Source: an uncultured Armatimonadia bacterium
Lineage (GTDB): Bacteria > Armatimonadota > Zipacnadia > CAVVLO01
Length of the DNA stretch: 64,000 bases
Direction: 5' to 3'
NCBI GenBank assembly: GCA_963749155.1
Contig: CAVVLO010000004.1
Coordinates: 1-64,000 of the forward strand
Position numbers and translations under genes: made by a program. The notes under the pieces were generated by a model. It ran no database searches and had not been told where the DNA came from. It worked only from the letters and a program-made list of their open reading frames with translations. Shown here piece by piece: positions 1 to 64,000 of the stretch. Every line of letters starts with the position of its first letter. Position 1 is the stretch's first letter.

Positions 1-282
1 GGAAGCGTCCGAGGCGACTTTATCGCTGTCCCAGACATCAGGCTTGCCTGCGGCAAGGGCCTCGACGGAAGAGGCCACCTGCACCTGCCAGGCTTTCTGC
101 ATCGCGCCTCGGGCGGTGTCGTTTACCTGCCAGAACAAGCGCGGTGCCGGCGTGTCGAGGCCAAGGGCTTCTGACTGATACTCGCAGCGCAAGTTGGTCG
201 GGGCAAGAGGGGCAGCCTCCGAACCCAAAGCCAGGAAAGTTGCCATCAAAAGAACCAAAGCCAGGCTGGAGCAGAGCATCAT
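1..282 (-). CDS. Alpha-L-rhamnosidase (GH78)-like secreted protein, N-terminal part, runs off the window edge
   Basis: Not in the ORF track. Hand translation MMLCSSLALVLLMATFLALGSEAAPLAPTNLRCEYQSEALGLDTPAPRLFWQ...QKAWQVQVAS...DVWDSDKVASDAS shows a signal peptide and the LRCEY..LG.D...PR..W...WDS.KV N-terminal pattern of GH78; AAGGAG RBS upstream. Confidence 0.75.
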   Translation of the reverse strand, partial: MMLCSSLALVLLMATFLALGSEAAPLAPTNLRCEYQSEALGLDTPAPRLFWQVNDTARGAMQKAWQVQVASSVEALAAGKPDVWDSDKVASDAS

Positions 283-430
283 CCGGCTCCTTCGTGTATT
301 TTTCACAAGCGCTCCTTTGGATATTTGGTGGCTAGCAGGTTCGTGGTCGGCTGACTTTTCCCTGCGCTCTGCTGCAACCGAACGAGGAGGCGCGGCGTAT
401 CAGAAGAAAGAACCCCTGAAGGAGGCTCTT

Positions 431-2063
431 ATGGAACGCTATGCCTTGATCTTGTCGATTTGCCTGCTTGCCTTTATTCTCGCTGGCTGCGCGCTGGCCC
501 AGCCAGAGCCCGACAAAGGCCCCTACGAGGCGACTGTCCGGGTTACTGGCGAAGTTTTGAACACCGTAAATCCACTGCTGTTCGGCGATAATCTCGAATG
601 GACGAACAATGGGATGGGGCTGTGGAATCCCGAGACCAAAGCCTTCAACCAGGCCTTCGTCGAAGAGGTGCGCGCGGCAGGAGTGACCCATCTGCGCTAT
701 CCGGGCGGCACGCTGTCCGACTTCTTCGATTGGGAGAAGACCATCGGAGAAGGTCGCCAGGAGATAATCAACCCCTTCGCTGACAAACAGTCAGGGGTGC
801 CCGAGTTCCCAGCTTTCGGGGTGGACGAATTCTTCGCGCTTTGCAAGGAGCTGGATTGCCAGGCCACCATCACGCTTAACGCCGGGACAGGTACGCCCGA
901 GCAAGCCGCTGCTCTTGTGAGATACTGCCTGGCCAAGGAGGTCCCCAACCTTAGTTTTACCGTCGGTAATGAGATCTACATGGCAAAGGATGAAGAGGAG
1001 ACAGTCCTTGATGTGCCCATCGGAAAGACACCGGAGGAGTATGTCGCCTTCTTCAAGCGCACGCAGGAGCTGGTCTCGGAGTTCGCGCCCGAAGTAAAAC
1101 TCGGCGCCATCGGGCTGGTGAACTCACCGACCTTCCCCCTCAACAAATACCCGACCTGGCAGCCCGTTGTGCTGCGCGAACTGGCCGGCCAGATGGCTTT
1201 TCTCGACATACACAACGGTTATGCACCTGGCCTGAGGCGGCCCTTCATACCTGGTCAGTCAACCTTGTCAGATGAAGATTTCGCCGCGGCCTTCCTGGCA
1301 GCGCCGAAGTCGGTGAAGGAGAACCTCGATGAGACTTTCGAGCAGCTCGCGCTCTTTGGGGGCGAGGCGGGGGCCAATGACGCCTGTCGCAATTAGCGAA
1401 TACGGCCCGCTGATTTATCCGATTGACGAAGCCCACCTGGTGGAGGATCTTTCCTGGAATCGCAACATCACCGCGGCCCTTTACCTGGCCTCGCTTTATC
1501 ATGTGCTGCTTGCGGAGCCGCGGATCTCCTGGGCCAACCATCTGCCACTGCTGCAGGGCGGCTTCGGAGCGTTGGTTGGGCTTGAAGTTACCCCTGATTT
1601 CCAGCTTCGCAGTTGGCGCAACACGACCTTCTGGGTCTTCCAGCAATATGTTGGGCTGTCCGGCCGCCAGGTGATGAGACTGTCGACTGACTGCCCGACT
1701 TATAATGCAGAAGCCATCGGCATCGTGCCCGAGGTGAGGGGCGCGTCCCTGCTCGACTGTGGCGCCTATCGCAGCCAGGACGGCAAGCAGATAACAGTAA
1801 CCTTGCTCAACAAGTCGCTCTCGCAGGCGGCCTCTGTCAGCCTCGAACCAGGCTGGGAAAGCTTCTCGGTACACAAAGCGACCCTCTTCACCAGTGCTGG
1901 CTTCAGAGATGAGAACAGCGCGGATATGCCCGAACTTGTCATACCCAAAGCCTTTCACCTGCCAGCGACCGAGTGCCCCTCCGGTGGCAAACTGAGCCTC
2001 GAGGTGCCGCGTTTTTCGCTTGTCACCCTGACGCTTATCGAAGGACTACCTGTAGAGGATTGA
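431..2063 (+). CDS. GH51-like alpha-L-arabinofuranosidase family protein, secreted; apparent frameshift at about 1360-1385
   Basis: AAGGAGG RBS before ATG 431, signal peptide, LRYPGG and GNE motifs in the first ORF; ISEYG nucleophile motif and C-terminal beta-sandwich in ORF 1329..2063; the break lies at G-runs. Confidence 0.7.
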
Positions 2064-2080
2064 AACAGCTCAGGGCGAAT
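2054..2080 (+). promoter_or_regulatory. SigH-like promoter motif AGAGGA-N15-GCGAAT
   Basis: Motif recurring upstream of about 10 genes in the window; lies 14 nt before GTG 2095. Confidence 0.5.
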
Positions 2081-2094
2081 CCTGCCCTGCGGAG

Positions 2095-4256
2095 GTGTCC
2101 AAATTGAAACGCTCTGTAAATATCTCGGTTCTACTTGGACTGGCATTATTAGTAATAATCAGTCTGTCTGCCTGCGCGCAGCAGGACGCTGGAGAACTGC
2201 CTCGGGAGTTCCTTGCGGCCTCCTGCACCAAGGCGCCGGCAATCGATGGCGCGAATACGGCTGGCGAATGGGACGAGGCGCGCAAGTATGAGTTTCTGAT
2301 GCCTATGGGCTCGGCCGACAGTGTGGCTTCAACCGCCAAGGTCGTGCTCTACCTGATGAACTCGACTACCGATTTGTACATCGGCATGCAGGTTGAGGAC
2401 GACAGCGCCCAGGCTTCAATGCAGCCAGTGGACATCGACCTCTTCGTAATCGGCTTCTGCAAAGGCGCCAGTCTGGAGGAGGGAGACGACAGGCGTTTTG
2501 TCGCCCAGGGGCTCTTTGGCGACAAGTATTTCCTCTCTCCCGGCCAGGACGCCGATGATACCCAAAAAGATGGCGAAGGCACGATGGTCTGGCGCGAGGG
2601 CGCCTGGTTCCTCGAAGATCCGTATCCCTCTTGCCAGTGGCGACACACAAGATCTCCAGGCGAGGCCTGGCGAGACTCTTAAATGGAATCTGGTGTTCGG
2701 CGATGGCTTCAAGGCAACCCTGACAGGCACGCAAGGTAGGCGGGCTTTTCAGTGGTGATATGGACAACGCAACAAGTTGGGGGTATCTGAAGTTGGCTGG
2801 TGACGTAACAGAAGCGGCGGCGCCCTCTGCGCCCGAATGGCTGGAAACGCTCTTCCCCTGGACTGGCGAGCCGGACCAGTTCGCCCATCGCCTGCAGCGG
2901 CTCGAGGCCAAGCCTCTCGTGGTAAACGGAGAGCAGGGCGGCGAAGTGACCTGCAAGTTTATCTATCCGGAAATCGACGGCGCCACCACCGAGGGGTTTA
3001 TCAAGTTCTTCCTGCCGCCCCGGGCAAGCGAGCCTGGCGCGAAAGTGCCACTATTGCATTATGCTGGTTATGAGACCGACGCGGGTGGCGCGATGCCCTT
3101 CCTCGAGCTTGGCTGTGCGGTCTCGACGGTGCACGCCAATGGACTGAATCCCCTCAGCAGAGGTCCCAACTTCGAGTGGGCGATGATGCACGCCGAACGC
3201 CGACTGCCTTTCGTGGATGATGGACGCGTGTTCGTGCGCGGCGGCAGCGCCGGTGGCTATATGACGCTGATGGTGGCCTCGGAGACCTTCCCGCTACTTG
3301 GCGCCTCACCTGATGTGCCGCCCACCAACTGGGCCTACAATGCGGCCTTCATTGGCAAGAACAAAGCTATCGCCGGCACTTTGAAACCTGGCACCGACCA
3401 GCCTCAACTGCCTGTGACCTTTATCGTAAGCGCTATCACTGACCAGGCTGAAGCGCGTTTTGGGCCCGACTGGGAAGCGCCAGTCTATTTCAACCTGTCG
3501 CCAGTGCGGGTGATAGAGGGCATAACCGCGCCAGTGCTGGGCATCTGGAGCACCGCCGATATGCTGGTGCCCATCCAGCAAGTCTCACCTGATTATGTAC
3601 AACCCTACGTGAAAGCGGACTTCCCCGAAGGCTTCAAGATGGGGATGGAAGAGCTGCTTGCAAGGCCGGAAGAGCGCCTTTCTCTCTTTGACGTCGTGCC
3701 TGCGAGTGACCGCCGGGTCTTCGTGATTCCTGCACCGGAAGGCGCTGGCAAGCTGCAGCCGGATGGCTCTGTCGTTGATGGCGCGCATAAGCCCATCGAA
3801 ACGCCCTTCTGCGAGACCCAGCAGTGGAGTATCGTCATCGTGGACGAAGGCGCGCCGGAGCCGCATGTCGGTCATTTTAAATATGCGCTAGGCCCCGACG
3901 TGATGCCCTTTATCAGATGGATACTCAGGACTCCAGTCCGGCCCGAGCAGCTCACTTCGGCGAAGCTGGAACTGCTTATGCGGCGCTTCCAGGGGCTTCA
4001 GCAGTATCAATTCACTGTCAATCCTCCAGGGGGCGAATCCTACCAGGCCCGGATGCTGGACTTCGAGCAGGCGGAGCGCTTCGATGTCGTGCGCAGCCTC
4101 TTGACCTTCGCGCAGGACGACGCCTGCGCTTTGCGTCTGGCGGACCTTTATTCGCGCCTTCCCGCGGAGCGACGCGACCTCGGTACGAAGCTTGGCACCG
4201 GCACCGCCCAGTCCGTGAGAGACATGCTGGAAGCGCGCGAGAAGGCTTTGTTCTAA
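2095..4256 (+). CDS. Lipoprotein/secreted protein: N-terminal CBM9/DOMON-like domain plus alpha/beta-hydrolase (esterase/peptidase-like) domain; two apparent frameshifts (about 2615 and 2740)
   Basis: Signal peptide with LSAC lipobox, AP.IDG....EW sugar-binding-domain pattern, GGSAGG nucleophile elbow in ORF 2760..4256; three consecutive ORFs join into one coherent protein. Confidence 0.55.
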
Positions 4257-4277
4257 GCGGCTCAAAGGGAGAGGCAA

Positions 4278-5816
4278 ATGGCAAAGAGACCCAATATCCT
4301 GTTGCTCTATACTGACCAGCAGCGTTATGACACCGTGCATGCGCTGGGCAATGCGGTCATCCAGACGCCGACTCTTGATCGTCTTGTAAACGAAGGCACA
4401 GCCTTTACCAGCGCCTATTGCGCCTCGCCGGTGTGCATCTCATCGCGCTGCAGCTTGCTACTCGGCCAATATGCGCACGAGACCGGCTGCGAAGACAACA
4501 TCCCGATGCCTCAGGATCGGGTCTCTCTGATGCAGCTTCTCAGCGAGTCTGGCTATCAGACCCACGGGGTCGGCAAGATGCACTTTATGCCTGACTCGTG
4601 GAAGCTGTGGGGCTTTGACTCCCGCGATTACAGCGAAGAGGGTGGCTTCAACCCCAAAGATGACTTCTGCAAGTCGCTTTCTTACGCGGGCTTTGGTCAT
4701 GTACTCAATCCCAATGGTGTGCGCAGCGAATATTACTACATCCCGCAGCCCTCGCAGGTGCCTCAGCAGTTGCACCATTCCTGGTGGGTCGCGGACAGAT
4801 CGCTGGATTTCCTGGCGCGCCGCAAGAAAGACCAGCCTTTCTTCCTTTGGTCGAGTTTTATAAAGCCGCATCCACCCTTTGAGAATCCCTATCCCTGGAA
4901 TCGCCTCTACAAGCCCATCGAGATGCCCTGGCCCTTCCTGCCTCCCCGGTATGAAGAACTGCAGACTCACTGGAATCGCGTCCAGAATCGTTACAAATAC
5001 AAGGATCAGGGCTCTGACGGGAATATCGTGCGCACAACGCGCGCGGCCTATTTCGCTGCCCTTTCCTTCGTGGACTACAATGCGGGGCGCATCCTGGCCA
5101 AACTGGAAGAAGAAGGCGAACTGGAAAACACGCTGGTCATATACACCGCTGACCATGGGGAGTTTTTGGGCGATTATGGGTGCTGGGGCAAGCGCTCGAT
5201 GCTCGATCCGGCTGCCCGCGTACCGCTGCTAGTGCGCTATCCGGAGCGTTTTGCCGCAGGGCAAAAGGTAACGAAGGTTGCGAGCGCCGTCGATGTGCTT
5301 CCCACCTGCCTTGAGGCAGCGGGGCTGCGCATCCCAGGCGATCGGAGCGGCGTTGACCTGGCCTCACTAGCCCGGGGAGAAGCCGACCGCGAAGCCATAC
5401 TCTGTCAGTTCCAGACAGAAGGTAATGGCCTTTACGCCCTCATCACCGAGGAGTGGAAATACATCTGGTCAGCTCCCGACCAGAAAGAATGGCTGCTGCG
5501 CAGGGCCGATGGCCAGGCGGAAACCACCAACCTGGCCGGCCATCCGGTCTACCAGCCGGTCGTGAACGCGCTTAGGGCTCAGCTAACAGGTCGCCTAAGC
5601 CAGGATGGCTACACTAAGGTGCTGGATGGCGAAGGCTGGAAGCGCTATCCAGTGCTGGAAGTGTCTGAGACGCCCGATGCGGGTCAGCTCTACCAGGAGG
5701 GCGGCGACGTGGAGCCGATGTTCCCCGAAGGCTATACACAGCGCTGCAATCCTTCGAAGGGCTTTGTGCCCTCTGACCTTAACTTCGGCACCAGGCCAGC
5801 TGGGAAGAAGCCTTAA
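4278..5816 (+). CDS. Cys-type sulfatase (choline-sulfatase/arylsulfatase-like), cytoplasmic
   Basis: RPNILLLYTDQQR, SPVCISSR (CxxxR), GKMH, KPHPP and DHGE motifs. Confidence 0.9.
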   Translation: MAKRPNILLLYTDQQRYDTVHALGNAVIQTPTLDRLVNEGTAFTSAYCASPVCISSRCSLLLGQYAHETGCEDNIPMPQDRVSLMQLLSESGYQTHGVGKMHFMPDSWKLWGFDSRDYSEEGGFNPKDDFCKSLSYAGFGHVLNPNGVRSEYYYIPQPSQVPQQLHHSWWVADRSLDFLARRKKDQPFFLWSSFIKPHPPFENPYPWNRLYKPIEMPWPFLPPRYEELQTHWNRVQNRYKYKDQGSDGNIVRTTRAAYFAALSFVDYNAGRILAKLEEEGELENTLVIYTADHGEFLGDYGCWGKRSMLDPAARVPLLVRYPERFAAGQKVTKVASAVDVLPTCLEAAGLRIPGDRSGVDLASLARGEADREAILCQFQTEGNGLYALITEEWKYIWSAPDQKEWLLRRADGQAETTNLAGHPVYQPVVNALRAQLTGRLSQDGYTKVLDGEGWKRYPVLEVSETPDAGQLYQEGGDVEPMFPEGYTQRCNPSKGFVPSDLNFGTRPAGKKP

Positions 5817-5834
5817 GAGGCATCCAGAAGCCAT

Positions 5835-5871
5835 AAGAGAGGCGAAGCCAAAGGGCCTCGCCTCTTCTTTT
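5835..5871. terminator. Intrinsic terminator between convergent genes
   Basis: AGAGGCGA...TCGCCTCT stem followed by TCTTTTT, directly after the sulfatase stop and facing the aldo/keto reductase. Confidence 0.7.
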
Positions 5872-5888
5872 TGCCTATTTCCTCTCTT

Positions 5889-6989
5889 CTAGCTCAGCGC
5901 TTCGTGGCTTTCCTTAAGCTGCTCGATGATGGGGATGTTTTGCGGGCACTTCTCTTCGCAGATCCCGCACTCAACGCAAGCCGAAGCCTTTTGTTTGCCC
6001 TCTTTGTGGTCTGGTCCGAAGCGTCTGTAGAGCCTCTTCGCATGGTCTGTCAGCCCCCAGACCCGGTGATAATTCATCGCGGCAAATATCTCCGGAATGG
6101 CTACCCCCTGTGGGCATGGCAGACAATAGCCGCAGCCGGTGCAATAGAGCTGAGCGAGCTTCTCATTGTCTTTCACGGCCTGGCGGATAGCCCTTAGCTC
6201 AATCTGACTAAGAGGTTCTTCCCGACTGCAGGTAGCTACATTCTCTTCCACCATCTGACGGTTGCCCATCCCCGAAAGCGCTGTGGTTACGTTGGGATTC
6301 GACAGCACAAAACGCAAAGCCAGGTCAGGGATAGAGCTGACCTCGGTCTCAACCATACCGGCTATCTCATCGGAACGCGCGCCCAGTCTTCCACCAGCGA
6401 CCGGTCCCATTATGCAAGCTGCCACACCACTTGCATGAGCGTGGGCGATGGCCTGTTCATTGGCGCGGTCCAGCAGGTTGTACTGGACAATCATCCCCTC
6501 GAATATGCCCGTATCTATCAGCTTCATAATCCCCTCGGGCGAGTCGTGGGAAGACATAGCGATGTGTTTGATGATTCCTTCGTCCCTGGCTTTGATGGCG
6601 GCCTCGAGGCCTCCGTTTGGCTTGCTGAAATGGTTCTCGAAGGCGTGCCAGCTCATCCCGTGAACGACACAGTAGAAGTCGATATAGTCGGTATCGAGCT
6701 TGGTCAGGGTCTGGTCCAGGTTGCGGCGCCAGGCCTCGTTGGTCCATTCACTGATGGCGTTCTTGCTTGAGATGTAGACCTTGTCGCGTCGGCCCTTGAT
6801 GGCCTTACCGACCATTATCTCGCTCTCACCATCGACATACATCATCGCGGTATCGATGTAGTTGATGCCCAGGTCCATCCCATATTGAAGCAGGGCAACT
6901 CCCTCGTCGTGATCTTTGGGCAATCGCATTGCGCCAAAGGTCAGTGTAGACACTTTCTTGCCAGTCTTGCCATACTCTCTATACTGCAT
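5889..6989 (-). CDS. Aldo/keto reductase with C-terminal 4Fe-4S dicluster domain
   Basis: YREYGKTGKKVS.L.FGAMRLP, DTAMMY, SSK catalytic residues; CTGCGYC.PC and CVECGICEEKCPQ Fe-S motifs. Confidence 0.9.
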   Translation of the reverse strand: MQYREYGKTGKKVSTLTFGAMRLPKDHDEGVALLQYGMDLGINYIDTAMMYVDGESEIMVGKAIKGRRDKVYISSKNAISEWTNEAWRRNLDQTLTKLDTDYIDFYCVVHGMSWHAFENHFSKPNGGLEAAIKARDEGIIKHIAMSSHDSPEGIMKLIDTGIFEGMIVQYNLLDRANEQAIAHAHASGVAACIMGPVAGGRLGARSDEIAGMVETEVSSIPDLALRFVLSNPNVTTALSGMGNRQMVEENVATCSREEPLSQIELRAIRQAVKDNEKLAQLYCTGCGYCLPCPQGVAIPEIFAAMNYHRVWGLTDHAKRLYRRFGPDHKEGKQKASACVECGICEEKCPQNIPIIEQLKESHEALS

Positions 6990-7036
6990 TTTGGTCCTCC
7001 TACTACTCTAAGTAAGGCCACTAGGCCAGATTCACG

Positions 7037-7065
7037 AAAGGAAACGCCCGGGCATATGCCGGGCG
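7037..7065 (-). terminator. Probable intrinsic terminator downstream of the glycyl radical enzyme gene
   Basis: CGCCCGG-N7-CCGGGCG hairpin followed on the minus strand by TTTCCTTT. Confidence 0.5.
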
Positions 7066-7143
7066 CTTGAGCCTCAGCAAGAAGTCAACTTCGACCTCTT
7101 GTTAAATTGTAGTAAAACTTTTCGAAAGCCTCAACCAGTTTCT

Positions 7144-9480
7144 CTAACGCTCGTGTTTCGTCCTGGCGATTATGTGGTTTTGAAGCTCGCGATCAAGCAG
7201 ACAGAAAAGCTGGCTGAAGCCTGAAACCCTCACGCAGAGGTTGCGGTGCTCTTCCGGCCTCTCCTGGGCAGCTCTCAGCAAGTCTTCGCTAACGACATTC
7301 AGTTGCATCTGCCCAACGCCAAGGGCAATAGCAGTCTGGATTAAATCTACAAACGCCGGGCGATTCTCTGGCCTCAAGAGCACTGGGTCCGCCTCGAGGA
7401 TGGCTGAACTGCTGGCAGCAGCCTTATCATGGGGCAGTTTGGCAAGCGACTGGATAACGGCAGTAAAGCCCTCATGGTCACGCCCTTGAACAGGCGAAAG
7501 ACTATAGGCAAGCGGCTCACCGAACTTGCGCCCTTCCGCCGAAGCTGCCGTGCGCTTGCCATGGTGGAGCATCAAGGTGAAGGTGAACAAATGGCAATGG
7601 AAGCGCCCTCCCGAAACGGTGCGGTGCTTGCCAAGTTCATCGCAGTAGTGACGAGTGATCTCAGCCGCAAAGCCATCCGGAAGCGCTTCGTCGTTGCCAT
7701 ACTTGGGAAGCTTGTGGCGCAAGTAAAGCAGAAGCTCTTCTTGCCCTTCGTAATTCGTTCTCAAAGCCTCCAGCAACTCGGCGCCAGTGACTTTCTTCTC
7801 CTCGAAGACGGCCTTCTGCAAAGCGGCAAGACTGTCAGCGACATTAGGGATGGCCATTGCCGCACTTGAATGGTAGTTATAGCGAGCCCCTCCCTGGATA
7901 ATGTCCTTTCCCTTTGCAACGCAGTCATCGGTCAGCAAAGACAGATAAGGCAGCCTGAACTGGCTTCTGTGCGCCAGCTCAGCCGAGTTGGAGCCATATA
8001 CCGCAAGAGGCGCGAAGTATTCCACCTGCTGCTTGTAGGCTGCGATAACGTCCTCCAGGCTCTTGAATTCGGCAAGTGTGCCTGTTTTTGGACCCACCTG
8101 GACGCCATCAAGCATATCCTTGCCATCGTTCAGGGCGAATTCGAGGCATTTGGCCAAATTTATCCAGTGGCTGACCGCATGAGGATTAGCCATCCCCGGG
8201 AGGGTTATCTCAATACAGCCAATTGCCGCATACCCGCGCGCATCTTCGACAGGCAATCCCTGGGCTACAAGGGCTGGCACCAACGCCTCATCATTGAAGA
8301 AAAAGGGGATGCCTCCCCCCTTGGCAAGCAGATCCACGCAACGCGAGACAAAGGCCCTCGGACTGCCCTTGTGAAGGCGCGCCGACAGGCACCGAACGAA
8401 GCCCATCCCCTCTGTCACATCAAGGATAAGATACGACAGTGGATTGGTAGCGTCAGTCCCATCTGGAAGCTGACCGCCCACCATTGCCTGCTGCACATCG
8501 TAGGGCAGGTAGAGCTTTAGCCAGAAAGCCCCAAGCAGTTCAGCGGCCGCTTTCCAGTCCAGTCTTCCCTCTGCCAAATCGGCTTCGAGATAAGGCCAAA
8601 GATACTGGTCCATCCGACCAAGGCCATTTGCGTTGAGGTTGTCCTCCCAGCAGGTGATCATATGGGCGAACCAAAGGGACTGCAAAGCCTCGTGGAAGGT
8701 GGTCGCAGGCTGTTCTGGCACTCGCTCGCAGATGGTGGCGAGTTGCTCAAGCTCCTCTCGCTTGCCTTCGTCATTCTCAAGCTGAGCCCTTAGCCGTAGC
8801 TCTGCCGCATGCCGCTTGCCAAGGCCTGAGGCCACCTCACAGAACCGTTGCCAGGCCAGTAGATTAGCCCTCTGCTCCGGCGCGTCGGGCATCGCGTGGT
8901 CGAGGGTGGCAAGCCGTTCTTCCACCTGGGCCTTGAGGCCTGAGAAGCCAAGCTTGAGTACCTTCTCGTAGGCGCGAATGCTATGGTTGAGGTCGGTCCC
9001 CCAAATCTCGATGGCTGCGTGTTCTTGCGCCCTCCGAACCTCTTCCGTCCAGGGGGCAACACTGCCATAAAGCTGATAGGCAAAAGGCTCGGTTTTCACC
9101 CCTTTGACCATCCGCTTTTTCTGGGCATCAGAGAGCAAAGGACTAGCCTGAATTCGCTCTACATAATCACCAGGCTGAAGCGGGCGGAAGTTGGTCATCT
9201 CATGGTCGCCACCATGCTCACCAACCAATAATTCGCCCTCGGTATATTTTACCGGCATGCACTCGAGGACTCGCGAAAGCGCTTCGACATTTCTGATTGG
9301 CAGTGGTTGATAACCAGCCTCCAGCCAACCTTCAAGGTAGTAATAATCGCGCAGTATCCCAAAACGAAGCTCATCAGGTTGGGCTATCATCCGCTCGCGC
9401 AAAGGTTTCAGTCGCTTGCTTGGTGATATGGCTTTAGACTTGCGATCTGGAATAATACTTCCCATCCGGACATCCCTCAT
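7144..9480 (-). CDS. Glycyl radical enzyme (PFL2/PflD-like family, substrate unknown)
   Basis: GRMDQYL, GCIE thiyl loop (single Cys), PKYGND and C-terminal RVSGF glycyl radical motif; 778 aa. Confidence 0.85.
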   Translation of the reverse strand: MRDVRMGSIIPDRKSKAISPSKRLKPLRERMIAQPDELRFGILRDYYYLEGWLEAGYQPLPIRNVEALSRVLECMPVKYTEGELLVGEHGGDHEMTNFRPLQPGDYVERIQASPLLSDAQKKRMVKGVKTEPFAYQLYGSVAPWTEEVRRAQEHAAIEIWGTDLNHSIRAYEKVLKLGFSGLKAQVEERLATLDHAMPDAPEQRANLLAWQRFCEVASGLGKRHAAELRLRAQLENDEGKREELEQLATICERVPEQPATTFHEALQSLWFAHMITCWEDNLNANGLGRMDQYLWPYLEADLAEGRLDWKAAAELLGAFWLKLYLPYDVQQAMVGGQLPDGTDATNPLSYLILDVTEGMGFVRCLSARLHKGSPRAFVSRCVDLLAKGGGIPFFFNDEALVPALVAQGLPVEDARGYAAIGCIEITLPGMANPHAVSHWINLAKCLEFALNDGKDMLDGVQVGPKTGTLAEFKSLEDVIAAYKQQVEYFAPLAVYGSNSAELAHRSQFRLPYLSLLTDDCVAKGKDIIQGGARYNYHSSAAMAIPNVADSLAALQKAVFEEKKVTGAELLEALRTNYEGQEELLLYLRHKLPKYGNDEALPDGFAAEITRHYCDELGKHRTVSGGRFHCHLFTFTLMLHHGKRTAASAEGRKFGEPLAYSLSPVQGRDHEGFTAVIQSLAKLPHDKAAASSSAILEADPVLLRPENRPAFVDLIQTAIALGVGQMQLNVVSEDLLRAAQERPEEHRNLCVRVSGFSQLFCLLDRELQNHIIARTKHER

Positions 9481-9498
9481 TGTCTAATTTGGGCAGGA

Positions 9499-9525
9499 CT
9501 TCGACCGGAAGTGTAGCATACCTTT
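9499..9525 (-). promoter_or_regulatory. SigH-like promoter motif AAAGGT-N15-TCGAAG
   Basis: Recurring motif, 18 nt upstream of the GRE start codon. Confidence 0.35.
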
Positions 9526-9586
9526 ACAGTATTATTTTTTACCGAAGAAAAATCCGATTGATATCTTGTCTCTCAGGAGAAAGCCA

Positions 9587-11968
9587 ATGATTATCTTTGG
9601 GCGATTTGTCTTGGGGCTTGTGATCACTGGTCTGGGGGGCTTGCTTTGGACCGCGCAAGCATCCAGCACTCCCGCTCTTGTGCTGGCAGAAAGAGAGCTG
9701 GGCAGTGACTACCTGATTGTGACACCAGATGAGGCACTCCCCGCTGAACGCACAGCGGCGATTGAACTCAAGGCCTATCTGGGGCGAGTCACTGGAGCCG
9801 AATTTGCTATTGCCAAAGAGACCGAAATTGCTGGTCCTGCTTCCCAGTATCCTCTGCAGCTCTTCGTTGGGCCAACAAAAGCCTTTGCCGAAGCGTTCCC
9901 AGAGGTCGATTTGGCATCTTTGGGCCATGATGGCATCGTTATAAAAACCAAAGACGACCGCCTCTTTCTTGCGGGAGGGCGCCCAAGAGGCACTCTCTAT
10001 GCCGTCTACACCTTCCTCGAGGAGGTCGTAGGTGTGCGTTGGTGGGGCTCCCGGCCCGATGAAGAGACGGTGCCTTCGATTCCTGCACTGGAGATCCCCC
10101 CTCTGGACCTCGTTTACGTGCCTACCTTGCAGTACCGGGAGGCCTTCTACAGAGGGGCTTTCGATGGCGTCTACGCCGCGCGCAGCAAGTGCAATGGCCA
10201 TTTTGAGCGAATACCGGTCGAATATGGCGGGCATTACAATCTGATAGGCTGGTGCCATACCTTTTACCCGTTTCTGCCTCCGGAAAAATACTTCGCCGAC
10301 CATCCCGAATGGTACAGCGAGATCAATGGCCAGCGCGTGGGCGAGTGGGCACAGCTTTGCCTGACTAACCAGGAGATGCGTGCCCAGTTCATACAGAACG
10401 TGCTCGAGCTGCTCCGGCAGGATCCCTCGGCTGGGCTTATATCGGTTGCCCAAAACGATTGGGGTGGAGCTTGCCAATGCGAAAACTGCAGAAAGCTCGC
10501 CGAACAGGAAGGCTCTGAATCTGGCCCCCTGATTGATTTCGTCAACGCGGTTGCAGAAGCGGTCGAAAAAGAATTTCCGGATTTCATGGTGGAGACCCTT
10601 GCCTATCAGTACACTCGCAAGCCCCCTCTGCACATCAAGCCGCGCGACAACGTGGTGGTGCGGCTTTGCTCCATCGAGTGTTCTTTTGCGCAGCCGCTCG
10701 TGGATGGCCCTCAAAACGTGCAGTTCGCCAATGATATCAAAGGCTGGAGCGCCCTTGCTCCGCATCTTTACATCTGGGATTACGTCACCAACTTCCCTGC
10801 TTATATACTGCCTCACCCCAATATGCACGTGCTTGCGCCGAACATCCGCTTCTTTGTTGACAACCATACAATTGGTCTTTTCGAACAGGGAGACGCAGGT
10901 TGTTCAATTAGTGACTTCCCTGAGCTGCGCGCGTGGCTGCTTGCCCATCTGATGTGGGATCCCTCCAAAGATGATAAAGCCCTAATCAGAGAGTTTCTTG
11001 AGGGATATTATGGCGAAGCCGCAGAGCCTCTCGAAAACTACATCAACCTCATCTGCGATGCCGTCCAGCAGTCCGGGGTCTATCTGCCCTGTTTCTACAC
11101 GGACACCTCCGGTTGGCTTGGATTCAAAGAGATGACAGAGGCGACACGTCTCTTTGATGAAGCGCTTGCAAGGGTGCAGGACAGCGAGTTGCTGACCCAG
11201 CGCGTAAAACGGGCCAGGATGCCCCTCGATCACGTCTGGTTGCTGCGTTATAACGCTTTGCGGCGTTCGGCCCAGTTCCTGGGCGTACCTTTTGAGGGAC
11301 CGCAAGACCCAGTCGCCTTGTGCAAGGAGTTTCTACAACTGGCCAAAGACTTCGATGCTGGTCAGTATCGTGAAGGGCGTCCCTTCGAGGAATACGAGCC
11401 CAGCTTGCTTTCGCGCTGGATGGGAAACAGCGTGGATGGCAGCCCTGCAACAAAACCGAAAGAGGCCGAAGGGACTGGCGAGTATGACTGGGCGGACTTC
11501 CAGGAGCAGGATATGTCTTTGCATAATGTCGGGGGCTGGGTGCAACTGGTCGAGGAGCCTGCCGCCTCCAATGGACTCGTGGCAAAGATGGGCGCCGATC
11601 ACACCCAATGGGCTGTCCAATGCCCGATTCTCGCCGAGATGGCGGCCACCGGCCCCTGGCATTGTTATGTGGTCCTTCGCTGCGAAGCCCTAAGCGAAGA
11701 GGGCAATGCCTTCAGTCTTGGTCTTTATGATGCCACCCAAAACCAGGGATTAATCCAGCAGACAATTACTATCCCTCAAGCCCTGGGTGAAGTGGAGCTT
11801 GCAGAAGGCGCCATAAAGACCACTCCAACAACATCGGGGGGCTTTGTGACCTATGATTTGGGCATCTGGGACCTGAAGCCGGGGATGTATTTCTGGGTTG
11901 CGCCCCAGGCGAATCCAGACCAGATGAGCGCTGTCTGTGTTGACCGATTCTTCTTTGTGAAAAAATGA
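9587..11968 (+). CDS. DUF4838-family secreted protein (GH20/GH67-like N-domain plus TIM barrel)
   Basis: Signal peptide; RGTLYAVY.FLE..G.RW, HPEWYSEING, QLCLTN, CQCENC and LAYQYTRKPP patterns; AGGAG RBS. Confidence 0.75.
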   Translation: MIIFGRFVLGLVITGLGGLLWTAQASSTPALVLAERELGSDYLIVTPDEALPAERTAAIELKAYLGRVTGAEFAIAKETEIAGPASQYPLQLFVGPTKAFAEAFPEVDLASLGHDGIVIKTKDDRLFLAGGRPRGTLYAVYTFLEEVVGVRWWGSRPDEETVPSIPALEIPPLDLVYVPTLQYREAFYRGAFDGVYAARSKCNGHFERIPVEYGGHYNLIGWCHTFYPFLPPEKYFADHPEWYSEINGQRVGEWAQLCLTNQEMRAQFIQNVLELLRQDPSAGLISVAQNDWGGACQCENCRKLAEQEGSESGPLIDFVNAVAEAVEKEFPDFMVETLAYQYTRKPPLHIKPRDNVVVRLCSIECSFAQPLVDGPQNVQFANDIKGWSALAPHLYIWDYVTNFPAYILPHPNMHVLAPNIRFFVDNHTIGLFEQGDAGCSISDFPELRAWLLAHLMWDPSKDDKALIREFLEGYYGEAAEPLENYINLICDAVQQSGVYLPCFYTDTSGWLGFKEMTEATRLFDEALARVQDSELLTQRVKRARMPLDHVWLLRYNALRRSAQFLGVPFEGPQDPVALCKEFLQLAKDFDAGQYREGRPFEEYEPSLLSRWMGNSVDGSPATKPKEAEGTGEYDWADFQEQDMSLHNVGGWVQLVEEPAASNGLVAKMGADHTQWAVQCPILAEMAATGPWHCYVVLRCEALSEEGNAFSLGLYDATQNQGLIQQTITIPQALGEVELAEGAIKTTPTTSGGFVTYDLGIWDLKPGMYFWVAPQANPDQMSAVCVDRFFFVKK

Positions 11969-12042
11969 GCAGAAAATATCGTTTGCAGGTCTAAAGATTG
12001 GACAAGAACTGCCGATAAGGTAGCTGGACACGGAGGTTGTAC

Positions 12043-14167
12043 ATGCCGAACGGACTTGGCGCACTAATAATGGCAGTTGTGCTGGCAATTACAGCGACTT
12101 GGGCTTTTGCCGCAGAGGAGACGGGCCTGTCTGCCATCGCCGCAGGGCCAGATACACTGACGGTGACTCTCGCGCCTGGCCTTGAGGGTGACTTTGCCCT
12201 ACTGGAATATGGCCCCTGGGAGGCTAGTTCGCCAGCTGACGACCGGCCTTCGGTATGGGAAGGCAAGGGCTCGGTTGGCCCCTTCTCTCTTCCCCGCTTT
12301 GAAGGCCAAAAGGACCGCCTCTTCAGCAAGTTTCTGCTGGTGCGAAGCGGACACGCGGGAGGCCCTCGGGCCCGCCCGGTTCGTCACTGACCTGTCCCAG
12401 GTAGGCGCCAGAGACTTCCCCCTGCCCTGGCCAGAAGGCATAAAAGGCATATCCTGTCCTGTAATGCTTGATGATCTGCTCGAACTTGGAGTTAAGCACA
12501 TAGATGACAACATCCTGCTTTCGGGTATCTTCGACTGGAACAGCGAGAATCCCGAGGCCTGGTTCGAGCTTGACGGAGAACGTTATCCGCTCAATATGAA
12601 CTACATCCGCTATTTCGACGGCCGGTTCAAGTGGCTCACCGACCATAACATCAGCACCACTCTCATAGTGTTGAACGGCGTGCCAAGAGAGCCCGATCCC
12701 AAAAATCCTTTCATCCATCCCTGGACCGACCTGGCTAACACGCCTTATCATCTGGGAGGCATAAATATCTACGATGAAAGAGGCTTCAAATGGTACAGGG
12801 CTGCCCTTGAATTCCTCTCCGAGCGCTATACCCGTCCTGATGCCGAATATGGGCTGCTGGATGGCTTCATCATAGCCAATGAGGTGCAAGCCCACTGGGT
12901 GTGGTCCAACCTGGGCGAATGCACCCCAAGCGATTTCCTCGACGAATATATCAAAGCCCTGAGGGTAAGCTGGCTAGCCGCGAAAAAGCACCATTCAGGC
13001 CTGAAGGTCTACGCCTCTTTAGATCATCACTGGGCCAAGCGATATGGCTCCTCCACCCAGTGGATTACCGGCCCAGAGGTGCTCGAAGGGCTTGCTGCCA
13101 AAGGGCAGGCAGAGGGCGATTTCGGCTGGGATGTGGCTTTCCATCCCTATCCAGACGACCTTTTCAATCCGCGTTTTTGGCTCGAAAAGACAACTCCCCT
13201 GTCTTTTGGCGCACAAAAAATCAGCTTCAACAATCTGGAAGTATTGCCCGTTTTTCTGTCCCAGCCACACCTCTTGTATAACGGCCAACAACGCCGGATT
13301 CTCTTGTCCGAGCAAGGAATCCACAAACCCGACAGCCCTGATGGCGAGCAATTGCAGGCTGCCTCTTTTGCGCTCGCTTACTGGAAGGTAAACCATATTC
13401 CAGGGATAGAGGCCTTTATCTACTTCCGCCACATCTCGGGCAATGACCCCGCCGGCCTGCTTTTTGGGCTTTGGGACGTGCATCCTGATGATCCCAGCGG
13501 TAACACGCCAGGCAAGAAGCTGCTGCTTTGGGATGTTGTGCGCGCCGCAGACACCCCGGAATGGGAGCAGACAACGGCTTTTGCCTTGCCCATAATCGGC
13601 GTTGAAAGCTGGCAGGAAGCCTTGCCGAAGCCTCCCTCTGCAGTAGACAGGACCAGGGCAAAATACCCGCAGGTTCCGTTGGATGAGACTCTCGTAGTCG
13701 AGTTGGCTAACCAGTTGCAGTTCGCTGAACGCGAGAACTGCCTGGACTGGCGTCCGGAAGTGCTGGAAGAGGGCGGCGTGCTTTATCCTGCCATCTTTCA
13801 CCATCCACCCGCAGAAGGCCTTGGTAAAGCGACCTTCACACTCGACCTGCCTGTCGTAAGCCGTAGAGAATTGCTCACCCTGCGCTTTGGCACCGCGTTC
13901 GGTGCGGATTCGGACAATGGCGCAGGCTTTTCTGTTCTGATCAACGACAACCAGGTTTGGGCGCATGAACAGACCACTCGCGAAAGCGAGAGTCATGAGG
14001 TAGATCTGACTGGTTACCAGGGCGAGCAAATCAGGCTCACTTTGTGCATTGACGCCCTCGGGAACGCCGGCCATGACTGGGCTCTCTGGGTTTGGCCTCG
14101 GATTATCGAAGAGTCGAAGGAACTCGATTTCACGCCCGATGTAGCCCCCTTGCTGGAGCAAGACTAG
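12043..14167 (+). CDS. DUF5722-family putative clan GH-A glycoside hydrolase, secreted; apparent frameshift at about 12340
   Basis: GGAGG RBS and signal peptide in ORF 12037..12390, continuing in ORF 12182..14167 with ANEV, FHPYP and LSEQG motifs; C-terminal NPCBM-like beta-sandwich. Confidence 0.65.
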
Positions 14168-14192
14168 AGGGCGAGAACCTGGAAAGGCGAAA
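14166..14192 (+). promoter_or_regulatory. SigH-like promoter motif AGAGGG-N15-GCGAAA
   Basis: Recurring motif upstream of the sulfatase operon. Confidence 0.4.
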
Positions 14193-14225
14193 CAAAGGCA
14201 CCGCACCTGGCAAGGAGGCCTGGCA

Positions 14226-15608
14226 GTGAAACGACCTAATATCGTGATGATTCTGGCCGATGACATGGGGTATGGCGACTTCGGTTGTTTTAGCGAAGGG
14301 CGCACGCGTACTTCAAACCTCGATCGGCTTTGTGCAGAAGGGCTTTGCCTGACTCAGCATTATTCAGGCTCTGCAGTTTGCGCGCCGGCGCGCGCAGCGC
14401 TTATGACAGGCCGATATCCGCACCGGACTGGAGCAATTGACACCCTGGACTCCATTGGCCTTGACCAGCTTTCCCTCTCGGAGACGACGCTTGCCGAGGT
14501 GCTGGCTGGCGCTGGTTATGCCACAGGATTGATAGGCAAATGGCATCTCGGCGCGGCTTTGCCCGAATATCATCCCAACAGCAGAGGCTTCCAGGAGTTT
14601 TGTGGCTTCCGGGGAGGCTGGTCGTATTACTACGACTATGCGCTCGATTACAATCGCACCTTCCGCCGGAGCGATGGCACCTATATGACTGATGTCTTCA
14701 GTCAGGAAGCCTGTAATTTTGTTAGTCGCCATAGCCAGGAGCCTTTTTTCCTCCATGTGACCTACAATGCGCCTCATTTCCCGATGGAACTGCCTGAAGC
14801 CAATCGCCTCCATTTTGCCGACGGCGACTGGACGGACGGCGTAGCGCGTATTTACGGGATGATAGAGCGCATGGACTGGGGCATCGGACAGCTCCTTGAA
14901 ACGCTGGAAGCTCAGGGAGTGCTGGACAACACTTCGTTCCTCTTTACCAGCGATAATGGGCCTCAGTTCGGCGGGCAAGGCGAGCAATGCACCACCCGCT
15001 GGAACTGCAACTGGAATGGCGCCAAGTGTTCTGTCTGGGAGGGAGGTATCCGCGTACCGGCTCTGGTGCGTTGGCCGGATGGCGTTGCAGGTGGCCAGAA
15101 GTATGATGGGATGGCCCATTTCTGCGACTGGTTCCCCACTCTGCTTGCCGCTACCGGAACGGAGTTGCCCTCTGACCTTGCCCTCGATGGCATGAACCTG
15201 CTGCCTGCTCTGCAAGGCCAACCACAAGAGGTGTATCCCACCCGCTGCTGGCAATGGAATCGCTACACTCCGGCTATCGAATCCAACGCGGCCATCCGCG
15301 ATGGAGACTGGAAACTCGTTCGACCTGCTCTGCCACAGACCATGACTATGCTCCAGGAGCACATCGAACAAGACCCAGCCGTGAAACGCAACCAGGAAGG
15401 CTTCGCCCAGCTCTTCCCCTATCGGGAACCTGAGCGAGATTTGTCTAATCCTCCCGCGCCACTGCTCTACAACATCGCTGACGACCCGCTTGAAGCGCAG
15501 GATCTGGCTGGCGTTGAACCTGACAGAGTTCATAAATTGACTACTCAGCTGGAGACCTGGTTCGAAGACGTCGAAGCTGACCGCAGGCTCATCTCCAGAG
15601 GAGGTTAA
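14226..15608 (+). CDS. Cys-type arylsulfatase
   Basis: RPNIVMILADDMG, VCAPARAALMTGR, GKWHLG, APH and SDNG motifs. Confidence 0.92.
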   Translation: MKRPNIVMILADDMGYGDFGCFSEGRTRTSNLDRLCAEGLCLTQHYSGSAVCAPARAALMTGRYPHRTGAIDTLDSIGLDQLSLSETTLAEVLAGAGYATGLIGKWHLGAALPEYHPNSRGFQEFCGFRGGWSYYYDYALDYNRTFRRSDGTYMTDVFSQEACNFVSRHSQEPFFLHVTYNAPHFPMELPEANRLHFADGDWTDGVARIYGMIERMDWGIGQLLETLEAQGVLDNTSFLFTSDNGPQFGGQGEQCTTRWNCNWNGAKCSVWEGGIRVPALVRWPDGVAGGQKYDGMAHFCDWFPTLLAATGTELPSDLALDGMNLLPALQGQPQEVYPTRCWQWNRYTPAIESNAAIRDGDWKLVRPALPQTMTMLQEHIEQDPAVKRNQEGFAQLFPYREPERDLSNPPAPLLYNIADDPLEAQDLAGVEPDRVHKLTTQLETWFEDVEADRRLISRGG

Positions 15609-15611
15609 CCA

Positions 15612-16958
15612 ATGGCAACGAGACGCTCACCTAATCTGGTCTTCTTCTTCAGTGACCAGCAACGCTGGGACACCTGTGGCTGTTACAACCAGGCGATGGA
15701 CATCACGCCCAACCTCGATGGGATGGCCAAAGAGGGAGTGCTCTTCCGCAAGGCCTTTACCTGCCAGCCTGTTTGCGGCCCAGCAAGATCCTGTTTGCAG
15801 ACGGGAAAATATCCGACTGAAACAGGCTGTTTTACCAATGACAGGGCGCTGCCGCAGGATGAAGTGACCATCGCCCATCGGCTGCGCGCTGCGGGTTACA
15901 ACACTGGATACGTCGGCAAATGGCACCTGGCAAGCTACGGCGAAGCTCAAAACTACCACACCAGGCCAACCCCACCCGAGCGGCGCGGGGGCTGGCTTGA
16001 TTACTGGATGGCCGCAGATGTCCTGGAGTTCACCTCTCACGGTTATGATGGCTATGTGTTCGACCGAGATATGAACCAGGTAGATTTCAAAGGCTACCGG
16101 TGCGATTGCGTGACCGATTTTGCGCTCGATTTTCTGCGCCAGCAGAGGGCTGACCAGCCTTTTATGCTCTTTCTTTCACACATCGAGCCCCACCAGCAGA
16201 ATGACCATAACCGGATGGAAGGCCCAGAGGGCTCCAAAGAGCGTTTCGCCTCCTATCCGCTGCCTCCGGACCTCGTTGGTCCTGGCGATTATCTGGAGAA
16301 CTGGCCCGACTATCTTGGCTGCGTGAACAGTCTGGACTATAACCTGGGCAGGGTGCGTCAGACTCTCGCCGAACAAGGACTGGCGGATAACACGCTCGTC
16401 ATCTACACCAGTGACCACGGCTGCCATTTCCATACCCGGAAAGGCGAATACAAGCGCTCATGCCACGAGTCCAGCATCCACGTTCCGCTCGTGATCTCCG
16501 GGCCTGGCTTCGAAGGCGGCAAAGTGGTTGATGAACTCGTTGATTTGATGGACCTGCCTCCCACTCTGATGCAAGCCGCTGACGTGGATGTGCCTGAGAC
16601 GATGCGCGGCAGACCACTTCAGGAGCTTACCGCTGGCACGGCGCGAGACTGGCGGCAGGAGCACTTCTTCCAGCTCAGCGAAACGGTGCTGGGCAGGGGC
16701 GTGCGCACCGCCAGGTGGAAGTATTCCGTCGCGCACGAAGGCGACCCGTCCGCCGCCTGGGCGCAGCCCGACGCGACGGTCTACACGGAGGACTTCCTCT
16801 ACGATCTGCAGGCAGATCCAGCCGAACAGCATAACCTCGTGACCTATCCTGGCCTGGCGGAGGTGCGCGCCGAACTTGCCGAGCGCCTAACGGCGCGGAT
16901 GGTACAAGCCGGCGAGACCGAACCGCGCATCCTGCCAAAGCAGCCGGAGTCCGCCTGA
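15612..16958 (+). CDS. Cys-type sulfatase
   Basis: PNLVFFFSDQQR, VCGPARSCLQTG, GKWHL, EPH and SDHG motifs. Confidence 0.92.
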   Translation: MATRRSPNLVFFFSDQQRWDTCGCYNQAMDITPNLDGMAKEGVLFRKAFTCQPVCGPARSCLQTGKYPTETGCFTNDRALPQDEVTIAHRLRAAGYNTGYVGKWHLASYGEAQNYHTRPTPPERRGGWLDYWMAADVLEFTSHGYDGYVFDRDMNQVDFKGYRCDCVTDFALDFLRQQRADQPFMLFLSHIEPHQQNDHNRMEGPEGSKERFASYPLPPDLVGPGDYLENWPDYLGCVNSLDYNLGRVRQTLAEQGLADNTLVIYTSDHGCHFHTRKGEYKRSCHESSIHVPLVISGPGFEGGKVVDELVDLMDLPPTLMQAADVDVPETMRGRPLQELTAGTARDWRQEHFFQLSETVLGRGVRTARWKYSVAHEGDPSAAWAQPDATVYTEDFLYDLQADPAEQHNLVTYPGLAEVRAELAERLTARMVQAGETEPRILPKQPESA

Positions 16959-16959
16959 C

Positions 16960-18102
16960 ATGAGCTTCTCAGCCCAGGGTGAACGACCTTTCACACTGCT
17001 CATCAAGCCGGCCTCGGCCGATTGTAATCTCGCCTGCGACTACTGCTTCTATCTAGAAAAAAGCGCCCTCTACCCCACCTTGCGGGCGCATCGGATGTCC
17101 CAGGAAGTTCTCGAGCGCCTGGTTTCGAGCTACATGGCAACGCGCCAGCCACAGTATTCTTTCTGCTGGCAGGGCGGCGAGCCGACCTTGATGGGCCTCG
17201 ACTTCTATCAAGAAACCGTCCGGCTCCAACAAGCGCATGGCAAGCCTGGCTCAATCGTCGCAAACGCCTTCCAGACAAATGGCGTGTTAATTGATGCCGA
17301 ATGGGCGCGATTCTTTGAGAAATACCATTTTCTCGTTGGCTTGAGCCTCGATGGGCCGGCCGAGTTGCACAACCACTACCGCCGCCACTTGTCGGGGGCG
17401 CCTTCTCACGACGAGGTGCTGCGAGGGCTTGCCCACCTCAAGCGCGCTGGAGCTGAGTTCAACATCCTCGTCCTCGTCACACCTGTGAATGCTGGCAAGG
17501 CGCGGCAGGTTTACGAATATCTGCGCGAGCTGGATGTGGACTTTATGCAGTTCATCCCTTGCGTTGAATTCGACAAGACGGGGCAGCCGCTGCCCTTTAC
17601 GGTGTCAGCGCGCGAGTGGGGTCAGTTCCTGTGTGATGTGTTTGATGTCTGGCGCGAAGCCGGCGATGAGCGGCGTGTCTCGGTGCGCCTGTTTGACTCG
17701 CTGCTGACCGTGATGGTCCATAACCAGTACAATGTCTGCCACCTGGGTCGCAATTGCTGCCAGTACCTCGTCGTAGAACATAACGGAGATATCTACCCCT
17801 GCGATTTCTTCGTCGAGGAAGAGCGCAAACTGGGCAATCTGATGGAGGGCGAATGGGCAGACTTTCTCTCATCGCCCCTCTACTCGGCCTTCGGCGCCCA
17901 GAAAGCGCGCTGGAATGAGGCCTGCAAGAGCTGCAAGTGGCTCAAATATTGCTCCGGCGATTGCCTCAAACATCGGTTTACCAGCGAGTGTGACCCCCGC
18001 AACCTGTCCTTCCTGTGCGCAGGTTGGCAGCGTTTCTTTGAACACGCCCTTCCCTGTCTTGAGGAATTGGCCGAGCAACTTCGTGAGGAGCAGCGGCCAT
18101 GA
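16960..18102 (+). CDS. Anaerobic sulfatase-maturating enzyme (radical SAM/SPASM)
   Basis: IKPASADCNLACDYCFY, WQGGEP, YPCDFF and C-terminal CKSCKWLKYCSGDC SPASM cysteines; directly follows two sulfatases. Confidence 0.92.
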   Translation: MSFSAQGERPFTLLIKPASADCNLACDYCFYLEKSALYPTLRAHRMSQEVLERLVSSYMATRQPQYSFCWQGGEPTLMGLDFYQETVRLQQAHGKPGSIVANAFQTNGVLIDAEWARFFEKYHFLVGLSLDGPAELHNHYRRHLSGAPSHDEVLRGLAHLKRAGAEFNILVLVTPVNAGKARQVYEYLRELDVDFMQFIPCVEFDKTGQPLPFTVSAREWGQFLCDVFDVWREAGDERRVSVRLFDSLLTVMVHNQYNVCHLGRNCCQYLVVEHNGDIYPCDFFVEEERKLGNLMEGEWADFLSSPLYSAFGAQKARWNEACKSCKWLKYCSGDCLKHRFTSECDPRNLSFLCAGWQRFFEHALPCLEELAEQLREEQRP

Positions 18103-19244
18103 GAATCATCCTGCTGGCACTGCTGTTTGCGTTTTGCGTCGTCGGAGGGTGCCTTGCGATGGAGGATTCGAAGGAGTTGCGGTTGAACGATCTCACCTCG
18201 GAGTGGGAGCGTCTTGAGCCCGACCTGATTTGGGGTTTCCACAACCTCTACAATCCGCGCGTGGTCTACAATCCAACTAGTGGATATCCCTATCTGATGT
18301 GGCTGTTCGGCTGGTCAGCGGAAGACAGCAATCCCGATTTCCCAGGCGCCGATGCCACTTTCTTTGCGCGTTCAAAAGACCTGCTTAAATGGGAAGTGTG
18401 GTCAGGCGAGGCTGGCTGGGATACCACCATGGATCCACGCAAATGGGTGCCGGTGCTCACCGCCGATGATAAAGGCTTCGACAACGTTCATAACGGCGAC
18501 CCCTCGGTTGTCTTCCACGCGGGCCGCTATTATATGGCTTTCTCATCGGTTGGATTCGATACTCGCAAAGATGCCGAAGAGGTTGAACGCCTCTGGGTAG
18601 TCAGTTGCGTGATGGGCGCGGTGTCAGACGATGGCATCCACTGGACAAAATCGACCTCACCAATCGCAATCTGGGAAGATGAATACACGAACGGCTGGGA
18701 GATTGTGGACGGCAAGATACCTCCCGCAGCCGAGGATTATTATGGCAGTTACCATCGTCCCAGTCTGATGTGGGACCAGGGCCACTGGCGGCTTTGGTTC
18801 GACTACTTCCTTCCTGGCACTTTTGTGTCACTTGGCTATGCCGAAAATGGGGGCGATTTTCTCGAGCCGGCTGCCTGGCAAATCAAACGCGCGGGGACAG
18901 AACCGCTGCTGCGAGATTTCCCCAATCCAAGTGTTGTACGAGCCGGCGAAAAGTATTATGCCTTCTCGGACGCCCCAAACTTCCCACCTGAGTATGGTGG
19001 AGACGGTCGCCTGCTGACAATGGCGATCTCGGACGATGGCCTCGACTGGCGCGTGCTTGGCCATCTTGCGCCTGAGGGGGTGGAGTCGGCCCATGTCCCC
19101 GAGGCCTTCGTGAAGCGCGATGCCGAAGGGCTTTGGCTGTATGTCTTCTATTCCTGGAAGCCGCAGGTAGAGCCCTGGGATTATCGCTACAAGAAGATCA
19201 GGGCCATCCGCAAGCTGCTGGAGCCAGCACCTCTTGTGCCGTAG
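18099..19244 (+). CDS. Secreted five-bladed beta-propeller glycosidase-like protein
   Basis: Signal peptide; YNPRV, GDPSV, SDDGIHW, RPSL, NPSV and HVPE blade repeats. Confidence 0.55.
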   Translation: MRIILLALLFAFCVVGGCLAMEDSKELRLNDLTSEWERLEPDLIWGFHNLYNPRVVYNPTSGYPYLMWLFGWSAEDSNPDFPGADATFFARSKDLLKWEVWSGEAGWDTTMDPRKWVPVLTADDKGFDNVHNGDPSVVFHAGRYYMAFSSVGFDTRKDAEEVERLWVVSCVMGAVSDDGIHWTKSTSPIAIWEDEYTNGWEIVDGKIPPAAEDYYGSYHRPSLMWDQGHWRLWFDYFLPGTFVSLGYAENGGDFLEPAAWQIKRAGTEPLLRDFPNPSVVRAGEKYYAFSDAPNFPPEYGGDGRLLTMAISDDGLDWRVLGHLAPEGVESAHVPEAFVKRDAEGLWLYVFYSWKPQVEPWDYRYKKIRAIRKLLEPAPLVP

Positions 19245-19273
19245 TTCCTGAGCCCCAGCCCAGCGCCCTGAGG

Positions 19274-19888
19274 CTAAGGCAAAGGCAGGATCCCCACCAG
19301 GTTCAGATACTTGATCAGCTCTGACAATGCGAGCATGAACAAGACTAACCCGGCAGTCACATATTCGCGCCTGAGGAAATGAGGTTTCACGAGTTCAGGA
19401 GCCTTGCCTTTGGGAAGGCGCAGCCTGGGTATGAAGAGAGGTGTATTTTTAGTGTAGGTTTCCCATTGCTCGCTAAAAAGACTGGCCAGCACTGCTTCTT
19501 CGGTATTTATGGTCACCTGGTATTGCAAGCCGAAGAAACCGAGTACAACCAGAGCAACAAGTGGATTGCCAAGCGCCATAAGCCAGCCCAGCGTAATCAG
19601 TAGACTGCCCAGGTACAAGGGGTGACGAACCAGGCTGTAAGGACCCGTGGTCTGAAGCTCCCTGTCTTTGCGCCCGCCTATATAACGGGTACACCAAAGG
19701 CGCAGCCCGGCTCCCAGTAAGGCCAACAACCAGCCGGCACAGGTTATCAACCAGTCTACCAGGCTGTAATGGGCGGTAATAGAAGGGGTAAACAACATAC
19801 CCACAATAACAAAGAGAAAGCCGAGCCGGCCGATATTGCCCCTGTTTCGCACAAGGAAAGATTGCTCGGAACGCGCGCTATTTACCAT
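19274..19888 (-). CDS. Isoprenylcysteine carboxyl methyltransferase / PEMT-family membrane protein
   Basis: Hydrophobic helices, LQTTGPYSLVRHPLYLG, EE..L...F...W..Y...TP.FIP. Confidence 0.85.
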   Translation of the reverse strand: MVNSARSEQSFLVRNRGNIGRLGFLFVIVGMLFTPSITAHYSLVDWLITCAGWLLALLGAGLRLWCTRYIGGRKDRELQTTGPYSLVRHPLYLGSLLITLGWLMALGNPLVALVVLGFFGLQYQVTINTEEAVLASLFSEQWETYTKNTPLFIPRLRLPKGKAPELVKPHFLRREYVTAGLVLFMLALSELIKYLNLVGILPLP

Positions 19889-21082
19889 TGACCCTCTCCG
19901 GGTACAGCTTGCCAAGCCTGCCGCCAGGCCGAAAGTAGTGCTTCAGTGATTGGACGCCGCATCAGGCCGATGGCGCCGTAACGCCAGTCATAAGGCTGGC
20001 CACCCTTTTGCATTCCATAATCCAGATAGAGCACCGGACGCCCGCGCTCGGTCATAACCAGCGCCTCGGGAACATGGGTAGCGGGCGCTGCGGGGTCGGA
20101 ATTGACGTAGCCCACCGGCAAGAAGTCTATCCCATCCAGAGATACAGCCTCAGTGATTTTCCGTGTCGACCAGTTCTGCGAGGCCTCGGCAAGTGGATCG
20201 GCATAACCGCCCCCGTCCGAATAACACACGTAGAGGTCACCGATCTTCACAACGTCGGGATTTGGCGCTCCATACATCGCAGGTTGCTTGCCAGCCCTTA
20301 TTATACGCCAGTCCTTGGGGCTTGAGGAAGTCACCCTCGTTCTCCGCATAGCCCATACAGACTCCGTGGCCTGGCAACCAATAGTCAAACCACAGCTTCA
20401 GCTTGCCCTCATCCCACATAAGTGAAGGGCGATGATAGCTGCCTTCAGGATGCGAGTCGCCCTGGGGCACAATGGGCGCGCCGAGGTCTTCTTTGTGCAA
20501 CAGTATTGGCTGTTCCGATTTCGTCCAGTTGATGCCATCCTCCGAAACCGCGCCCCGAATACAAAGCAGGCTGCCGTCGGTGTCTCCCTCTCCAAGCCAG
20601 GGCTTGCCATCGGCGTTTTGGCCAACCGAGCTATAGGCCATCAGATACTGGCCTTGATGTTTTATCACTGTCGGGTCGCCATCGTGGACGGAGTCCCAGG
20701 GCTCGTTTTCCGGCGCGATGACCGGCGCCCATAGCTCGCAGTTCCCAGTGGCATCCCAGTCGGCGCCAGTCCAGACCTGCCAGCTCCCTGTCAGCGACTT
20801 GCTGCGCGCTGCGTAGATGGCATCGCAGCCTGGAAAACCCGGATTGCAATCGGCCGCAGCCCAGCCAAAGAACCAGCCCTTGAAAGGCCATTCAGTATCC
20901 TCTGGTTCATAGACGATATGCAGGTTGTACATATTGTGGAAATCGCCAATCATCACACCCAGCCGCTGCCAGGCGAAATCGAAGTTCTGATGCCGGCCTA
21001 AAGTGAAGCCGCCAGCGGCTACATCGGCAAAGGCAAGCTGGGTAAACAACAGCAGTGCAACGAGCAAGATTATGCATCTCAT
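19882..21082 (-). CDS. Secreted beta-propeller glycosidase-like protein, paralog of 18099..19244; apparent frameshift at about 20320
   Basis: FHNMYN, WFFGWAAADCNPGFPGCDA, VHDGDP, GSYHRPSLMWD, HVPEA and YDWRY shared with the paralog; split between ORFs 20237..21097 and 19882..20388. Confidence 0.55.
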
Positions 21083-21093
21083 TGGTGGCCTCC

Positions 21094-23106
21094 TCAAGGC
21101 AGCAGACTCTGTGTATCCGGCTTTAGCGATTCAGCAAGGCCTTCCTTCCCCACGAGGATGATGGCCCCACAAGCAAGCTCGGGTAATGTAAAGCGGAGCT
21201 TGCCCTTGGTGAGTCTCGGATTCAGAGTCTGGTTCTTCTCCCCCTGGATAAGCCAGGCCCTGGAAAGGTGCGGGGCCCAGGCGGGCAGTATGACTTCTAC
21301 CTCGACGTCCTGTTGGGGGTGGAAGACATAACCCCTGGGATTGAAGTCATAGTCGAGATTCACCAGGTAAAGCACCAGGGCCTGCTCGGAAGCCACAGCG
21401 CCCAGGAACAGTTTGTTTGGAGCGTTTGCCTCTACTACCCGAGCCTGCTGCCACACGTCGGCACGAGAGAGGATTGGCCTCAGGCGGGCCATCTCGCAGT
21501 TGCAAGTCTTCTGCGCCTCCCAGAGCTCATCCCACCAAATCCCATACTGAGTGATGGCCGCATCGATTTGCTCGGGTGTTAGGTTGTGTTTGATGCCATA
21601 CTCCTCCTCAAGTCCGGCGATGTCGTCACGGAACTCGCGCTCCATCCTCTCCTTGGGGAACCAGCGGAACCACAACACACCTTTTGCGCCGCTGCCAAGC
21701 TGCATATAGAGTTGCGCCTGGGCCTCCTCTGGACTCGGCACCGGCCGCCCCAGCTTGTCATCCACCAGAGCACGTTCAGTCCAGACATGGGCGCCCTGGG
21801 CCCACACCCAACAGGGCGCAGGCTGCGCATTGCGCCTCAGGTCACTCGTATAGCTGGCTAGCGTTTCCAGGTATGTGCCCCAGAGGAAGGGCCAGTCATC
21901 GGGCGCCGGCGCGGTGACCCTGTATGCATCAAAGATAGGCGTGTCGAAGATGGGCGCGAAGGCATAGAAGAGCCTGTCGCGCGCAAGCGTACCAGCAATC
22001 GGGTGGCGGACAGTCTTGCTCTGCAGCAATTCAGTTATCTTCATCACGCGATAAGTGTTGGAGTATGTGCCCTCGTCCAGATGCCAGTCGGGCTCTTCGG
22101 CGGAGTTGAAAGCAATGAAGTCGGGCCTGCCGCTACTCGTCTCGAGGAAGGCTTCCATCTCGGCGGTGAGCTCCAGGGCATCGTCCTCGCCCGACCAGGG
22201 GCGTGGATTCCACATAGGCCGGAAGCCCTCCTCGCCCACAATAGTGGTGAAGAACCACTCAGGATTGTTATTAACCTCCCCAAAGCCAACGAACGGCGCA
22301 TCTATATAGCCTTTACGCAGTTCAGTACGGTATTCGGCGCTCTCACGGAAGTGGTCACCGCTCTGCCAGATGCCAATGGGGAAACGCGGGTCGGCGAGCG
22401 TGCAGGCCCTGAGAGTGCGCACTGACCTGGCGCCCAGCTCGCGACTGGCCAACTCGAAACTAAGGGGCTGGCGTACCTCGACCAGGTGGAAGGGTTCCAC
22501 CGTCAGCAGGGCGGTCTCTCCTGGACCAATCTCGCCAGGATTAAAGCGTCCCTCGACAGGCTGGCCGTTCACCTTCAACAAGCCAAGCTCATATCTGGCC
22601 CACGGATCATCATTGCGGACGAAAAGGGTAAGCTTCTCGCCCTCACGGAAGGCATAACTGGGTACCGGGCCACGGTCCCAAAGTCTCAAGTGCGCTTCCT
22701 GCTGGCTCCCATCAGCGGATATCAGGGTCAGTGAGAGGCGCCCTCCACCGGGCGGGAAGAGAGCCGAAGTACCGTTGAGCTCTACCACTCCGAACTGACC
22801 GGGGAGGATAGGATTTGGCCTTTGCCGCCACCACCAAAGCTGGCGGCTTTTAAGGGCATCCAGGGTCCTCGTCTCGCCGATGAGCACATCTGTTATGACC
22901 AGCGGTTCGGGGCCGGCGTTCTCCAGTTGCACCAGCACAGTGCCGCCCATCTCGGCCACCGAAGGTGAGGACTCCTTCAAATTGGGGTCAGCCACCCCGG
23001 CCTTGAAGCCTGTACAACTGACGCTCCAATCGGCCTGCACCGCCCCGGCCATAAGCAGCAACGCAAAACAGAGCACTACTAGCATAAGCGCCCCCATCTT
23101 GCTCAC
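21094..23106 (-). CDS. Secreted hypothetical protein, possible glycoside-hydrolase-like TIM barrel
   Basis: 670-aa ORF, signal peptide, EEPD and GAKGVLWF segments; tightly coupled to its neighbours. Confidence 0.55.
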   Translation of the reverse strand: MSKMGALMLVVLCFALLLMAGAVQADWSVSCTGFKAGVADPNLKESSPSVAEMGGTVLVQLENAGPEPLVITDVLIGETRTLDALKSRQLWWWRQRPNPILPGQFGVVELNGTSALFPPGGGRLSLTLISADGSQQEAHLRLWDRGPVPSYAFREGEKLTLFVRNDDPWARYELGLLKVNGQPVEGRFNPGEIGPGETALLTVEPFHLVEVRQPLSFELASRELGARSVRTLRACTLADPRFPIGIWQSGDHFRESAEYRTELRKGYIDAPFVGFGEVNNNPEWFFTTIVGEEGFRPMWNPRPWSGEDDALELTAEMEAFLETSSGRPDFIAFNSAEEPDWHLDEGTYSNTYRVMKITELLQSKTVRHPIAGTLARDRLFYAFAPIFDTPIFDAYRVTAPAPDDWPFLWGTYLETLASYTSDLRRNAQPAPCWVWAQGAHVWTERALVDDKLGRPVPSPEEAQAQLYMQLGSGAKGVLWFRWFPKERMEREFRDDIAGLEEEYGIKHNLTPEQIDAAITQYGIWWDELWEAQKTCNCEMARLRPILSRADVWQQARVVEANAPNKLFLGAVASEQALVLYLVNLDYDFNPRGYVFHPQQDVEVEVILPAWAPHLSRAWLIQGEKNQTLNPRLTKGKLRFTLPELACGAIILVGKEGLAESLKPDTQSLLP

Positions 23107-23113
23107 TCCTCGG

Positions 23114-25613
23114 TCAGTTTGCTTTCCGGTAGGTAATCATATCGGCGCTACGCGGCACTGTCAGCTTAACTTCCAGCCCCGAAGCAAGCGCTGCGCCAGT
23201 GAAGCGTTCAGTATGGCCGTCGTTTTCCCAGCGCACCTCGTAGGTGGCCTCTGGCACCAGTCCACGCAGGGCGAGAGAGACACCAGTATAGGGGCTTTGC
23301 TCTCTGCGCGCGAATAATACCAGCCCCTCGTCCAGGTCCTCGCGATGATATTGGGAGGCATACCAGTACAACTTGTCGCGGCTTGAGGGCAGCAGCGGGT
23401 ACCAGGCGCCGACGAGCAGGTGGCGCACCCGTAGATACCGGTCGGATAGCACCTTGGCGCGCGCGAAGTCGAAATCCGGCGCGTCGGCTATCCACCCCAG
23501 GCACAGCGAACTGGCCATCGCCGAGTAGAAGCTGTAGTCGGTCAGATTGTTGATATGCGCGACGATGAGGTTGTTGGGCAGATACTGCGAGGTGCCCCAA
23601 AGGCTCTGCTGGTCCACATCGGCATTGAACCAGTAATCGGTCTTCTGATGCAGATCCATCCGACTGAGGGTCTCCAGGTCAATGCGCCGCCCGCCGCTTG
23701 CGCATTCTTCCATCACTACATCGGGCCAGGCCTTGCGGAGAGCCTCCCAATAGGCGTAGAGCCCCTCGACATACTTCATCTCGGTGATGCCCTGGCGGTC
23801 CTCCGTGTCTGTATGACGCCAATAGGGCAGGGGATCCATATTGAAATCCTGCCGGTAGAAGCGGAAACCGGGCAGCTTCATATAGTCGGCCACTATGTCG
23901 AAGAAATAGCGCTGCACCTCGGGCAAGCCGAAATCGAGCAGATACGTGGATTCCTCTCCCGGCTGGCTTTTGAGCAGCCACTCGGGGTGCTCGCGGTGGG
24001 CCGTGGTACCCGCCATTACGCGTTCAGGCTCATACCAGAGACCGTATATCATACCTTCATCCAGAGCGGCCTGCGCGACAGGGCCCATCCCATCGGGATA
24101 AGCGTCCTTGCGGGCATCCCAGTTGCCCGCGCCCATCGGCCAGCCCCCGGTGAACCAGCCGGCATCGGTCAGCAGCGCCTCCAGTCCAAGCGGGGCATAG
24201 GCGTGGATGAGCGAGATCTGGTTTTCGGCGTTGCACTCGTTCAGCCAGCCGCCCCCGCGCGTAAAACAGGTGTTGCAGAAGAGCATCGGCAGTGGTGGTT
24301 TGCCTTCTCTGTGCGCGCAATAGTGCTGGTAAAGCAGCTCCCGGAAGGCGCTGTTGGCCTCCCAGGTGTCGCCCGCCCAGTGCATCAGCAGGATGCGCGG
24401 CGACCTCACGCGCTCGCCTGGCACCAGCTTGAAGTGGGTCAGCTCCATCCCCGCGTCCAGCTTCAGCACGCGCTGACTCGGGCAACTGAAGTGCGCATCC
24501 CATTGGCCTGACCAGCCGATTGCCCCAACGAGCGAGCCACCAGCCATATCGAGTTTGAAGAAGGGGAAATCGCCGTTCGAAGAGCGCCCTCCCTTCGCGA
24601 CCAGCTTGCGCGCCTCGCTGACGGTGACAGGCAGTGTCTCGAACTCAAAATCCTCAGGTGTCGAGGGCGCTCCGTTAGTGCGATAAAGCAGATAGGGTTC
24701 CTCTCCGGGCCTCGGCGCGCCAACTGCCGAATCCAGCACTCGGATATCTTCGATGAGGCCAGTCTCCACCGTCCGCGACTCGAAGTACAGCACCCAGTCC
24801 ACCGCGGGGAAGCGCTTGAACCGCTTCACCTCCCAGGTCATCACGAGGCCACCGGTAGGCTCGGGGAAGACCTCGCGTGTAAGCACATAGTCAGCCGTGT
24901 TTTCGATTACAGACAGACCCGAGGTCCACTCTGGCAAAAAATCGTTGGTCGAACGCCCCTTGTAAGTGAAGCTGAAGGGGAAGCGTCCGCGCTCGGTTGC
25001 AAGGGCGCCCTCGTCCAGTTCATCGAGAAAGCGGGTATGGTCCTCGAGGGTGGTGTAGCGAGCCTCGGCCCAGTCGGCATGGTCATAGGGAGGGCCATCT
25101 CCGCCATCGTCAACCCCCAGGACGAGTTCCTTCGCGCGTGCCAGCTTGAGCGCAACTTCGACGGGCTCATCTCCCCCGCGCAGCACATCCGACCTCCAGA
25201 CCTCTCGGCCGTCAGCCTGGACGAAGAAGACCACGCTGCCCTTGCCAGCGGTGTTGGCGTTGTTGTCCACGCCCACCCAGGCGTTGAAGGCGGTAATCGG
25301 CGCCTCGCCCCTCAGCTTGATTCGGCTTACTGAATGAGTGCCAAGCCCGCGTCCAAAGGCCCGCGAGCCAATCTTTAGGGGGGTGATGGATACACGACTG
25401 GTTGCGCTCTAGCGCCTGGTAATCTTGCCGTTCCAGCACCAGACTCCCGAGTGCGGGCGAGGCCGGATAAGGCGCCTCGATGAGTTCTTGAATCCAGTCC
25501 AGACTCACTTGTGGGGTTGTCATCGCGAAACCAGTCCTCCCAAAGTTGGTGCACAGTGCGAGGCCCAGGGCCAGCGCTGCCAGATAGCGAGTCGTGCAAG
25601 CTGCAACTCTCAT
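23114..25613 (-). CDS. Alpha-galactosidase (GH36) with N-terminal NPCBM domain; apparent frameshift at the G7 run near 25380
   Basis: AAGGAG RBS and signal peptide; GLGTHS...VGVD...DHADWAEA (NPCBM); DAGWF, GLWYEPE, RQDFN and ECASGGRRID (GH36). Confidence 0.8.
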
Positions 25614-25635
25614 CGAGGTTCTCCTTCGGACACTA

Positions 25636-27155
25636 TCACTCCGGCTTGTCCACGCGCAGCCTGGCGACTCGCACATCAGTGATGCGCATCTTGCTGCGGT
25701 CGACGAAATACCCAAGCCGGCCATACATTGCCCTGTAGTGGGGGAAAGCCAGGCAGAGCTCATCGTCCACGTAGACTTCCAGGTGCTCTCTGCGCCCGAC
25801 GATACGCAACCGGTAGGCCTTCTGGCGCTGGATGGGCATCATATGGCGTTCGACGAACTCGAAAGCCGGCGCCTCGCCGAAGTAGACGCACTGGTCCTCT
25901 GCATCGAGAGCCACCACTCCCGCTTCGAGGCCGTGGTCCATCCGCAGTGCAAGGCCCGCGGCCCGGCCGTGTTCGAGGGTCACCGTGGCCTCGAAGATGA
26001 AGCTCTCGACCGCCAGATCGGTAGGCACGATGCCCCATCCGGTGCGGCTGGAGCCCTCCACTACATCCCCCTCGAAGGTCCACTTCGCGGTGTCGAAGTC
26101 CCAGATCTGCCCCCACCGCCTGATGTCAGCGCTCGGAGGTAACGGGCGTCCGGGGCCAATTGGCTCATCGGCGATGCGCTTTTCGACCAGCGGGCAGTAG
26201 GCAGGATAGAGCCTCTGCCCATCGCGTTTCAGCAGCTTCGGCGTGGACAGCGTGCCCAGGTGGACATTGCCTTTGTCGTTTGCCGGCACCCGCTCGCGGT
26301 CGGTATAGAGCAGATAGCGCTCTCCCTGGTGCATCACCGTGCGGCAGGAGATATGCGCACCCGCGTGAGCGCCGAGTAGCACGTTCGATTCGACCTCTTC
26401 ATAGGGGCCCTCGGGCCTGTCCGAGACTGCAAAGATGGTGCCGTGAGTTATGTGGGGCTGGCTGAAGATGCCCAGATTCCCATACCAGTTGCCTGTCAGG
26501 CAGGTCAGATACCACAAACCATCAACTTCAAACACGTCAGGCACTTCGATACAGGCATATTTGTTCGGCGCAAAGGCGGGGGGCGATGTTCCCAGTTGAT
26601 GAGGTCGGCCGACCAAACGCATGCGATGCAACTGGTCTCTGGCAGTTCTCTGCCCGGCTGGCGCGTCGCATAGAAGCCCAGCCAGCCCTTCCCCCCAGGA
26701 TCTGGAATCACAACGAGGTCGCGGCAGTCCAGCAGGTTGGGGATTGGATGGCCAACCGAGGCATACCATTTGCTGTCGGGCACGATTACGGGGTTGCCGG
26801 CATACTGCTCCCACTTGTCAGGATCGCGAGTTGTGGCAAGGCCTATCCGCTGGATCTGCGGCGCTTGCAGGCCGCGCATCGTGTAGAAGAGATAGCCCTG
26901 CCCCTCATGCCAGAGGGCGCAACCCGTCCACGGCTGGGTGTCTTCAAGTGGATCGCCGGGCTGTGGGCCGTAAGCGACAGGGCGTTCTTCCCATTCGATG
27001 AGATCGCGGCTTACCGCGTGACCAAGCCAGTCTTCGTGGCCTGCTGGCAGGTCGGCGTCGGGACGCGTCCGCTGCAGGTGGTACATATGCACTTCATCGC
27101 CCAGCGGCATATACCAGGCGTCCCACATATACAGGCCCTTCGGTGAATAGTTCAT
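25636..27155 (-). CDS. GH32/clan GH-J beta-propeller glycosidase, cytoplasmic; apparent frameshift at the G7 run near 26580
   Basis: MWDAW, GHAVSRDLIEW, WTG, CRD and EVPD motifs plus C-terminal beta-sandwich (LEVYVDD). Confidence 0.7.
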
Positions 27156-27187
27156 CGGCGTCCCCCTTTGTGGCAGTGAAGCCTTCA

Positions 27188-27243
27188 GTTCGGCCCGCAG
27201 CGCCTGCTTCCTGCGGCAGGTATCTTGTGCCATCAAGACGAAA
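27188..27243. promoter_or_regulatory. Back-to-back SigH-like promoters: minus GCAGGA-N15-CCGAAC (27188-27214) and plus GCAGGT-N16-ACGAAA (27216-27243)
   Basis: Two copies of the recurring motif pointing at the divergent genes 27155(-) and 27273(+). Confidence 0.5.
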
Positions 27244-27272
27244 TACCTTTCAGTTTTGAGGAGGTACTGCTT

Positions 27273-29072
27273 ATGGAACTCCGTCTTATTCTTGCTCTAC
27301 TGCTCTGCCTGCTGCTTGCCCTGCCCGCCCTGGCGGTCGAGGTGCGCACCACGCGCTTCGACGACACCAGAGAAGCCCTTGTCAATCCGATGATGGGCTG
27401 GGTCGCGCATCACTATGACAACGTGATATCAAGTTATGGCAGCAAGCTGTCCTATGACGACACTCTGGACGACTTCCCAGGCCTTTCCACTATCTACCTG
27501 CGCCTGGCCTGGAGCTATATCGAGCCTGAAGAGGGCCAATACAACTGGAGCTGGGTGGATGGCCCAGCCCAGCGCTGGATTGACAAAGGCCTGAAGGTGG
27601 CTTTCCGTTTTTCCTCGACCGAATCCTTTATGCGCTACGCGACGCCCAAGTGGGTTGAGGACGCAGGCGCAGAGGGCTACAACTTCACCCCTGGGAAGGA
27701 AGACCCAACCGGCCCCTACTGGGAGCCTGAATATGACGACCCGGTCTTCCTGGCCAAGCTGGAGAACTTCCTCGCCGCAGCGGCGAAGCGCTACGAGGGC
27801 AACCCGAACGTGGCTTTCGTGGATGTCGGCAGTTTCGGCGTGTGGGGCGAAGGCCATACCTGGGCCAGCACCCAGCGCAAATGGCCAGCCTCGACGCTCA
27901 TCCGCCATATGGAGCTTTATCGCAAGCACTTCCCCAAAACGCTGCTCGCGGCCAACGACGACTTCAGCTTTCAGGGGGATGAGACCATCCAGTACGCGCT
28001 GGAGCAGGGGATGACCTTGCGCGACGACAGCATTATGGTGGCCAACAAGCCCAACTCCTGGTACCACGCCGAGATGGCACAGGACTTCTGGCCCCATCAA
28101 CCGGTCGTCCTGGAAAGCGAGCATTATGGCGGGTCGGTAGGACGCGGGGCCTGGTATCCCGGCGGCTATCTGGAGGCCATCGAGGCCTACCATGCCAGCT
28201 ATGCATCCATCCACTGGTGGCCGAGAGAGTTTCTCGAGGCTGAGCGCGCGGAGATAGACCAGATCAACCAGCGACTCGGCTACAGGCTTCAACTGAGAGA
28301 AGCCTCCTGGCCCTCCGAGGTGAAGCCCGGAGAGGCCTTTGAGCTTGCTTCCAAATGGGCCAACGCGGGGGTTGCGCCCTGCTACCCAGGCGGTCACCTC
28401 GCCTGGACACTGCTGACTCCCAAGGGCGGGGTAGCGACAGTCGCTGTCGATGGCGACTTCGACGTCCGGACGTTAGAGGTCGGCCCTTCCGGTGAGGCGC
28501 CAGAGCAGCTTGTCGTCTCGAAGCTGCGGCTTCCGGAGATTCTGGCGCCCGGTGAATACACTCTGGCGGTCTCGGTAGGTCAGCTCGACGGCACGCCGAC
28601 CCTTGCGCTGCCACTGGCAGGCAAGCTGCCTTACAAGCGTTATCTCGTGGGCAAGCTTTCTATCGTAGGTGATTACAAACTAGAGGTCGGCGCGCTAACT
28701 CGCCAGCCTGACGGCAAGTGGGGCCTGCCGGTAACCTGGATTGTCCGCGGAGAGTGCCCTCAGGGCACAAGGCCTTTCGCGCATTTCGACCTGGGTGGCG
28801 CTATTGCTTTCCAGGGAGGGATGAGCGAACTCGAGGGCCAGCCGGTAGAGGCTTATGACTTCCCCCTCGCGCCTGGCACGTATTCGACAGTGGTCTCTTT
28901 CGAGGCGCCCCAGGTGATGGAAACCACAACTTACCAGGTTTTGTTTGGGCTTTGGGATCAGCCCAACGACTTGCGTCTGCTGGGAGAGGGGCAGGAGATG
29001 GACGGGCGTATCCTCATCGGAGAACTGACCCTTCAGCCCGATGGCACGGCAAGCTTCACGCCAGCGCGCTAG
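27273..29072 (+). CDS. DUF4832/DUF4874-family beta-galactosidase-like secreted protein
   Basis: GAGGAGG RBS, signal peptide, NPMMGW, YLRLAWSYIEPEEGQYNW, GVWGEGH and RLGYRL. Confidence 0.7.
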   Translation: MELRLILALLLCLLLALPALAVEVRTTRFDDTREALVNPMMGWVAHHYDNVISSYGSKLSYDDTLDDFPGLSTIYLRLAWSYIEPEEGQYNWSWVDGPAQRWIDKGLKVAFRFSSTESFMRYATPKWVEDAGAEGYNFTPGKEDPTGPYWEPEYDDPVFLAKLENFLAAAAKRYEGNPNVAFVDVGSFGVWGEGHTWASTQRKWPASTLIRHMELYRKHFPKTLLAANDDFSFQGDETIQYALEQGMTLRDDSIMVANKPNSWYHAEMAQDFWPHQPVVLESEHYGGSVGRGAWYPGGYLEAIEAYHASYASIHWWPREFLEAERAEIDQINQRLGYRLQLREASWPSEVKPGEAFELASKWANAGVAPCYPGGHLAWTLLTPKGGVATVAVDGDFDVRTLEVGPSGEAPEQLVVSKLRLPEILAPGEYTLAVSVGQLDGTPTLALPLAGKLPYKRYLVGKLSIVGDYKLEVGALTRQPDGKWGLPVTWIVRGECPQGTRPFAHFDLGGAIAFQGGMSELEGQPVEAYDFPLAPGTYSTVVSFEAPQVMETTTYQVLFGLWDQPNDLRLLGEGQEMDGRILIGELTLQPDGTASFTPAR

Positions 29073-29731
29073 AGGCCAGGCTTGACACCTTCCACGCGCA
29101 GGCAAGGGCAGAAGGCCGTGTGATAGTCCTGAGCAGGTGGAGTGACGACCTCGACAAGGCCGGCGCCTTCCAGCAGGGCCTTGAGCGACTCGGCCGTGTA
29201 GCCCCACTTGTGCACATCACCGACGAACCGGTCCGAGCTAAAAACATAGGCCAGCAGTTGAGGGTCGCGCTCCTTGAGGTAGCGCTTCGCAAGCCCTGCG
29301 AAGTCCGGCACTTCCAGTACCAGCTTGCCGCCGGATGCAAGCAGACTCGCCCAATGCTCAACCGCGCGCTCGGCTTCCTTGCGGTTGAAGTGTTCCAGCG
29401 CGTGATAACACTGGATCTCGGTGACGCTGCCTTCAGGGAAAGGCAATTTGCGGATGTCGCATAGCAGGTCAGTAGCAGGTGTCTCGCGCCAGTCGATGTT
29501 GATGAAGCCGGGCAGCGCGTGGCTACCGCAAGCCAGTTGCAGCCTCACCGGCGCTTTGGGGGCAAAAGGCTTCAGCTTCCAGGCAAACCTGAGCAGAGCC
29601 GGCTCCAGCGAGCGTCTTACCGCATCCCTCTCTTCGAGGAGTTTCTCTTTTACTCTGTGCGGTGCGCCATCAAGTCCAAGACCGGTAAGGCGGCCGATTC
29701 CAGCGCACCAGGCTTTGAGCAACTGCTTCAT
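29069..29731 (-). CDS. Class I SAM-dependent methyltransferase-like protein (Methyltransf_11)
   Basis: LQLACG...GFINID, DIRKLPF, HALEH and L..GG.L.LEVPD motifs. Confidence 0.75.
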   Translation of the reverse strand: MKQLLKAWCAGIGRLTGLGLDGAPHRVKEKLLEERDAVRRSLEPALLRFAWKLKPFAPKAPVRLQLACGSHALPGFINIDWRETPATDLLCDIRKLPFPEGSVTEIQCYHALEHFNRKEAERAVEHWASLLASGGKLVLEVPDFAGLAKRYLKERDPQLLAYVFSSDRFVGDVHKWGYTAESLKALLEGAGLVEVVTPPAQDYHTAFCPCLRVEGVKPGL

Positions 29732-29764
29732 CTAGTGACTCCCAGGCAGGTTATTGGCAGCAAG

Positions 29765-29791
29765 ATTCGCCAGTCAAACCTTCTCTCCTGC
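29765..29791 (-). promoter_or_regulatory. SigH-like promoter motif GCAGGA-N15-GCGAAT
   Basis: Best match to the recurring motif; 33 nt upstream of the methyltransferase start. Confidence 0.55.
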
Positions 29792-29805
29792 CGCCTTCGG
29801 CCAGT

Positions 29806-30610
29806 CTAGGCGACTTCGCTTTCCACCTGCTTGCCCCGCAATCCCTGCTCCAGGCCCTCTGCCAGAGCTGCCAGGCACCCTTCGCAGCCTGCGCCTTCTC
29901 TGCACCCGCGCCTGAGCTGGTCGGCTTTGTCCCCTGCCAGGCAGTCCAGCAGACGACTGGCTGCGCAGAGCTCCGGCCTGCCCGCCGTCCCAGAAATCTT
30001 CAGCGGATCTCTTGGCAGCGCCTGCAGACTCGCTTCCAGCTTGTCCCTTGTTCTGGGCAACGCAAGCTGCTCATAGGCCAGTGCTCTGCGTCCCGAAAGG
30101 CCAGAATCTTCTTAGCTCCAGTTCAAGTGAAGGGTCTACCTTCGCAATCAACTGGGCTGCCCTCAAAGCCTCTTCCCTTCGACTTCTTGGCGTGATTAGC
30201 GCATCAGGCCTGAATACCAGCAGCGCCGCCGCAAGCGCCAGACTGCTGGAGAGACGCGCCAGGGTCAGCGGAGCCTCTTTGCTCTCCTCGGACTGCTCTC
30301 TTAAAAGAGAGACCACCGTCACCTGCCCTGACAATACCTTGTAAGCGCGTTGCACCTCGGGCAGCTCTGACTCCCGGACAACCTCAAGCCGCTCTCCACA
30401 CAGATTGCGATAAAGCAACTCCACAGGATCTACCTGTTCCTTTATCGAACCTGCGCCCTCTGGGCACCGCGCAAGAGCTTCGAGATCAGCGATAAACAGC
30501 ACGGCGCGTTCTCCCTGCCAGCCTGCGAGCTGACTTGCAGTTAAAACCTGGGCCAGTCGCAATTCGGGGCTGGGCACTTCATAAGCAAGTACAGTAGCCT
30601 GCGCGCTCAT
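29806..30610 (-). CDS. Degenerate tryptophanyl-tRNA synthetase paralog (about 267 aa when joined) lacking HIGH and KMSKS and retaining a C-terminal four-Cys motif; apparent +1 frameshift at about 30105-30114
   Basis: GGAGGAG RBS. Collinear TrpRS-like segments: PSPELRLAQ (PTGKLHLGH), LFIADLEAL (FFIADYHAL), ESELPE (QSQVPE), VTVVSLLR, LAAALLVF (QAADILAF), GLSGRRALAY (GLDGRKMSKSY), RDP....GRPELC, GCREG-AGCEGCL..LAE. Confidence 0.7.
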
Positions 30611-30632
30611 ACTGGATCACTCCTCCTGGCAA

Positions 30633-30671
30633 TAAAAAAGACCGAGGGCTTTTACGCTCTGCCCGCGGTCT
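30633..30671 (-). terminator. Attenuator terminator in the leader of the TrpRS-like gene
   Basis: AGACCGCGGGC-loop-GCCCTCGGTCT (10 of 11 pairs) followed by a T-run, about 20 nt before the start codon. Confidence 0.8.
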
Positions 30672-30745
30672 GGGTTACCTCTTCGTTTGATTTGGGTCTT
30701 CTTAGAAGACCTTCATCCTCGCGCCACCAGAAAGCCGCTGGGCAG
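30659..30745 (-). promoter_or_regulatory. Antiterminator helix of the attenuator
   Basis: CTGCCC-A-GCGG-CTT-TCTGG (30727-30745) pairs with CCAGA-CCGC-GGGCAG (30659-30673): 15 bp that sequester the terminator 5' arm. Confidence 0.7.
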
Positions 30746-30800
30746 TCTTGCGCCAGCGCCAAAAGTAAAAGTATCCATACTGTCCGGTGGTGTAATTCAT
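30702..30800 (-). CDS. Aromatic-amino-acid leader peptide MNYTTGQYGYFYFWRWRKTAQRLSGGARMKVF
   Basis: 32 codons; 7 of 9 consecutive codons (30753-30779) are Tyr/Phe/Trp, immediately before the antiterminator strand. Confidence 0.75.
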   Translation of the reverse strand: MNYTTGQYGYFYFWRWRKTAQRLSGGARMKVF

Positions 30801-30809
30801 TCTGTATTC

Positions 30810-30839
30810 AGCATAACACCCCCACTTGACCGAGGTCAA
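30810..30839 (-). promoter_or_regulatory. Sigma70-type promoter TTGACC-N18-TATGCT (extended -10) for the leader transcript
   Basis: The -10 element ends 9 nt before the leader ATG, implying a near-leaderless mRNA; no SD sequence precedes that ATG. Confidence 0.55.
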
Positions 30840-30886
30840 CCAGTCTTTGGCACAAGAATTGCATCTGCAGATTTTGAGCAAGTGTA

Positions 30887-30915
30887 TTGTCAAGAAAGAA
30901 AGTGGGTATTATAAT
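30887..30915 (+). promoter_or_regulatory. Sigma70-type promoter TTGTCA-N17-TATAAT
   Basis: Near-consensus elements in an AT-rich intergenic region upstream of the RNase H-like gene and ruvCAB. Confidence 0.7.
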
Positions 30916-30941
30916 ACAGGTAAGGCCACAAACTTTTGTTT

Positions 30942-30957
30942 GCACTATATGTTGTTA
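30942..30957 (+). promoter_or_regulatory. Putative NrdR box
   Basis: GCACTATATGTTGTTA resembles acaCwAtATaTwGtgt; the expected partner box is only weakly evident. Confidence 0.35.
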
Positions 30958-31094
30958 GTCTGAAGTCCTGGCCACTAGGTAATTGAGGGTCGAAGCACCA
31001 GGCAGACCGGGCAGCTCCCTCGCCCACAAACACAAGAGAGGCAGTCGTGCTACCGCAACAAGCTTCGGCACCAAGCTCAAATGAGGTGCGGCAG

Positions 31095-31526
31095 ATGGCA
31101 CAAAAAACTCTCTACGGACTTGTAAACAGGTTGGAACAGGCGACCGGTGCTTTATGGCGTGTCTTCGTGACCGATTATGAAGGCCATTTCGCCGAAGAAT
31201 TCGACCTTGCAGAACTCGATGATGGCCCAACAAAGGGCGCCTACAGGGGCACTTTGGCTGCGATGGAAGTCGCCGAGAGCCAGCGCGCCACGTCGTTCTT
31301 GCTGTTGGTAGATAACCATACTGCTGTGCGCGAACTCAACCGGGAAGTGCCCCGCTCCGATCCTGGCCGTGACCTGGAGTTTATGCTTATCCGGGGGCTT
31401 GCGCACCAGTTCAGCAAGTTCAAGCTCTACCATCCCGGCGACAAGCTCTGGGGCAGACAACCTGACGAGCTTTCGCGCAGACTGCGCTCTTTGAAGGAGG
31501 CCGGCGCGCCAGTTGCCGCAGGCTAG
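31095..31526 (+). CDS. RNase HI-like (RVT_3-type) protein with degenerate active site
   Basis: GAGGTG RBS; AYRGTLAAMEVA....A......VDN..AVRELN....QF..F...H......PDELSR follows the RNase HI fold, but the DG Asp and the AEY Glu are missing. Confidence 0.6.
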   Translation: MAQKTLYGLVNRLEQATGALWRVFVTDYEGHFAEEFDLAELDDGPTKGAYRGTLAAMEVAESQRATSFLLLVDNHTAVRELNREVPRSDPGRDLEFMLIRGLAHQFSKFKLYHPGDKLWGRQPDELSRRLRSLKEAGAPVAAG

Positions 31527-31551
31527 AGAGCAAGCCTCGCGCCTGGCGCTG

Positions 31552-31560
31552 TGTTATAAT
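31552..31560 (+). promoter_or_regulatory. Extended -10 element TGTTATAAT upstream of ruvC
   Basis: Perfect TGnTATAAT 24 nt before the ruvC start. Confidence 0.5.
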
Positions 31561-31584
31561 CCACCAGCTTGAAGGCAGGGAGCG

Positions 31585-32121
31585 TTGGACTTGCTGGTGC
31601 TAGGCGTTGACCCGGGTCTGGTTACCACCGGCTACGGGCTTGTAGAGTTTCGCGAAGGCAATTGCCACCTCGTGCGCGAGGCGGGGTGTGTGCGTCCCCC
31701 CAAAACAGCCCCCCTCGCACTTCGGCTTGCCAAGTTACATTCTGCTCTCTCAGAGCTTATTGCCGAATACTCCCCCACCGTGATGGTGCTTGAAGATCTG
31801 TTTTCCAACTATAAGGTGCCAAAGACGGCAATCCTGATGGGCCACGCGCGCGGGGTGCTGTGTCTCACGGCAGGACAAGCGGGCATCCCGGTAGAAACTT
31901 ATACCGCCACTTTCGTGAAGCGCGCGATTACCGGCGCCGGACACGCTTCCAAGCAGCAGATGCAGGCTACCGTAGCTCAGCGGCTGAAGCTCCTGGAACC
32001 ACCCAGGCCGCCCGACGTCGCTGACGCGCTGGCGCTCGCGCTAGCCTATATCGAAGCCACTACCAATCCTCATGCCCAGCTACTTGCTCTTGGCAGGGGA
32101 CGGAAACGGAGCCATCCATGA
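31585..32121 (+). CDS. ruvC: Crossover junction endodeoxyribonuclease RuvC
   Basis: LGVDPG...TGYG, E..F, GHARG, VK....G.G.A.K.Q and DVADALA. Confidence 0.95.
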   Translation: MDLLVLGVDPGLVTTGYGLVEFREGNCHLVREAGCVRPPKTAPLALRLAKLHSALSELIAEYSPTVMVLEDLFSNYKVPKTAILMGHARGVLCLTAGQAGIPVETYTATFVKRAITGAGHASKQQMQATVAQRLKLLEPPRPPDVADALALALAYIEATTNPHAQLLALGRGRKRSHP

Positions 32122-32741
32122 TCTCGCGTCTGACTGGAGTACTCGACGAACTCGAGGACAACGCCGCCCTGATTGAATGCGGGGGGATTGGCTACGAGGT
32201 GCTCGTGCCCGCCTGCAGCGTTGGCGAACTGGCGCTTTCTCTCGGCCAGGAGCTGACCCTTCACACGCTTTATTACATCCAGATGGATAATAATAAAGGG
32301 GTGCCTCTGCTGCTGGGGTTCCTCTCAAAATCCGACCGGGATTTCTTCGAGCAGTTCACCACCGTGGCTGGTATCGGCCCGCGCCTGGCCTCCAAGGCTC
32401 TGGCCAGACCAATTGAAGAGATAGCCGCCGCCATAAATGCGGGCGACCTGGCGACCCTCATCAAATTGCCTTCTATCGGGAGCCAGAAAGCCAAACAGAT
32501 AATCGCCAAGTTGCAGGGGAAGGTTATCCGCTTCGCCCTGTCCGAGCCTCATCAGGCGCCAATCGCAACCGGCAAAGCCGCCGAAGCTATAGAAGAAGCC
32601 AGGCTGGTGCTCGCCCAGCTTCGTCTGACCAGGACCGAATCCGATAACCTGCTGGCTCAGGCGCTTGAGCTGCTTGGCGAGCAAGCCTCAACCGAGGCGC
32701 TTGTGAATGAAGCGATGAAACGCAGGGGCGCGCAATTATGA
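32118..32741 (+). CDS. ruvA: Holliday junction branch migration protein RuvA
   Basis: MISRLTG, GGIGYEV, L.GF, V.GIGP..A HhH motifs; lies between ruvC and ruvB. Confidence 0.95.
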   Translation: MISRLTGVLDELEDNAALIECGGIGYEVLVPACSVGELALSLGQELTLHTLYYIQMDNNKGVPLLLGFLSKSDRDFFEQFTTVAGIGPRLASKALARPIEEIAAAINAGDLATLIKLPSIGSQKAKQIIAKLQGKVIRFALSEPHQAPIATGKAAEAIEEARLVLAQLRLTRTESDNLLAQALELLGEQASTEALVNEAMKRRGAQL

Positions 32742-33769
32742 GTCGGGACGTCACCATCAGCAGTCACGAATCGAAAGAAGACCGCGAGCTTTTCGTGAAG
32801 CTCAGGCCCGCCAACCTGGACGAGTTCGTCGGCCAGCGGAAGGTCGTCGAAAACTTGCGGATATCCCTCGAGGCCGCCCAGCGACGCGGCGAAGCGCTTG
32901 ACCACGCCCTTTTCTACGGCCCGCCGGGCCTCGGCAAGACTTGCCTGGCTCATATCATCGCAGCCGAACTCGGCACCAGCCTGACTTGCACCTCAGGCCC
33001 CGCGCTTGAGCGCCCAGGCGACCTGGTTGGCCTGCTGACCAACCTGCAACGTGGAGATCTGCTCTTCATAGACGAGATCCACAGATTGCCGAATCCGGTT
33101 GAAGAGTTCCTCTACTCTGCGATGGAGGACTTCCGGATTGATTTTGTCATTGACCGGGGCCCTTACGCCAAGACTATCAGGCTGGACCTTGCGCCTTTCA
33201 CGCTAATCGGCGCCACAACGCGCGCAGGGGCGCTTACCCCACCCCTTCGAGAGCGCTTTGGGCTGTTTCATCATCTGGATTTTTACGGTGAAGAAGACCT
33301 CGCCAGCATTATTACTCGTTCGGCCCAGTTGTTAAGCGTAGACTGCACCCAGGATGGCGCCTTCGAACTGGCGGGGCGCTCGCGAGGCACGCCCCGTATT
33401 GCCAACCGGCTGCTTCGCCGGGCACGGGACTGGGCCGAGGTTAAGGCCTCAGGCCAGATAAATGAAGAGGTCGCAAACGCCACCCTAACCTTGCTCGGGG
33501 TAGACACCCTGGGCCTGGACGAGTTGGACCGAGCTTTCCTTTCCGCAATTGTGACAGTGTACAAAGGCGGCCCGGTGGGGATTGAAGCCCTCGCGGCAAC
33601 CCTCAACGAGAGCGTCGACACGCTGGACGATATGGTCGAGCCTTACCTGCTTAAACTCGGGTTCATCGCGCGCACGCCCTCCGGTCGCAAGGCGACCGAA
33701 GCCGCCTACAAGCATCTGGGCCTGGTGCGCGAGGCTGGACAGTTCGCCCTCAGGTTTGACTTCGACTAG
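32738..33769 (+). CDS. ruvB: Holliday junction branch migration helicase RuvB
   Basis: LRP..LDEFVGQ, GPPGLGKT, LFIDEIHRL, GATTRAG, SRGTPRIANRLL and EPYL. Confidence 0.97.
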   Translation: MSRDVTISSHESKEDRELFVKLRPANLDEFVGQRKVVENLRISLEAAQRRGEALDHALFYGPPGLGKTCLAHIIAAELGTSLTCTSGPALERPGDLVGLLTNLQRGDLLFIDEIHRLPNPVEEFLYSAMEDFRIDFVIDRGPYAKTIRLDLAPFTLIGATTRAGALTPPLRERFGLFHHLDFYGEEDLASIITRSAQLLSVDCTQDGAFELAGRSRGTPRIANRLLRRARDWAEVKASGQINEEVANATLTLLGVDTLGLDELDRAFLSAIVTVYKGGPVGIEALAATLNESVDTLDDMVEPYLLKLGFIARTPSGRKATEAAYKHLGLVREAGQFALRFDFD

Positions 33770-33790
33770 GCAAGCCTTCTATGCGATTGC

Positions 33791-35098
33791 TTAATACACC
33801 GCCGCCGCATTATCGTGGAGGATTGCCCCCGCAACGGAGAGCAGCTCCTCCTTCCCCAAACCCAGGTTACGAGAAGCCCTTTCGAGTTCAGCAGCGAGGA
33901 GTTCCCGCACGAACAGTGCCGAGCCGGCGGCCATCTCCACACTCGTTGCATCCTGCGAGCCCATCAGCTTGGTGGTCGGCAGGTAGTTCAACCACTGCCG
34001 CATTGCCTGCTCATAATACGCCGGATTCAGGATTGGCTGCCAGCAGGTATCGATGTAGACATTGGGGCGGTATTTGGCAAGCCATCCGGCTTCCTCGAGG
34101 AAAGGCCAGCAATGCAGTTGTACGAATTTCACCCGCGGATAACGCGCCGCCAGCGCCTCGAGCGGAAGCGGATTGGACTGCGTCAGGTTATGCGTGCCGA
34201 CATGGACCTGATGAGGCCAGTCGCGTTCGCTGGCCAGTTTGAGGCACTCGTGGACTACCCAATCCTGGAAAGCTGTCACTTGCGCCTTGTCGAGGTCTCC
34301 GCGAAAGACCACCTCGACATCGCTCCTCGGCTGGAAGTCCAGTGACCGGTAATAGGCCTGAAGCTGCTTGATGCCCGTGTTGCCGCGCTGCCCCGAAACC
34401 TCGAACCATCGCGCGAGGAACTCTCTCCAGCTTGCGGCATCGGCCGGCTCGATGCCGATCAGCTCTGCCATCTCATCGCGCCGCTGGGACTCGGGCTGCC
34501 AAAGCTCCAGGAAGGGGTCGATGCGCATTATGGTGCGCGTGAAGGCTGCCTCCGCCGTGGCGCTCTGGACTGACTGCTTGCGGAAGTAAAACTCAGGATG
34601 CACTGGCCGGATGAGCTGGCTGAAGCGGGCCTTCCCCATCGCCTCGCGATACCACTCGAAGGGCGCCTCGTAGCGCTGAGCGATGGCCTCATCAAGCTTC
34701 TCAGCCTCGCCAAGTAAGGCCGTCTGAGGGTCCAGTCCATAGAGCGCGGCGATGCCTCGCCTGAGGCACTGCCAGGTGCCGGTCAGCAACTGGGGCTGAA
34801 TCAACTTGAGCAGGGCAGGATGGGCTTGGGTAAAATCCTCCCTCGCCCAGGTATAAACATCGGGATAACCCGCCGCCTGTGCCAGCCGGTGCGGCTCGAG
34901 TCCGCCCGCATACAGGTGGCCCAGAAAGTAGGGATCGAGCAACACATCCCAAAGGCCAGTGCGGCGGATCGGCAGGGCGCCTTGCTCGATATCGGCCCTG
35001 AAGCCTCCTGGGAAGTCTCCAATTGCCATCAGGCTGCCCCAGTGTTCATGCGCGCAGAAAAGCGGCAACTCTGTAAGGTCGAGGTCAAAAGGCGCCAT
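33791..35098 (-). CDS. Amidohydrolase-superfamily protein (Amidohydro_2 / uronate-isomerase-like)
   Basis: AHEH metal motif, QVHVG, QLHCWP, NVYIDTCW, K...SQD and NA..VY end. Confidence 0.7.
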   Translation of the reverse strand: MAPFDLDLTELPLFCAHEHWGSLMAIGDFPGGFRADIEQGALPIRRTGLWDVLLDPYFLGHLYAGGLEPHRLAQAAGYPDVYTWAREDFTQAHPALLKLIQPQLLTGTWQCLRRGIAALYGLDPQTALLGEAEKLDEAIAQRYEAPFEWYREAMGKARFSQLIRPVHPEFYFRKQSVQSATAEAAFTRTIMRIDPFLELWQPESQRRDEMAELIGIEPADAASWREFLARWFEVSGQRGNTGIKQLQAYYRSLDFQPRSDVEVVFRGDLDKAQVTAFQDWVVHECLKLASERDWPHQVHVGTHNLTQSNPLPLEALAARYPRVKFVQLHCWPFLEEAGWLAKYRPNVYIDTCWQPILNPAYYEQAMRQWLNYLPTTKLMGSQDATSVEMAAGSALFVRELLAAELERASRNLGLGKEELLSVAGAILHDNAAAVY

Positions 35099-35107
35099 CA
35101 GTTTCTC

Positions 35108-36175
35108 CTACATCAGCTTCTTGCCAAGGGCTTCCTCGTAGATGGCCAGGACGTTACGCAAAGGCGTGTCAGGCTGGATACAGTGAGCGGGCGCGAAGAT
35201 ATACCCTCCGCCTTTGGCGATTACGTCCAGGCGATGGCGCGCCTCGGCCCTGCATTCTTCCTCAGTGCCATGAGGCAGCGTCTGTTGAGTGCTTATCAGG
35301 CCGCAGAAAGCCAGCTTGCCGTAGCAGGCCGCGCGGATGGTCTCAGGATCCATCCCCTTCGGCTCCGGCTGCATGGCGTCCAGCGCGTCCAGCTCCATGT
35401 CTATGAAGGTAGCCTGCAGTTCATGGGTATCGCCGCAGGAGTGCATCATTACTTTGCAACCATATTCATGGCCGAGGTCAATGTATTGCTCGATCGCAGG
35501 CCGAAATACGTCGTCGAAGTCACGGGGCGAGACCATCCTGCCGTTCTGGTTGCCCGTGTCCTCACCCAGGCACAGGATATCCACCTTGCCGTTGCAGGCC
35601 TCAAGGCACCGCTTGCAGTATTCGAAGTAGAAGTCTACGCGCTTCTGGATAACCGCCAGGCCCACCTCATCGCGAGTTGCGATATCTATCAGCACCTGCT
35701 CCATCCCGCGGCCACGCGAGACGCCATTTACGATATCGGGAATGCCCGCATCTCCCACACACACCGCATACTCGCCGTTGGCCTCGCATTGCGCCTCGAG
35801 GGTGGAGTAGTCGTACATATCCGGATCCGGCCAGGGGTATTTATCAAAATCATCCATCGTCTCGATGGTGGCCAGGCCCAGCTCGTAGGCTTCGGCATAG
35901 GTGCCCTGGCTCGGATTTTGTTGCAGCTTGTAGCCCGCGCCCCAGATGTCGTAGAAAATGTCAGCCCCATCCACGTCCTTACGGGACGGCTTCACAGGGC
36001 CTTTCCACTGGGGGCAGACCATACGCAGGTCAATCCCAAGCGCCTGCAGGACATCCTGACCTTTGAAGTAATCAGCTAATTGCTGCCATATCTCGGGGGT
36101 GGTGTAAATCTGGCACGGTACCCGGTCGGGCTCCTGCCAGTTGAGTGATGTCATCACGCGTTCTTTGGAGTTCAT
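35108..36175 (-). CDS. Uroporphyrinogen decarboxylase / MtaA-CmuA family protein
   Basis: MNSKERV....PDRVP, RGME, EDTG, MMHSCG, ISTQQTLPHGT and GGGYIFAPAHCIQPDTP..N. Confidence 0.85.
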   Translation of the reverse strand: MNSKERVMTSLNWQEPDRVPCQIYTTPEIWQQLADYFKGQDVLQALGIDLRMVCPQWKGPVKPSRKDVDGADIFYDIWGAGYKLQQNPSQGTYAEAYELGLATIETMDDFDKYPWPDPDMYDYSTLEAQCEANGEYAVCVGDAGIPDIVNGVSRGRGMEQVLIDIATRDEVGLAVIQKRVDFYFEYCKRCLEACNGKVDILCLGEDTGNQNGRMVSPRDFDDVFRPAIEQYIDLGHEYGCKVMMHSCGDTHELQATFIDMELDALDAMQPEPKGMDPETIRAACYGKLAFCGLISTQQTLPHGTEEECRAEARHRLDVIAKGGGYIFAPAHCIQPDTPLRNVLAIYEEALGKKLM

Positions 36176-36215
36176 CGAGTGTCCCCTTCCACAAAATACT
36201 TCATCCTTCAAATCG

Positions 36216-39200
36216 CTATTTCAACAGGGTCAAAAGCGCCTGGGCCGAATGCTCCTCAGACTTGGGCAGGTCTACTTGATCGCCGTCCAATAGCGCCAGG
36301 AACAACCGCACTCGGCCATCGCCACTGTCGATGAGGAAGCAATTCTGAAACTGGTTCAGGTTGTCCAGGCGCAAGGTGTGACCAGCCAGGTCAAGCTCGA
36401 GCCACGCGCCATGCTGCCCTAACCGTTGCCCGACCAACTCGCCGCGCTTGCCAGTGCCGGTTTCGCCTCGCCAGCCTTCGAATCCTTTCAGTGAGAAGCT
36501 CATCGCGAAAAAAGCCTTCCTGGCTGGCAAATCCACTGTCGGCGTTATACCAACATGAAGGGCCAGGCCTCCCGGCACCGCCTGATACCCCTGCGTAGCC
36601 AGCATTACGGCCTGTCGCAAGGGTGCAGGCGCAACGCCATTCCACGGAGACTGGTAGAGGGGCGCGACAAAGGCAAAGCCAGGCTGGTCTCCCTCGCCCA
36701 CATAGAGACGCGGATTGTTGGCCCACTCTGTTGCGCTCATCGTCTTGTCATCGTAGATGCCCCAATCGGTGTAAGTCATCCCCGACTCGGCCACCAGGTT
36801 CTCGGATTCCGAGCCAATCCAGAGCCCCGCAAGCCCCCCGCCCCGGCGCCTTGCTGAAGCGAGCCTGAGACCGTCTGCCTGCAGCGTGACGAACTGCGGC
36901 CCAAGGGCTAATCCTTCTACTTCGACAGGCTTCCAGACGGGGATGTACTCTTCCCCTGGGCCAAGCTGCTTAACGGTCCTTGCCGACGCAGGCTCTACCA
37001 CCAGTTGCACGCCCTGCCCGTCTACTTCGAGGTCGGCGATATGCGCCTTGGTGACCTCACGCGGGTCGAACTCCACTGCGATTGTGCCCCGGGCCGTCTT
37101 CACGCCGAAACTGGCAAGCGCTGCTCCATCGAACCTGCCTCTGTCCAGCGGGAACCAGGCCCGTTCGAGCACCGGCATTGCCGAAAGTACGTTGCCGTCT
37201 TCTCTTGCCTTCGAGCCCAGTGCGTTGAAGTCGCCTCTCAGCAAGCCTTCCGCCGTCTGGATGAACCACTCGGTCGCGCCATCAATCTCAGGATACCCCT
37301 CAGGGGTGAAACGCAGTTCTCCCCCGCTCTCGGCAGGGACCGGCGCAGCTTCAGCTTGCCAGCTATCGACCCAGCCAGCAGGCTTGAGCAGTAGCACAGC
37401 AGGTCTCCAAGGCGCAAGTGTGACCGAGCCGGTAGCCTGCCTGCGGCTGAAGCCTTCCACTACCGCTGGGAAGCGTTTCGCTACGTCCTCTGGCCACTTT
37501 AGCGTCACCTTCGCAGGTTCACCGGTCAGGTTGATAGCCACCACGGCCGCGCCATCGGCCGTCTCGCGCAGGAAGGTAAACACGCGCGGATCCGAGCACT
37601 CGACCGCGTGGAAGTCCGCCGTCCCGGTGCGGAAGCACTCTTCCGAGTTGCGCAAAGCCATCCAGGCTGACAGGTCGGCGACGAAGCCCTGCTCCTGCTC
37701 CTGGTAGACCATCGGCACGCCGGGGATGAAGGTAATCAGCGCCTGCAAGGCCTGCGAAAGTCCGACTCCGAAGAAGTCAGAGGGCTCCACCACGTCGTGG
37801 TTCTGCAAGAAGCGCACCAGCCCGTTCACCCCGCGACTAGGGTAGCCGATACCCTCGAGCTGCAGCCATTCCTGAGTATCACTCACCCATCTGGCCAGGT
37901 CAGGCTGGCCTGTCAGGTCGCGCATCGCCAGGTACAGCGGATAATCGAACAACAGGTCCGAATTGGTGAAGACGAGTGGCTTGCCGCCCTCAGGCAGGGT
38001 GACCCCGTCGGGATTGCCTTCTCTAAAGCCATCGCGGATGACCTTGTTGAGTTGCAACCCGCCATAAGCCACAGCATCGCTCACCCTGTCGGGATTGGCC
38101 CAGTTCACGGTCTGTCCCCAGCCGATGCAGTCGAGGCGCGTGCCGTCGAAGGCGAACTCATCTCGCCAGTGCGCGACCACCTCGGCGATGCGCTGCTGCC
38201 AAAGGGGGTTGCTGCAGTCAGCAGCCTGGACCGAGTTGCCCCATACCAGCACGGGGTTGCCCGCCTCGTCCCTGCACCACACCTCGGGCGGCAGCTTGGC
38301 AACTTCGCTGCTGTCAGGCCTGATGCCGTAGACTACGAGGTCTATCAACTGGCGCATCTCATGAGCGTGGGCCGCATCCACCATCGCCTTCAGCTCTTCG
38401 GGAGAGCCATTTTCGGGCGCTACCCGGTCGAACTCCGGCAGCGTATAGACCCACGGTGGTGGCCAGCTTACGGGGAGCACCCAGAGGGTCTTCATCCCCA
38501 GCGCCTGGTAATAGGGCATCAGCTCGGTCAGGCGCGGATAACGCATCCCCCGGTCGCCCTGGTGCCACATCTCCAGGCGCCCCCAGGGGTGAAATTCGTA
38601 GAGCCCTCCCTCGTGGACGCTGGCCGGAGAGTCCTCTGGAGGGCCGAGTTCGAGCGTCTCAACCAGCGCGTCAAGCCCTGCGAGGCCCGCTTGCTCCTCG
38701 CCCTCGGTCACCCGGATGACCTGGTCGCCCAGTTCCAAAGTGCGGCCTGGCTCTACCACCGTGATGGCATTGAACTGATGGGCCGGCGAGACCGAATCGT
38801 TGCCCTCGAAGACGTGTACCTGAGCTTCGTCATGGGTGAAGGCGTACCCCACCGACAGGGACAGCTTTGCCGAGGGGGAATGCACGAAGGCCAGCGCATA
38901 ATCGCCGCGCGTCCAGCCCTGCTCGCGCACATCATACCCCTCGTGCAGATTATCGAACTGGCGGCGCTGGGGTGGATAATTGCCAGGAATCAGGTAGAAG
39001 TCGTCTGGCGCATCGGACAGGCGCGCGCCAGGGACGATGAAGAAGGCATTCCAGAGTTTTATGGACTTGGCGCCGGAATAAGTCAGTTTTAGATGGCGAC
39101 GTAGCTGAGGCCCTTCAACACTGAAGGTCCACTCCAGCCTCCAGTCACCGGCCTGTTGGACAACATGCCACACGTTGCCCTCCTGAGAAGAATCCACCAG

Positions 39201-39413
39201 CTTGCGCTGCGCTACAGGGGGCAGCTCGGAACCCTCGAGGCTGAGTTCAACGTCCGACCTGATGGCCGGCAGCAGCTCCTTGCCATCCCACAGGAGGCCT
39301 GTCCAGCAGCCGGTCTGAGGGTCGAACTGGGGTTCCAGCGCGGGGCCCTGGCCAAAAGCGGCCGGCATCGCGATCACCATCCCAAAGAGCAATACGCACA
39401 CTAGTCGAATCAT
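36216..39413 (-). CDS. Large secreted GH13 (alpha-amylase family)-like protein
   Basis: Signal peptide; LGMKTLWVLP, G..EELKAMVDAAH, FDGTRLD, PE, FLQNHD and IPGVPMVYQ.QE. Confidence 0.7.
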   Translation of the reverse strand: MIRLVCVLLFGMVIAMPAAFGQGPALEPQFDPQTGCWTGLLWDGKELLPAIRSDVELSLEGSELPPVAQRKLVDSSQEGNVWHVVQQAGDWRLEWTFSVEGPQLRRHLKLTYSGAKSIKLWNAFFIVPGARLSDAPDDFYLIPGNYPPQRRQFDNLHEGYDVREQGWTRGDYALAFVHSPSAKLSLSVGYAFTHDEAQVHVFEGNDSVSPAHQFNAITVVEPGRTLELGDQVIRVTEGEEQAGLAGLDALVETLELGPPEDSPASVHEGGLYEFHPWGRLEMWHQGDRGMRYPRLTELMPYYQALGMKTLWVLPVSWPPPWVYTLPEFDRVAPENGSPEELKAMVDAAHAHEMRQLIDLVVYGIRPDSSEVAKLPPEVWCRDEAGNPVLVWGNSVQAADCSNPLWQQRIAEVVAHWRDEFAFDGTRLDCIGWGQTVNWANPDRVSDAVAYGGLQLNKVIRDGFREGNPDGVTLPEGGKPLVFTNSDLLFDYPLYLAMRDLTGQPDLARWVSDTQEWLQLEGIGYPSRGVNGLVRFLQNHDVVEPSDFFGVGLSQALQALITFIPGVPMVYQEQEQGFVADLSAWMALRNSEECFRTGTADFHAVECSDPRVFTFLRETADGAAVVAINLTGEPAKVTLKWPEDVAKRFPAVVEGFSRRQATGSVTLAPWRPAVLLLKPAGWVDSWQAEAAPVPAESGGELRFTPEGYPEIDGATEWFIQTAEGLLRGDFNALGSKAREDGNVLSAMPVLERAWFPLDRGRFDGAALASFGVKTARGTIAVEFDPREVTKAHIADLEVDGQGVQLVVEPASARTVKQLGPGEEYIPVWKPVEVEGLALGPQFVTLQADGLRLASARRRGGGLAGLWIGSESENLVAESGMTYTDWGIYDDKTMSATEWANNPRLYVGEGDQPGFAFVAPLYQSPWNGVAPAPLRQAVMLATQGYQAVPGGLALHVGITPTVDLPARKAFFAMSFSLKGFEGWRGETGTGKRGELVGQRLGQHGAWLELDLAGHTLRLDNLNQFQNCFLIDSGDGRVRLFLALLDGDQVDLPKSEEHSAQALLTLLK

Positions 39414-39426
39414 AGGTCTCCTCACT

Positions 39427-42241
39427 TCAGGCGCTCTTGCGTCCACCGAAGGCCCCACCCGAGGCGACGGCGGTGACGGACCGTTCGAGCCAGAGGTTGC
39501 CTCCATCGGCCAGCGTGCCTACCTTGTCGCGGCGAGAGACAGTCACCTGGGGCGCAAGCGCGCCAGCCTGGAGTGCTTTCTCTCTTGCCCGAGCACGTGA
39601 AAGACTCACCGCGGCGTCGGTCGCGCTGGCTAGGCTCGGAGAACTCCAGTCGCTCTTCCGTGCCATATAAAACATAGTTGGAAGATTCGCCAGGCCGGAT
39701 GAGTACCTCTTCTCGCACGACCACTTCGCTGCCGATGGCGCCTATCGCATTAGCGACGTCGGCGTGTTCAGGCACGATTAACTCGGCGGCGAGATGCTCC
39801 AAAACCGGCGGCATCAGGGCCCCAGCGGGCGCGCCCAGCGCGATGACAGGCCGGCGCAGCGACAGACCCACGCCCAGCCCCTGTCCCTCATCGTGGAAAG
39901 CTCTTTCCAGCAGGAAAGCCCAGTCCTCCGGCAAGTCCTGCAGAGCGCGCTGCTCGAAGGAGACCTCTCGCCGGACAAGCTCTTCAAAGAGCCGCCTGGT
40001 GATGGCCTCTCGGGCCAGCGCCAGCGTCTCCTCGGCGCTCTTGCCAAGCAGCGTCGCGAAAGCCGTGAGCATCAGACGCGCAGCCTCAGCGTCCCAGCGA
40101 GTGAATTCTCCCGTCACATGAAGCAGGTCGGTGGGGGTCAGCGCGGCCCTTTTTACGATGCCGAGTTCCTCGAGGCGCTTCAGCGGCAGCAACTGGTATG
40201 AGGCCAGCCCCAGCTCCCAGGACGCCTCAAGCGCGGGGATTGGCCCTGAATCCAGCAGCTTCAGCAGGCGCTTCTCTGTTGGGCTCGGGTCGAAGCGCGT
40301 CTTTGCGCCGGGCACCAGCACGTCCAGCACCGCGGCGCTCGAGGCCCCTGACCATCTGCGCGGATCGAAGCTCTCGTAAAACTTCCTGGCCCGCTCGCTG
40401 GTCGCCGCGAGGTAGCAGACAGGCAGGTTGCGCCTAGGCCCAACCTTCAGCCGGCGCTCTCGGTCGAAATCCAGCCTGCTGTCACCGCCGAGGCCTACGG
40501 TGCAGATCTCGACGACGTCGACGCTCATCGTATACTGGCCAACGCGGGCGCCCTCCGGCGAGACCGCCACATGCCCCTCCTGCAGTATGGCGCAATCGGT
40601 GGTCGTGCCGCCGATATCTATAACCAGCGCCTCATCGAGGCCGGTCAGCAGCTTTGCGCCGCTTACGCTGGCGGCGGGGCCGGAGAGGATTGTCTCAATA
40701 GGCCGGGCGCGCGCCACGACCTCGTCAACTGGCGTCCCGTCGCCCTTCACGACCATCAGCTTGCCAGGCACGCTGAAATCCTGCAGCGCCTGGTGGACGG
40801 ACTCTATCAGATGCTGGATGACCGGCATCAGCCTCGCGTTCGCAACCGCGGTCTGAGCGCCCCGGATGGCGTTAAGCCGCCGGGACAGTTCATGCGCGCA
40901 GATAACCGGCACATCCGAGACCTCCCGGATGAGTTCTCTTACACGCGCCACCTGCACTGGATTGCGCACCGCGCCATAGGCCGCGATGACCAGCGCCGCG
41001 CAGTGGTCGTGTTCGAGCAGTGTCTGGATGGCTTTTCTGGCCGCGACCTCGTCCAGTGGTTCGTTTACCTCACCTGTGATCGTAACGTGCCCTGGCACCC
41101 ACTTCACGGGCTTATGACCGATATCCTTGAGGAAGGACTCCCAGGGAGAGAGGACAATCAGCCCGACTTTGTGGCCGCGCCCCTCGACTATCGCATTGGT
41201 GGCGAGGGTCGTCGAAAGGGAAGTGACCTCGACTCGCGCGAGCAACTCGGCAGGCAACCCTTCCAGCGCGCCTCGTATCCCAATCACCAGGTCGTGATAA
41301 GTGGTCAGCGACTTGGCCTTCGCCAGCACCTGCTGCGCGCCCAGGTCGTAAAGCACCGCGTCGGTGTAGGTGCCCCCCGCGTCAATCCCGAGCCCCAGGC
41401 CCTCCGGCGCAAGCTGCTCTCCGGCTGCCTCGAACACGGTCACCTCTTCAGCCGAAAGCGCCTCGGCGAAGTCGCTCGAATCGATTGGCACAGCCTCGAG
41501 CAGGCGCTCATCTCCCGTAGACCTGGCCCGGTGATGAGGCGGCAGCACGAATATCCGCGCCTCTTGCTCCCAGTCGCCTGCAAGGAGAAGCCGCAGCAGT
41601 TCCGCATCACCTTCTAGCTGTTCATAGGTCCAGTCGAACACTTCGGCCATCTCGCGGGTGAATTCGGCCGCCTCTTCCTCGCCCTCGAAGCCCAGGTTGA
41701 TGTAAGCAGCGCGGCTGTAATGCTGCCGCCACCTGTCCCAGAAAGCCAGGATATGTTCGGCGTTCTCCTCGCCGTATTTATCAGCCAGGTCGCGATACTC
41801 CGGATGCTGCCCATAGCCTACTTTGGCATAGTTGGAATATAGCTCCGTGGCTTCGCGGTTCTGCGGGTTGATCTCTTCCTTTAGCCAGCCAAGGGTATGG
41901 TAGAAGGTGCCGGGATTCTTGCGGAACTGCTTCAGGTATTTCTCACGTGACCCAAGGAAGAGCGTAATGCAGTCGTGGGCGCGAGGGATTATGACGGGTA
42001 TCTCTCTTGACACCAGGCCAGCCAGCCCTCTGCCGCACAGGCCATAGAAAGTGACGACTGCATCATACCGGCCCGAACTGGAGGCCTCGTCAATCGCCTC
42101 TTGCAAAAGCAAACGCAGGTCATTGGGGCGCGAATGCAGGCCCGCATCAAGCAGTTTGAAATCCACTTCGTGAGGGCCTTGCTTTCCAAGCGCCTCCACA
42201 TACGGCGAGAAGACGCCGCAACCAAGCACTTTGAGTCTCAT
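39427..42241 (-). CDS. DUF1638 - hydantoinase/oxoprolinase A fusion protein; apparent frameshift at about 39635
   Basis: N-terminal GLH..P..L, YGLCG and PRAHDCITLFLGS (DUF1638); GIDAGGTYTD, STTLATNAIVEG, ILSGPAAS, DIGGTTTD and ANAIGA (hydantoinase A). The natural C-terminus is in ORF 39427..39675. Confidence 0.8.
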
Positions 42242-42301
42242 CCTGTCCTCTTTTCTAGTTCTGTGTTGCGGTAAGGAACAACGCAGACCGCGCCAGGTTC
42301 C

Positions 42302-45169
42302 CTAAGGGCGGGCGGCCAGATAGCCCCAAACGTACACGTTTGGCGCCCAGCGGTCTACTACAAATTCGTTGATAATTGGATATAGGAATATATCGTAATA
42401 AGCCTCGTTTACTGGCCAGTCCCAGGCACTGGGCGTGCACTCGCGCGACAGGTACGAGCGGATAGGCCAGGTCATATCCTCGCTGTTCCACTGGACGAAG
42501 TCCACATTGCCGAAGACCGTCAAGCCGTCAGGAGCAGGCTGGCCTGTCCAGCGACTGTCGAGATGCAAAGGATGGCGCACGGGATTGGCGCCCAGACCAC
42601 TTGTATAACACAGATTGCCCGGGTTGCATCCAGCGCCGAACTGGCAAGCCTTCAGGGCGCCTTCAAGATACTCTGCCTTGCCTGTCAGGTAGTGCGCGCG
42701 CACCAGCTCGATGGCGTCCGGGGCGCTGTAGAAGCTGATGAACTGCGGCTTCCACCTGTCGGGGGCAGCCAGCTCGAAGGCGTTGCCCTGCTGGTAGTCG
42801 AGATACTGCCTGGCGTGCAGCTCGAGGGCCTTGGCGGCCCTGGCTTTCAGAGCGTTGTCGCCCATGCCCTCCGGCAGCAGCGTGTAGGCGAAAGCGGCGT
42901 CCTTCTGCACCTGGTCGCCCCAGGCGTAAAGGTTGGGCTGTTCAGCCAGCAGGCAGGTTGAGGCCAGAAACACGTCGTGGAAGCGCGTCTCGCCTGTCAA
43001 CTCGAAGAGGGCGATCGCTGCGAGATTCCGGTCGTCCTCGACCTCCCAGGGCAACTCGGCCAGCTTGCCCTCGCCCTCGCGACTGGCCCAGTCGGCTTCG
43101 GCCCAGTCAAAGGCCTTCACGGCGCTCTCGCGATAGGTGGCGGCAAGCTCTGGATCGGTCAACTTTAGCAACCCGCTGGCTCGCGCCGCGACCGCCGCAT
43201 AGATGTAACTCGACCACAGGTCGGACGCGGCGACATAGGCCGGCATCGACTGGATCCAGCTCACCTCCGATTGCAGCGGGTCGCCAGGCGTCTCGATGCC
43301 CCAGCTCACCCCGCCATCCGGCGACTGCAGCCTGCGGAAGCACTCCAGCTCGAACACGGCTTCTTCAATCACCGCCGGGGCCTTTGTCTCCTTTGGCAGA
43401 GGCCAGTCGAGGGCGCGGAAGTAGTCCGGGAAGAGCTTCAGCAACTCGAGCTGCGCCATCGTGACGCGCAGATGAGTCACCCGGCGTGGATTCCAGTCGC
43501 CCGCGTCGTGGTAGCCACCCCAGGCCTCGGGCACGAGTTCGCCAGTGCTGGCAGGCGCCAGGTCTTTGCTGAGGTCGCCTGGATTCATCACCACGAGGGT
43601 GGTGTGGTAGATGGGCTGCGCCTCGGGATAGCCCATCCGGAAGTCCACCGGCTTCACGAAATCGGTATACGGCGGCCCCAGCGCGATACCACTGCGCTCA
43701 TTCAGCAGGCCTTTCATCTGAATCAGGAAGGCTCGCTTCCACACATCGGCGCCAATCTCGAAGGGTAGCGAGCAGCCAAGCCCCTCGACCGCGACGCGAT
43801 AAGTGCCAGGCTGGGCGAAGTCGCTGAAGTCCAGTTTGTAGACACTGGTCTTGTTGAAGTTGGCCTCCCGGGCCATCAACTCGGGCTTGTCGGCAGGCCA
43901 GGCGAGCGTTAGCTGGCCGGTGTAGAGGCTCTCGCCCGTCTCGGCGTCTACGAGATGGAAGGGCGTCCCCTCCTCGTAGGGCTGCGGCCCCCCAGTACCC
44001 AGCCAGAGGGAACAGAAGGCCTGCTTGGCCGGGTCATCAGGCCGATAGCCGATCTGGTTCACATGCAGGGCCTCGGTCGGCGTGGTCGCGAAATCGAAAG
44101 TAAAACGCGCGCTGCCCTCCGCCACGTTCAGGCCGCCGAAGCTGACCAGGTAGGTCTTGCCCTGCTTCAGCGGTTTGGGTAGTCTCAGATAGAGGAAGTG
44201 CCGCTTGCTGAATCCGCCACCCGGAAGTTGCCAGTCGGTCGGCTTGCTCTTGCGGAAGACAGCCGTCGGCTTCACCGGCTGGGTAAAGTCGGCATCATCG
44301 GGCGAGGTGATGAGGTAACTACTCGTCCAGTCCGCCAGGGGAGTCTGCAGCTCATCGCCCTCAAGCTCTTCACGGGCTACGAACCAGTCGCGCTGCTCGC
44401 CGATCAGCCAGCCGATCTCCTTGTTCTCCCGTACCAGGCGCACCTCGTTAAGGCGGCCCTCCTCGTTGCGGATCTCCTTGCGTTCATCGCCAGGCTGAGG
44501 CGAATATTCTGTGAGGGAAGCCGGTACCACACGTTGCGATTCGATGGTCACAGCCAGCGTGTCGGGCGCAGCCAGGCCCAGGGAGACTAGCCGCGGTGAG
44601 CCGGGCCCGCGCGCAAGGGGGACAACGTCCTCCGGTGCCACGCTCGAATCATCGAAAACGCGGATATCGTCCAGCCAGACCTGTCCTTCGCCGCGCAGGA
44701 ACAACATCAGCAGCAGCGGAGAAGTCTCGGTCGGCACCACGGCCTTGCCCTCGAAGCGCGTCCAGTCGGCCGAAAAAGCCGCCTCGCGCGGGCAGACATT
44801 CTGCCAGAGGGCCAGCTTGCCCTCCGGATCCTGCCCGAAAACGACGACCTGGATATCCTCGAGGCCGGCAGCGCCGGGCTTGCTCTTTATGGCGCCCGAC
44901 ACCCGCAATGTCTTGCCAGCGCCGTCCGAGATGGGGGTAACCACATTGCCGCTACCTCGGCCGCCTACGCTCTCGAGCCGCAGGCTCGCGTCCCCTTCGG
45001 CAAAGGTGGTGGTATCGCGAAAAGCCTCGATCTTCCCCAGATCGAAATAGGTCTGAGTCCAGCCGGTTACCTGCTCGTCGCCGGACTCCATCGTGCCGTT
45101 GGCTACCAGCGACTGCCCCCAACAGCCAGCCGCAAGCAGCAAAGCTCCCAGCACCAAAACAAGTTTCAT
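42302..45169 (-). CDS. GH9 glycoside hydrolase with N-terminal CBM4/9-like and Ig-like domains
   Basis: Signal peptide, NG..E CBM start, VNQIGY.PD..K, GGYHDAGD, G.NP...Y..G.G and NE. Confidence 0.85.
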   Translation of the reverse strand: MKLVLVLGALLLAAGCWGQSLVANGTMESGDEQVTGWTQTYFDLGKIEAFRDTTTFAEGDASLRLESVGGRGSGNVVTPISDGAGKTLRVSGAIKSKPGAAGLEDIQVVVFGQDPEGKLALWQNVCPREAAFSADWTRFEGKAVVPTETSPLLLMLFLRGEGQVWLDDIRVFDDSSVAPEDVVPLARGPGSPRLVSLGLAAPDTLAVTIESQRVVPASLTEYSPQPGDERKEIRNEEGRLNEVRLVRENKEIGWLIGEQRDWFVAREELEGDELQTPLADWTSSYLITSPDDADFTQPVKPTAVFRKSKPTDWQLPGGGFSKRHFLYLRLPKPLKQGKTYLVSFGGLNVAEGSARFTFDFATTPTEALHVNQIGYRPDDPAKQAFCSLWLGTGGPQPYEEGTPFHLVDAETGESLYTGQLTLAWPADKPELMAREANFNKTSVYKLDFSDFAQPGTYRVAVEGLGCSLPFEIGADVWKRAFLIQMKGLLNERSGIALGPPYTDFVKPVDFRMGYPEAQPIYHTTLVVMNPGDLSKDLAPASTGELVPEAWGGYHDAGDWNPRRVTHLRVTMAQLELLKLFPDYFRALDWPLPKETKAPAVIEEAVFELECFRRLQSPDGGVSWGIETPGDPLQSEVSWIQSMPAYVAASDLWSSYIYAAVAARASGLLKLTDPELAATYRESAVKAFDWAEADWASREGEGKLAELPWEVEDDRNLAAIALFELTGETRFHDVFLASTCLLAEQPNLYAWGDQVQKDAAFAYTLLPEGMGDNALKARAAKALELHARQYLDYQQGNAFELAAPDRWKPQFISFYSAPDAIELVRAHYLTGKAEYLEGALKACQFGAGCNPGNLCYTSGLGANPVRHPLHLDSRWTGQPAPDGLTVFGNVDFVQWNSEDMTWPIRSYLSRECTPSAWDWPVNEAYYDIFLYPIINEFVVDRWAPNVYVWGYLAARP

Positions 45170-45225
45170 TGGGTTACCTCCCAGGACTGGCCCCAACCGG
45201 CTTCGACTGAGCAAATCGTCTTTCC

Positions 45226-47475
45226 TCACTTGATATAAAGCCTCACTAGTCCAGCCCCAGGCTCCTCGAAGGGGCCGGGAGTTGGGTTGGTCCTGCTTCT
45301 CGGCTTGCCCGCAAAGTCGGTGTCGAAGCTGTAGGGAGTGCCATCAGCTTGTTCATAGGGCAGCCCAGTGACCGCCGCCACCCCAAGGCTCTCACTCGTG
45401 ATGAGCTGGGTCGGTATACCAGGCAGACCTTCAGCAAAGTCCAGTTCGAGCGCTAACCCAGTCGCATCGCTTATCAGGTTGCACCTGGCATCAATTGCTG
45501 GAAAAACGCCAGGCTCCTCATCGAAGCTGCTTGCTTCGGCCGTCGTCAGAAACACGTTCCCCCTTGCGAAGTTTGGCCGCGAGGCAGCGTTATAAAGGGC
45601 CAGCCCAGTGCCCGCCACAAACAGGTTGTTGAAGAACCGGTTGTCGCCGCCCTGGGTAGTGGCCAGGCCTGCAACTTCGGTCGAGTGCGCCAGATGATAA
45701 GGCGTCTCCCGATTTGGCTCGGGCGAACGGATGAAAGCTCCTGCGAACAGGTTATGGACGAAGGCGCCTCCCTCTGAGACATCCAGCAGCGACACCCTCG
45801 ACAGGAAGAGGTTATTATCCACTACACAGGGACCGTGATTGACTTCCATAAAGAGGTCGCGCTCGGGATTGCTATAGAAAAGATTGCCTGTGACCCGCGT
45901 GCCCTGAGCCATCCAGTCGAGCCATAATCCCTGGCAGCAGTTGTAGATGCGGTTGTGGCTGATCACAGTATCAATTGCTCCGTGAAACTTGATGCCCGCC
46001 ACTTCGGCGCCAGAGAATAATCTCCGCACCTGGATGTCGTGGATTTCATTTCCGGTAATAGTGCAGAAGACTGCCCCCAGGCTGCCCACGATACCCGCCT
46101 GCTCGCAATTGGAGATATGATTATTGCGCACCAGGTGATGGCCAATATTCTCTTTTGACCAGCCGCGCGTGAAGGCGCGCTTAATCGTCTCGACATAGCC
46201 CTCTGCGCTGTTCTGGGAGGTGTTGTCGAACTCGTCTCCATGCTTGCCAAGCGCGATCCCAACGCACATCGAATAGGCGATAGTGTTGTCTTCGATAATC
46301 CAGCCCTTGCTCCAGTTGGTGCCTAGCAAACCGGGCTGTTCGGCTGTGGGAGGCGCCCAGGGAGTGGCGGCACTAAGCAAGGTGAACCCGCGCACAGTCA
46401 GGTAGTTGATGCCAGTCTTCAGGGGATAGAACACGGTGCGCCGGACATTGATCTCAACATCAGTACTATTAGGATCTATTCCCTGAAACTGGGCCCAGAG
46501 GGTAGTGTGCGTGGGACCGACCTTCGCATACCAAAGACCTGCTTTCTCGAGTTCGGTCTGCGCTGCGCGAAACACCAGGTAGAGGGGCTCCTCAGAGCCA
46601 GTGCCCTCAAGTGAGATAAGGCAGGATTGCCAGGCCTGCCAGTCGCCAGTGTTTTCGACCTTGCCAGTGCCCAGCAGCTTGCCCGTGGGGCTACCGCTTC
46701 GCACCTCGACAAGTCCGCCCTGGGAGGCAGAAGCCACGCGCAGTTCGAGCTGCGTGACCGAATCATCAAGCCGGAGCCCCTGATAGGCGACCCAGTCTCC
46801 CTGGTTAATCCAGCCGATGCACTCGCCCCCTTCCGAGCAGGCCGCAGTCTGGATTCCCGATTGCTGGACATAACTGGTTGCGGCAACCTGGCTGGTTGCG
46901 CCAGTCTCGGTCAGCAGGCGAATCCAGGCCACATTGAGCAGGTAATTCCCATCATCAGGGCCATAATGCGAGGCAGTGCCAAAGGGACGCATCACATCGG
47001 CGAGGCTGGCAGCTTCTTTCAGCCAGTGGCCGTTCAAATAGACCGCGCCTGTATGGTGTTCTCTCCCGCGCGGATCGAACCAGTCGCCATGAATCAGGTC
47101 CCCATAAGGGTTGAAATCTCCAAAAAGGGTGTTAGGCACTGTAACCCGCCAGGAGTCACCTGTTGCTTTCACCCAGCCTTTGACCAGTTCGGAGCCCTTG
47201 ATGACGACCTTCTCACCAGGCGCCGCCTGATAGACGATGCGCTGGGCGTCTGACTTCCCGCCGCGAGGGGGATTGATATGCTCCCGGTAGACCCCTTCAT
47301 GGACGGTAATGATATCTCCAGGTTGGGCAAGCGCTGCCGCGGCCGAGATAGTTTTGAGAGGGTCGCCCGCGCTGCCTGTGGCTGTATCCTGGCCAGCCAG
47401 CGCCACGTGGTATTCGCGCGCGAAGGCCGCAGTCCCAAGCGTTAAAGCCAAGAACCAGACAAGAGCTTTCCTCAT
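45226..47475 (-). CDS. GH120-like beta-xylosidase (DUF1565 beta-helix) with inserted CBM6
   Basis: TISAAAALAQPGD..TVHEGVYRE.INPPRGG, WAPPTAEQ.G, GIKFH and WLDWMAQG; insert with GWI..GDW..Y, RVAS and TGDWQ.W (CBM6). Confidence 0.8.
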   Translation of the reverse strand: MRKALVWFLALTLGTAAFAREYHVALAGQDTATGSAGDPLKTISAAAALAQPGDIITVHEGVYREHINPPRGGKSDAQRIVYQAAPGEKVVIKGSELVKGWVKATGDSWRVTVPNTLFGDFNPYGDLIHGDWFDPRGREHHTGAVYLNGHWLKEAASLADVMRPFGTASHYGPDDGNYLLNVAWIRLLTETGATSQVAATSYVQQSGIQTAACSEGGECIGWINQGDWVAYQGLRLDDSVTQLELRVASASQGGLVEVRSGSPTGKLLGTGKVENTGDWQAWQSCLISLEGTGSEEPLYLVFRAAQTELEKAGLWYAKVGPTHTTLWAQFQGIDPNSTDVEINVRRTVFYPLKTGINYLTVRGFTLLSAATPWAPPTAEQPGLLGTNWSKGWIIEDNTIAYSMCVGIALGKHGDEFDNTSQNSAEGYVETIKRAFTRGWSKENIGHHLVRNNHISNCEQAGIVGSLGAVFCTITGNEIHDIQVRRLFSGAEVAGIKFHGAIDTVISHNRIYNCCQGLWLDWMAQGTRVTGNLFYSNPERDLFMEVNHGPCVVDNNLFLSRVSLLDVSEGGAFVHNLFAGAFIRSPEPNRETPYHLAHSTEVAGLATTQGGDNRFFNNLFVAGTGLALYNAASRPNFARGNVFLTTAEASSFDEEPGVFPAIDARCNLISDATGLALELDFAEGLPGIPTQLITSESLGVAAVTGLPYEQADGTPYSFDTDFAGKPRSRTNPTPGPFEEPGAGLVRLYIK

Positions 47476-47513
47476 CGCCCCTCACTCCTTGCGGATGCCA
47501 ATTCTGAGTTGCC

Positions 47514-47542
47514 ACTGTAGACAAAGACTGGCGGCCTGTCAA
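47514..47542 (-). promoter_or_regulatory. Sigma70-type promoter TTGACA-N17-TACAGT
   Basis: Perfect -35 and 4/6 -10 with the conserved TA...T, 38 nt upstream of the GH120 start. Confidence 0.5.
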
Positions 47543-47611
47543 AGCAGGTGGTGGGCCTCCTGGCAGAGGTTGCTGGCCTCAGCTTTCTAGAGGCATTAAA
47601 ACCAAAGACGC

Positions 47612-47638
47612 GCAGGAATCTCTCTCTTGAATACGAAA
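47612..47638 (+). promoter_or_regulatory. SigH-like promoter motif GCAGGA-N15-ACGAAA
   Basis: Recurring motif upstream of gene 47709. Confidence 0.5.
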
Positions 47639-47708
47639 GCAAAACAACCAAGACTTATTTTTTTTGATAAACCGGGTGCTGACTGCTGCAGTGCCTGGGA
47701 GGAGAACT

Positions 47709-48194
47709 ATGTTGCGTGCGGGACGCTGGCGTCGCAACGTCATCCTCGCTTTGGCGATCACGGTCGGTGCCGTGGGCTTCGTATACCTTGGGCTGCTTGC
47801 TAACAGTCTCGTCCTCTACACGTCACCGTACGGGATCCCCTGCATACTCGGAGGCGAACTGGCGCTCAGCAAGGCTCCCTTCGACAGTCAGGTCTGGAAG
47901 GACAACTCGCCAACCGGCTACGACAGCGGGCATCCGCCATCGCTGAGGTACCAGATGGCCAAGTCACTGCTGGATAGCTACCTGCGCCCCGGGATGGCCG
48001 AAGCCCAGGTGCTGGAGCTGCTGGGCGAGCCGGAGTTCCATAGGGGTACGGACCCTCAGACCGGCACCGAGTGGTGGACGTACAAGCTGGGCTATCCCTT
48101 CAGAGAGACCTTTATGTGGCACTTCTACGTCCGCTTCGACGCCAACGGGAAGGTGATCCGCGCGGGAGTGGACAGCAGCTTTGGGATTGACTAG
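47709..48194 (+). CDS. Hypothetical membrane-anchored protein with SmpA/BamE-like motif
   Basis: GGAGGAG RBS, N-terminal TM helix, FDS..W....RY.M...L....L.PGM...QV..LLGEP...W.Y. Confidence 0.6.
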   Translation: MLRAGRWRRNVILALAITVGAVGFVYLGLLANSLVLYTSPYGIPCILGGELALSKAPFDSQVWKDNSPTGYDSGHPPSLRYQMAKSLLDSYLRPGMAEAQVLELLGEPEFHRGTDPQTGTEWWTYKLGYPFRETFMWHFYVRFDANGKVIRAGVDSSFGID

Positions 48195-48215
48195 GGGTGG
48201 TCTGGTCCTCCCCCC

Positions 48216-48263
48216 CAGGCAGGAACACCTCCCTACGCAGCGAAACCAGAGAGTGCCTGGCGC
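48216..48263 (+). repeat. Intergenic repeat copy 1 containing the SigH-like motif
   Basis: CAGGCAGGAAC....CCTA.GCAGCGAAACC..GA..TGCCTGGCGCA, also present at 48825-48872; bounded by a CAGGCA/TGCCTG inverted repeat. Confidence 0.7.
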
Positions 48264-48279
48264 AGGAGGTGAGGCGCAG

Positions 48280-48796
48280 GTGGTTTGGCGCTATATTGGG
48301 ACTGGGTTGATGGGCCTGTTACTCGTGGGAAACGGGATTATCGGTGTCTGGTGCATCCTGGCCCTGAGGGGCGCTGCCTCGGCTCCGGGCGGGCTCGGCT
48401 CAGCCAAGCGCGGTCGGCTGCTCCTCTCTCTGCTCGCCGAACAGTCGCTTGCCGGAGTCGGCACGGCTGCCTCCTCTGCTCGCCGAACAGTCGCTTGCCG
48501 GCGTGGCGCTGCTTTACTGGGTATTCCTAACGATGGGACCGGCGTCTCCTCTCGCGCGAGGACTAGTGGTCGCTGTCATTGTCTTCGTTGGCCTTGGGGC
48601 CTTCTGGGACAGCTGGTTTGCCCTCCTGGCGCCTGCAAAGGCCTGTCGGAAGTGGGAAGCACTGGAGCCAAAAGCGAGGCGTCAGCGGTTACTCGGCTTG
48701 CAGGTGGTGGTTGGACTGGCCGTGGTTATGGATCTCGTTGTCGCGGCGCTGCTGCTGTTCGCCGTGCTTGCCGCGGTGGCACTGGCCGGCCTCTAA
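48280..48796 (+). CDS. Hypothetical membrane protein disrupted by a 46-nt-period tandem duplication
   Basis: AGGAGGTG RBS; hydrophobic segments split between ORFs 48181.. and 48449..48796; the 28-mer is repeated at 48428-48455 and 48474-48501. Confidence 0.5.
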
Positions 48797-48824
48797 GGTC
48801 CCCAGCGTTGTCTCGCTTTAGTCT

Positions 48825-48872
48825 CAGGCAGGAACTTCCCCCTATGCAGCGAAACCTCGATCTGCCTGGCGC
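48825..48872 (+). repeat. Intergenic repeat copy 2 containing the SigH-like motif
   Basis: Near-identical to 48216-48263. Confidence 0.7.
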
Positions 48873-48920
48873 AAGTCTTAATCCTAACGCGCCGGGGACT
48901 GGCTGCGAGGCCAGTGGGAG

Positions 48921-49730
48921 GTGAGCGGACAGGTGAAGGATTTCACCAGAAAGCAGTTTCTCTCCGCGGCAGGATTGTTGCTGGCGGGCCTTGTGACAGG
49001 CGCCGGACCAGGCCTGGCCGAAGGTGAAGACGACTTCGAGGCGATGATTGAGATCCCTGGAGGCAAGTTCCGTAAAGGCACCAGCGCCATCGAGGTCAGC
49101 AGGCTGGCCAAAGCCGGTGGGTATCATCCCTCCTGGTTCGCGCACGAGGCGCCGCAGGAAGAGGTCTTCCTTCCGACCTTCTACATCGACAAATATCCCG
49201 TCACCAACAAGCAGTTTCTTCGCTTCTGCGAGGAGTCGGGCTACAAACATCGTCCTTATCACTGGCCAAACGGCCAACCACCAGCCCGGTTGCTTTACCA
49301 TCCCGTCATCTTCGTCCATCGGGGGGATGCCAGGGCTTATGCAGAATGGGCTGGCAAGCGACTTCCGACCGAGGCAGAGTGGGAAAAAGCCGCCCGCGGC
49401 AGTGATGGCCGCACCTGGCCCTGGGGCGACCAGTTCGACGCCAACCGGTGCTGCTGGCACCGCAACAAGAGCGCCGGCCAGACTACGATGAGGGTGGACG
49501 CCCACAAGCAAGGCGCAAGCCCGTATGGCGTGATGGACCTGGCCGGCAATGTGCTCGAGTGGTGCGCCGACAATCCCTTGGACTCGCCGCCGACTGCCTT
49601 CTGCAAGGGCGGTTTCTGGGGTTGTTTTGACCCCGTCAACCTGCGCGTCGCGGCTCGCAACCACAGTGGATTCGACAACAACCGGATGGACTCGATTGGC
49701 TTCCGGTGCGCGCGGGGAGGGGGTAAGTGA
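48921..49730 (+). CDS. FGE-sulfatase (SUMF1)-domain protein with Tat-like signal
   Basis: TRKQFL signal; F..G, E.P, F.IDKYPVTN.QF..F, RLPTEAEWEKAARG, DLAGNV.EW and IGFRC. Confidence 0.85.
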   Translation: MSGQVKDFTRKQFLSAAGLLLAGLVTGAGPGLAEGEDDFEAMIEIPGGKFRKGTSAIEVSRLAKAGGYHPSWFAHEAPQEEVFLPTFYIDKYPVTNKQFLRFCEESGYKHRPYHWPNGQPPARLLYHPVIFVHRGDARAYAEWAGKRLPTEAEWEKAARGSDGRTWPWGDQFDANRCCWHRNKSAGQTTMRVDAHKQGASPYGVMDLAGNVLEWCADNPLDSPPTAFCKGGFWGCFDPVNLRVAARNHSGFDNNRMDSIGFRCARGGGK

Positions 49731-50490
49731 TGGCCAGGCTAGTTTTCTTTCCTAATCAGGGCCAGGGCAGCGGGTTGCTGAACAACCTCGCAGCCTTCCC
49801 AAGAGGCATCATCGGCATCGGCTTTCCGGAGTGCCTTGGCCCGGCGAAGGCGCCCTCGTGGCAGGGCAACTTCACCGCCAACTGGACTGACCTGGGCGAA
49901 GGCGTCTGGCGAGTTGAAGGCGCAACCGAAGGCCTGCTGACCTATTCCATCACAGTGAGACCTGCCGAGGAACACTGCGACTTCGAATTCAGCCTGACCA
50001 ACACCTCCACCGAAGCCTGGGACCAGGGGATGGCCTTCAACTGCGTGCAGGCCGGCTCACTGGACAACGTGCGCGACAACGAATGCATCAGGCACTGGAC
50101 AGGCCAACAAGGCCAGCTCGTGAAACTTCCAGCGCTGCCGCGGCAGTATTCGCCCAGGCCCACGGTGCAGCTCTACAGTGTCGAGGGGCAGCCGCCAGGC
50201 GCCGAGATCCCCTTCGTGGCCAACTTCCAGGCGACGCCAGCCGACTTGGTGGTGGAGCCCTGGCTTGCCATCGAATCGCAGGATGGCCGCTGCTCGGTCG
50301 CGACGGTCTCGAAGCCCGCGCTTTTCCTGTTCCAGAATATGGAATACTCCTGCATCCACAGCGGCTGCGGTTTTGGACCTATGGAGCCAGGCGCAACCAG
50401 CCAGGCCGTGAACCGGGTCTTCGCCGTAGCGCGGCCCGTGAAGGAGCTCTACCCGCTGATACAGGAGTTCCTCTCGGCAGGCTCAGTGCC
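49727..50490 (+). CDS. Hypothetical protein; true 3' end uncertain
   Basis: Coupled to the upstream gene (GTGATG). About 250 protein-like residues, after which the ORF reads through 700 nt antisense to the convergent gene, suggesting a lost stop. Confidence 0.5.
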
Positions 50491-52580
50491 TGGTCGCGAA
50501 CCAGTCTATAACTACGCCATCGGCGAGCAGTCGCTCGCCTTCGGTGGTCAGTGTCGCACCTGCCGGCGCAAGCACCAGCACGACCGCGCGGTCAGGTCCG
50601 ATACTGAACCGCGCCTGGCCACTTTGCCCCTTCGCCAGCCACTGGCCCATAGCCGCATCGTACAGGTCGCAAGAAGCCTCTCCGATGTAGAACTGGACCT
50701 CGCGCTCCTCCTCGTAGGGATTGAAGAGGAGGTAGGTCGGGTAAGCCTGCGGGTGGAAGAAGTCAGTCGCCAGACAGTCGAGGGCGAGGATGCGCTCATC
50801 GCTCGTGCGATTTATCAGGGCGGCCAGCAGGCCGACATAGCTCGAGCCGTAGAGGCCCAGGTTGGTCTTCGGACCCCAGTTCAGCACCACGGGATCGCCC
50901 ATCCCAAAAGGCCGTTTGCCCTCCCACTCGTAGCGCAACCCCTCATAGGCGATACAGTGATTGGGGTCGCCCTTCCACCACCAGCAGGACTGGTGGTCAG
51001 GTGGAAGTTGGTCGGGATAGAACAACCGCGCCGAGTTGGCCAGGTTGAGCATCCACTTGCCGAGCGCCCTGGCGAAGCGCGTGTCGTATCTCGCAACCGG
51101 AGTCAGTGCCGCCGCCTGGCTGAAGGTGTTCATCGCGAAGGCGTAGCCGCCCCGGTTGTCCACGCTGGCGGCCAGTCCCGCCGCGTCGTAGTCGCCCCAT
51201 CTGCCTAGCCCAATGCCCCAGCCGCCCCGGGTCGGGCTGATGCCGAAGCACCAACTCACGAACTTGGGCAGGTCATAGTCGCGCCCGAGTTCGGCGTTCA
51301 TCCGCGCTGCGGCCAGCGTCCCCCACGGCAATAGCGATTCGTAATAGGGATTGACGTCTTGCTGGTCGAGCCAGGCCATACACTCATCCGCCCAGGCCAG
51401 ATACTGGGGTTCCTCGAACTTCTCCCAGGCCAGGAACTCGACCCAGGCGAGTGCCGCGGAGGAATCGGGCTCCCTCCACAGGCCGTTATCACTTGGTTTC
51501 ATCGTAGTGAAGTCGAAGGAGAGATGGTTGAAATCGCCGCCAAGTCGCGTCGATTGCCTGCCCCCAGCGTCCCGCAGTCGCCCTCATTATTTCGGCAAGC
51601 CGCGTGTGGTCGGGGTACTTGTCTACCAGGCCATAAAAGGTAAAATGGGGGAACAACTCGTACCAGAAACTGCCGCCGGTCGTCGTATTCACCCGGTTGA
51701 GTACCAGTTGTTGCCCGCTAGCGGTGTTGTAATAGCCCTCCGTCATCGCGACATAATCATACTCCTGCTTGCTCTTGTCGATACCGACAAGGGTCGCCCC
51801 GAGCACTGCCCCCATAGTGGTGATGGATTCGTGGTTCTGCCCGGTCGCCGCGGCATCGCCCACATAGCTGGGCAGGCCAAACATTGGCCCAGGATAGTTG
51901 ACATGCGACTCGTCCAGCCAGATAAGCGGGAGGAACTCTCCCTCGGCCTTCCAGTCGAAGACCAGCGCGTCATAGTCGCGCGCCTTTTGCCTGAAGTCGA
52001 TGATGTTGAAGGGCTCCGGCAGGTTGGGCATCCAGTCCACCGCATCGAGCGAAAGCTGGCCGGGTATGTCAGGTGAGAGATAGCGCTTCGGCCCAGGCAG
52101 GAAGTCCATCCCCGAGAAGGTCGCCCAACTGCCTGCAGGCCCTTCGAGCCCAAGCTGCACCATCACTGGCGGCAACCCTTCTCCGCCCAGGCCCCGAGGG
52201 TCGATGTCAATCTCGACTTGCCCGGTGCGAATCTCAGACTGGAACACCCCGATGGTGCGCAGTTGTCCGGTGCCATCGAAATCTCCGTAGAGCCGCACCA
52301 GCCACTTGCCGCCACCGCCCAGGCCCGCCACTGTCACACGCAGCCCGCCACAGTGGGCCGGGATGATTACTCCCGAGAGGCCCGCAATAGCCCATTCGCG
52401 TTCAGGTGCAACCTCTACCCTCAGCGCCCCGGCCTCGGCCAGGAGCACCGCCCCGTTCATCCGCTGGTCCCACAGTTCAGGCTGAGCCAGTAAGGCGTTG
52501 GACCATTCCCGAACGGGCGCTGCCGAAACAAGCAGAGTGGTCAGCACAAGCGTTACCATCACCCAAACCAGCACTCTCAT
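50483..52580 (-). CDS. Secreted conserved hypothetical protein, possibly an (alpha/alpha)-barrel carbohydrate-active enzyme; apparent frameshift(s) at about 51490-51550
   Basis: GGAGG RBS, signal peptide, MPNLPEPF..IDF, FGLPSYVG, FWYE, EPDS, GYAFAMNTF and LGLYGSS; two ORFs join end to end. Confidence 0.55.
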
Positions 52581-52591
52581 CGCCGCCTCCT

Positions 52592-53575
52592 CTACTGGTT
52601 TACGAGTACCTCTATCATCGCCATTATGTTCTCGGGTTTCGCATCGCCCGGTATGGCATGGGCAGGCGCGGCGATGTAGCCGCCGTTCTCTCCGATCACA
52701 TCAATCAGCTTGCGGACCTCTTCGCGCGTCTGCTCGGGCGTCCCGTAGGGCAGCGTGCGCTGCGTCGAGATACCCCCGTAGAAGGTCAGCCTGTCCCCGT
52801 AGAGGCGCTTCATCTCGAAAACGTCCATCACTTCGGGCTGGAAGGGGTTGAACACATTGAGCCCCAGTTCAATAAGCTCGGGAAAAAGCTCGTCCACCTT
52901 GCCGCAGCTATGGATAACCACATATTTGCCCGCCTTGCGTACCGCCCCGTACATCTCGGCAAGGCAAGGCTTGATGAACTCGCGCCACAGCTTTGGCCCC
53001 ATTATCAGGCTGGTCTGCTGGCCCCAGTCATCGCCGAAATACATCGCATCGACTGGTTTGGTAACAGCGAGCGCTATCGCCTTGAGGTTGTATTCCAGCA
53101 CGCGCTCGAACAGGCGATGCGCGAAGGCCGGATTGTCCACCATCGCCATCAGCAACTCGGGCATCCCAGTCAGCGTCCAGGCGCGCTCGAAAAGAGAGAA
53201 GCCGATATGGGCGATGCGGAAGCGGCCCCAGTCGGCATCCTCCGGGGGTATCTCGAAATCCGCCAGCGACGGGAATTCGTATTCTTCAATATTGTCCGGG
53301 GTGACCATCCGGTTGGCTACGATGCCGATATCGCGGTCCCGGCTGCGGTCCCACTCGACACCGAAAGCATCTACATAGCAAGTATCAGTCGGGCAATGGC
53401 CCATAGGCACGACGTGATAGCCGGCCAGGTGGGATTCAAACAAAGTATACGGGTTGGGATTGCCCGTATACTCGACCATTGCCTTGAAGGCTCTCTCGGT
53501 GAAGCCGATGTCATAAGGACATTTGTCCGGCTGGCGATGCTCGATGGCAGCCAGCACTCTCTCGCGCGGGGTCAT
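52592..53575 (-). CDS. Uroporphyrinogen decarboxylase / MtaA-CmuA family protein
   Basis: MTPRERV...PD, SLFERAW.L.GM, GDDWG.Q, IHSCG, ISTQRTLPYGTPE and GGYIAAPAHAIP.D...EN. Confidence 0.88.
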   Translation of the reverse strand: MTPRERVLAAIEHRQPDKCPYDIGFTERAFKAMVEYTGNPNPYTLFESHLAGYHVVPMGHCPTDTCYVDAFGVEWDRSRDRDIGIVANRMVTPDNIEEYEFPSLADFEIPPEDADWGRFRIAHIGFSLFERAWTLTGMPELLMAMVDNPAFAHRLFERVLEYNLKAIALAVTKPVDAMYFGDDWGQQTSLIMGPKLWREFIKPCLAEMYGAVRKAGKYVVIHSCGKVDELFPELIELGLNVFNPFQPEVMDVFEMKRLYGDRLTFYGGISTQRTLPYGTPEQTREEVRKLIDVIGENGGYIAAPAHAIPGDAKPENIMAMIEVLVNQ

Positions 53576-53587
53576 TGCAAGCCCTCC

Positions 53588-56024
53588 TTAGTTGACTGCT
53601 GGGACGGTCTCGAAAGTATACAAGGCCAGTTTGCCTGGCGTATCGGTTGGGTCAAACCGGAAATGCCTGATAAGGCCTTTCCACTCGGGATGGCCAGCAA
53701 GCTGGATCACATAATCGTGCACCTGGCCATCGGCGATTAGGTCGAAGTGGACACTGCGCGCTTCGCAGTAGTCTCTCGCCTCATCGGTAGTCCAGAAAAG
53801 CTGCCCTTGCTTGCCCGCCTCGACGCTCAAGGAAAACTTTATTGCGCTGTAACCAGAGGCGTCAAGGTCCATAACAGGCGGTCCGAAGAGGACAGGATCA
53901 CCCGAGATCGCCTCGACCCTGAGCGCCCCCTCGGTGATCCGCATATTGGTCAGACCACTGGCAGGGCGAAACCACAGCGTATCCGGATCGCTGAAGTCCA
54001 CCTGCAAGCCGGCTTTTAACAACCCAAGCTTCGTGACCCAGCCTCGGAAATAGTAATCGTTGAGTTCTTCGTAAGTGATGGCGGTCTGCATCGCCTGCCA
54101 GCTTGCGCGGTCGGGCACGGGCACCTCGTACGGGCCACGGGCTTCGGTCAGCGTGTCCCGGATGGCGTCGAGATAACCAAAACCCCAGGGCTTGCCGGGC
54201 TCTGCCTCCCCGCCTTCGCCCCATTCGTTCCAGGCCTCGAACATTGCAAGTTTGGTGTCCGGCTCGACAAACTCCTTTAGCGGCGCCATCATCCCCCTGA
54301 TGGCCTCGGGCGTGTTGCCGCGCGTGCGGACGGCGTTCTTGTTCGACCTTGCGATATCGTCCCAGCCGCACCAGCCGCTGGGGATATAATCCAGCCCCTG
54401 CTCGTGCGCGCGCTGCTGGGCCTGGGCAAAGGCCTCCCGATGGCGGGGCAGCAGGTCGATGTACGGCAGCGAGCGCGTCTCCTGATCCCAGGCGACATCC
54501 GCGAAGCCATACGCGTAGGCTGTCACCGCATCGAACCCGCCTTTGCCGAACTCTGTCAGCAGCGGGTTGTTCTGCACTCCCACAAAGTAGATACCCGGAT
54601 GGCCTGCTTGCCGCGCCACTTCGCGCATCGCGTCCAGCGCCTTCGCGCAGCCTTCCCAGCCCCCGTGAGCTGCTGCAATAGTCCAGGCGTGATACAGCAG
54701 CACCACTGGCTTACCGTCTACCCTGCAGGTAGCTCGGACTGCTGAAGTAGTGCTCGCACCAATAACGCGTAACGTCCTCCAGCGCCTTTGTCGAGAAGTC
54801 GAGGGGCTTGTAATCGGTACACTGCCCCTCGTTGCACCAGTTGATACAGAACTCCATCTGGCCGATGAACCGGCTCTTCAGGAAGCCCTTCTCCAGTGCC
54901 TCATTGATGTAGGTCATGCCTTGATTCCAGTACCAGTCGAAAGCGAACCAGCGGATACCGTGCTCAACCGCCCACTTGATATGCCAGTCGGCGACCTCGG
55001 GCAGGGTCTCGTCGTAATAACCGAGGACCGGCTCCAGATAGTCTACGAAGCTGACCCCCCAGTCCGAGCGGCGCCAGTCGAGCATCACGGGGAAGTAATA
55101 GCAGCCAAGCTTGACCGAGCTGGGCGGTGCAACGGGAGGCGTAAGCGCGGCGGTAGCGGTCTCCACCAGCTTGCCCCTCGTAACGAAGGGCAAGGCTGCC
55201 TCCTCGAAGACAACTTCCTGCCCATCAACCTGAGCAGTGACCCGGCAGGTGAAGGGCGCCTCGCCCGAGGCCGGCTGGCCCCAGAGGGTAATCGTGCGCT
55301 TGTCGGCCTGCAGGGGAGCAAGCTCTGTCAGCGTCCAGGCCAGCGGCTGGTCGCTCCTCATCCCTGCTGGCAGCGCGAGAGTGGCCGAAAGCGCCGAAAG
55401 CGGCTGAGTGCCGCGATTTTCCAGCCTCACAGTCACATGCGATATGCCAAAAGGTACCGGTGAAGGCTGCTCGGGCAGTATATCGATAGAGAGCATCGGG
55501 GCGCTCTCCGCCTCCCCTGTGAGCGACCTCAGCGAGGGAGCGGCAATCAGGACGGTCGTACCCGCATGCGCGCCCAGGAGGAGCCGCGCATAAGCCGCCT
55601 GCGCCGGCGCGACGAGGCGCACATACTGGCGCTCCCAGCCCTTCCCCACCAATATGCCAGTCCAGGAGTTGGCATAGGCAAGGTGGCCTCGGTCGGCGTC
55701 CAGCCAGTCCACGGCCAGCTTCCAGGTGCCGGAGCCAACTTCACCGTTCACCCAGCCAGAGAGCTGATACGCGCCGCCGCCTGCCACTGGGATGAAGTCC
55801 GAGGCCATCCCAACCTCGGTGGTTGAACCGCTGGCATCGAACCGGGCCGCCTGCGCGGCAGGGCCTTCTTGCGCCTCCACAACGCTCACCCGGTCGAGGT
55901 CGGCGCCTTCCCACTGGGCCAGCCCCGCGGAGAAGTCACTGTTCGGCACAAGCTCCGGCCCGAGGTCAGCGGCCATTGCGCTTCCTCCCATAAGCAGCAG
56001 TCCAAGCCAGACTACTAGTCTCAC
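53588..56024 (-). CDS. GH99-like/WbsX-family protein with CBM-like domains; apparent frameshift at about 54715
   Basis: GTG overlapping the upstream TGA, signal peptide, P.LGYYDE, WFAFDWYW, WCNE and AWNEWGEG. Confidence 0.7.
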
Positions 56025-58478
56025 TCGGGACCCTCCTCGGCGACCGAGACAGTCTCGAACTGATACAGCGCGAACTCTCCTGGCGCATCCATCGGGTCGA
56101 AGCGTAGCGTCTTGATGCGCCCTTCCCAAAGTGGGTTGCCTGAGAGATAGACCGTGTATTCGTGCGGCCTGCCGTCAGCGTTCAGTTCGAAGTCTACCCC
56201 TCGCTCGCCCGCCCAATCGGTGTCCTCTTCCCGTTGCCAGAAGACCTGCCCGTGCTTTCCGGCAGTTACCGAGAGGGTGAAGACCACTTTCTTGTAGCGC
56301 CTGGCCTCAAAGCCAAGGTAAGGCGGCCCGATGAGAACAGGATCGCCGCCTGATGCCCTGCCGCGCAGCGCGTCCTCCTCTATCCGGCTTTCTTCAACCT
56401 GGCCCCAGGGGCGCAGCCACAGCGAATCAGGCCTTCTGAAGTCCATCCTGAGGCCCTTTTCAGGCAGTCCAAGCTGCTCCGCATAGCGCCGCTCATATTG
56501 TTCGTTGATAGCCGCAAGGTCCAGCGTTGCCTCCAGGCGCGCTACTGAAGCCTTGTCTGGCATTGGCGGTGCCCAGGGGGCGCCGCGAGCCTCGGTGAGG
56601 ACATCGCGGATCGCCTCCAGATAGCCGAATCCATACGGCAGGCCCGGCTCGACCGAGCCACCCTCGCCCCACTCATTCCAGGCCTCGAAAAGGGCGAGTT
56701 TCGTGTCCGGCTCGACAAAGTCAGGCAGTGATGAAAGCGAAGCGCGGAAGGCCGCCGGCGTGTTGCCTCGCGTGCGCCAGGCGCGTTCTCCAGCGCGGCC
56801 GATATCGTCCCAGCCAACCCAGCCGGTGGGAATATAGGCCAAATCCTGCTCATGCGCGCGCCGCTGGGCCTCGGCGAAGTTCTCTCTGTGAAGTGGCAGC
56901 AGCGCCTCAAAGGGCAGCGAGTTGCTCTCAGGGTCGGGGGAGAGACTGGCCCGGCCATAGTTGTAGCTTGTCGTCGCATCGAAACCGCCCAGACCAAGCT
57001 GGGTAAGGATGGGATGGTTCTGCACGCCGATAAAATACACGCCCGGCAAGCCATAGCCCTCGGCCAGGCGCCTCATCAGGGCCAGTCCCTCGGCACAGCC
57101 CTCCCACCCACCGCGCGCATCGGCCAGTCGCCAGGGCTGGTAGATCATCACGACAGGCTTGCCGTCTACCTTCAGGTAGTTGGACAGGCTGAAGTAGTGC
57201 TCGCACAGGTAACGGATGAAGCCTTCAAGCGAATCGTCCTTGTAGCTAATAGGCTTGAAGCCTTGACCATGCCCCTCGTTGCACCAATGGACGCACCACT
57301 CCATCTGGTCGGCGAACCGGCTCTTTAAGAAGCCCTGCTCGAGCGCATCGTTCAGGTAGGCGTAGCCCTGGTTCCAGTACCAGTCGAAAGCGAACCACTG
57401 GATACCCGCCTCGACGGCCCCTTTGATATGCCAGTCGGCGACCTGGGGCGAAGCTTCGTCATAATAACCGAGCAGGGGCTTCAGATAATCTACGTGGCGC
57501 ATCCCTGAGCCACTGTGCTCCCAGTCCAGCATCACGGGGAAGTAATAGCAACCAAGCTTGACCGAGCTGGCCGGAGCTACGGGCGCAGTCAAGTCGGAGG
57601 TCGAAGTCACGACCGGCTGCGCGCGCGTGATGAAAGCCGGCTCGCGCTGCTCGAAACTGACTGGCTGGCCAGCCGCAGTTGCCTTGACGCTGAGGACGAA
57701 GTCGGAATCCGCCTGTGGCGCGCCGTAGACAGTGAAGACGCGCTCGAGGCTCTCCGCATACCTGAGCCTTGCGCAGTCGAAGGTCAGCCTCTCGTCACTA
57801 AGCACTCCAGCAGGCAGGCCAAGCTCAGCCGAAAGCCCCTCCAAGGGTGCGATACCGCGATTTTCCAATCGGACCAGTACCCGCCAGTTGCCACTTGGGA
57901 CGAGGGAGGGCTGCTCCGGCATTATATCTATCGCAAGCTTTACCAGTTCCTCCGGCCTGGCGGCGGTCTGGCGCAAGGAGAGGCCCGTTATCAGGGCCTG
58001 ACTTCCACCTGTTATTCCCACATTAAGCTGCGCGTAGGCGGCATCAGCGGGCGCAAGCAGTCGCACCTTATGTAGCTCCCAGCCACCTCGGACCAATAGC
58101 CCTGTCCAGCCATTGGCCCAGCCCAGATGGCGGCGCTCGCTATCCAGCCAGCCAAGAGCGATCTTGTACTGCCCCTCCCCAATCAGCGCCTTCACCTGGG
58201 CTGAAAGCTCATAAGCCTGGGCCGGCTGTATGGGAAGGGCCTCCGAGAGCACCGTCGCTTCAGACTTCGATCCCACGCCACTAAGCCAGACAGCTTGAGG
58301 GGCAGGCCCACTCTTCGACCTGCTCTACAGCAACGCGGTCGGCCGTCGTTGCAAGGCTCCAGCCCTCGAGCCCGGAAGCAAAATCGCCGTTAGGCACGAG
58401 ATTAGGTCCCAGTTCCGCTTCGCTTGCGGCCATCGCGACCCCTCCGAGCACCAAAAAAATCAGGCAAAGCAGCTTCAA
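56021..58478 (-). CDS. GH99-like/WbsX-family protein, tandem paralog of 53588..56024; apparent frameshift at about 58290
   Basis: Same motifs (SSVKLGCYYFPVMLDW, WFAFDWYWNQG, FEAWNEWGEGG); the signal peptide is in ORF 58281..58478. Confidence 0.7.
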
Positions 58479-58489
58479 GTGGCTCCTCC

Positions 58490-61195
58490 TCAGTGGCGCG
58501 ACCAGTCCAGGGTCATCTGTTCTCTTGCGCCTGGGGCCTCGATGAGGGGCCAGGAAGCCCTGAACTCGTCTTCGTACAGGCCCATCTCGTCCAGCGGCAG
58601 AGGCTTGAAACCCAGCTCGAAAGCCGGCGAGTCAGGCCTCAGCCGGTAGTCGCCGGCTGCCTGATCCACGAATAGTGGCTGCGCGATGCGCGAATGCAGA
58701 TCCAGCCCCTTCGCCTGCCAGGCCTCCCACTCCGAGAAGGCCACGGCTTCTTTCAGCTCTACCTCGTCCACCCAGAGCGTCCCCTTGCCCTCTGAAACAT
58801 CAATCCGGATGCACGCCGACTCCATCCCCTCGCGCCAGTCCGAATCTCCTTCAGCCGGAAAGCGGAACACGGTCTCGATGTGTTGCCACTCGGGGCCTGC
58901 CTTGCCGCCTGTGCCACGTGACCAGAAGAAGGCATCCGGCTTGTAGGCCTGCAGAATTACCGAAAAGGCCGTGTCTGGCTCCGCCGCGCGCACCCAGGCT
59001 GCCAGTTGATAATTCTGCCCTGGCTTAAGGGGCATCTCCTCGCTCACGAAGTTGATGCAAAGCGTCTGTCCACTGGAATCCTGGATGGTCCCATCGCCCA
59101 CCAGACGCAGCGACTTCTCCCCTGTCTGGCGCACTGCAGAATCAACTGCCGCCTCGGATTCGTTTGGGCGCACCTGCCAGCGCCAGCGCTGGGGAAGCTC
59201 TCCCGGCTCCCCTTCCTCGAAGCCCGGATTGGGCACCAGGTTAGGCTCCAGGACTTCTTTCAGGGCGGTCACGCCTGTAAGCACCAACTGCTCGCCCGGC
59301 CAGATGAGGTTATAGTCCGACTCGGTCTTTTCGAAGGGCAAATTGTAATGCGCGTAAAGCCTTGCGCCAGGCTCGCTGTAACTCACGATGTTGCGCAGGA
59401 ACTTGTTGCCGGCCATCTGCCAGGCATCCTCCAGGCTCTGGGTAAGCTCTGCGTAGCCCGGATACTTTTCATAAGCCGGCGTACCGGAGAACTTCTCCCA
59501 GGCTTCTGTCAGCATTGGTACTGGATGACCGCCCTTAACATAGCCGCTGTATTGCATCTGAGAGTCGCGCCCATCCACGAAGATATTGTTCTCGATGACG
59601 TTATCGCGCCCGCCGTGGACGTGAGCGCCTCCAAGTATCGTGCGTACCACAAGGTTGCCGTAAACCTCGGTGCCGCAAGTGCCATCATCCAGGTAGATGC
59701 CCCAATTGAAGTGCGGCGAGGCCCACTTCCCGTCCTCCCAGCCGAAACCGATTATGTCGTGTATGTAGTTGTACCGAATCTTGGAACCGCGCTTGCTCCA
59801 GTCCACCTGCCAGCAGTAGATGGCCCCGCAGTCGGCGGTCTCGAGGTTGAGATGGCGTAGCTCGTTGTATTCGAAGACATGGTCATTGCCGCCCCAGACG
59901 ATACCGAACCGCGGGCAGTCGTGGATCAGGTTGTGCGAGACCCGGTTGCCTACTCCTGATACAGCCACGCCAACCCCCTGCTTGTAATAGACGCCCGTGT
60001 GGTGGATGTAGTTGTTGTCCGCATAGTGCCCGGCAGGCTCGAGGTTGTCCCGGTCACCGCCGTTCAGGCTTATCGCGTCTCTCCCCGTATCGTGCAGGTC
60101 ACAGCCAACTACGCCATTGCGCTTTCCGCCGGATATGACCACCCCAGAGCCTCCAAAGCCCCCCACACTGCGGATTGTGCAGGCGGCAACCAGGCAGTCT
60201 GATGCGCCGTTCAGGACGATTGCACTGCCCTCTGAACACTCGAAGGTGAAGCCACGGAAGGTGATATTGGAGGCGCCTTCGCCCAGTTCCACAATTGTCG
60301 AGAGTATGGGGGCTGAAACCTCCATCGTGGCCGGGTCCACTTCTTCGGGCGGCCAGAAGTAGAGGGTCCAGTCCTCCCGGTCGAGATACCATTCGCCCGG
60401 TGCGTCAAGCTCTTCGAAAGCGTTCTGGACGAAATACCTGTCGCCCGGCCGGATGGGATAGGAGCAGTTGCCCGTCAGCGTGATAAGGCGCTGCTCCCGG
60501 TCAACACTGGCCACCCGCACGATATCGTTCCACCAGTTGTAACGCGGGAAGACAAAAACTTCGGCCTCTTCGGGCCTGGCCCACTGGCGGTCATCGGCAA
60601 CCTTGTAGTGAAGCAGGTTCTGGACCTCGCCTGGGATGTCCGCATACATTGGCAAGGGCTCGCCATCGGCATAGGCCCAGCCTCCGGTTACCGGGTGCTC
60701 GTGGTCTTTATCAGGATAACGCGCCAAATCCATACGCTGGCCGTTGCAGAGCAGTTGGCGGAAGTAGACGCCCGCGAAGCCCTGCGCGCCGACATCGGCT
60801 TTGAGAATTGAGCCGTGATAAGGCTGCCAGTCTGTAATCGTGCGGCCCCCACTGAGGAGCGGCGTCTCTTTGCCATAAGCCCTGAAGACCACCGGCGCCT
60901 GAGAGGTTCCAGAGTCCTCGGCTTCGAGCCTTAGCGTCTCCGCCAGATCATAGCGTCCTCCGCGCACCCAGACAGTAACCGGCCCGGCCTGGCGCTCGCC
61001 AGCCGGAAGCGTCCTGACAGCGTCCCGAGCACGCGAGAGGGTCGCAAAAGGCCCGTCCGTGCCGGCCGGATTGGCCTCGGGCAGTCGGCCCGTCCAGGCG
61101 TCGCTCCCCTCAGGGGCTATATAGAAGGCCCTCTCTCCCTGGGCAAAGCCCATCGCGATCCCTCCTAGAAGCAGAAGTATGCAGAGCAGCCTCAT
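58490..61195 (-). CDS. Right-handed beta-helix protein (GH141-like) with inserted CBM4/9-like domain
   Basis: FYIAP.GSD.W.G....DGPFATL.RARDAVR, ELDAPGEWY, D.GAIY and GIYLDD; NLVPNPGFE insert near the C-terminus. Confidence 0.75.
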   Translation of the reverse strand: MRLLCILLLLGGIAMGFAQGERAFYIAPEGSDAWTGRLPEANPAGTDGPFATLSRARDAVRTLPAGERQAGPVTVWVRGGRYDLAETLRLEAEDSGTSQAPVVFRAYGKETPLLSGGRTITDWQPYHGSILKADVGAQGFAGVYFRQLLCNGQRMDLARYPDKDHEHPVTGGWAYADGEPLPMYADIPGEVQNLLHYKVADDRQWARPEEAEVFVFPRYNWWNDIVRVASVDREQRLITLTGNCSYPIRPGDRYFVQNAFEELDAPGEWYLDREDWTLYFWPPEEVDPATMEVSAPILSTIVELGEGASNITFRGFTFECSEGSAIVLNGASDCLVAACTIRSVGGFGGSGVVISGGKRNGVVGCDLHDTGRDAISLNGGDRDNLEPAGHYADNNYIHHTGVYYKQGVGVAVSGVGNRVSHNLIHDCPRFGIVWGGNDHVFEYNELRHLNLETADCGAIYCWQVDWSKRGSKIRYNYIHDIIGFGWEDGKWASPHFNWGIYLDDGTCGTEVYGNLVVRTILGGAHVHGGRDNVIENNIFVDGRDSQMQYSGYVKGGHPVPMLTEAWEKFSGTPAYEKYPGYAELTQSLEDAWQMAGNKFLRNIVSYSEPGARLYAHYNLPFEKTESDYNLIWPGEQLVLTGVTALKEVLEPNLVPNPGFEEGEPGELPQRWRWQVRPNESEAAVDSAVRQTGEKSLRLVGDGTIQDSSGQTLCINFVSEEMPLKPGQNYQLAAWVRAAEPDTAFSVILQAYKPDAFFWSRGTGGKAGPEWQHIETVFRFPAEGDSDWREGMESACIRIDVSEGKGTLWVDEVELKEAVAFSEWEAWQAKGLDLHSRIAQPLFVDQAAGDYRLRPDSPAFELGFKPLPLDEMGLYEDEFRASWPLIEAPGAREQMTLDWSRH

Positions 61196-62944
61196 TACCT
61201 ATCAGCTCCCTCGGGCGCGGCGGGCAGGCCAAGCTCCTTGCGAAGTCTTGCCATCCCCCAGCACCACCACGAACACTGCTCACCATTACCCGAATCTTGC
61301 AGATGCCAGGTGTCATCGGGAAAGAGGTTGGCGGCCTCCATATAGAGACTGCCCTCGGGGTGGACGACAGTGAGGAAGTCCATCCACTGCCCGATACGCT
61401 CCCACTCGCCCTCGCGCAGGCACCAGTCGATCTCCCAGCCGACGCCCTTGCCGATGACCTGCGGGGCAACGGAGCCATCAGGCCACCAGTCGTCCGCCAG
61501 CCATATATGACCTTGCCAGTCGCGCAAGGCGCGCTGCCTGAGGGCGGCTACTGTATTGCGCATTACCTCAGCATCAAGCCCCTTCCACTGGGCAGCGACC
61601 GCGCCGAAGTTGAGCCAGCCAAGCCCCTCGAAGGGCACTCCAGCGCCGCTGTCGGGCAGGCGCATCTCCATATACACCTGCTTGCCGTCCACCTCGCGCA
61701 TCAGATACTGGCGGATAGCCCCCTGGAGCGTGGTATAGCGATCGCGCCACTTGCGGGCTCTGGCGGTGTCTCCCCGGCGGTCAGCGATGGGGATAAGCTC
61801 CTCCAGCGCGGCGCTGACAAAACTTTGGGTGAGGATATCCCAGCAGTCCCAGTAACGCCCCTCGCGAGAATGCTCCAGCGCGAAGTTGTGCACCAGCCCA
61901 AGCCCTATCGGAGTGCCCTGATAAAGCATATACGGCGGCTCGACAGTGCGGCTCATAAGCGCGGCGACCAGGGGCCAGGTGCGGTCTTCGAAGGCAGTGG
62001 GCCCGCGCCGGTTCGCCAGGCGCCCCCAGGCCATCAGCACATGGGCCTGACCGTCTAGTCTGATCCCAGTTGGAGAGGATTGGGTAGACTTCCTTTGCCT
62101 CGCTGTGGCGCAGATTGCCAGCGTCAATAGCGAAAGCGGTAGCGTGATCCGGATGGTCGAGGAAGTCTTCTGGCCCCGCTCCCGCATCATGCGCATAGGC
62201 GCCGGCGAGAGGGTGTCGTTTTGCGTTCGGAAGGCCGAACCAGAGGGGCATCCCCTGCCCTGTAAAGCTCAGGCGAAAATCATACCGCTGCCCGCCCTCG
62301 AGCTGCAGAGCCGGTTTTACCTGGAGGCGCGACCAGCCGTTGGAAAGCTTCTGTATGTCGAAGTCTCTCGTATAAATCGGCGCTTCGGTGCGGTCATGGC
62401 GCACTGAAAGGGTCAGCGTGCCGGTGCAACCGGCGACTGCCAGATAAGCTTCAAAGGCTTTGATTGGAGCCTTCGGCGCGATAAAGTACTGGGCCCCATA
62501 ATAACCTTTATCCAGGCGATAAAGCGCGATGGCGAAATCGGGCTGGGCAAGGTCGCCGCCTTCCAGGGGGGCGCGCTGGTTGGCCCGCCGGTCGAAGACA
62601 TGCGGGATACGCGTCATCTCATTATCTTCGGTAGCCTGCAGCACGCAATCAATCAGCCGCTCGCAGGCGTCCAACTCGCCCGTCTCGAGGAAGAGTGAGA
62701 CCAATCCGCCGACAGTCCGGGGGAACATCCCCGCATAGGCGCCGGTAAGCGATTCCTGGAAGAACCCATCGGCCTCGACGCGCTCGAGTAGACTGGTATA
62801 AGTACGCTCGTAGATGCCAGCAATCGGCTCGGAAGTCACTTGTTCAAGCACGATGGCGCGCGCCTCCTTCTCAGTGTCACACCAGACTTGCCCTGTCCCG
62901 AAGAGCAAGCTCAGTGCGAAAACAGCCAGTAGCCTCAGTTTCAA
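61195..62944 (-). CDS. Secreted hypothetical protein, possible six-hairpin glycosidase; apparent frameshift at about 62055
   Basis: AAGGAG RBS, signal peptide, Y.GMFPRT and Q.DGQAH; ORFs 61781..62944 and 61195..62196 join. Confidence 0.5.
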
Positions 62945-62979
62945 AGCGTTACTCCTTGTTTATTCATGTGAAGGTCAGA

Positions 62980-63006
62980 TTTCGCCAGTAAACGTGCCAT
63001 ACCTGC
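62980..63006 (-). promoter_or_regulatory. SigH-like promoter motif GCAGGT-N15-GCGAAA
   Basis: Recurring motif heading the long minus-strand cluster 50483-62944. Confidence 0.5.
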
Positions 63007-63054
63007 GCCAGAGGGAAGTTGGCCGCTGGTGGAGAAGCAGACGGCCAGAAGAAG

Positions 63055-64000
63055 GTGAGTATTTTGAGCAAGACACTCTGGCTTTTCATACTGCTGGTTA
63101 TCTCGTCCTTTGCTCAGGCGGCTTTTGAGACGCGTCAGACCCTCCTGGTGAGCCAGGTGCCCGTTGTCAGCGTGAGCGAAGCGCCCGAGGGCGTCTCCGA
63201 CCATAACTGGGTCGTCGGCAACGTCGCCAACGGCGTCTGGGGCTCAGGGGCTGGTTACCCCGACCAGCAGTGGATGGCCAGGCATATCTCGGAGACCGGC
63301 TGATGACATCTGGTGCAGGCTGGACTTCGGCAAAGCCTATACGCTGGAACAGATACGCCTGGGCAATAGCTGGCTTGGCTCTTTCGTCCACCTCAAGGAC
63401 GTCGTGCTGGAGTTCGAAGACGGCACGCGCATCCCGCTGACGCTGGCCCAGCACCGGGATCCTCAGACCTTCAGCTTCCCCCGGGTGACCAGCTCGTGGG
63501 TGAAGGTGCATCTCGTCTCTCACTACGGTGATGGGCTGGGGATAGATGTGAACAGCGGAGGCCTGGCCGAGGTCGAGTGCTACGGCCTCGTGCCCGGGAG
63601 GGCGGAACGCGGCACAGCGGCGCAATTTTACCCCGCAAAAATTGGCAACTTGACCACCTGGCTGGTCGCACCTGGCCTCTCCGAGGCGGACAAGCCGCAA
63701 TTTTACCCCGTAGAAAACGAAGTCGCGCCCCAGCCTGCAGGTCACTGGAGCCTGCTGGTCAGCGCGAGCCCTGACGTCCATCTCGAGGGCGGCCAGGGGG
63801 GCCTTGCCTTCTGCAGCCTGCGCGCCAAGGCGCCGGTACGCTGCAAGCTGGCGCTCGAAGGCGCGCGACTCGTTTCGGTAAACGGCCGGGCGCCGGGCGA
63901 GAGCTTCCTGGTGGGGCCTCGCCACTGGACTGAACTGCTGGTCGAGGTTGGAAGCCCCTCCTTCACCGCGAAATTGCTGGATGAGGCAGGCAATCCCGCC
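63055..64000 (+). CDS. Secreted protein with discoidin/F5-8-like domain, frameshifted and truncated at the window edge
   Basis: Signal peptide in ORF 63019..63303; an alternative frame continues DDIWCRLDFGKAYTLEQIRL...QTFSFPRVTSSWVKVH...GGLAEVECYG. Confidence 0.45.

Follow-up and report, generated by a model that had tools for sequence, protein, structure and literature searches.

Introduction

What does a cell gain from a protein that descends from tryptophanyl-tRNA synthetase (TrpRS) but lacks its catalytic motifs, and when does the cell make it? The question is raised by a locus in a stretch of 64,000 nucleotides from an uncultured Armatimonadia bacterium, the whole of which is referred to here as the window. 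A sequence-only reading of this DNA had placed a leader-peptide attenuator in front of a TrpRS paralogue. Synthetase paralogues without aminoacylation, such as HisZ and the cyclodipeptide synthases (CDPSs), have repeatedly opened new biology. In this locus, the attenuator is a clue to when the cell wants the protein, and a conserved Cys motif is a clue to which ancestral part still matters; together, the two clues make the function directly testable. The general reach of the case is limited, because the protein family is very rare and is known from uncultured bacteria only.

Organization of the locus

All elements listed by the sequence-only reading were found on the minus strand when the sequence was read directly. 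The principal features are as follows.

30810..30839, minus strand: sigma-70-like promoter, with TTGACC at 30839-30834, TG within an 18-nt spacer, and TATGCT at 30815-30810
30702..30800, minus strand: leader ORF, from ATG at 30800 to TAA at 30702, 32 codons plus stop
30753..30779, minus strand: regulatory codons 8-16 of the leader, Tyr Gly Tyr Phe Tyr Phe Trp Arg Trp (YGYFYFWRW)
30627-30620, minus strand: Shine-Dalgarno (SD) sequence AGGAGGAG, 9 nt 5' of the ATG at 30610
29806..30610, minus strand: TrpRS-derived gene, 267 codons once one base at 30111/30112 is omitted
30111..30112, minus strand: single extra base (frameshift), absent from the contigs of runs X1, X2, and X3

The promoter-like site has 9/12 matches; two such sites occur in 29000-31600, compared with 0.6 ± 0.7 in shuffled sequences. 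An Rfam search (cmscan, 29000-32000, E up to 10) returned three chance-level matches to unrelated families and no T-box, Trp_leader, Phe_leader, or riboswitch.

Frameshift and selection on the gene

As assembled, the gene consists of an ORF at 30610-30071 (179 aa) and a second-frame ORF at 30060-29806. The two ORFs of the earlier reading are thus both present, but they are two frames of a single gene: one extra base splits it, and this base is missing in all three contigs from other sequencing runs that bridge the site. Four database homologues are likewise uninterrupted across the frameshift place. The most likely origin of the extra base is an error of assembly or else a lesion private to this strain.

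Strain variants within the gene comprised 22 synonymous and 14 non-synonymous changes (pN/pS about 0.22; binomial P 1e-5). Purifying selection, for which the sequence-only reading had called as a check, is therefore found among strain variants, and a pN/pS of this size indicates that the gene is not a decaying pseudogene. The leader and promoter region was compared in the same contigs. No difference was found over 225 nt in X2 (30676-30900) or over 205 nt in X3 (30696-30900), against 2.1% (Fisher P 0.014) and 3.6% (Fisher P 0.0013) differences, respectively, elsewhere in the compared stretch; X2 and X3 have most variants in common and are not independent. The X1 leader had one synonymous difference and no significant excess conservation (P 0.19). 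Conservation of the leader is thus a statement about near-identical strains only.

Leader peptide

Codons 8-16 of the leader encode seven aromatic residues. Phe is encoded both times by TTT, its minor codon in this genome (24% genome-wide). No SD sequence was found 5' of the leader ORF, and its ATG lies 10 nt after the end of the -10 hexamer; the description of the leader as near-leaderless is plausible from this layout, and translation of the leader ORF is assumed throughout.

An aromatic run alone is not rare, and runs of this strength arise by chance: 22 short ORFs of the genome have six or more aromatic residues in nine, and four of these have seven or more. A terminator within 220 nt behind the ORF was found for only one of the 22, namely the present leader, which also lies directly 5' of one of the four TrpRS/TyrRS-related genes in the genome. 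A degenerate pattern of the nine-residue motif had no match in metagenome contigs. A crude genome-wide scan of 139 terminator-plus-ORF sites gave no other convincing leader-peptide attenuator. The trpS gene of the same genome and the trpS genes of its relatives abut the preceding gene, so there is no space for a similar leader before them.

Predicted alternative RNA structures

The following RNA elements were predicted in the leader region 5' of the SD sequence.

30734..30760, minus strand: hairpin 1:2 (anti-antiterminator), -16.7 kcal/mol, with the UGG CGC UGG CGC codons as its 5' arm
30726..30746, minus strand: segment 2, antiterminator 5' strand, pairing with 30674-30657
30695..30711, minus strand: 7-bp hairpin whose loop holds the leader stop codon UAA
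30657..30674, minus strand: segment 3, antiterminator 3' strand and also terminator 5' arm
30634..30671, minus strand: intrinsic terminator, with a 10-bp stem containing one mismatch, an 11-nt loop, and six U

The leader hence carries all three helices of a classical attenuator (1:2, 2:3, and 3:4), and its regulatory codons lie in segment 1; this supports the attenuator that the sequence-only reading had proposed. The terminator stem (30671-30639) has a folding energy of -17.4 kcal/mol. A simple terminator scan missed this site, which was put down to its loop limit of 3-8 nt, compared with the 11-nt loop present here. The terminator ends about 6 nt 5' of the SD sequence. Since the terminator abuts the SD sequence and a separate promoter does not fit between them, the gene would be transcribed solely by terminator read-through.

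The antiterminator duplex has an energy of -26.1 kcal/mol, against -15.1 ± 2.8 kcal/mol when the upstream partner was dinucleotide-shuffled (3/2000 shuffles as good). When only the adjacent 25 nt were shuffled, 0/2000 were as good. In the absence of a ribosome, the minimum free energy (MFE) structure of the full-length leader is hairpin 1:2 plus the terminator. Masking a ribosome footprint at codons 11-13 switched the full-length MFE to the antiterminator, whereas the terminator was retained with the footprint on Trp codon 14 or 16. No codon switched the MFE when the footprint was drawn tight (3' edge at A-site +11). A ribosome at codons 17-27 masks segment 2. The 152-nt intermediate has the 2:3 helix as its MFE structure even when no ribosome is present; termination would therefore need kinetic trapping of hairpin 1:2. 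The folding support for the switch is thermodynamic only.

Relationship to TrpRS

A class Ic TrpRS/TyrRS fold had been expected for the joined protein, and two structure searches agreed on it. All matches listed by Foldseek were TrpRS or TyrRS, the best being 3tzl_B (E 5.4e-9). VIA-align gave Z scores of 12-16 for TyrRS/TrpRS, including Mycobacterium tuberculosis TrpRS (Z 15.2, rmsd 3.0 over 180 residues) and Thermotoga maritima TrpRS (Z 13.8). Profile comparison of the family with four bona fide TrpRS sequences using hhalign gave 95.7% probability and E 1e-8 over 248 collinear columns; the asserted collinearity with TrpRS is therefore supported, with the KMSKS loop deleted and the HIGH motif degenerate.

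At the sequence level, the C-terminal fragment matched the TrpRS of the same genome by BLASTP (E 4e-4), and the N-terminal ORF gave no match to it (E 2). The family profile matched the C-termini of TrpRS genes of relatives, with E values down to 5.8e-9. No Pfam match was obtained for the window ORFs, P0001, P0002, or P0003 (the last three tested at E up to 1), and no NCBIfam match for P0001, P0003, or P0007. A PF00579 search of the genome missed the locus, and the PDB sequence profile did not recognize the family. The nearest ESM Atlas clusters bear PF00579, with scores of 0.86-0.87, which are taken as a lead only.

Loss and retention of TrpRS motifs

At the HIGH positions, the window protein, P0001, P0006, and P0007 have RLAQ or RLVQ, whereas the TrpRS of the same genome has HLGN. 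Partial forms occur in P0002 (TLGH) and P0003 (EVGH). The KMSKS loop is deleted in all members in both MAFFT and hhalign alignments. The column of the Trp-specificity Asp, described in 10.64898/2026.03.23.713518 as Asp132 of Bacillus stearothermophilus TrpRS, holds A, M, or V, and GEDQ is aligned to PRSQ, PKSE, ARSL, or EPSA; alignment confidence is moderate for both. A 15-residue deletion in the Trp pocket precedes the GEDQ position, and the last ~40 residues are also missing. From this loss of motifs, the protein appears unable to activate Trp or to charge tRNA.

What is kept is the Rossmann core and, apparently, the part of the anticodon-binding domain that bears the Cys motif. The Cys motif is located as follows.

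29878..29967, minus strand: four conserved Cys (positions 215, 235, 241, and 244), corresponding to the [4Fe-4S] motif of the TrpRS anticodon-binding domain

The four Cys occupy homologous columns in P0001, P0006, P0007, P0003, and the window protein. Fe-S and tRNA binding are a conjecture, because the Cys spacing differs from that of TrpRS (shortened to x19-20, x5, x2) and the model has a pLDDT below 50 in this C-terminal part. In the Rossmann half, Tyr10, Glu11, Glu80, Ser81, Ser101, Gln106, and Thr116 are invariant polar residues.

Distribution of the family

A search of 1.84 billion representatives gave five matches, one of them spurious. P0004 (581 aa, repetitive, six stretches) was rejected as a member. 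The family comprises seven sequences, three of which are broken or truncated: the window copy; P0005, in which similarity ends at about residue 107; and P0002, in which it ends behind the first Cys. The remaining four (P0001, P0006, P0007, and P0003) have uninterrupted reading frames of 260-269 aa, with 38-93% mutual identity; intact orthologues, the existence of which had been left to be checked, are thus at hand. Fifty-two columns are invariant across five members.

A family-alignment search of genome contigs and metagenome contigs gave no confirmed locus. In a search of the class (79 genomes) and a sample of the phylum (401 genomes), no full-length homologue was found; the matches were partial, and all but one were C-terminal. 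The ORFs were read at eight of the ten partially matched loci, and all eight were ordinary trpS genes. The N-terminal ORF had a single match in 40 genomes of relatives, in G004 (E 0.005). Judged by its sequence and neighbors, this is a CRISPR-associated ORF beside a Cas1-like gene, and it was taken as a chance match. The known members come from uncultured bacteria, probably of the Armatimonadota.

Genome neighborhood

The genome has an intact trpS of its own, bearing HLGN and KMSKS, the presence of which the sequence-only reading had named as a check; it also has a separate intact tyrS. The same genome also encodes a second TrpRS-derived paralogue, fused to a chorismate-mutase-like domain. Linkage to aro or trp genes, which had been suggested as a further check, was not found among the 41 other ORFs scanned in the 64-kb window, nor were tRNA genes found there. 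The nearest downstream gene is the following.

29069..29731, minus strand: class I SAM-dependent methyltransferase (PF08241, E 1.7e-6), 75 nt downstream on the same strand

No terminator-like site was found by the simple scan between the TrpRS-derived gene and the methyltransferase gene, and the two are possibly co-transcribed.

Discussion

The explanation that we favor, and consider moderately probable, is that the locus consists of a classical leader-peptide attenuator and one gene for a 267-aa non-aminoacylating protein derived from a bacterial Fe-S-type TrpRS, induced on aromatic shortage. A ribosome stalled on leader codons 11-16 (Phe Tyr Phe Trp Arg Trp) would mask segment 1. Segment 2 would thereby be freed to pair with the terminator 5' arm, resulting in read-through. 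Judged from this anatomy, scarcity of charged tRNA(Phe), tRNA(Tyr), or tRNA(Trp) would trigger synthesis of the protein, and aromatic shortage probably switches the gene on. Purifying selection and the new invariant polar residues point to a new function. Most likely, the protein would bind tRNA(Trp) or an aromatic-related ligand without aminoacylation and would act as a regulator or sensor. The roles of allosteric subunit, tRNA sensor, or heterodimer partner, like starvation induction itself, are inferred.

A bolder form of this proposal is possible but doubtful. It would make the family the first bacterial TrpRS-derived pseudo-synthetases: Fe-S-bearing proteins that still recognize the tRNA(Trp) anticodon and carry a rebuilt acidic pocket with a new job, under a leader that combines the charging states of tRNA(Phe), tRNA(Tyr), and tRNA(Trp). 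The job might be that of a tRNA(Trp) sensor or sequestering factor induced by starvation, of an allosteric partner resembling HisZ, or of a trans-editing deacylase. If this were true, the paralogue fused to a chorismate-mutase-like domain would suggest that TrpRS scaffolds have repeatedly been recruited in this lineage as sensors of aromatic amino acids.

The features that suggest a new function could also mean that the protein is an enzyme rather than a binder or regulator, with the remodelled acidic and polar pocket catalysing a new reaction; we regard this as fairly unlikely. Candidate reactions are a CDPS-like aminoacyl-tRNA-dependent reaction, trans-editing deacylation of mischarged tRNA(Trp), and a step whose product the methyltransferase modifies. 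CDPSs are of about equal size, lack HIGH and KMSKS, and were met in the structure search (Z 10.9-11.4); as described in PMC3105412, they use aminoacyl-tRNAs. The seven polar residues are invariant in members only 38% identical and resemble a maintained site, and the SAM methyltransferase gene lies 75 nt downstream on the same strand. However, TyrRS/TrpRS outscored CDPSs (Z 12-16), no Pfam family, CDPS included, was matched at E up to 1, and the protein retains the TrpRS-type C-terminal Cys domain, which CDPSs are not known to have. A switch that is on when charged aromatic tRNAs are scarce is also ill-suited to an enzyme that consumes them, although it would suit an editing enzyme. A further alternative, which we consider unlikely, is that the leader does not sense aminoacyl-tRNA supply. 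Possible versions are an untranslated ORF with a constitutive, leaky, or protein-controlled terminator, a ligand-responsive arrest peptide, and a small protein with its own terminator. A TnaC-like arrest peptide responds to free ligand, and the polarity would be reversed. Such a leader would agree with the missing SD sequence, with the comparable aromatic runs that occur by chance (22 short ORFs at the 6/9 level or above, four at 7/9 or above), with a thermodynamic switch that is marginal at the Trp codons, and with the lack of any other leader-peptide attenuator in the crude genome scan. Against it, segment 1 of the anti-antiterminator consists of the very codons for Trp-Arg-Trp-Arg, shuffled sequences fall far short of the 2:3 complementarity, and regulated read-through of a terminator abutting the SD sequence is the sole expression route; moreover, Rfam gave no T-box or riboswitch, and no TRAP-type triplet repeat run was seen by eye.

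A decaying trpS duplicate that keeps an ancestral attenuator, that is, a functionless pseudogene, is very improbable. In its favor, the window copy carries a frameshift, P0005 is disrupted as well, as P0002 probably is, the catalytic motifs are lost, and the family is extremely rare. Nevertheless, this reading was rejected on the frame restored in 3/3 bridging contigs, on the four uninterrupted homologues of 260-269 aa, which extend down to 38% identity and contribute to the 52 invariant columns, and on the pN/pS of 0.22 (P 1e-5); the strong SD sequence has also been kept.

Comparison with known systems

The sequence-only reading had presented the whole module as a candidate undescribed one. 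This did not stand for the regulatory part, as published work already includes mixed aromatic leaders and attenuators in front of trpS paralogues; the protein family appears undescribed, and no bacterial non-catalytic TrpRS paralogue was found in the literature by title or abstract.

For regulation, a close parallel is Streptomyces. The trpRS1 attenuator of S. coelicolor has reportedly been studied by experiment, and trpS2-type leaders are said to contain Trp codons only, unlike the present leader, in which Tyr, Phe, and Trp codons are mixed. As with Streptomyces trpS2, a cognate-codon leader and a terminator/antiterminator precede a second TrpRS-type gene beside a housekeeping trpS; the Streptomyces products, however, are active synthetases, some of them antibiotic-resistant, whereas the catalytic motifs are missing here. 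According to the account in PMC1262725, predicted classical attenuators precede the Streptomyces genes trpS2 (S. avermitilis) and leuS, as well as pheST of gamma-proteobacteria. A mixed aromatic leader is also known from Corynebacterium glutamicum, in which the AroR peptide, with Phe-Tyr-Phe, precedes aroF and acts by ribosome stalling (Neshat et al., 2014, cited in PMC11802643). AroR differs from the present leader in controlling DAHP synthase, in having no Trp codons, and in belonging to another phylum.

For the protein, the [4Fe-4S] TrpRS TM0492 of T. maritima is of the same fold (2g36: Foldseek E 1.3e-7, VIA Z 13.8), and four Cys lie at the corresponding position of its anticodon-binding domain (PMC2954223). 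As described there, it has HIGH and KMSKS and charges tRNA, and its motif is C-x22-C-x6-C-x2-C, compared with C-x19/20-C-x5-C-x2-C here; the present family also lacks the last ~40 residues. CDPSs (PMC3105412) resemble the family in that they consist of about 230-260 aa with a Rossmann core like that of TyrRS/TrpRS and have neither HIGH nor KMSKS. By sequence they are a family apart, with no Pfam match here, and the structural match to them is lower (Z ~11 vs 12-16).

HisZ is usually linked to his genes, and its partner is HisG; in contrast, no pathway linkage was found for the present gene in the window. HisZ also differs in being a class II protein. It is the HisRS-like regulatory subunit of ATP phosphoribosyltransferase, is described in PMC5388404 as devoid of aminoacylation activity, and has a role tied to the same amino acid. 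Like HisZ, the present protein would be a synthetase paralogue that has lost aminoacylation and has nevertheless been kept.

Leader region and predicted RNA switch

The locus spans 30839-29806 on the minus strand, where the TrpRS-derived gene is preceded by a leader with the anatomy of an attenuator:

30839-30810, minus strand: promoter-like site, TTGACC, 18-nt spacer with TG, TATGCT (9 of 12 matches)
30800 (ATG) to 30702 (TAA), minus strand: leader ORF of 32 codons, read from the sequence
Minus strand: 7-bp hairpin with the leader stop codon in its loop, from folding
30671-30634, minus strand: intrinsic terminator, 10-bp stem with one mismatch, 11-nt loop, six U, -17.4 kcal/mol
Minus strand: SD AGGAGGAG, about 6 nt past the terminator, with the ATG at 30610 another 9 nt on

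The scan of 29000-31600 found two promoter-like sites, against 0.6 ± 0.7 in shuffled sequences. Leader codons 8-16 encode Tyr-Gly-Tyr-Phe-Tyr-Phe-Trp-Arg-Trp; Phe occurs twice in this run, each time as TTT, the less used codon (24% of the genome's Phe codons). A near-leaderless ORF is plausible, since the leader lacks an SD and its ATG lies 10 nt past the end of the -10 hexamer.

Segment 1 (the Trp-Arg-Trp-Arg codons) and the 12 nt that follow it, segment 2, form a hairpin (1:2, the anti-antiterminator; -16.7 kcal/mol). Segment 2 and its following bases (30746-30726) are complementary to segment 3 (30674-30657), which includes the terminator's 5' arm; the energy of this antiterminator duplex (2:3) is -26.1 kcal/mol. 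Dinucleotide shuffling of the upstream partner gave -15.1 ± 2.8 kcal/mol, with a duplex as good in 3 of 2000 cases; when shuffling was restricted to the adjacent 25 nt, it was 0 of 2000. With the terminator as 3:4, the predicted layout is the classical 1:2 / 2:3 / 3:4 attenuator design. The full 175-nt leader was predicted to fold into 1:2 plus the terminator without a ribosome. In constrained folding, a ribosome footprint on codons 11-13 (Phe, Tyr, Phe) flipped the MFE structure to the antiterminator, and a ribosome at codons 17-27 masked segment 2. The full-leader equilibrium fold kept the terminator when the footprint lay on Trp codon 14 or 16, and a tight footprint flipped the fold at no codon. 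The 2:3 helix is the MFE structure of the 152-nt intermediate even without a ribosome; therefore, the outcome of the switch must depend on kinetics. An Rfam search over 29000-32000 returned nothing above chance and no T-box, Trp_leader or Phe_leader.

Aromatic runs by themselves are not rare: 22 short ORFs in the genome have at least six aromatic residues in nine, a number whose order of magnitude matches the binomial expectation. A terminator within 220 nt was found for one of the 22, namely the leader at this locus, directly upstream of the TrpRS-derived gene. Contigs from X2 and X3, two sequencing runs of related strains, match the window exactly across leader and promoter (30676-30900 and 30696-30900, respectively), against differences of 2.1% and 3.6% in the rest of the aligned stretch (Fisher P 0.014 and 0.0013); most variants are common to both runs, so this is essentially one comparison. 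A third run, X1, has one synonymous leader change and no significant excess conservation (P 0.19).

One gene under purifying selection

The sequence-only reading had two ORFs here; both are present in the window, and they are parts of one gene. The 179-aa ORF was searched against 1.84 billion representative proteins, giving five hits, of which P0004, a spurious, repetitive protein, was rejected. The homolog P0001 (267 aa, 92% identical) spans both window ORFs, and P0003 (260 aa, 38% identical) is likewise uninterrupted. Two further homologs, P0006 (267 aa) and P0007 (269 aa, with 64% identity to P0001), came from a word-index search. Logan contigs from four runs of four different studies were aligned over 29750-30900. 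One base at 30111/30112 is absent in all three runs that bridge the site (X1, X2, and X3; the contig of the fourth, X7, stops there), and its omission yields a 267-codon frame. Hence, the window frameshift most likely reflects either a misassembly or a lesion private to the strain. The sequence of P0005 ceases to follow P0003 beyond about residue 107, and that of P0002 diverges past the first Cys; three of the seven family sequences (window, P0005, and P0002) are broken or truncated as predicted, which counts against the single-intact-gene reading.

The strain variants listed, which omit two others, comprise 22 synonymous changes over 209 synonymous sites and 14 non-synonymous changes over 592 non-synonymous sites. 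The resulting pN/pS is 0.22, and the probability of at least 22 of 36 synonymous changes under neutrality is 1e-5. Five members share 52 invariant columns at identities down to 38%. The gene is not in neutral decay, and the orthologs and purifying selection expected of a functional paralog were found.

TrpRS ancestry and remodeling

The family was not recognized by Pfam, NCBIfam or a PDB sequence profile, and a PF00579 search of the genome returned tyrS, trpS, and a third paralog, not the locus. The descent from TrpRS, proposed earlier from collinearity, was borne out by structure and profile comparison. The AlphaFold2 model has a mean pLDDT of 64; ten-residue block means are mostly 70-86 over residues 1-170 (58-64 at 1-10 and 101-120), and residues 195-267 fall below 50. 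All Foldseek matches listed were TrpRS or TyrRS (best E 5.4e-9). VIA-align against 48,161 chains ranked TyrRS/TrpRS highest (Z 12-16), followed by cyclodipeptide synthases (about 11) and other class I synthetases (about 10). By hhalign, the five-member alignment matched four bona fide TrpRS, one from this genome and three from relatives, collinearly over 248 columns (95.7% probability, E 1e-8). The C-terminal fragment matched the genome's own TrpRS (BLASTP E 4e-4), and the family profile matched the C-termini of relatives' trpS genes (E down to 5.8e-9).

The two class I signatures, which the sequence-only reading had found lacking, are degenerate and missing, respectively. At the HLGN position of TrpRS, the window's lineage has RLAQ or RLVQ, P0002 has TLGH, and P0003 has EVGH; every family member has lost the KMSKS loop by deletion. 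GEDQ is not conserved, 15 residues ahead of the specificity helix are deleted, and the last ~40 residues of TrpRS are lacking. The Trp-specificity Asp, Asp132 of the B. stearothermophilus enzyme (10.64898/2026.03.23.713518), aligns to A, M or V. Four Cys (215, 235, 241, and 244) are kept at the columns of the TrpRS [4Fe-4S] motif, where pLDDT is <50; in T. maritima TrpRS this motif is described as C-x22-C-x6-C-x2-C, with the cluster adjoining the anticodon (PMC2954223), whereas the family spacing is x19-20, x5, x2. New invariant polar residues lie in the Rossmann half (Tyr10, Glu11, Glu80, Ser81, Ser101, Gln106, and Thr116). A separate trpS, which the sequence-only reading had asked to check for, is present in the genome and is normal (332 aa, both HLGN and KMSKS retained), as is tyrS.

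A second TrpRS-derived paralog, of 522 aa, adjoins tyrS (contig C1:148669-150234, minus strand; L003:1471-3039:-). It is of archaeal type (NCBIfam PRK12285 models, E 6.7e-52, below their cut-offs; Pfam tRNA-synt_1b, 22.6 bits). By eye, it has MTLQH in place of HIGH and VMNPE at the KMSKS position, with a Cys motif near the C-terminus. Residues 49-126 weakly match chorismate mutase type II (E 1e-4, below cut-off), and 78 other class genomes gave one weak partial match (E 5e-14). In the ESM Atlas, the feature cluster nearest to P0001 (score 0.87, taken as a lead only) is a tRNA-synt_1b family of 233-aa proteins, 92% viral (Uroviricota), a hint that phages, too, encode short TrpRS/TyrRS-like proteins.

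Genomic context and distribution

The neighboring genes are as follows:

75 nt downstream of the TrpRS-derived gene, same strand: class I SAM-dependent methyltransferase
Upstream, divergent: 159-aa ORF without a Pfam or NCBIfam family, then ruvC, ruvA, ruvB (ruvA and ruvB named by eye from translations)

The methyltransferase may be co-transcribed with the TrpRS-derived gene. The 159-aa ORF (31047-31526, plus strand) looks RNase H-like by eye; a near-consensus promoter-like site (30887-30915, plus strand; TTGTCA, 17 nt, TATAAT, 11/12) faces it, away from the attenuator. The window holds no aro/trp or tRNA genes, and the linkage to aro/trp genes that the sequence-only reading had proposed as a check did not appear within its 64 kb. 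The remainder encodes chiefly glycoside hydrolases and sulfatases. A radical-SAM/SPASM protein is encoded after a pair of adjacent sulfatase genes (14226-18102, plus strand), in what looks like an anaerobic sulfatase-maturase arrangement; 4278-5816 holds a third sulfatase gene. Nearby are genes for a glycyl-radical enzyme (PFL-like plus Gly_radical; 7144-9480, minus strand) and for an aldo/keto reductase carrying a 4Fe-4S dicluster domain (5889-6989, minus strand). Among the glycoside hydrolase genes is a 939-aa ORF (39422-42241, minus strand) with DUF1638 and hydantoinase/oxoprolinase N-terminal and A domains.

The closest database relatives of RuvB are Armatimonadota MAGs (62% identity). No same-order relative was present among species representatives, and no full-length homolog in 79 class genomes or a 401-genome phylum sample.

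Proposed mechanism and alternatives

We consider it probable that the locus couples an attenuator to a TrpRS-derived, non-aminoacylating product induced by a shortage of aromatic-tRNA charging. The leader ORF would be translated; when charged tRNA(Phe), tRNA(Tyr) or tRNA(Trp) runs short, the ribosome would stall at codons 11-16 and free segment 2, allowing terminator read-through. The product would be unable to aminoacylate and may act via its retained anticodon-binding module, its rebuilt pocket, or both, with sensor, sequestering factor and regulatory subunit as candidate roles.

Alternatively, the product could be a new enzyme, e.g., trans-editing or aminoacyl-tRNA-dependent, possibly working with the methyltransferase; we regard this as unlikely. 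A leader that does not sense tRNA charging is a doubtful reading; the frequency of aromatic runs and the unresponsive Trp-codon footprints speak for it, the 2:3 complementarity far beyond shuffled sequences against it. A decaying pseudogene is very improbable: the broken family members are set against the low pN/pS and the shared invariant columns.

Comparison with known systems

A 2005 study (PMC1262725) predicted attenuators ahead of trpS paralogs and leuS in Streptomyces, and ahead of pheST in gamma-proteobacteria. In C. glutamicum, according to a review (PMC11802643), aroF has the leader AroR, with a mixed Phe-Tyr-Phe run. As a regulatory device, the leader at this locus is thus a new instance of a kind already described, and the novelty proposed for the module narrows to the protein: no bacterial TrpRS-derived non-catalytic paralog was found in the literature searched. 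The locus offers a clean, testable case, though the family is very rare. The closest conceptual analogs of the TrpRS-derived protein are HisZ and the cyclodipeptide synthases.
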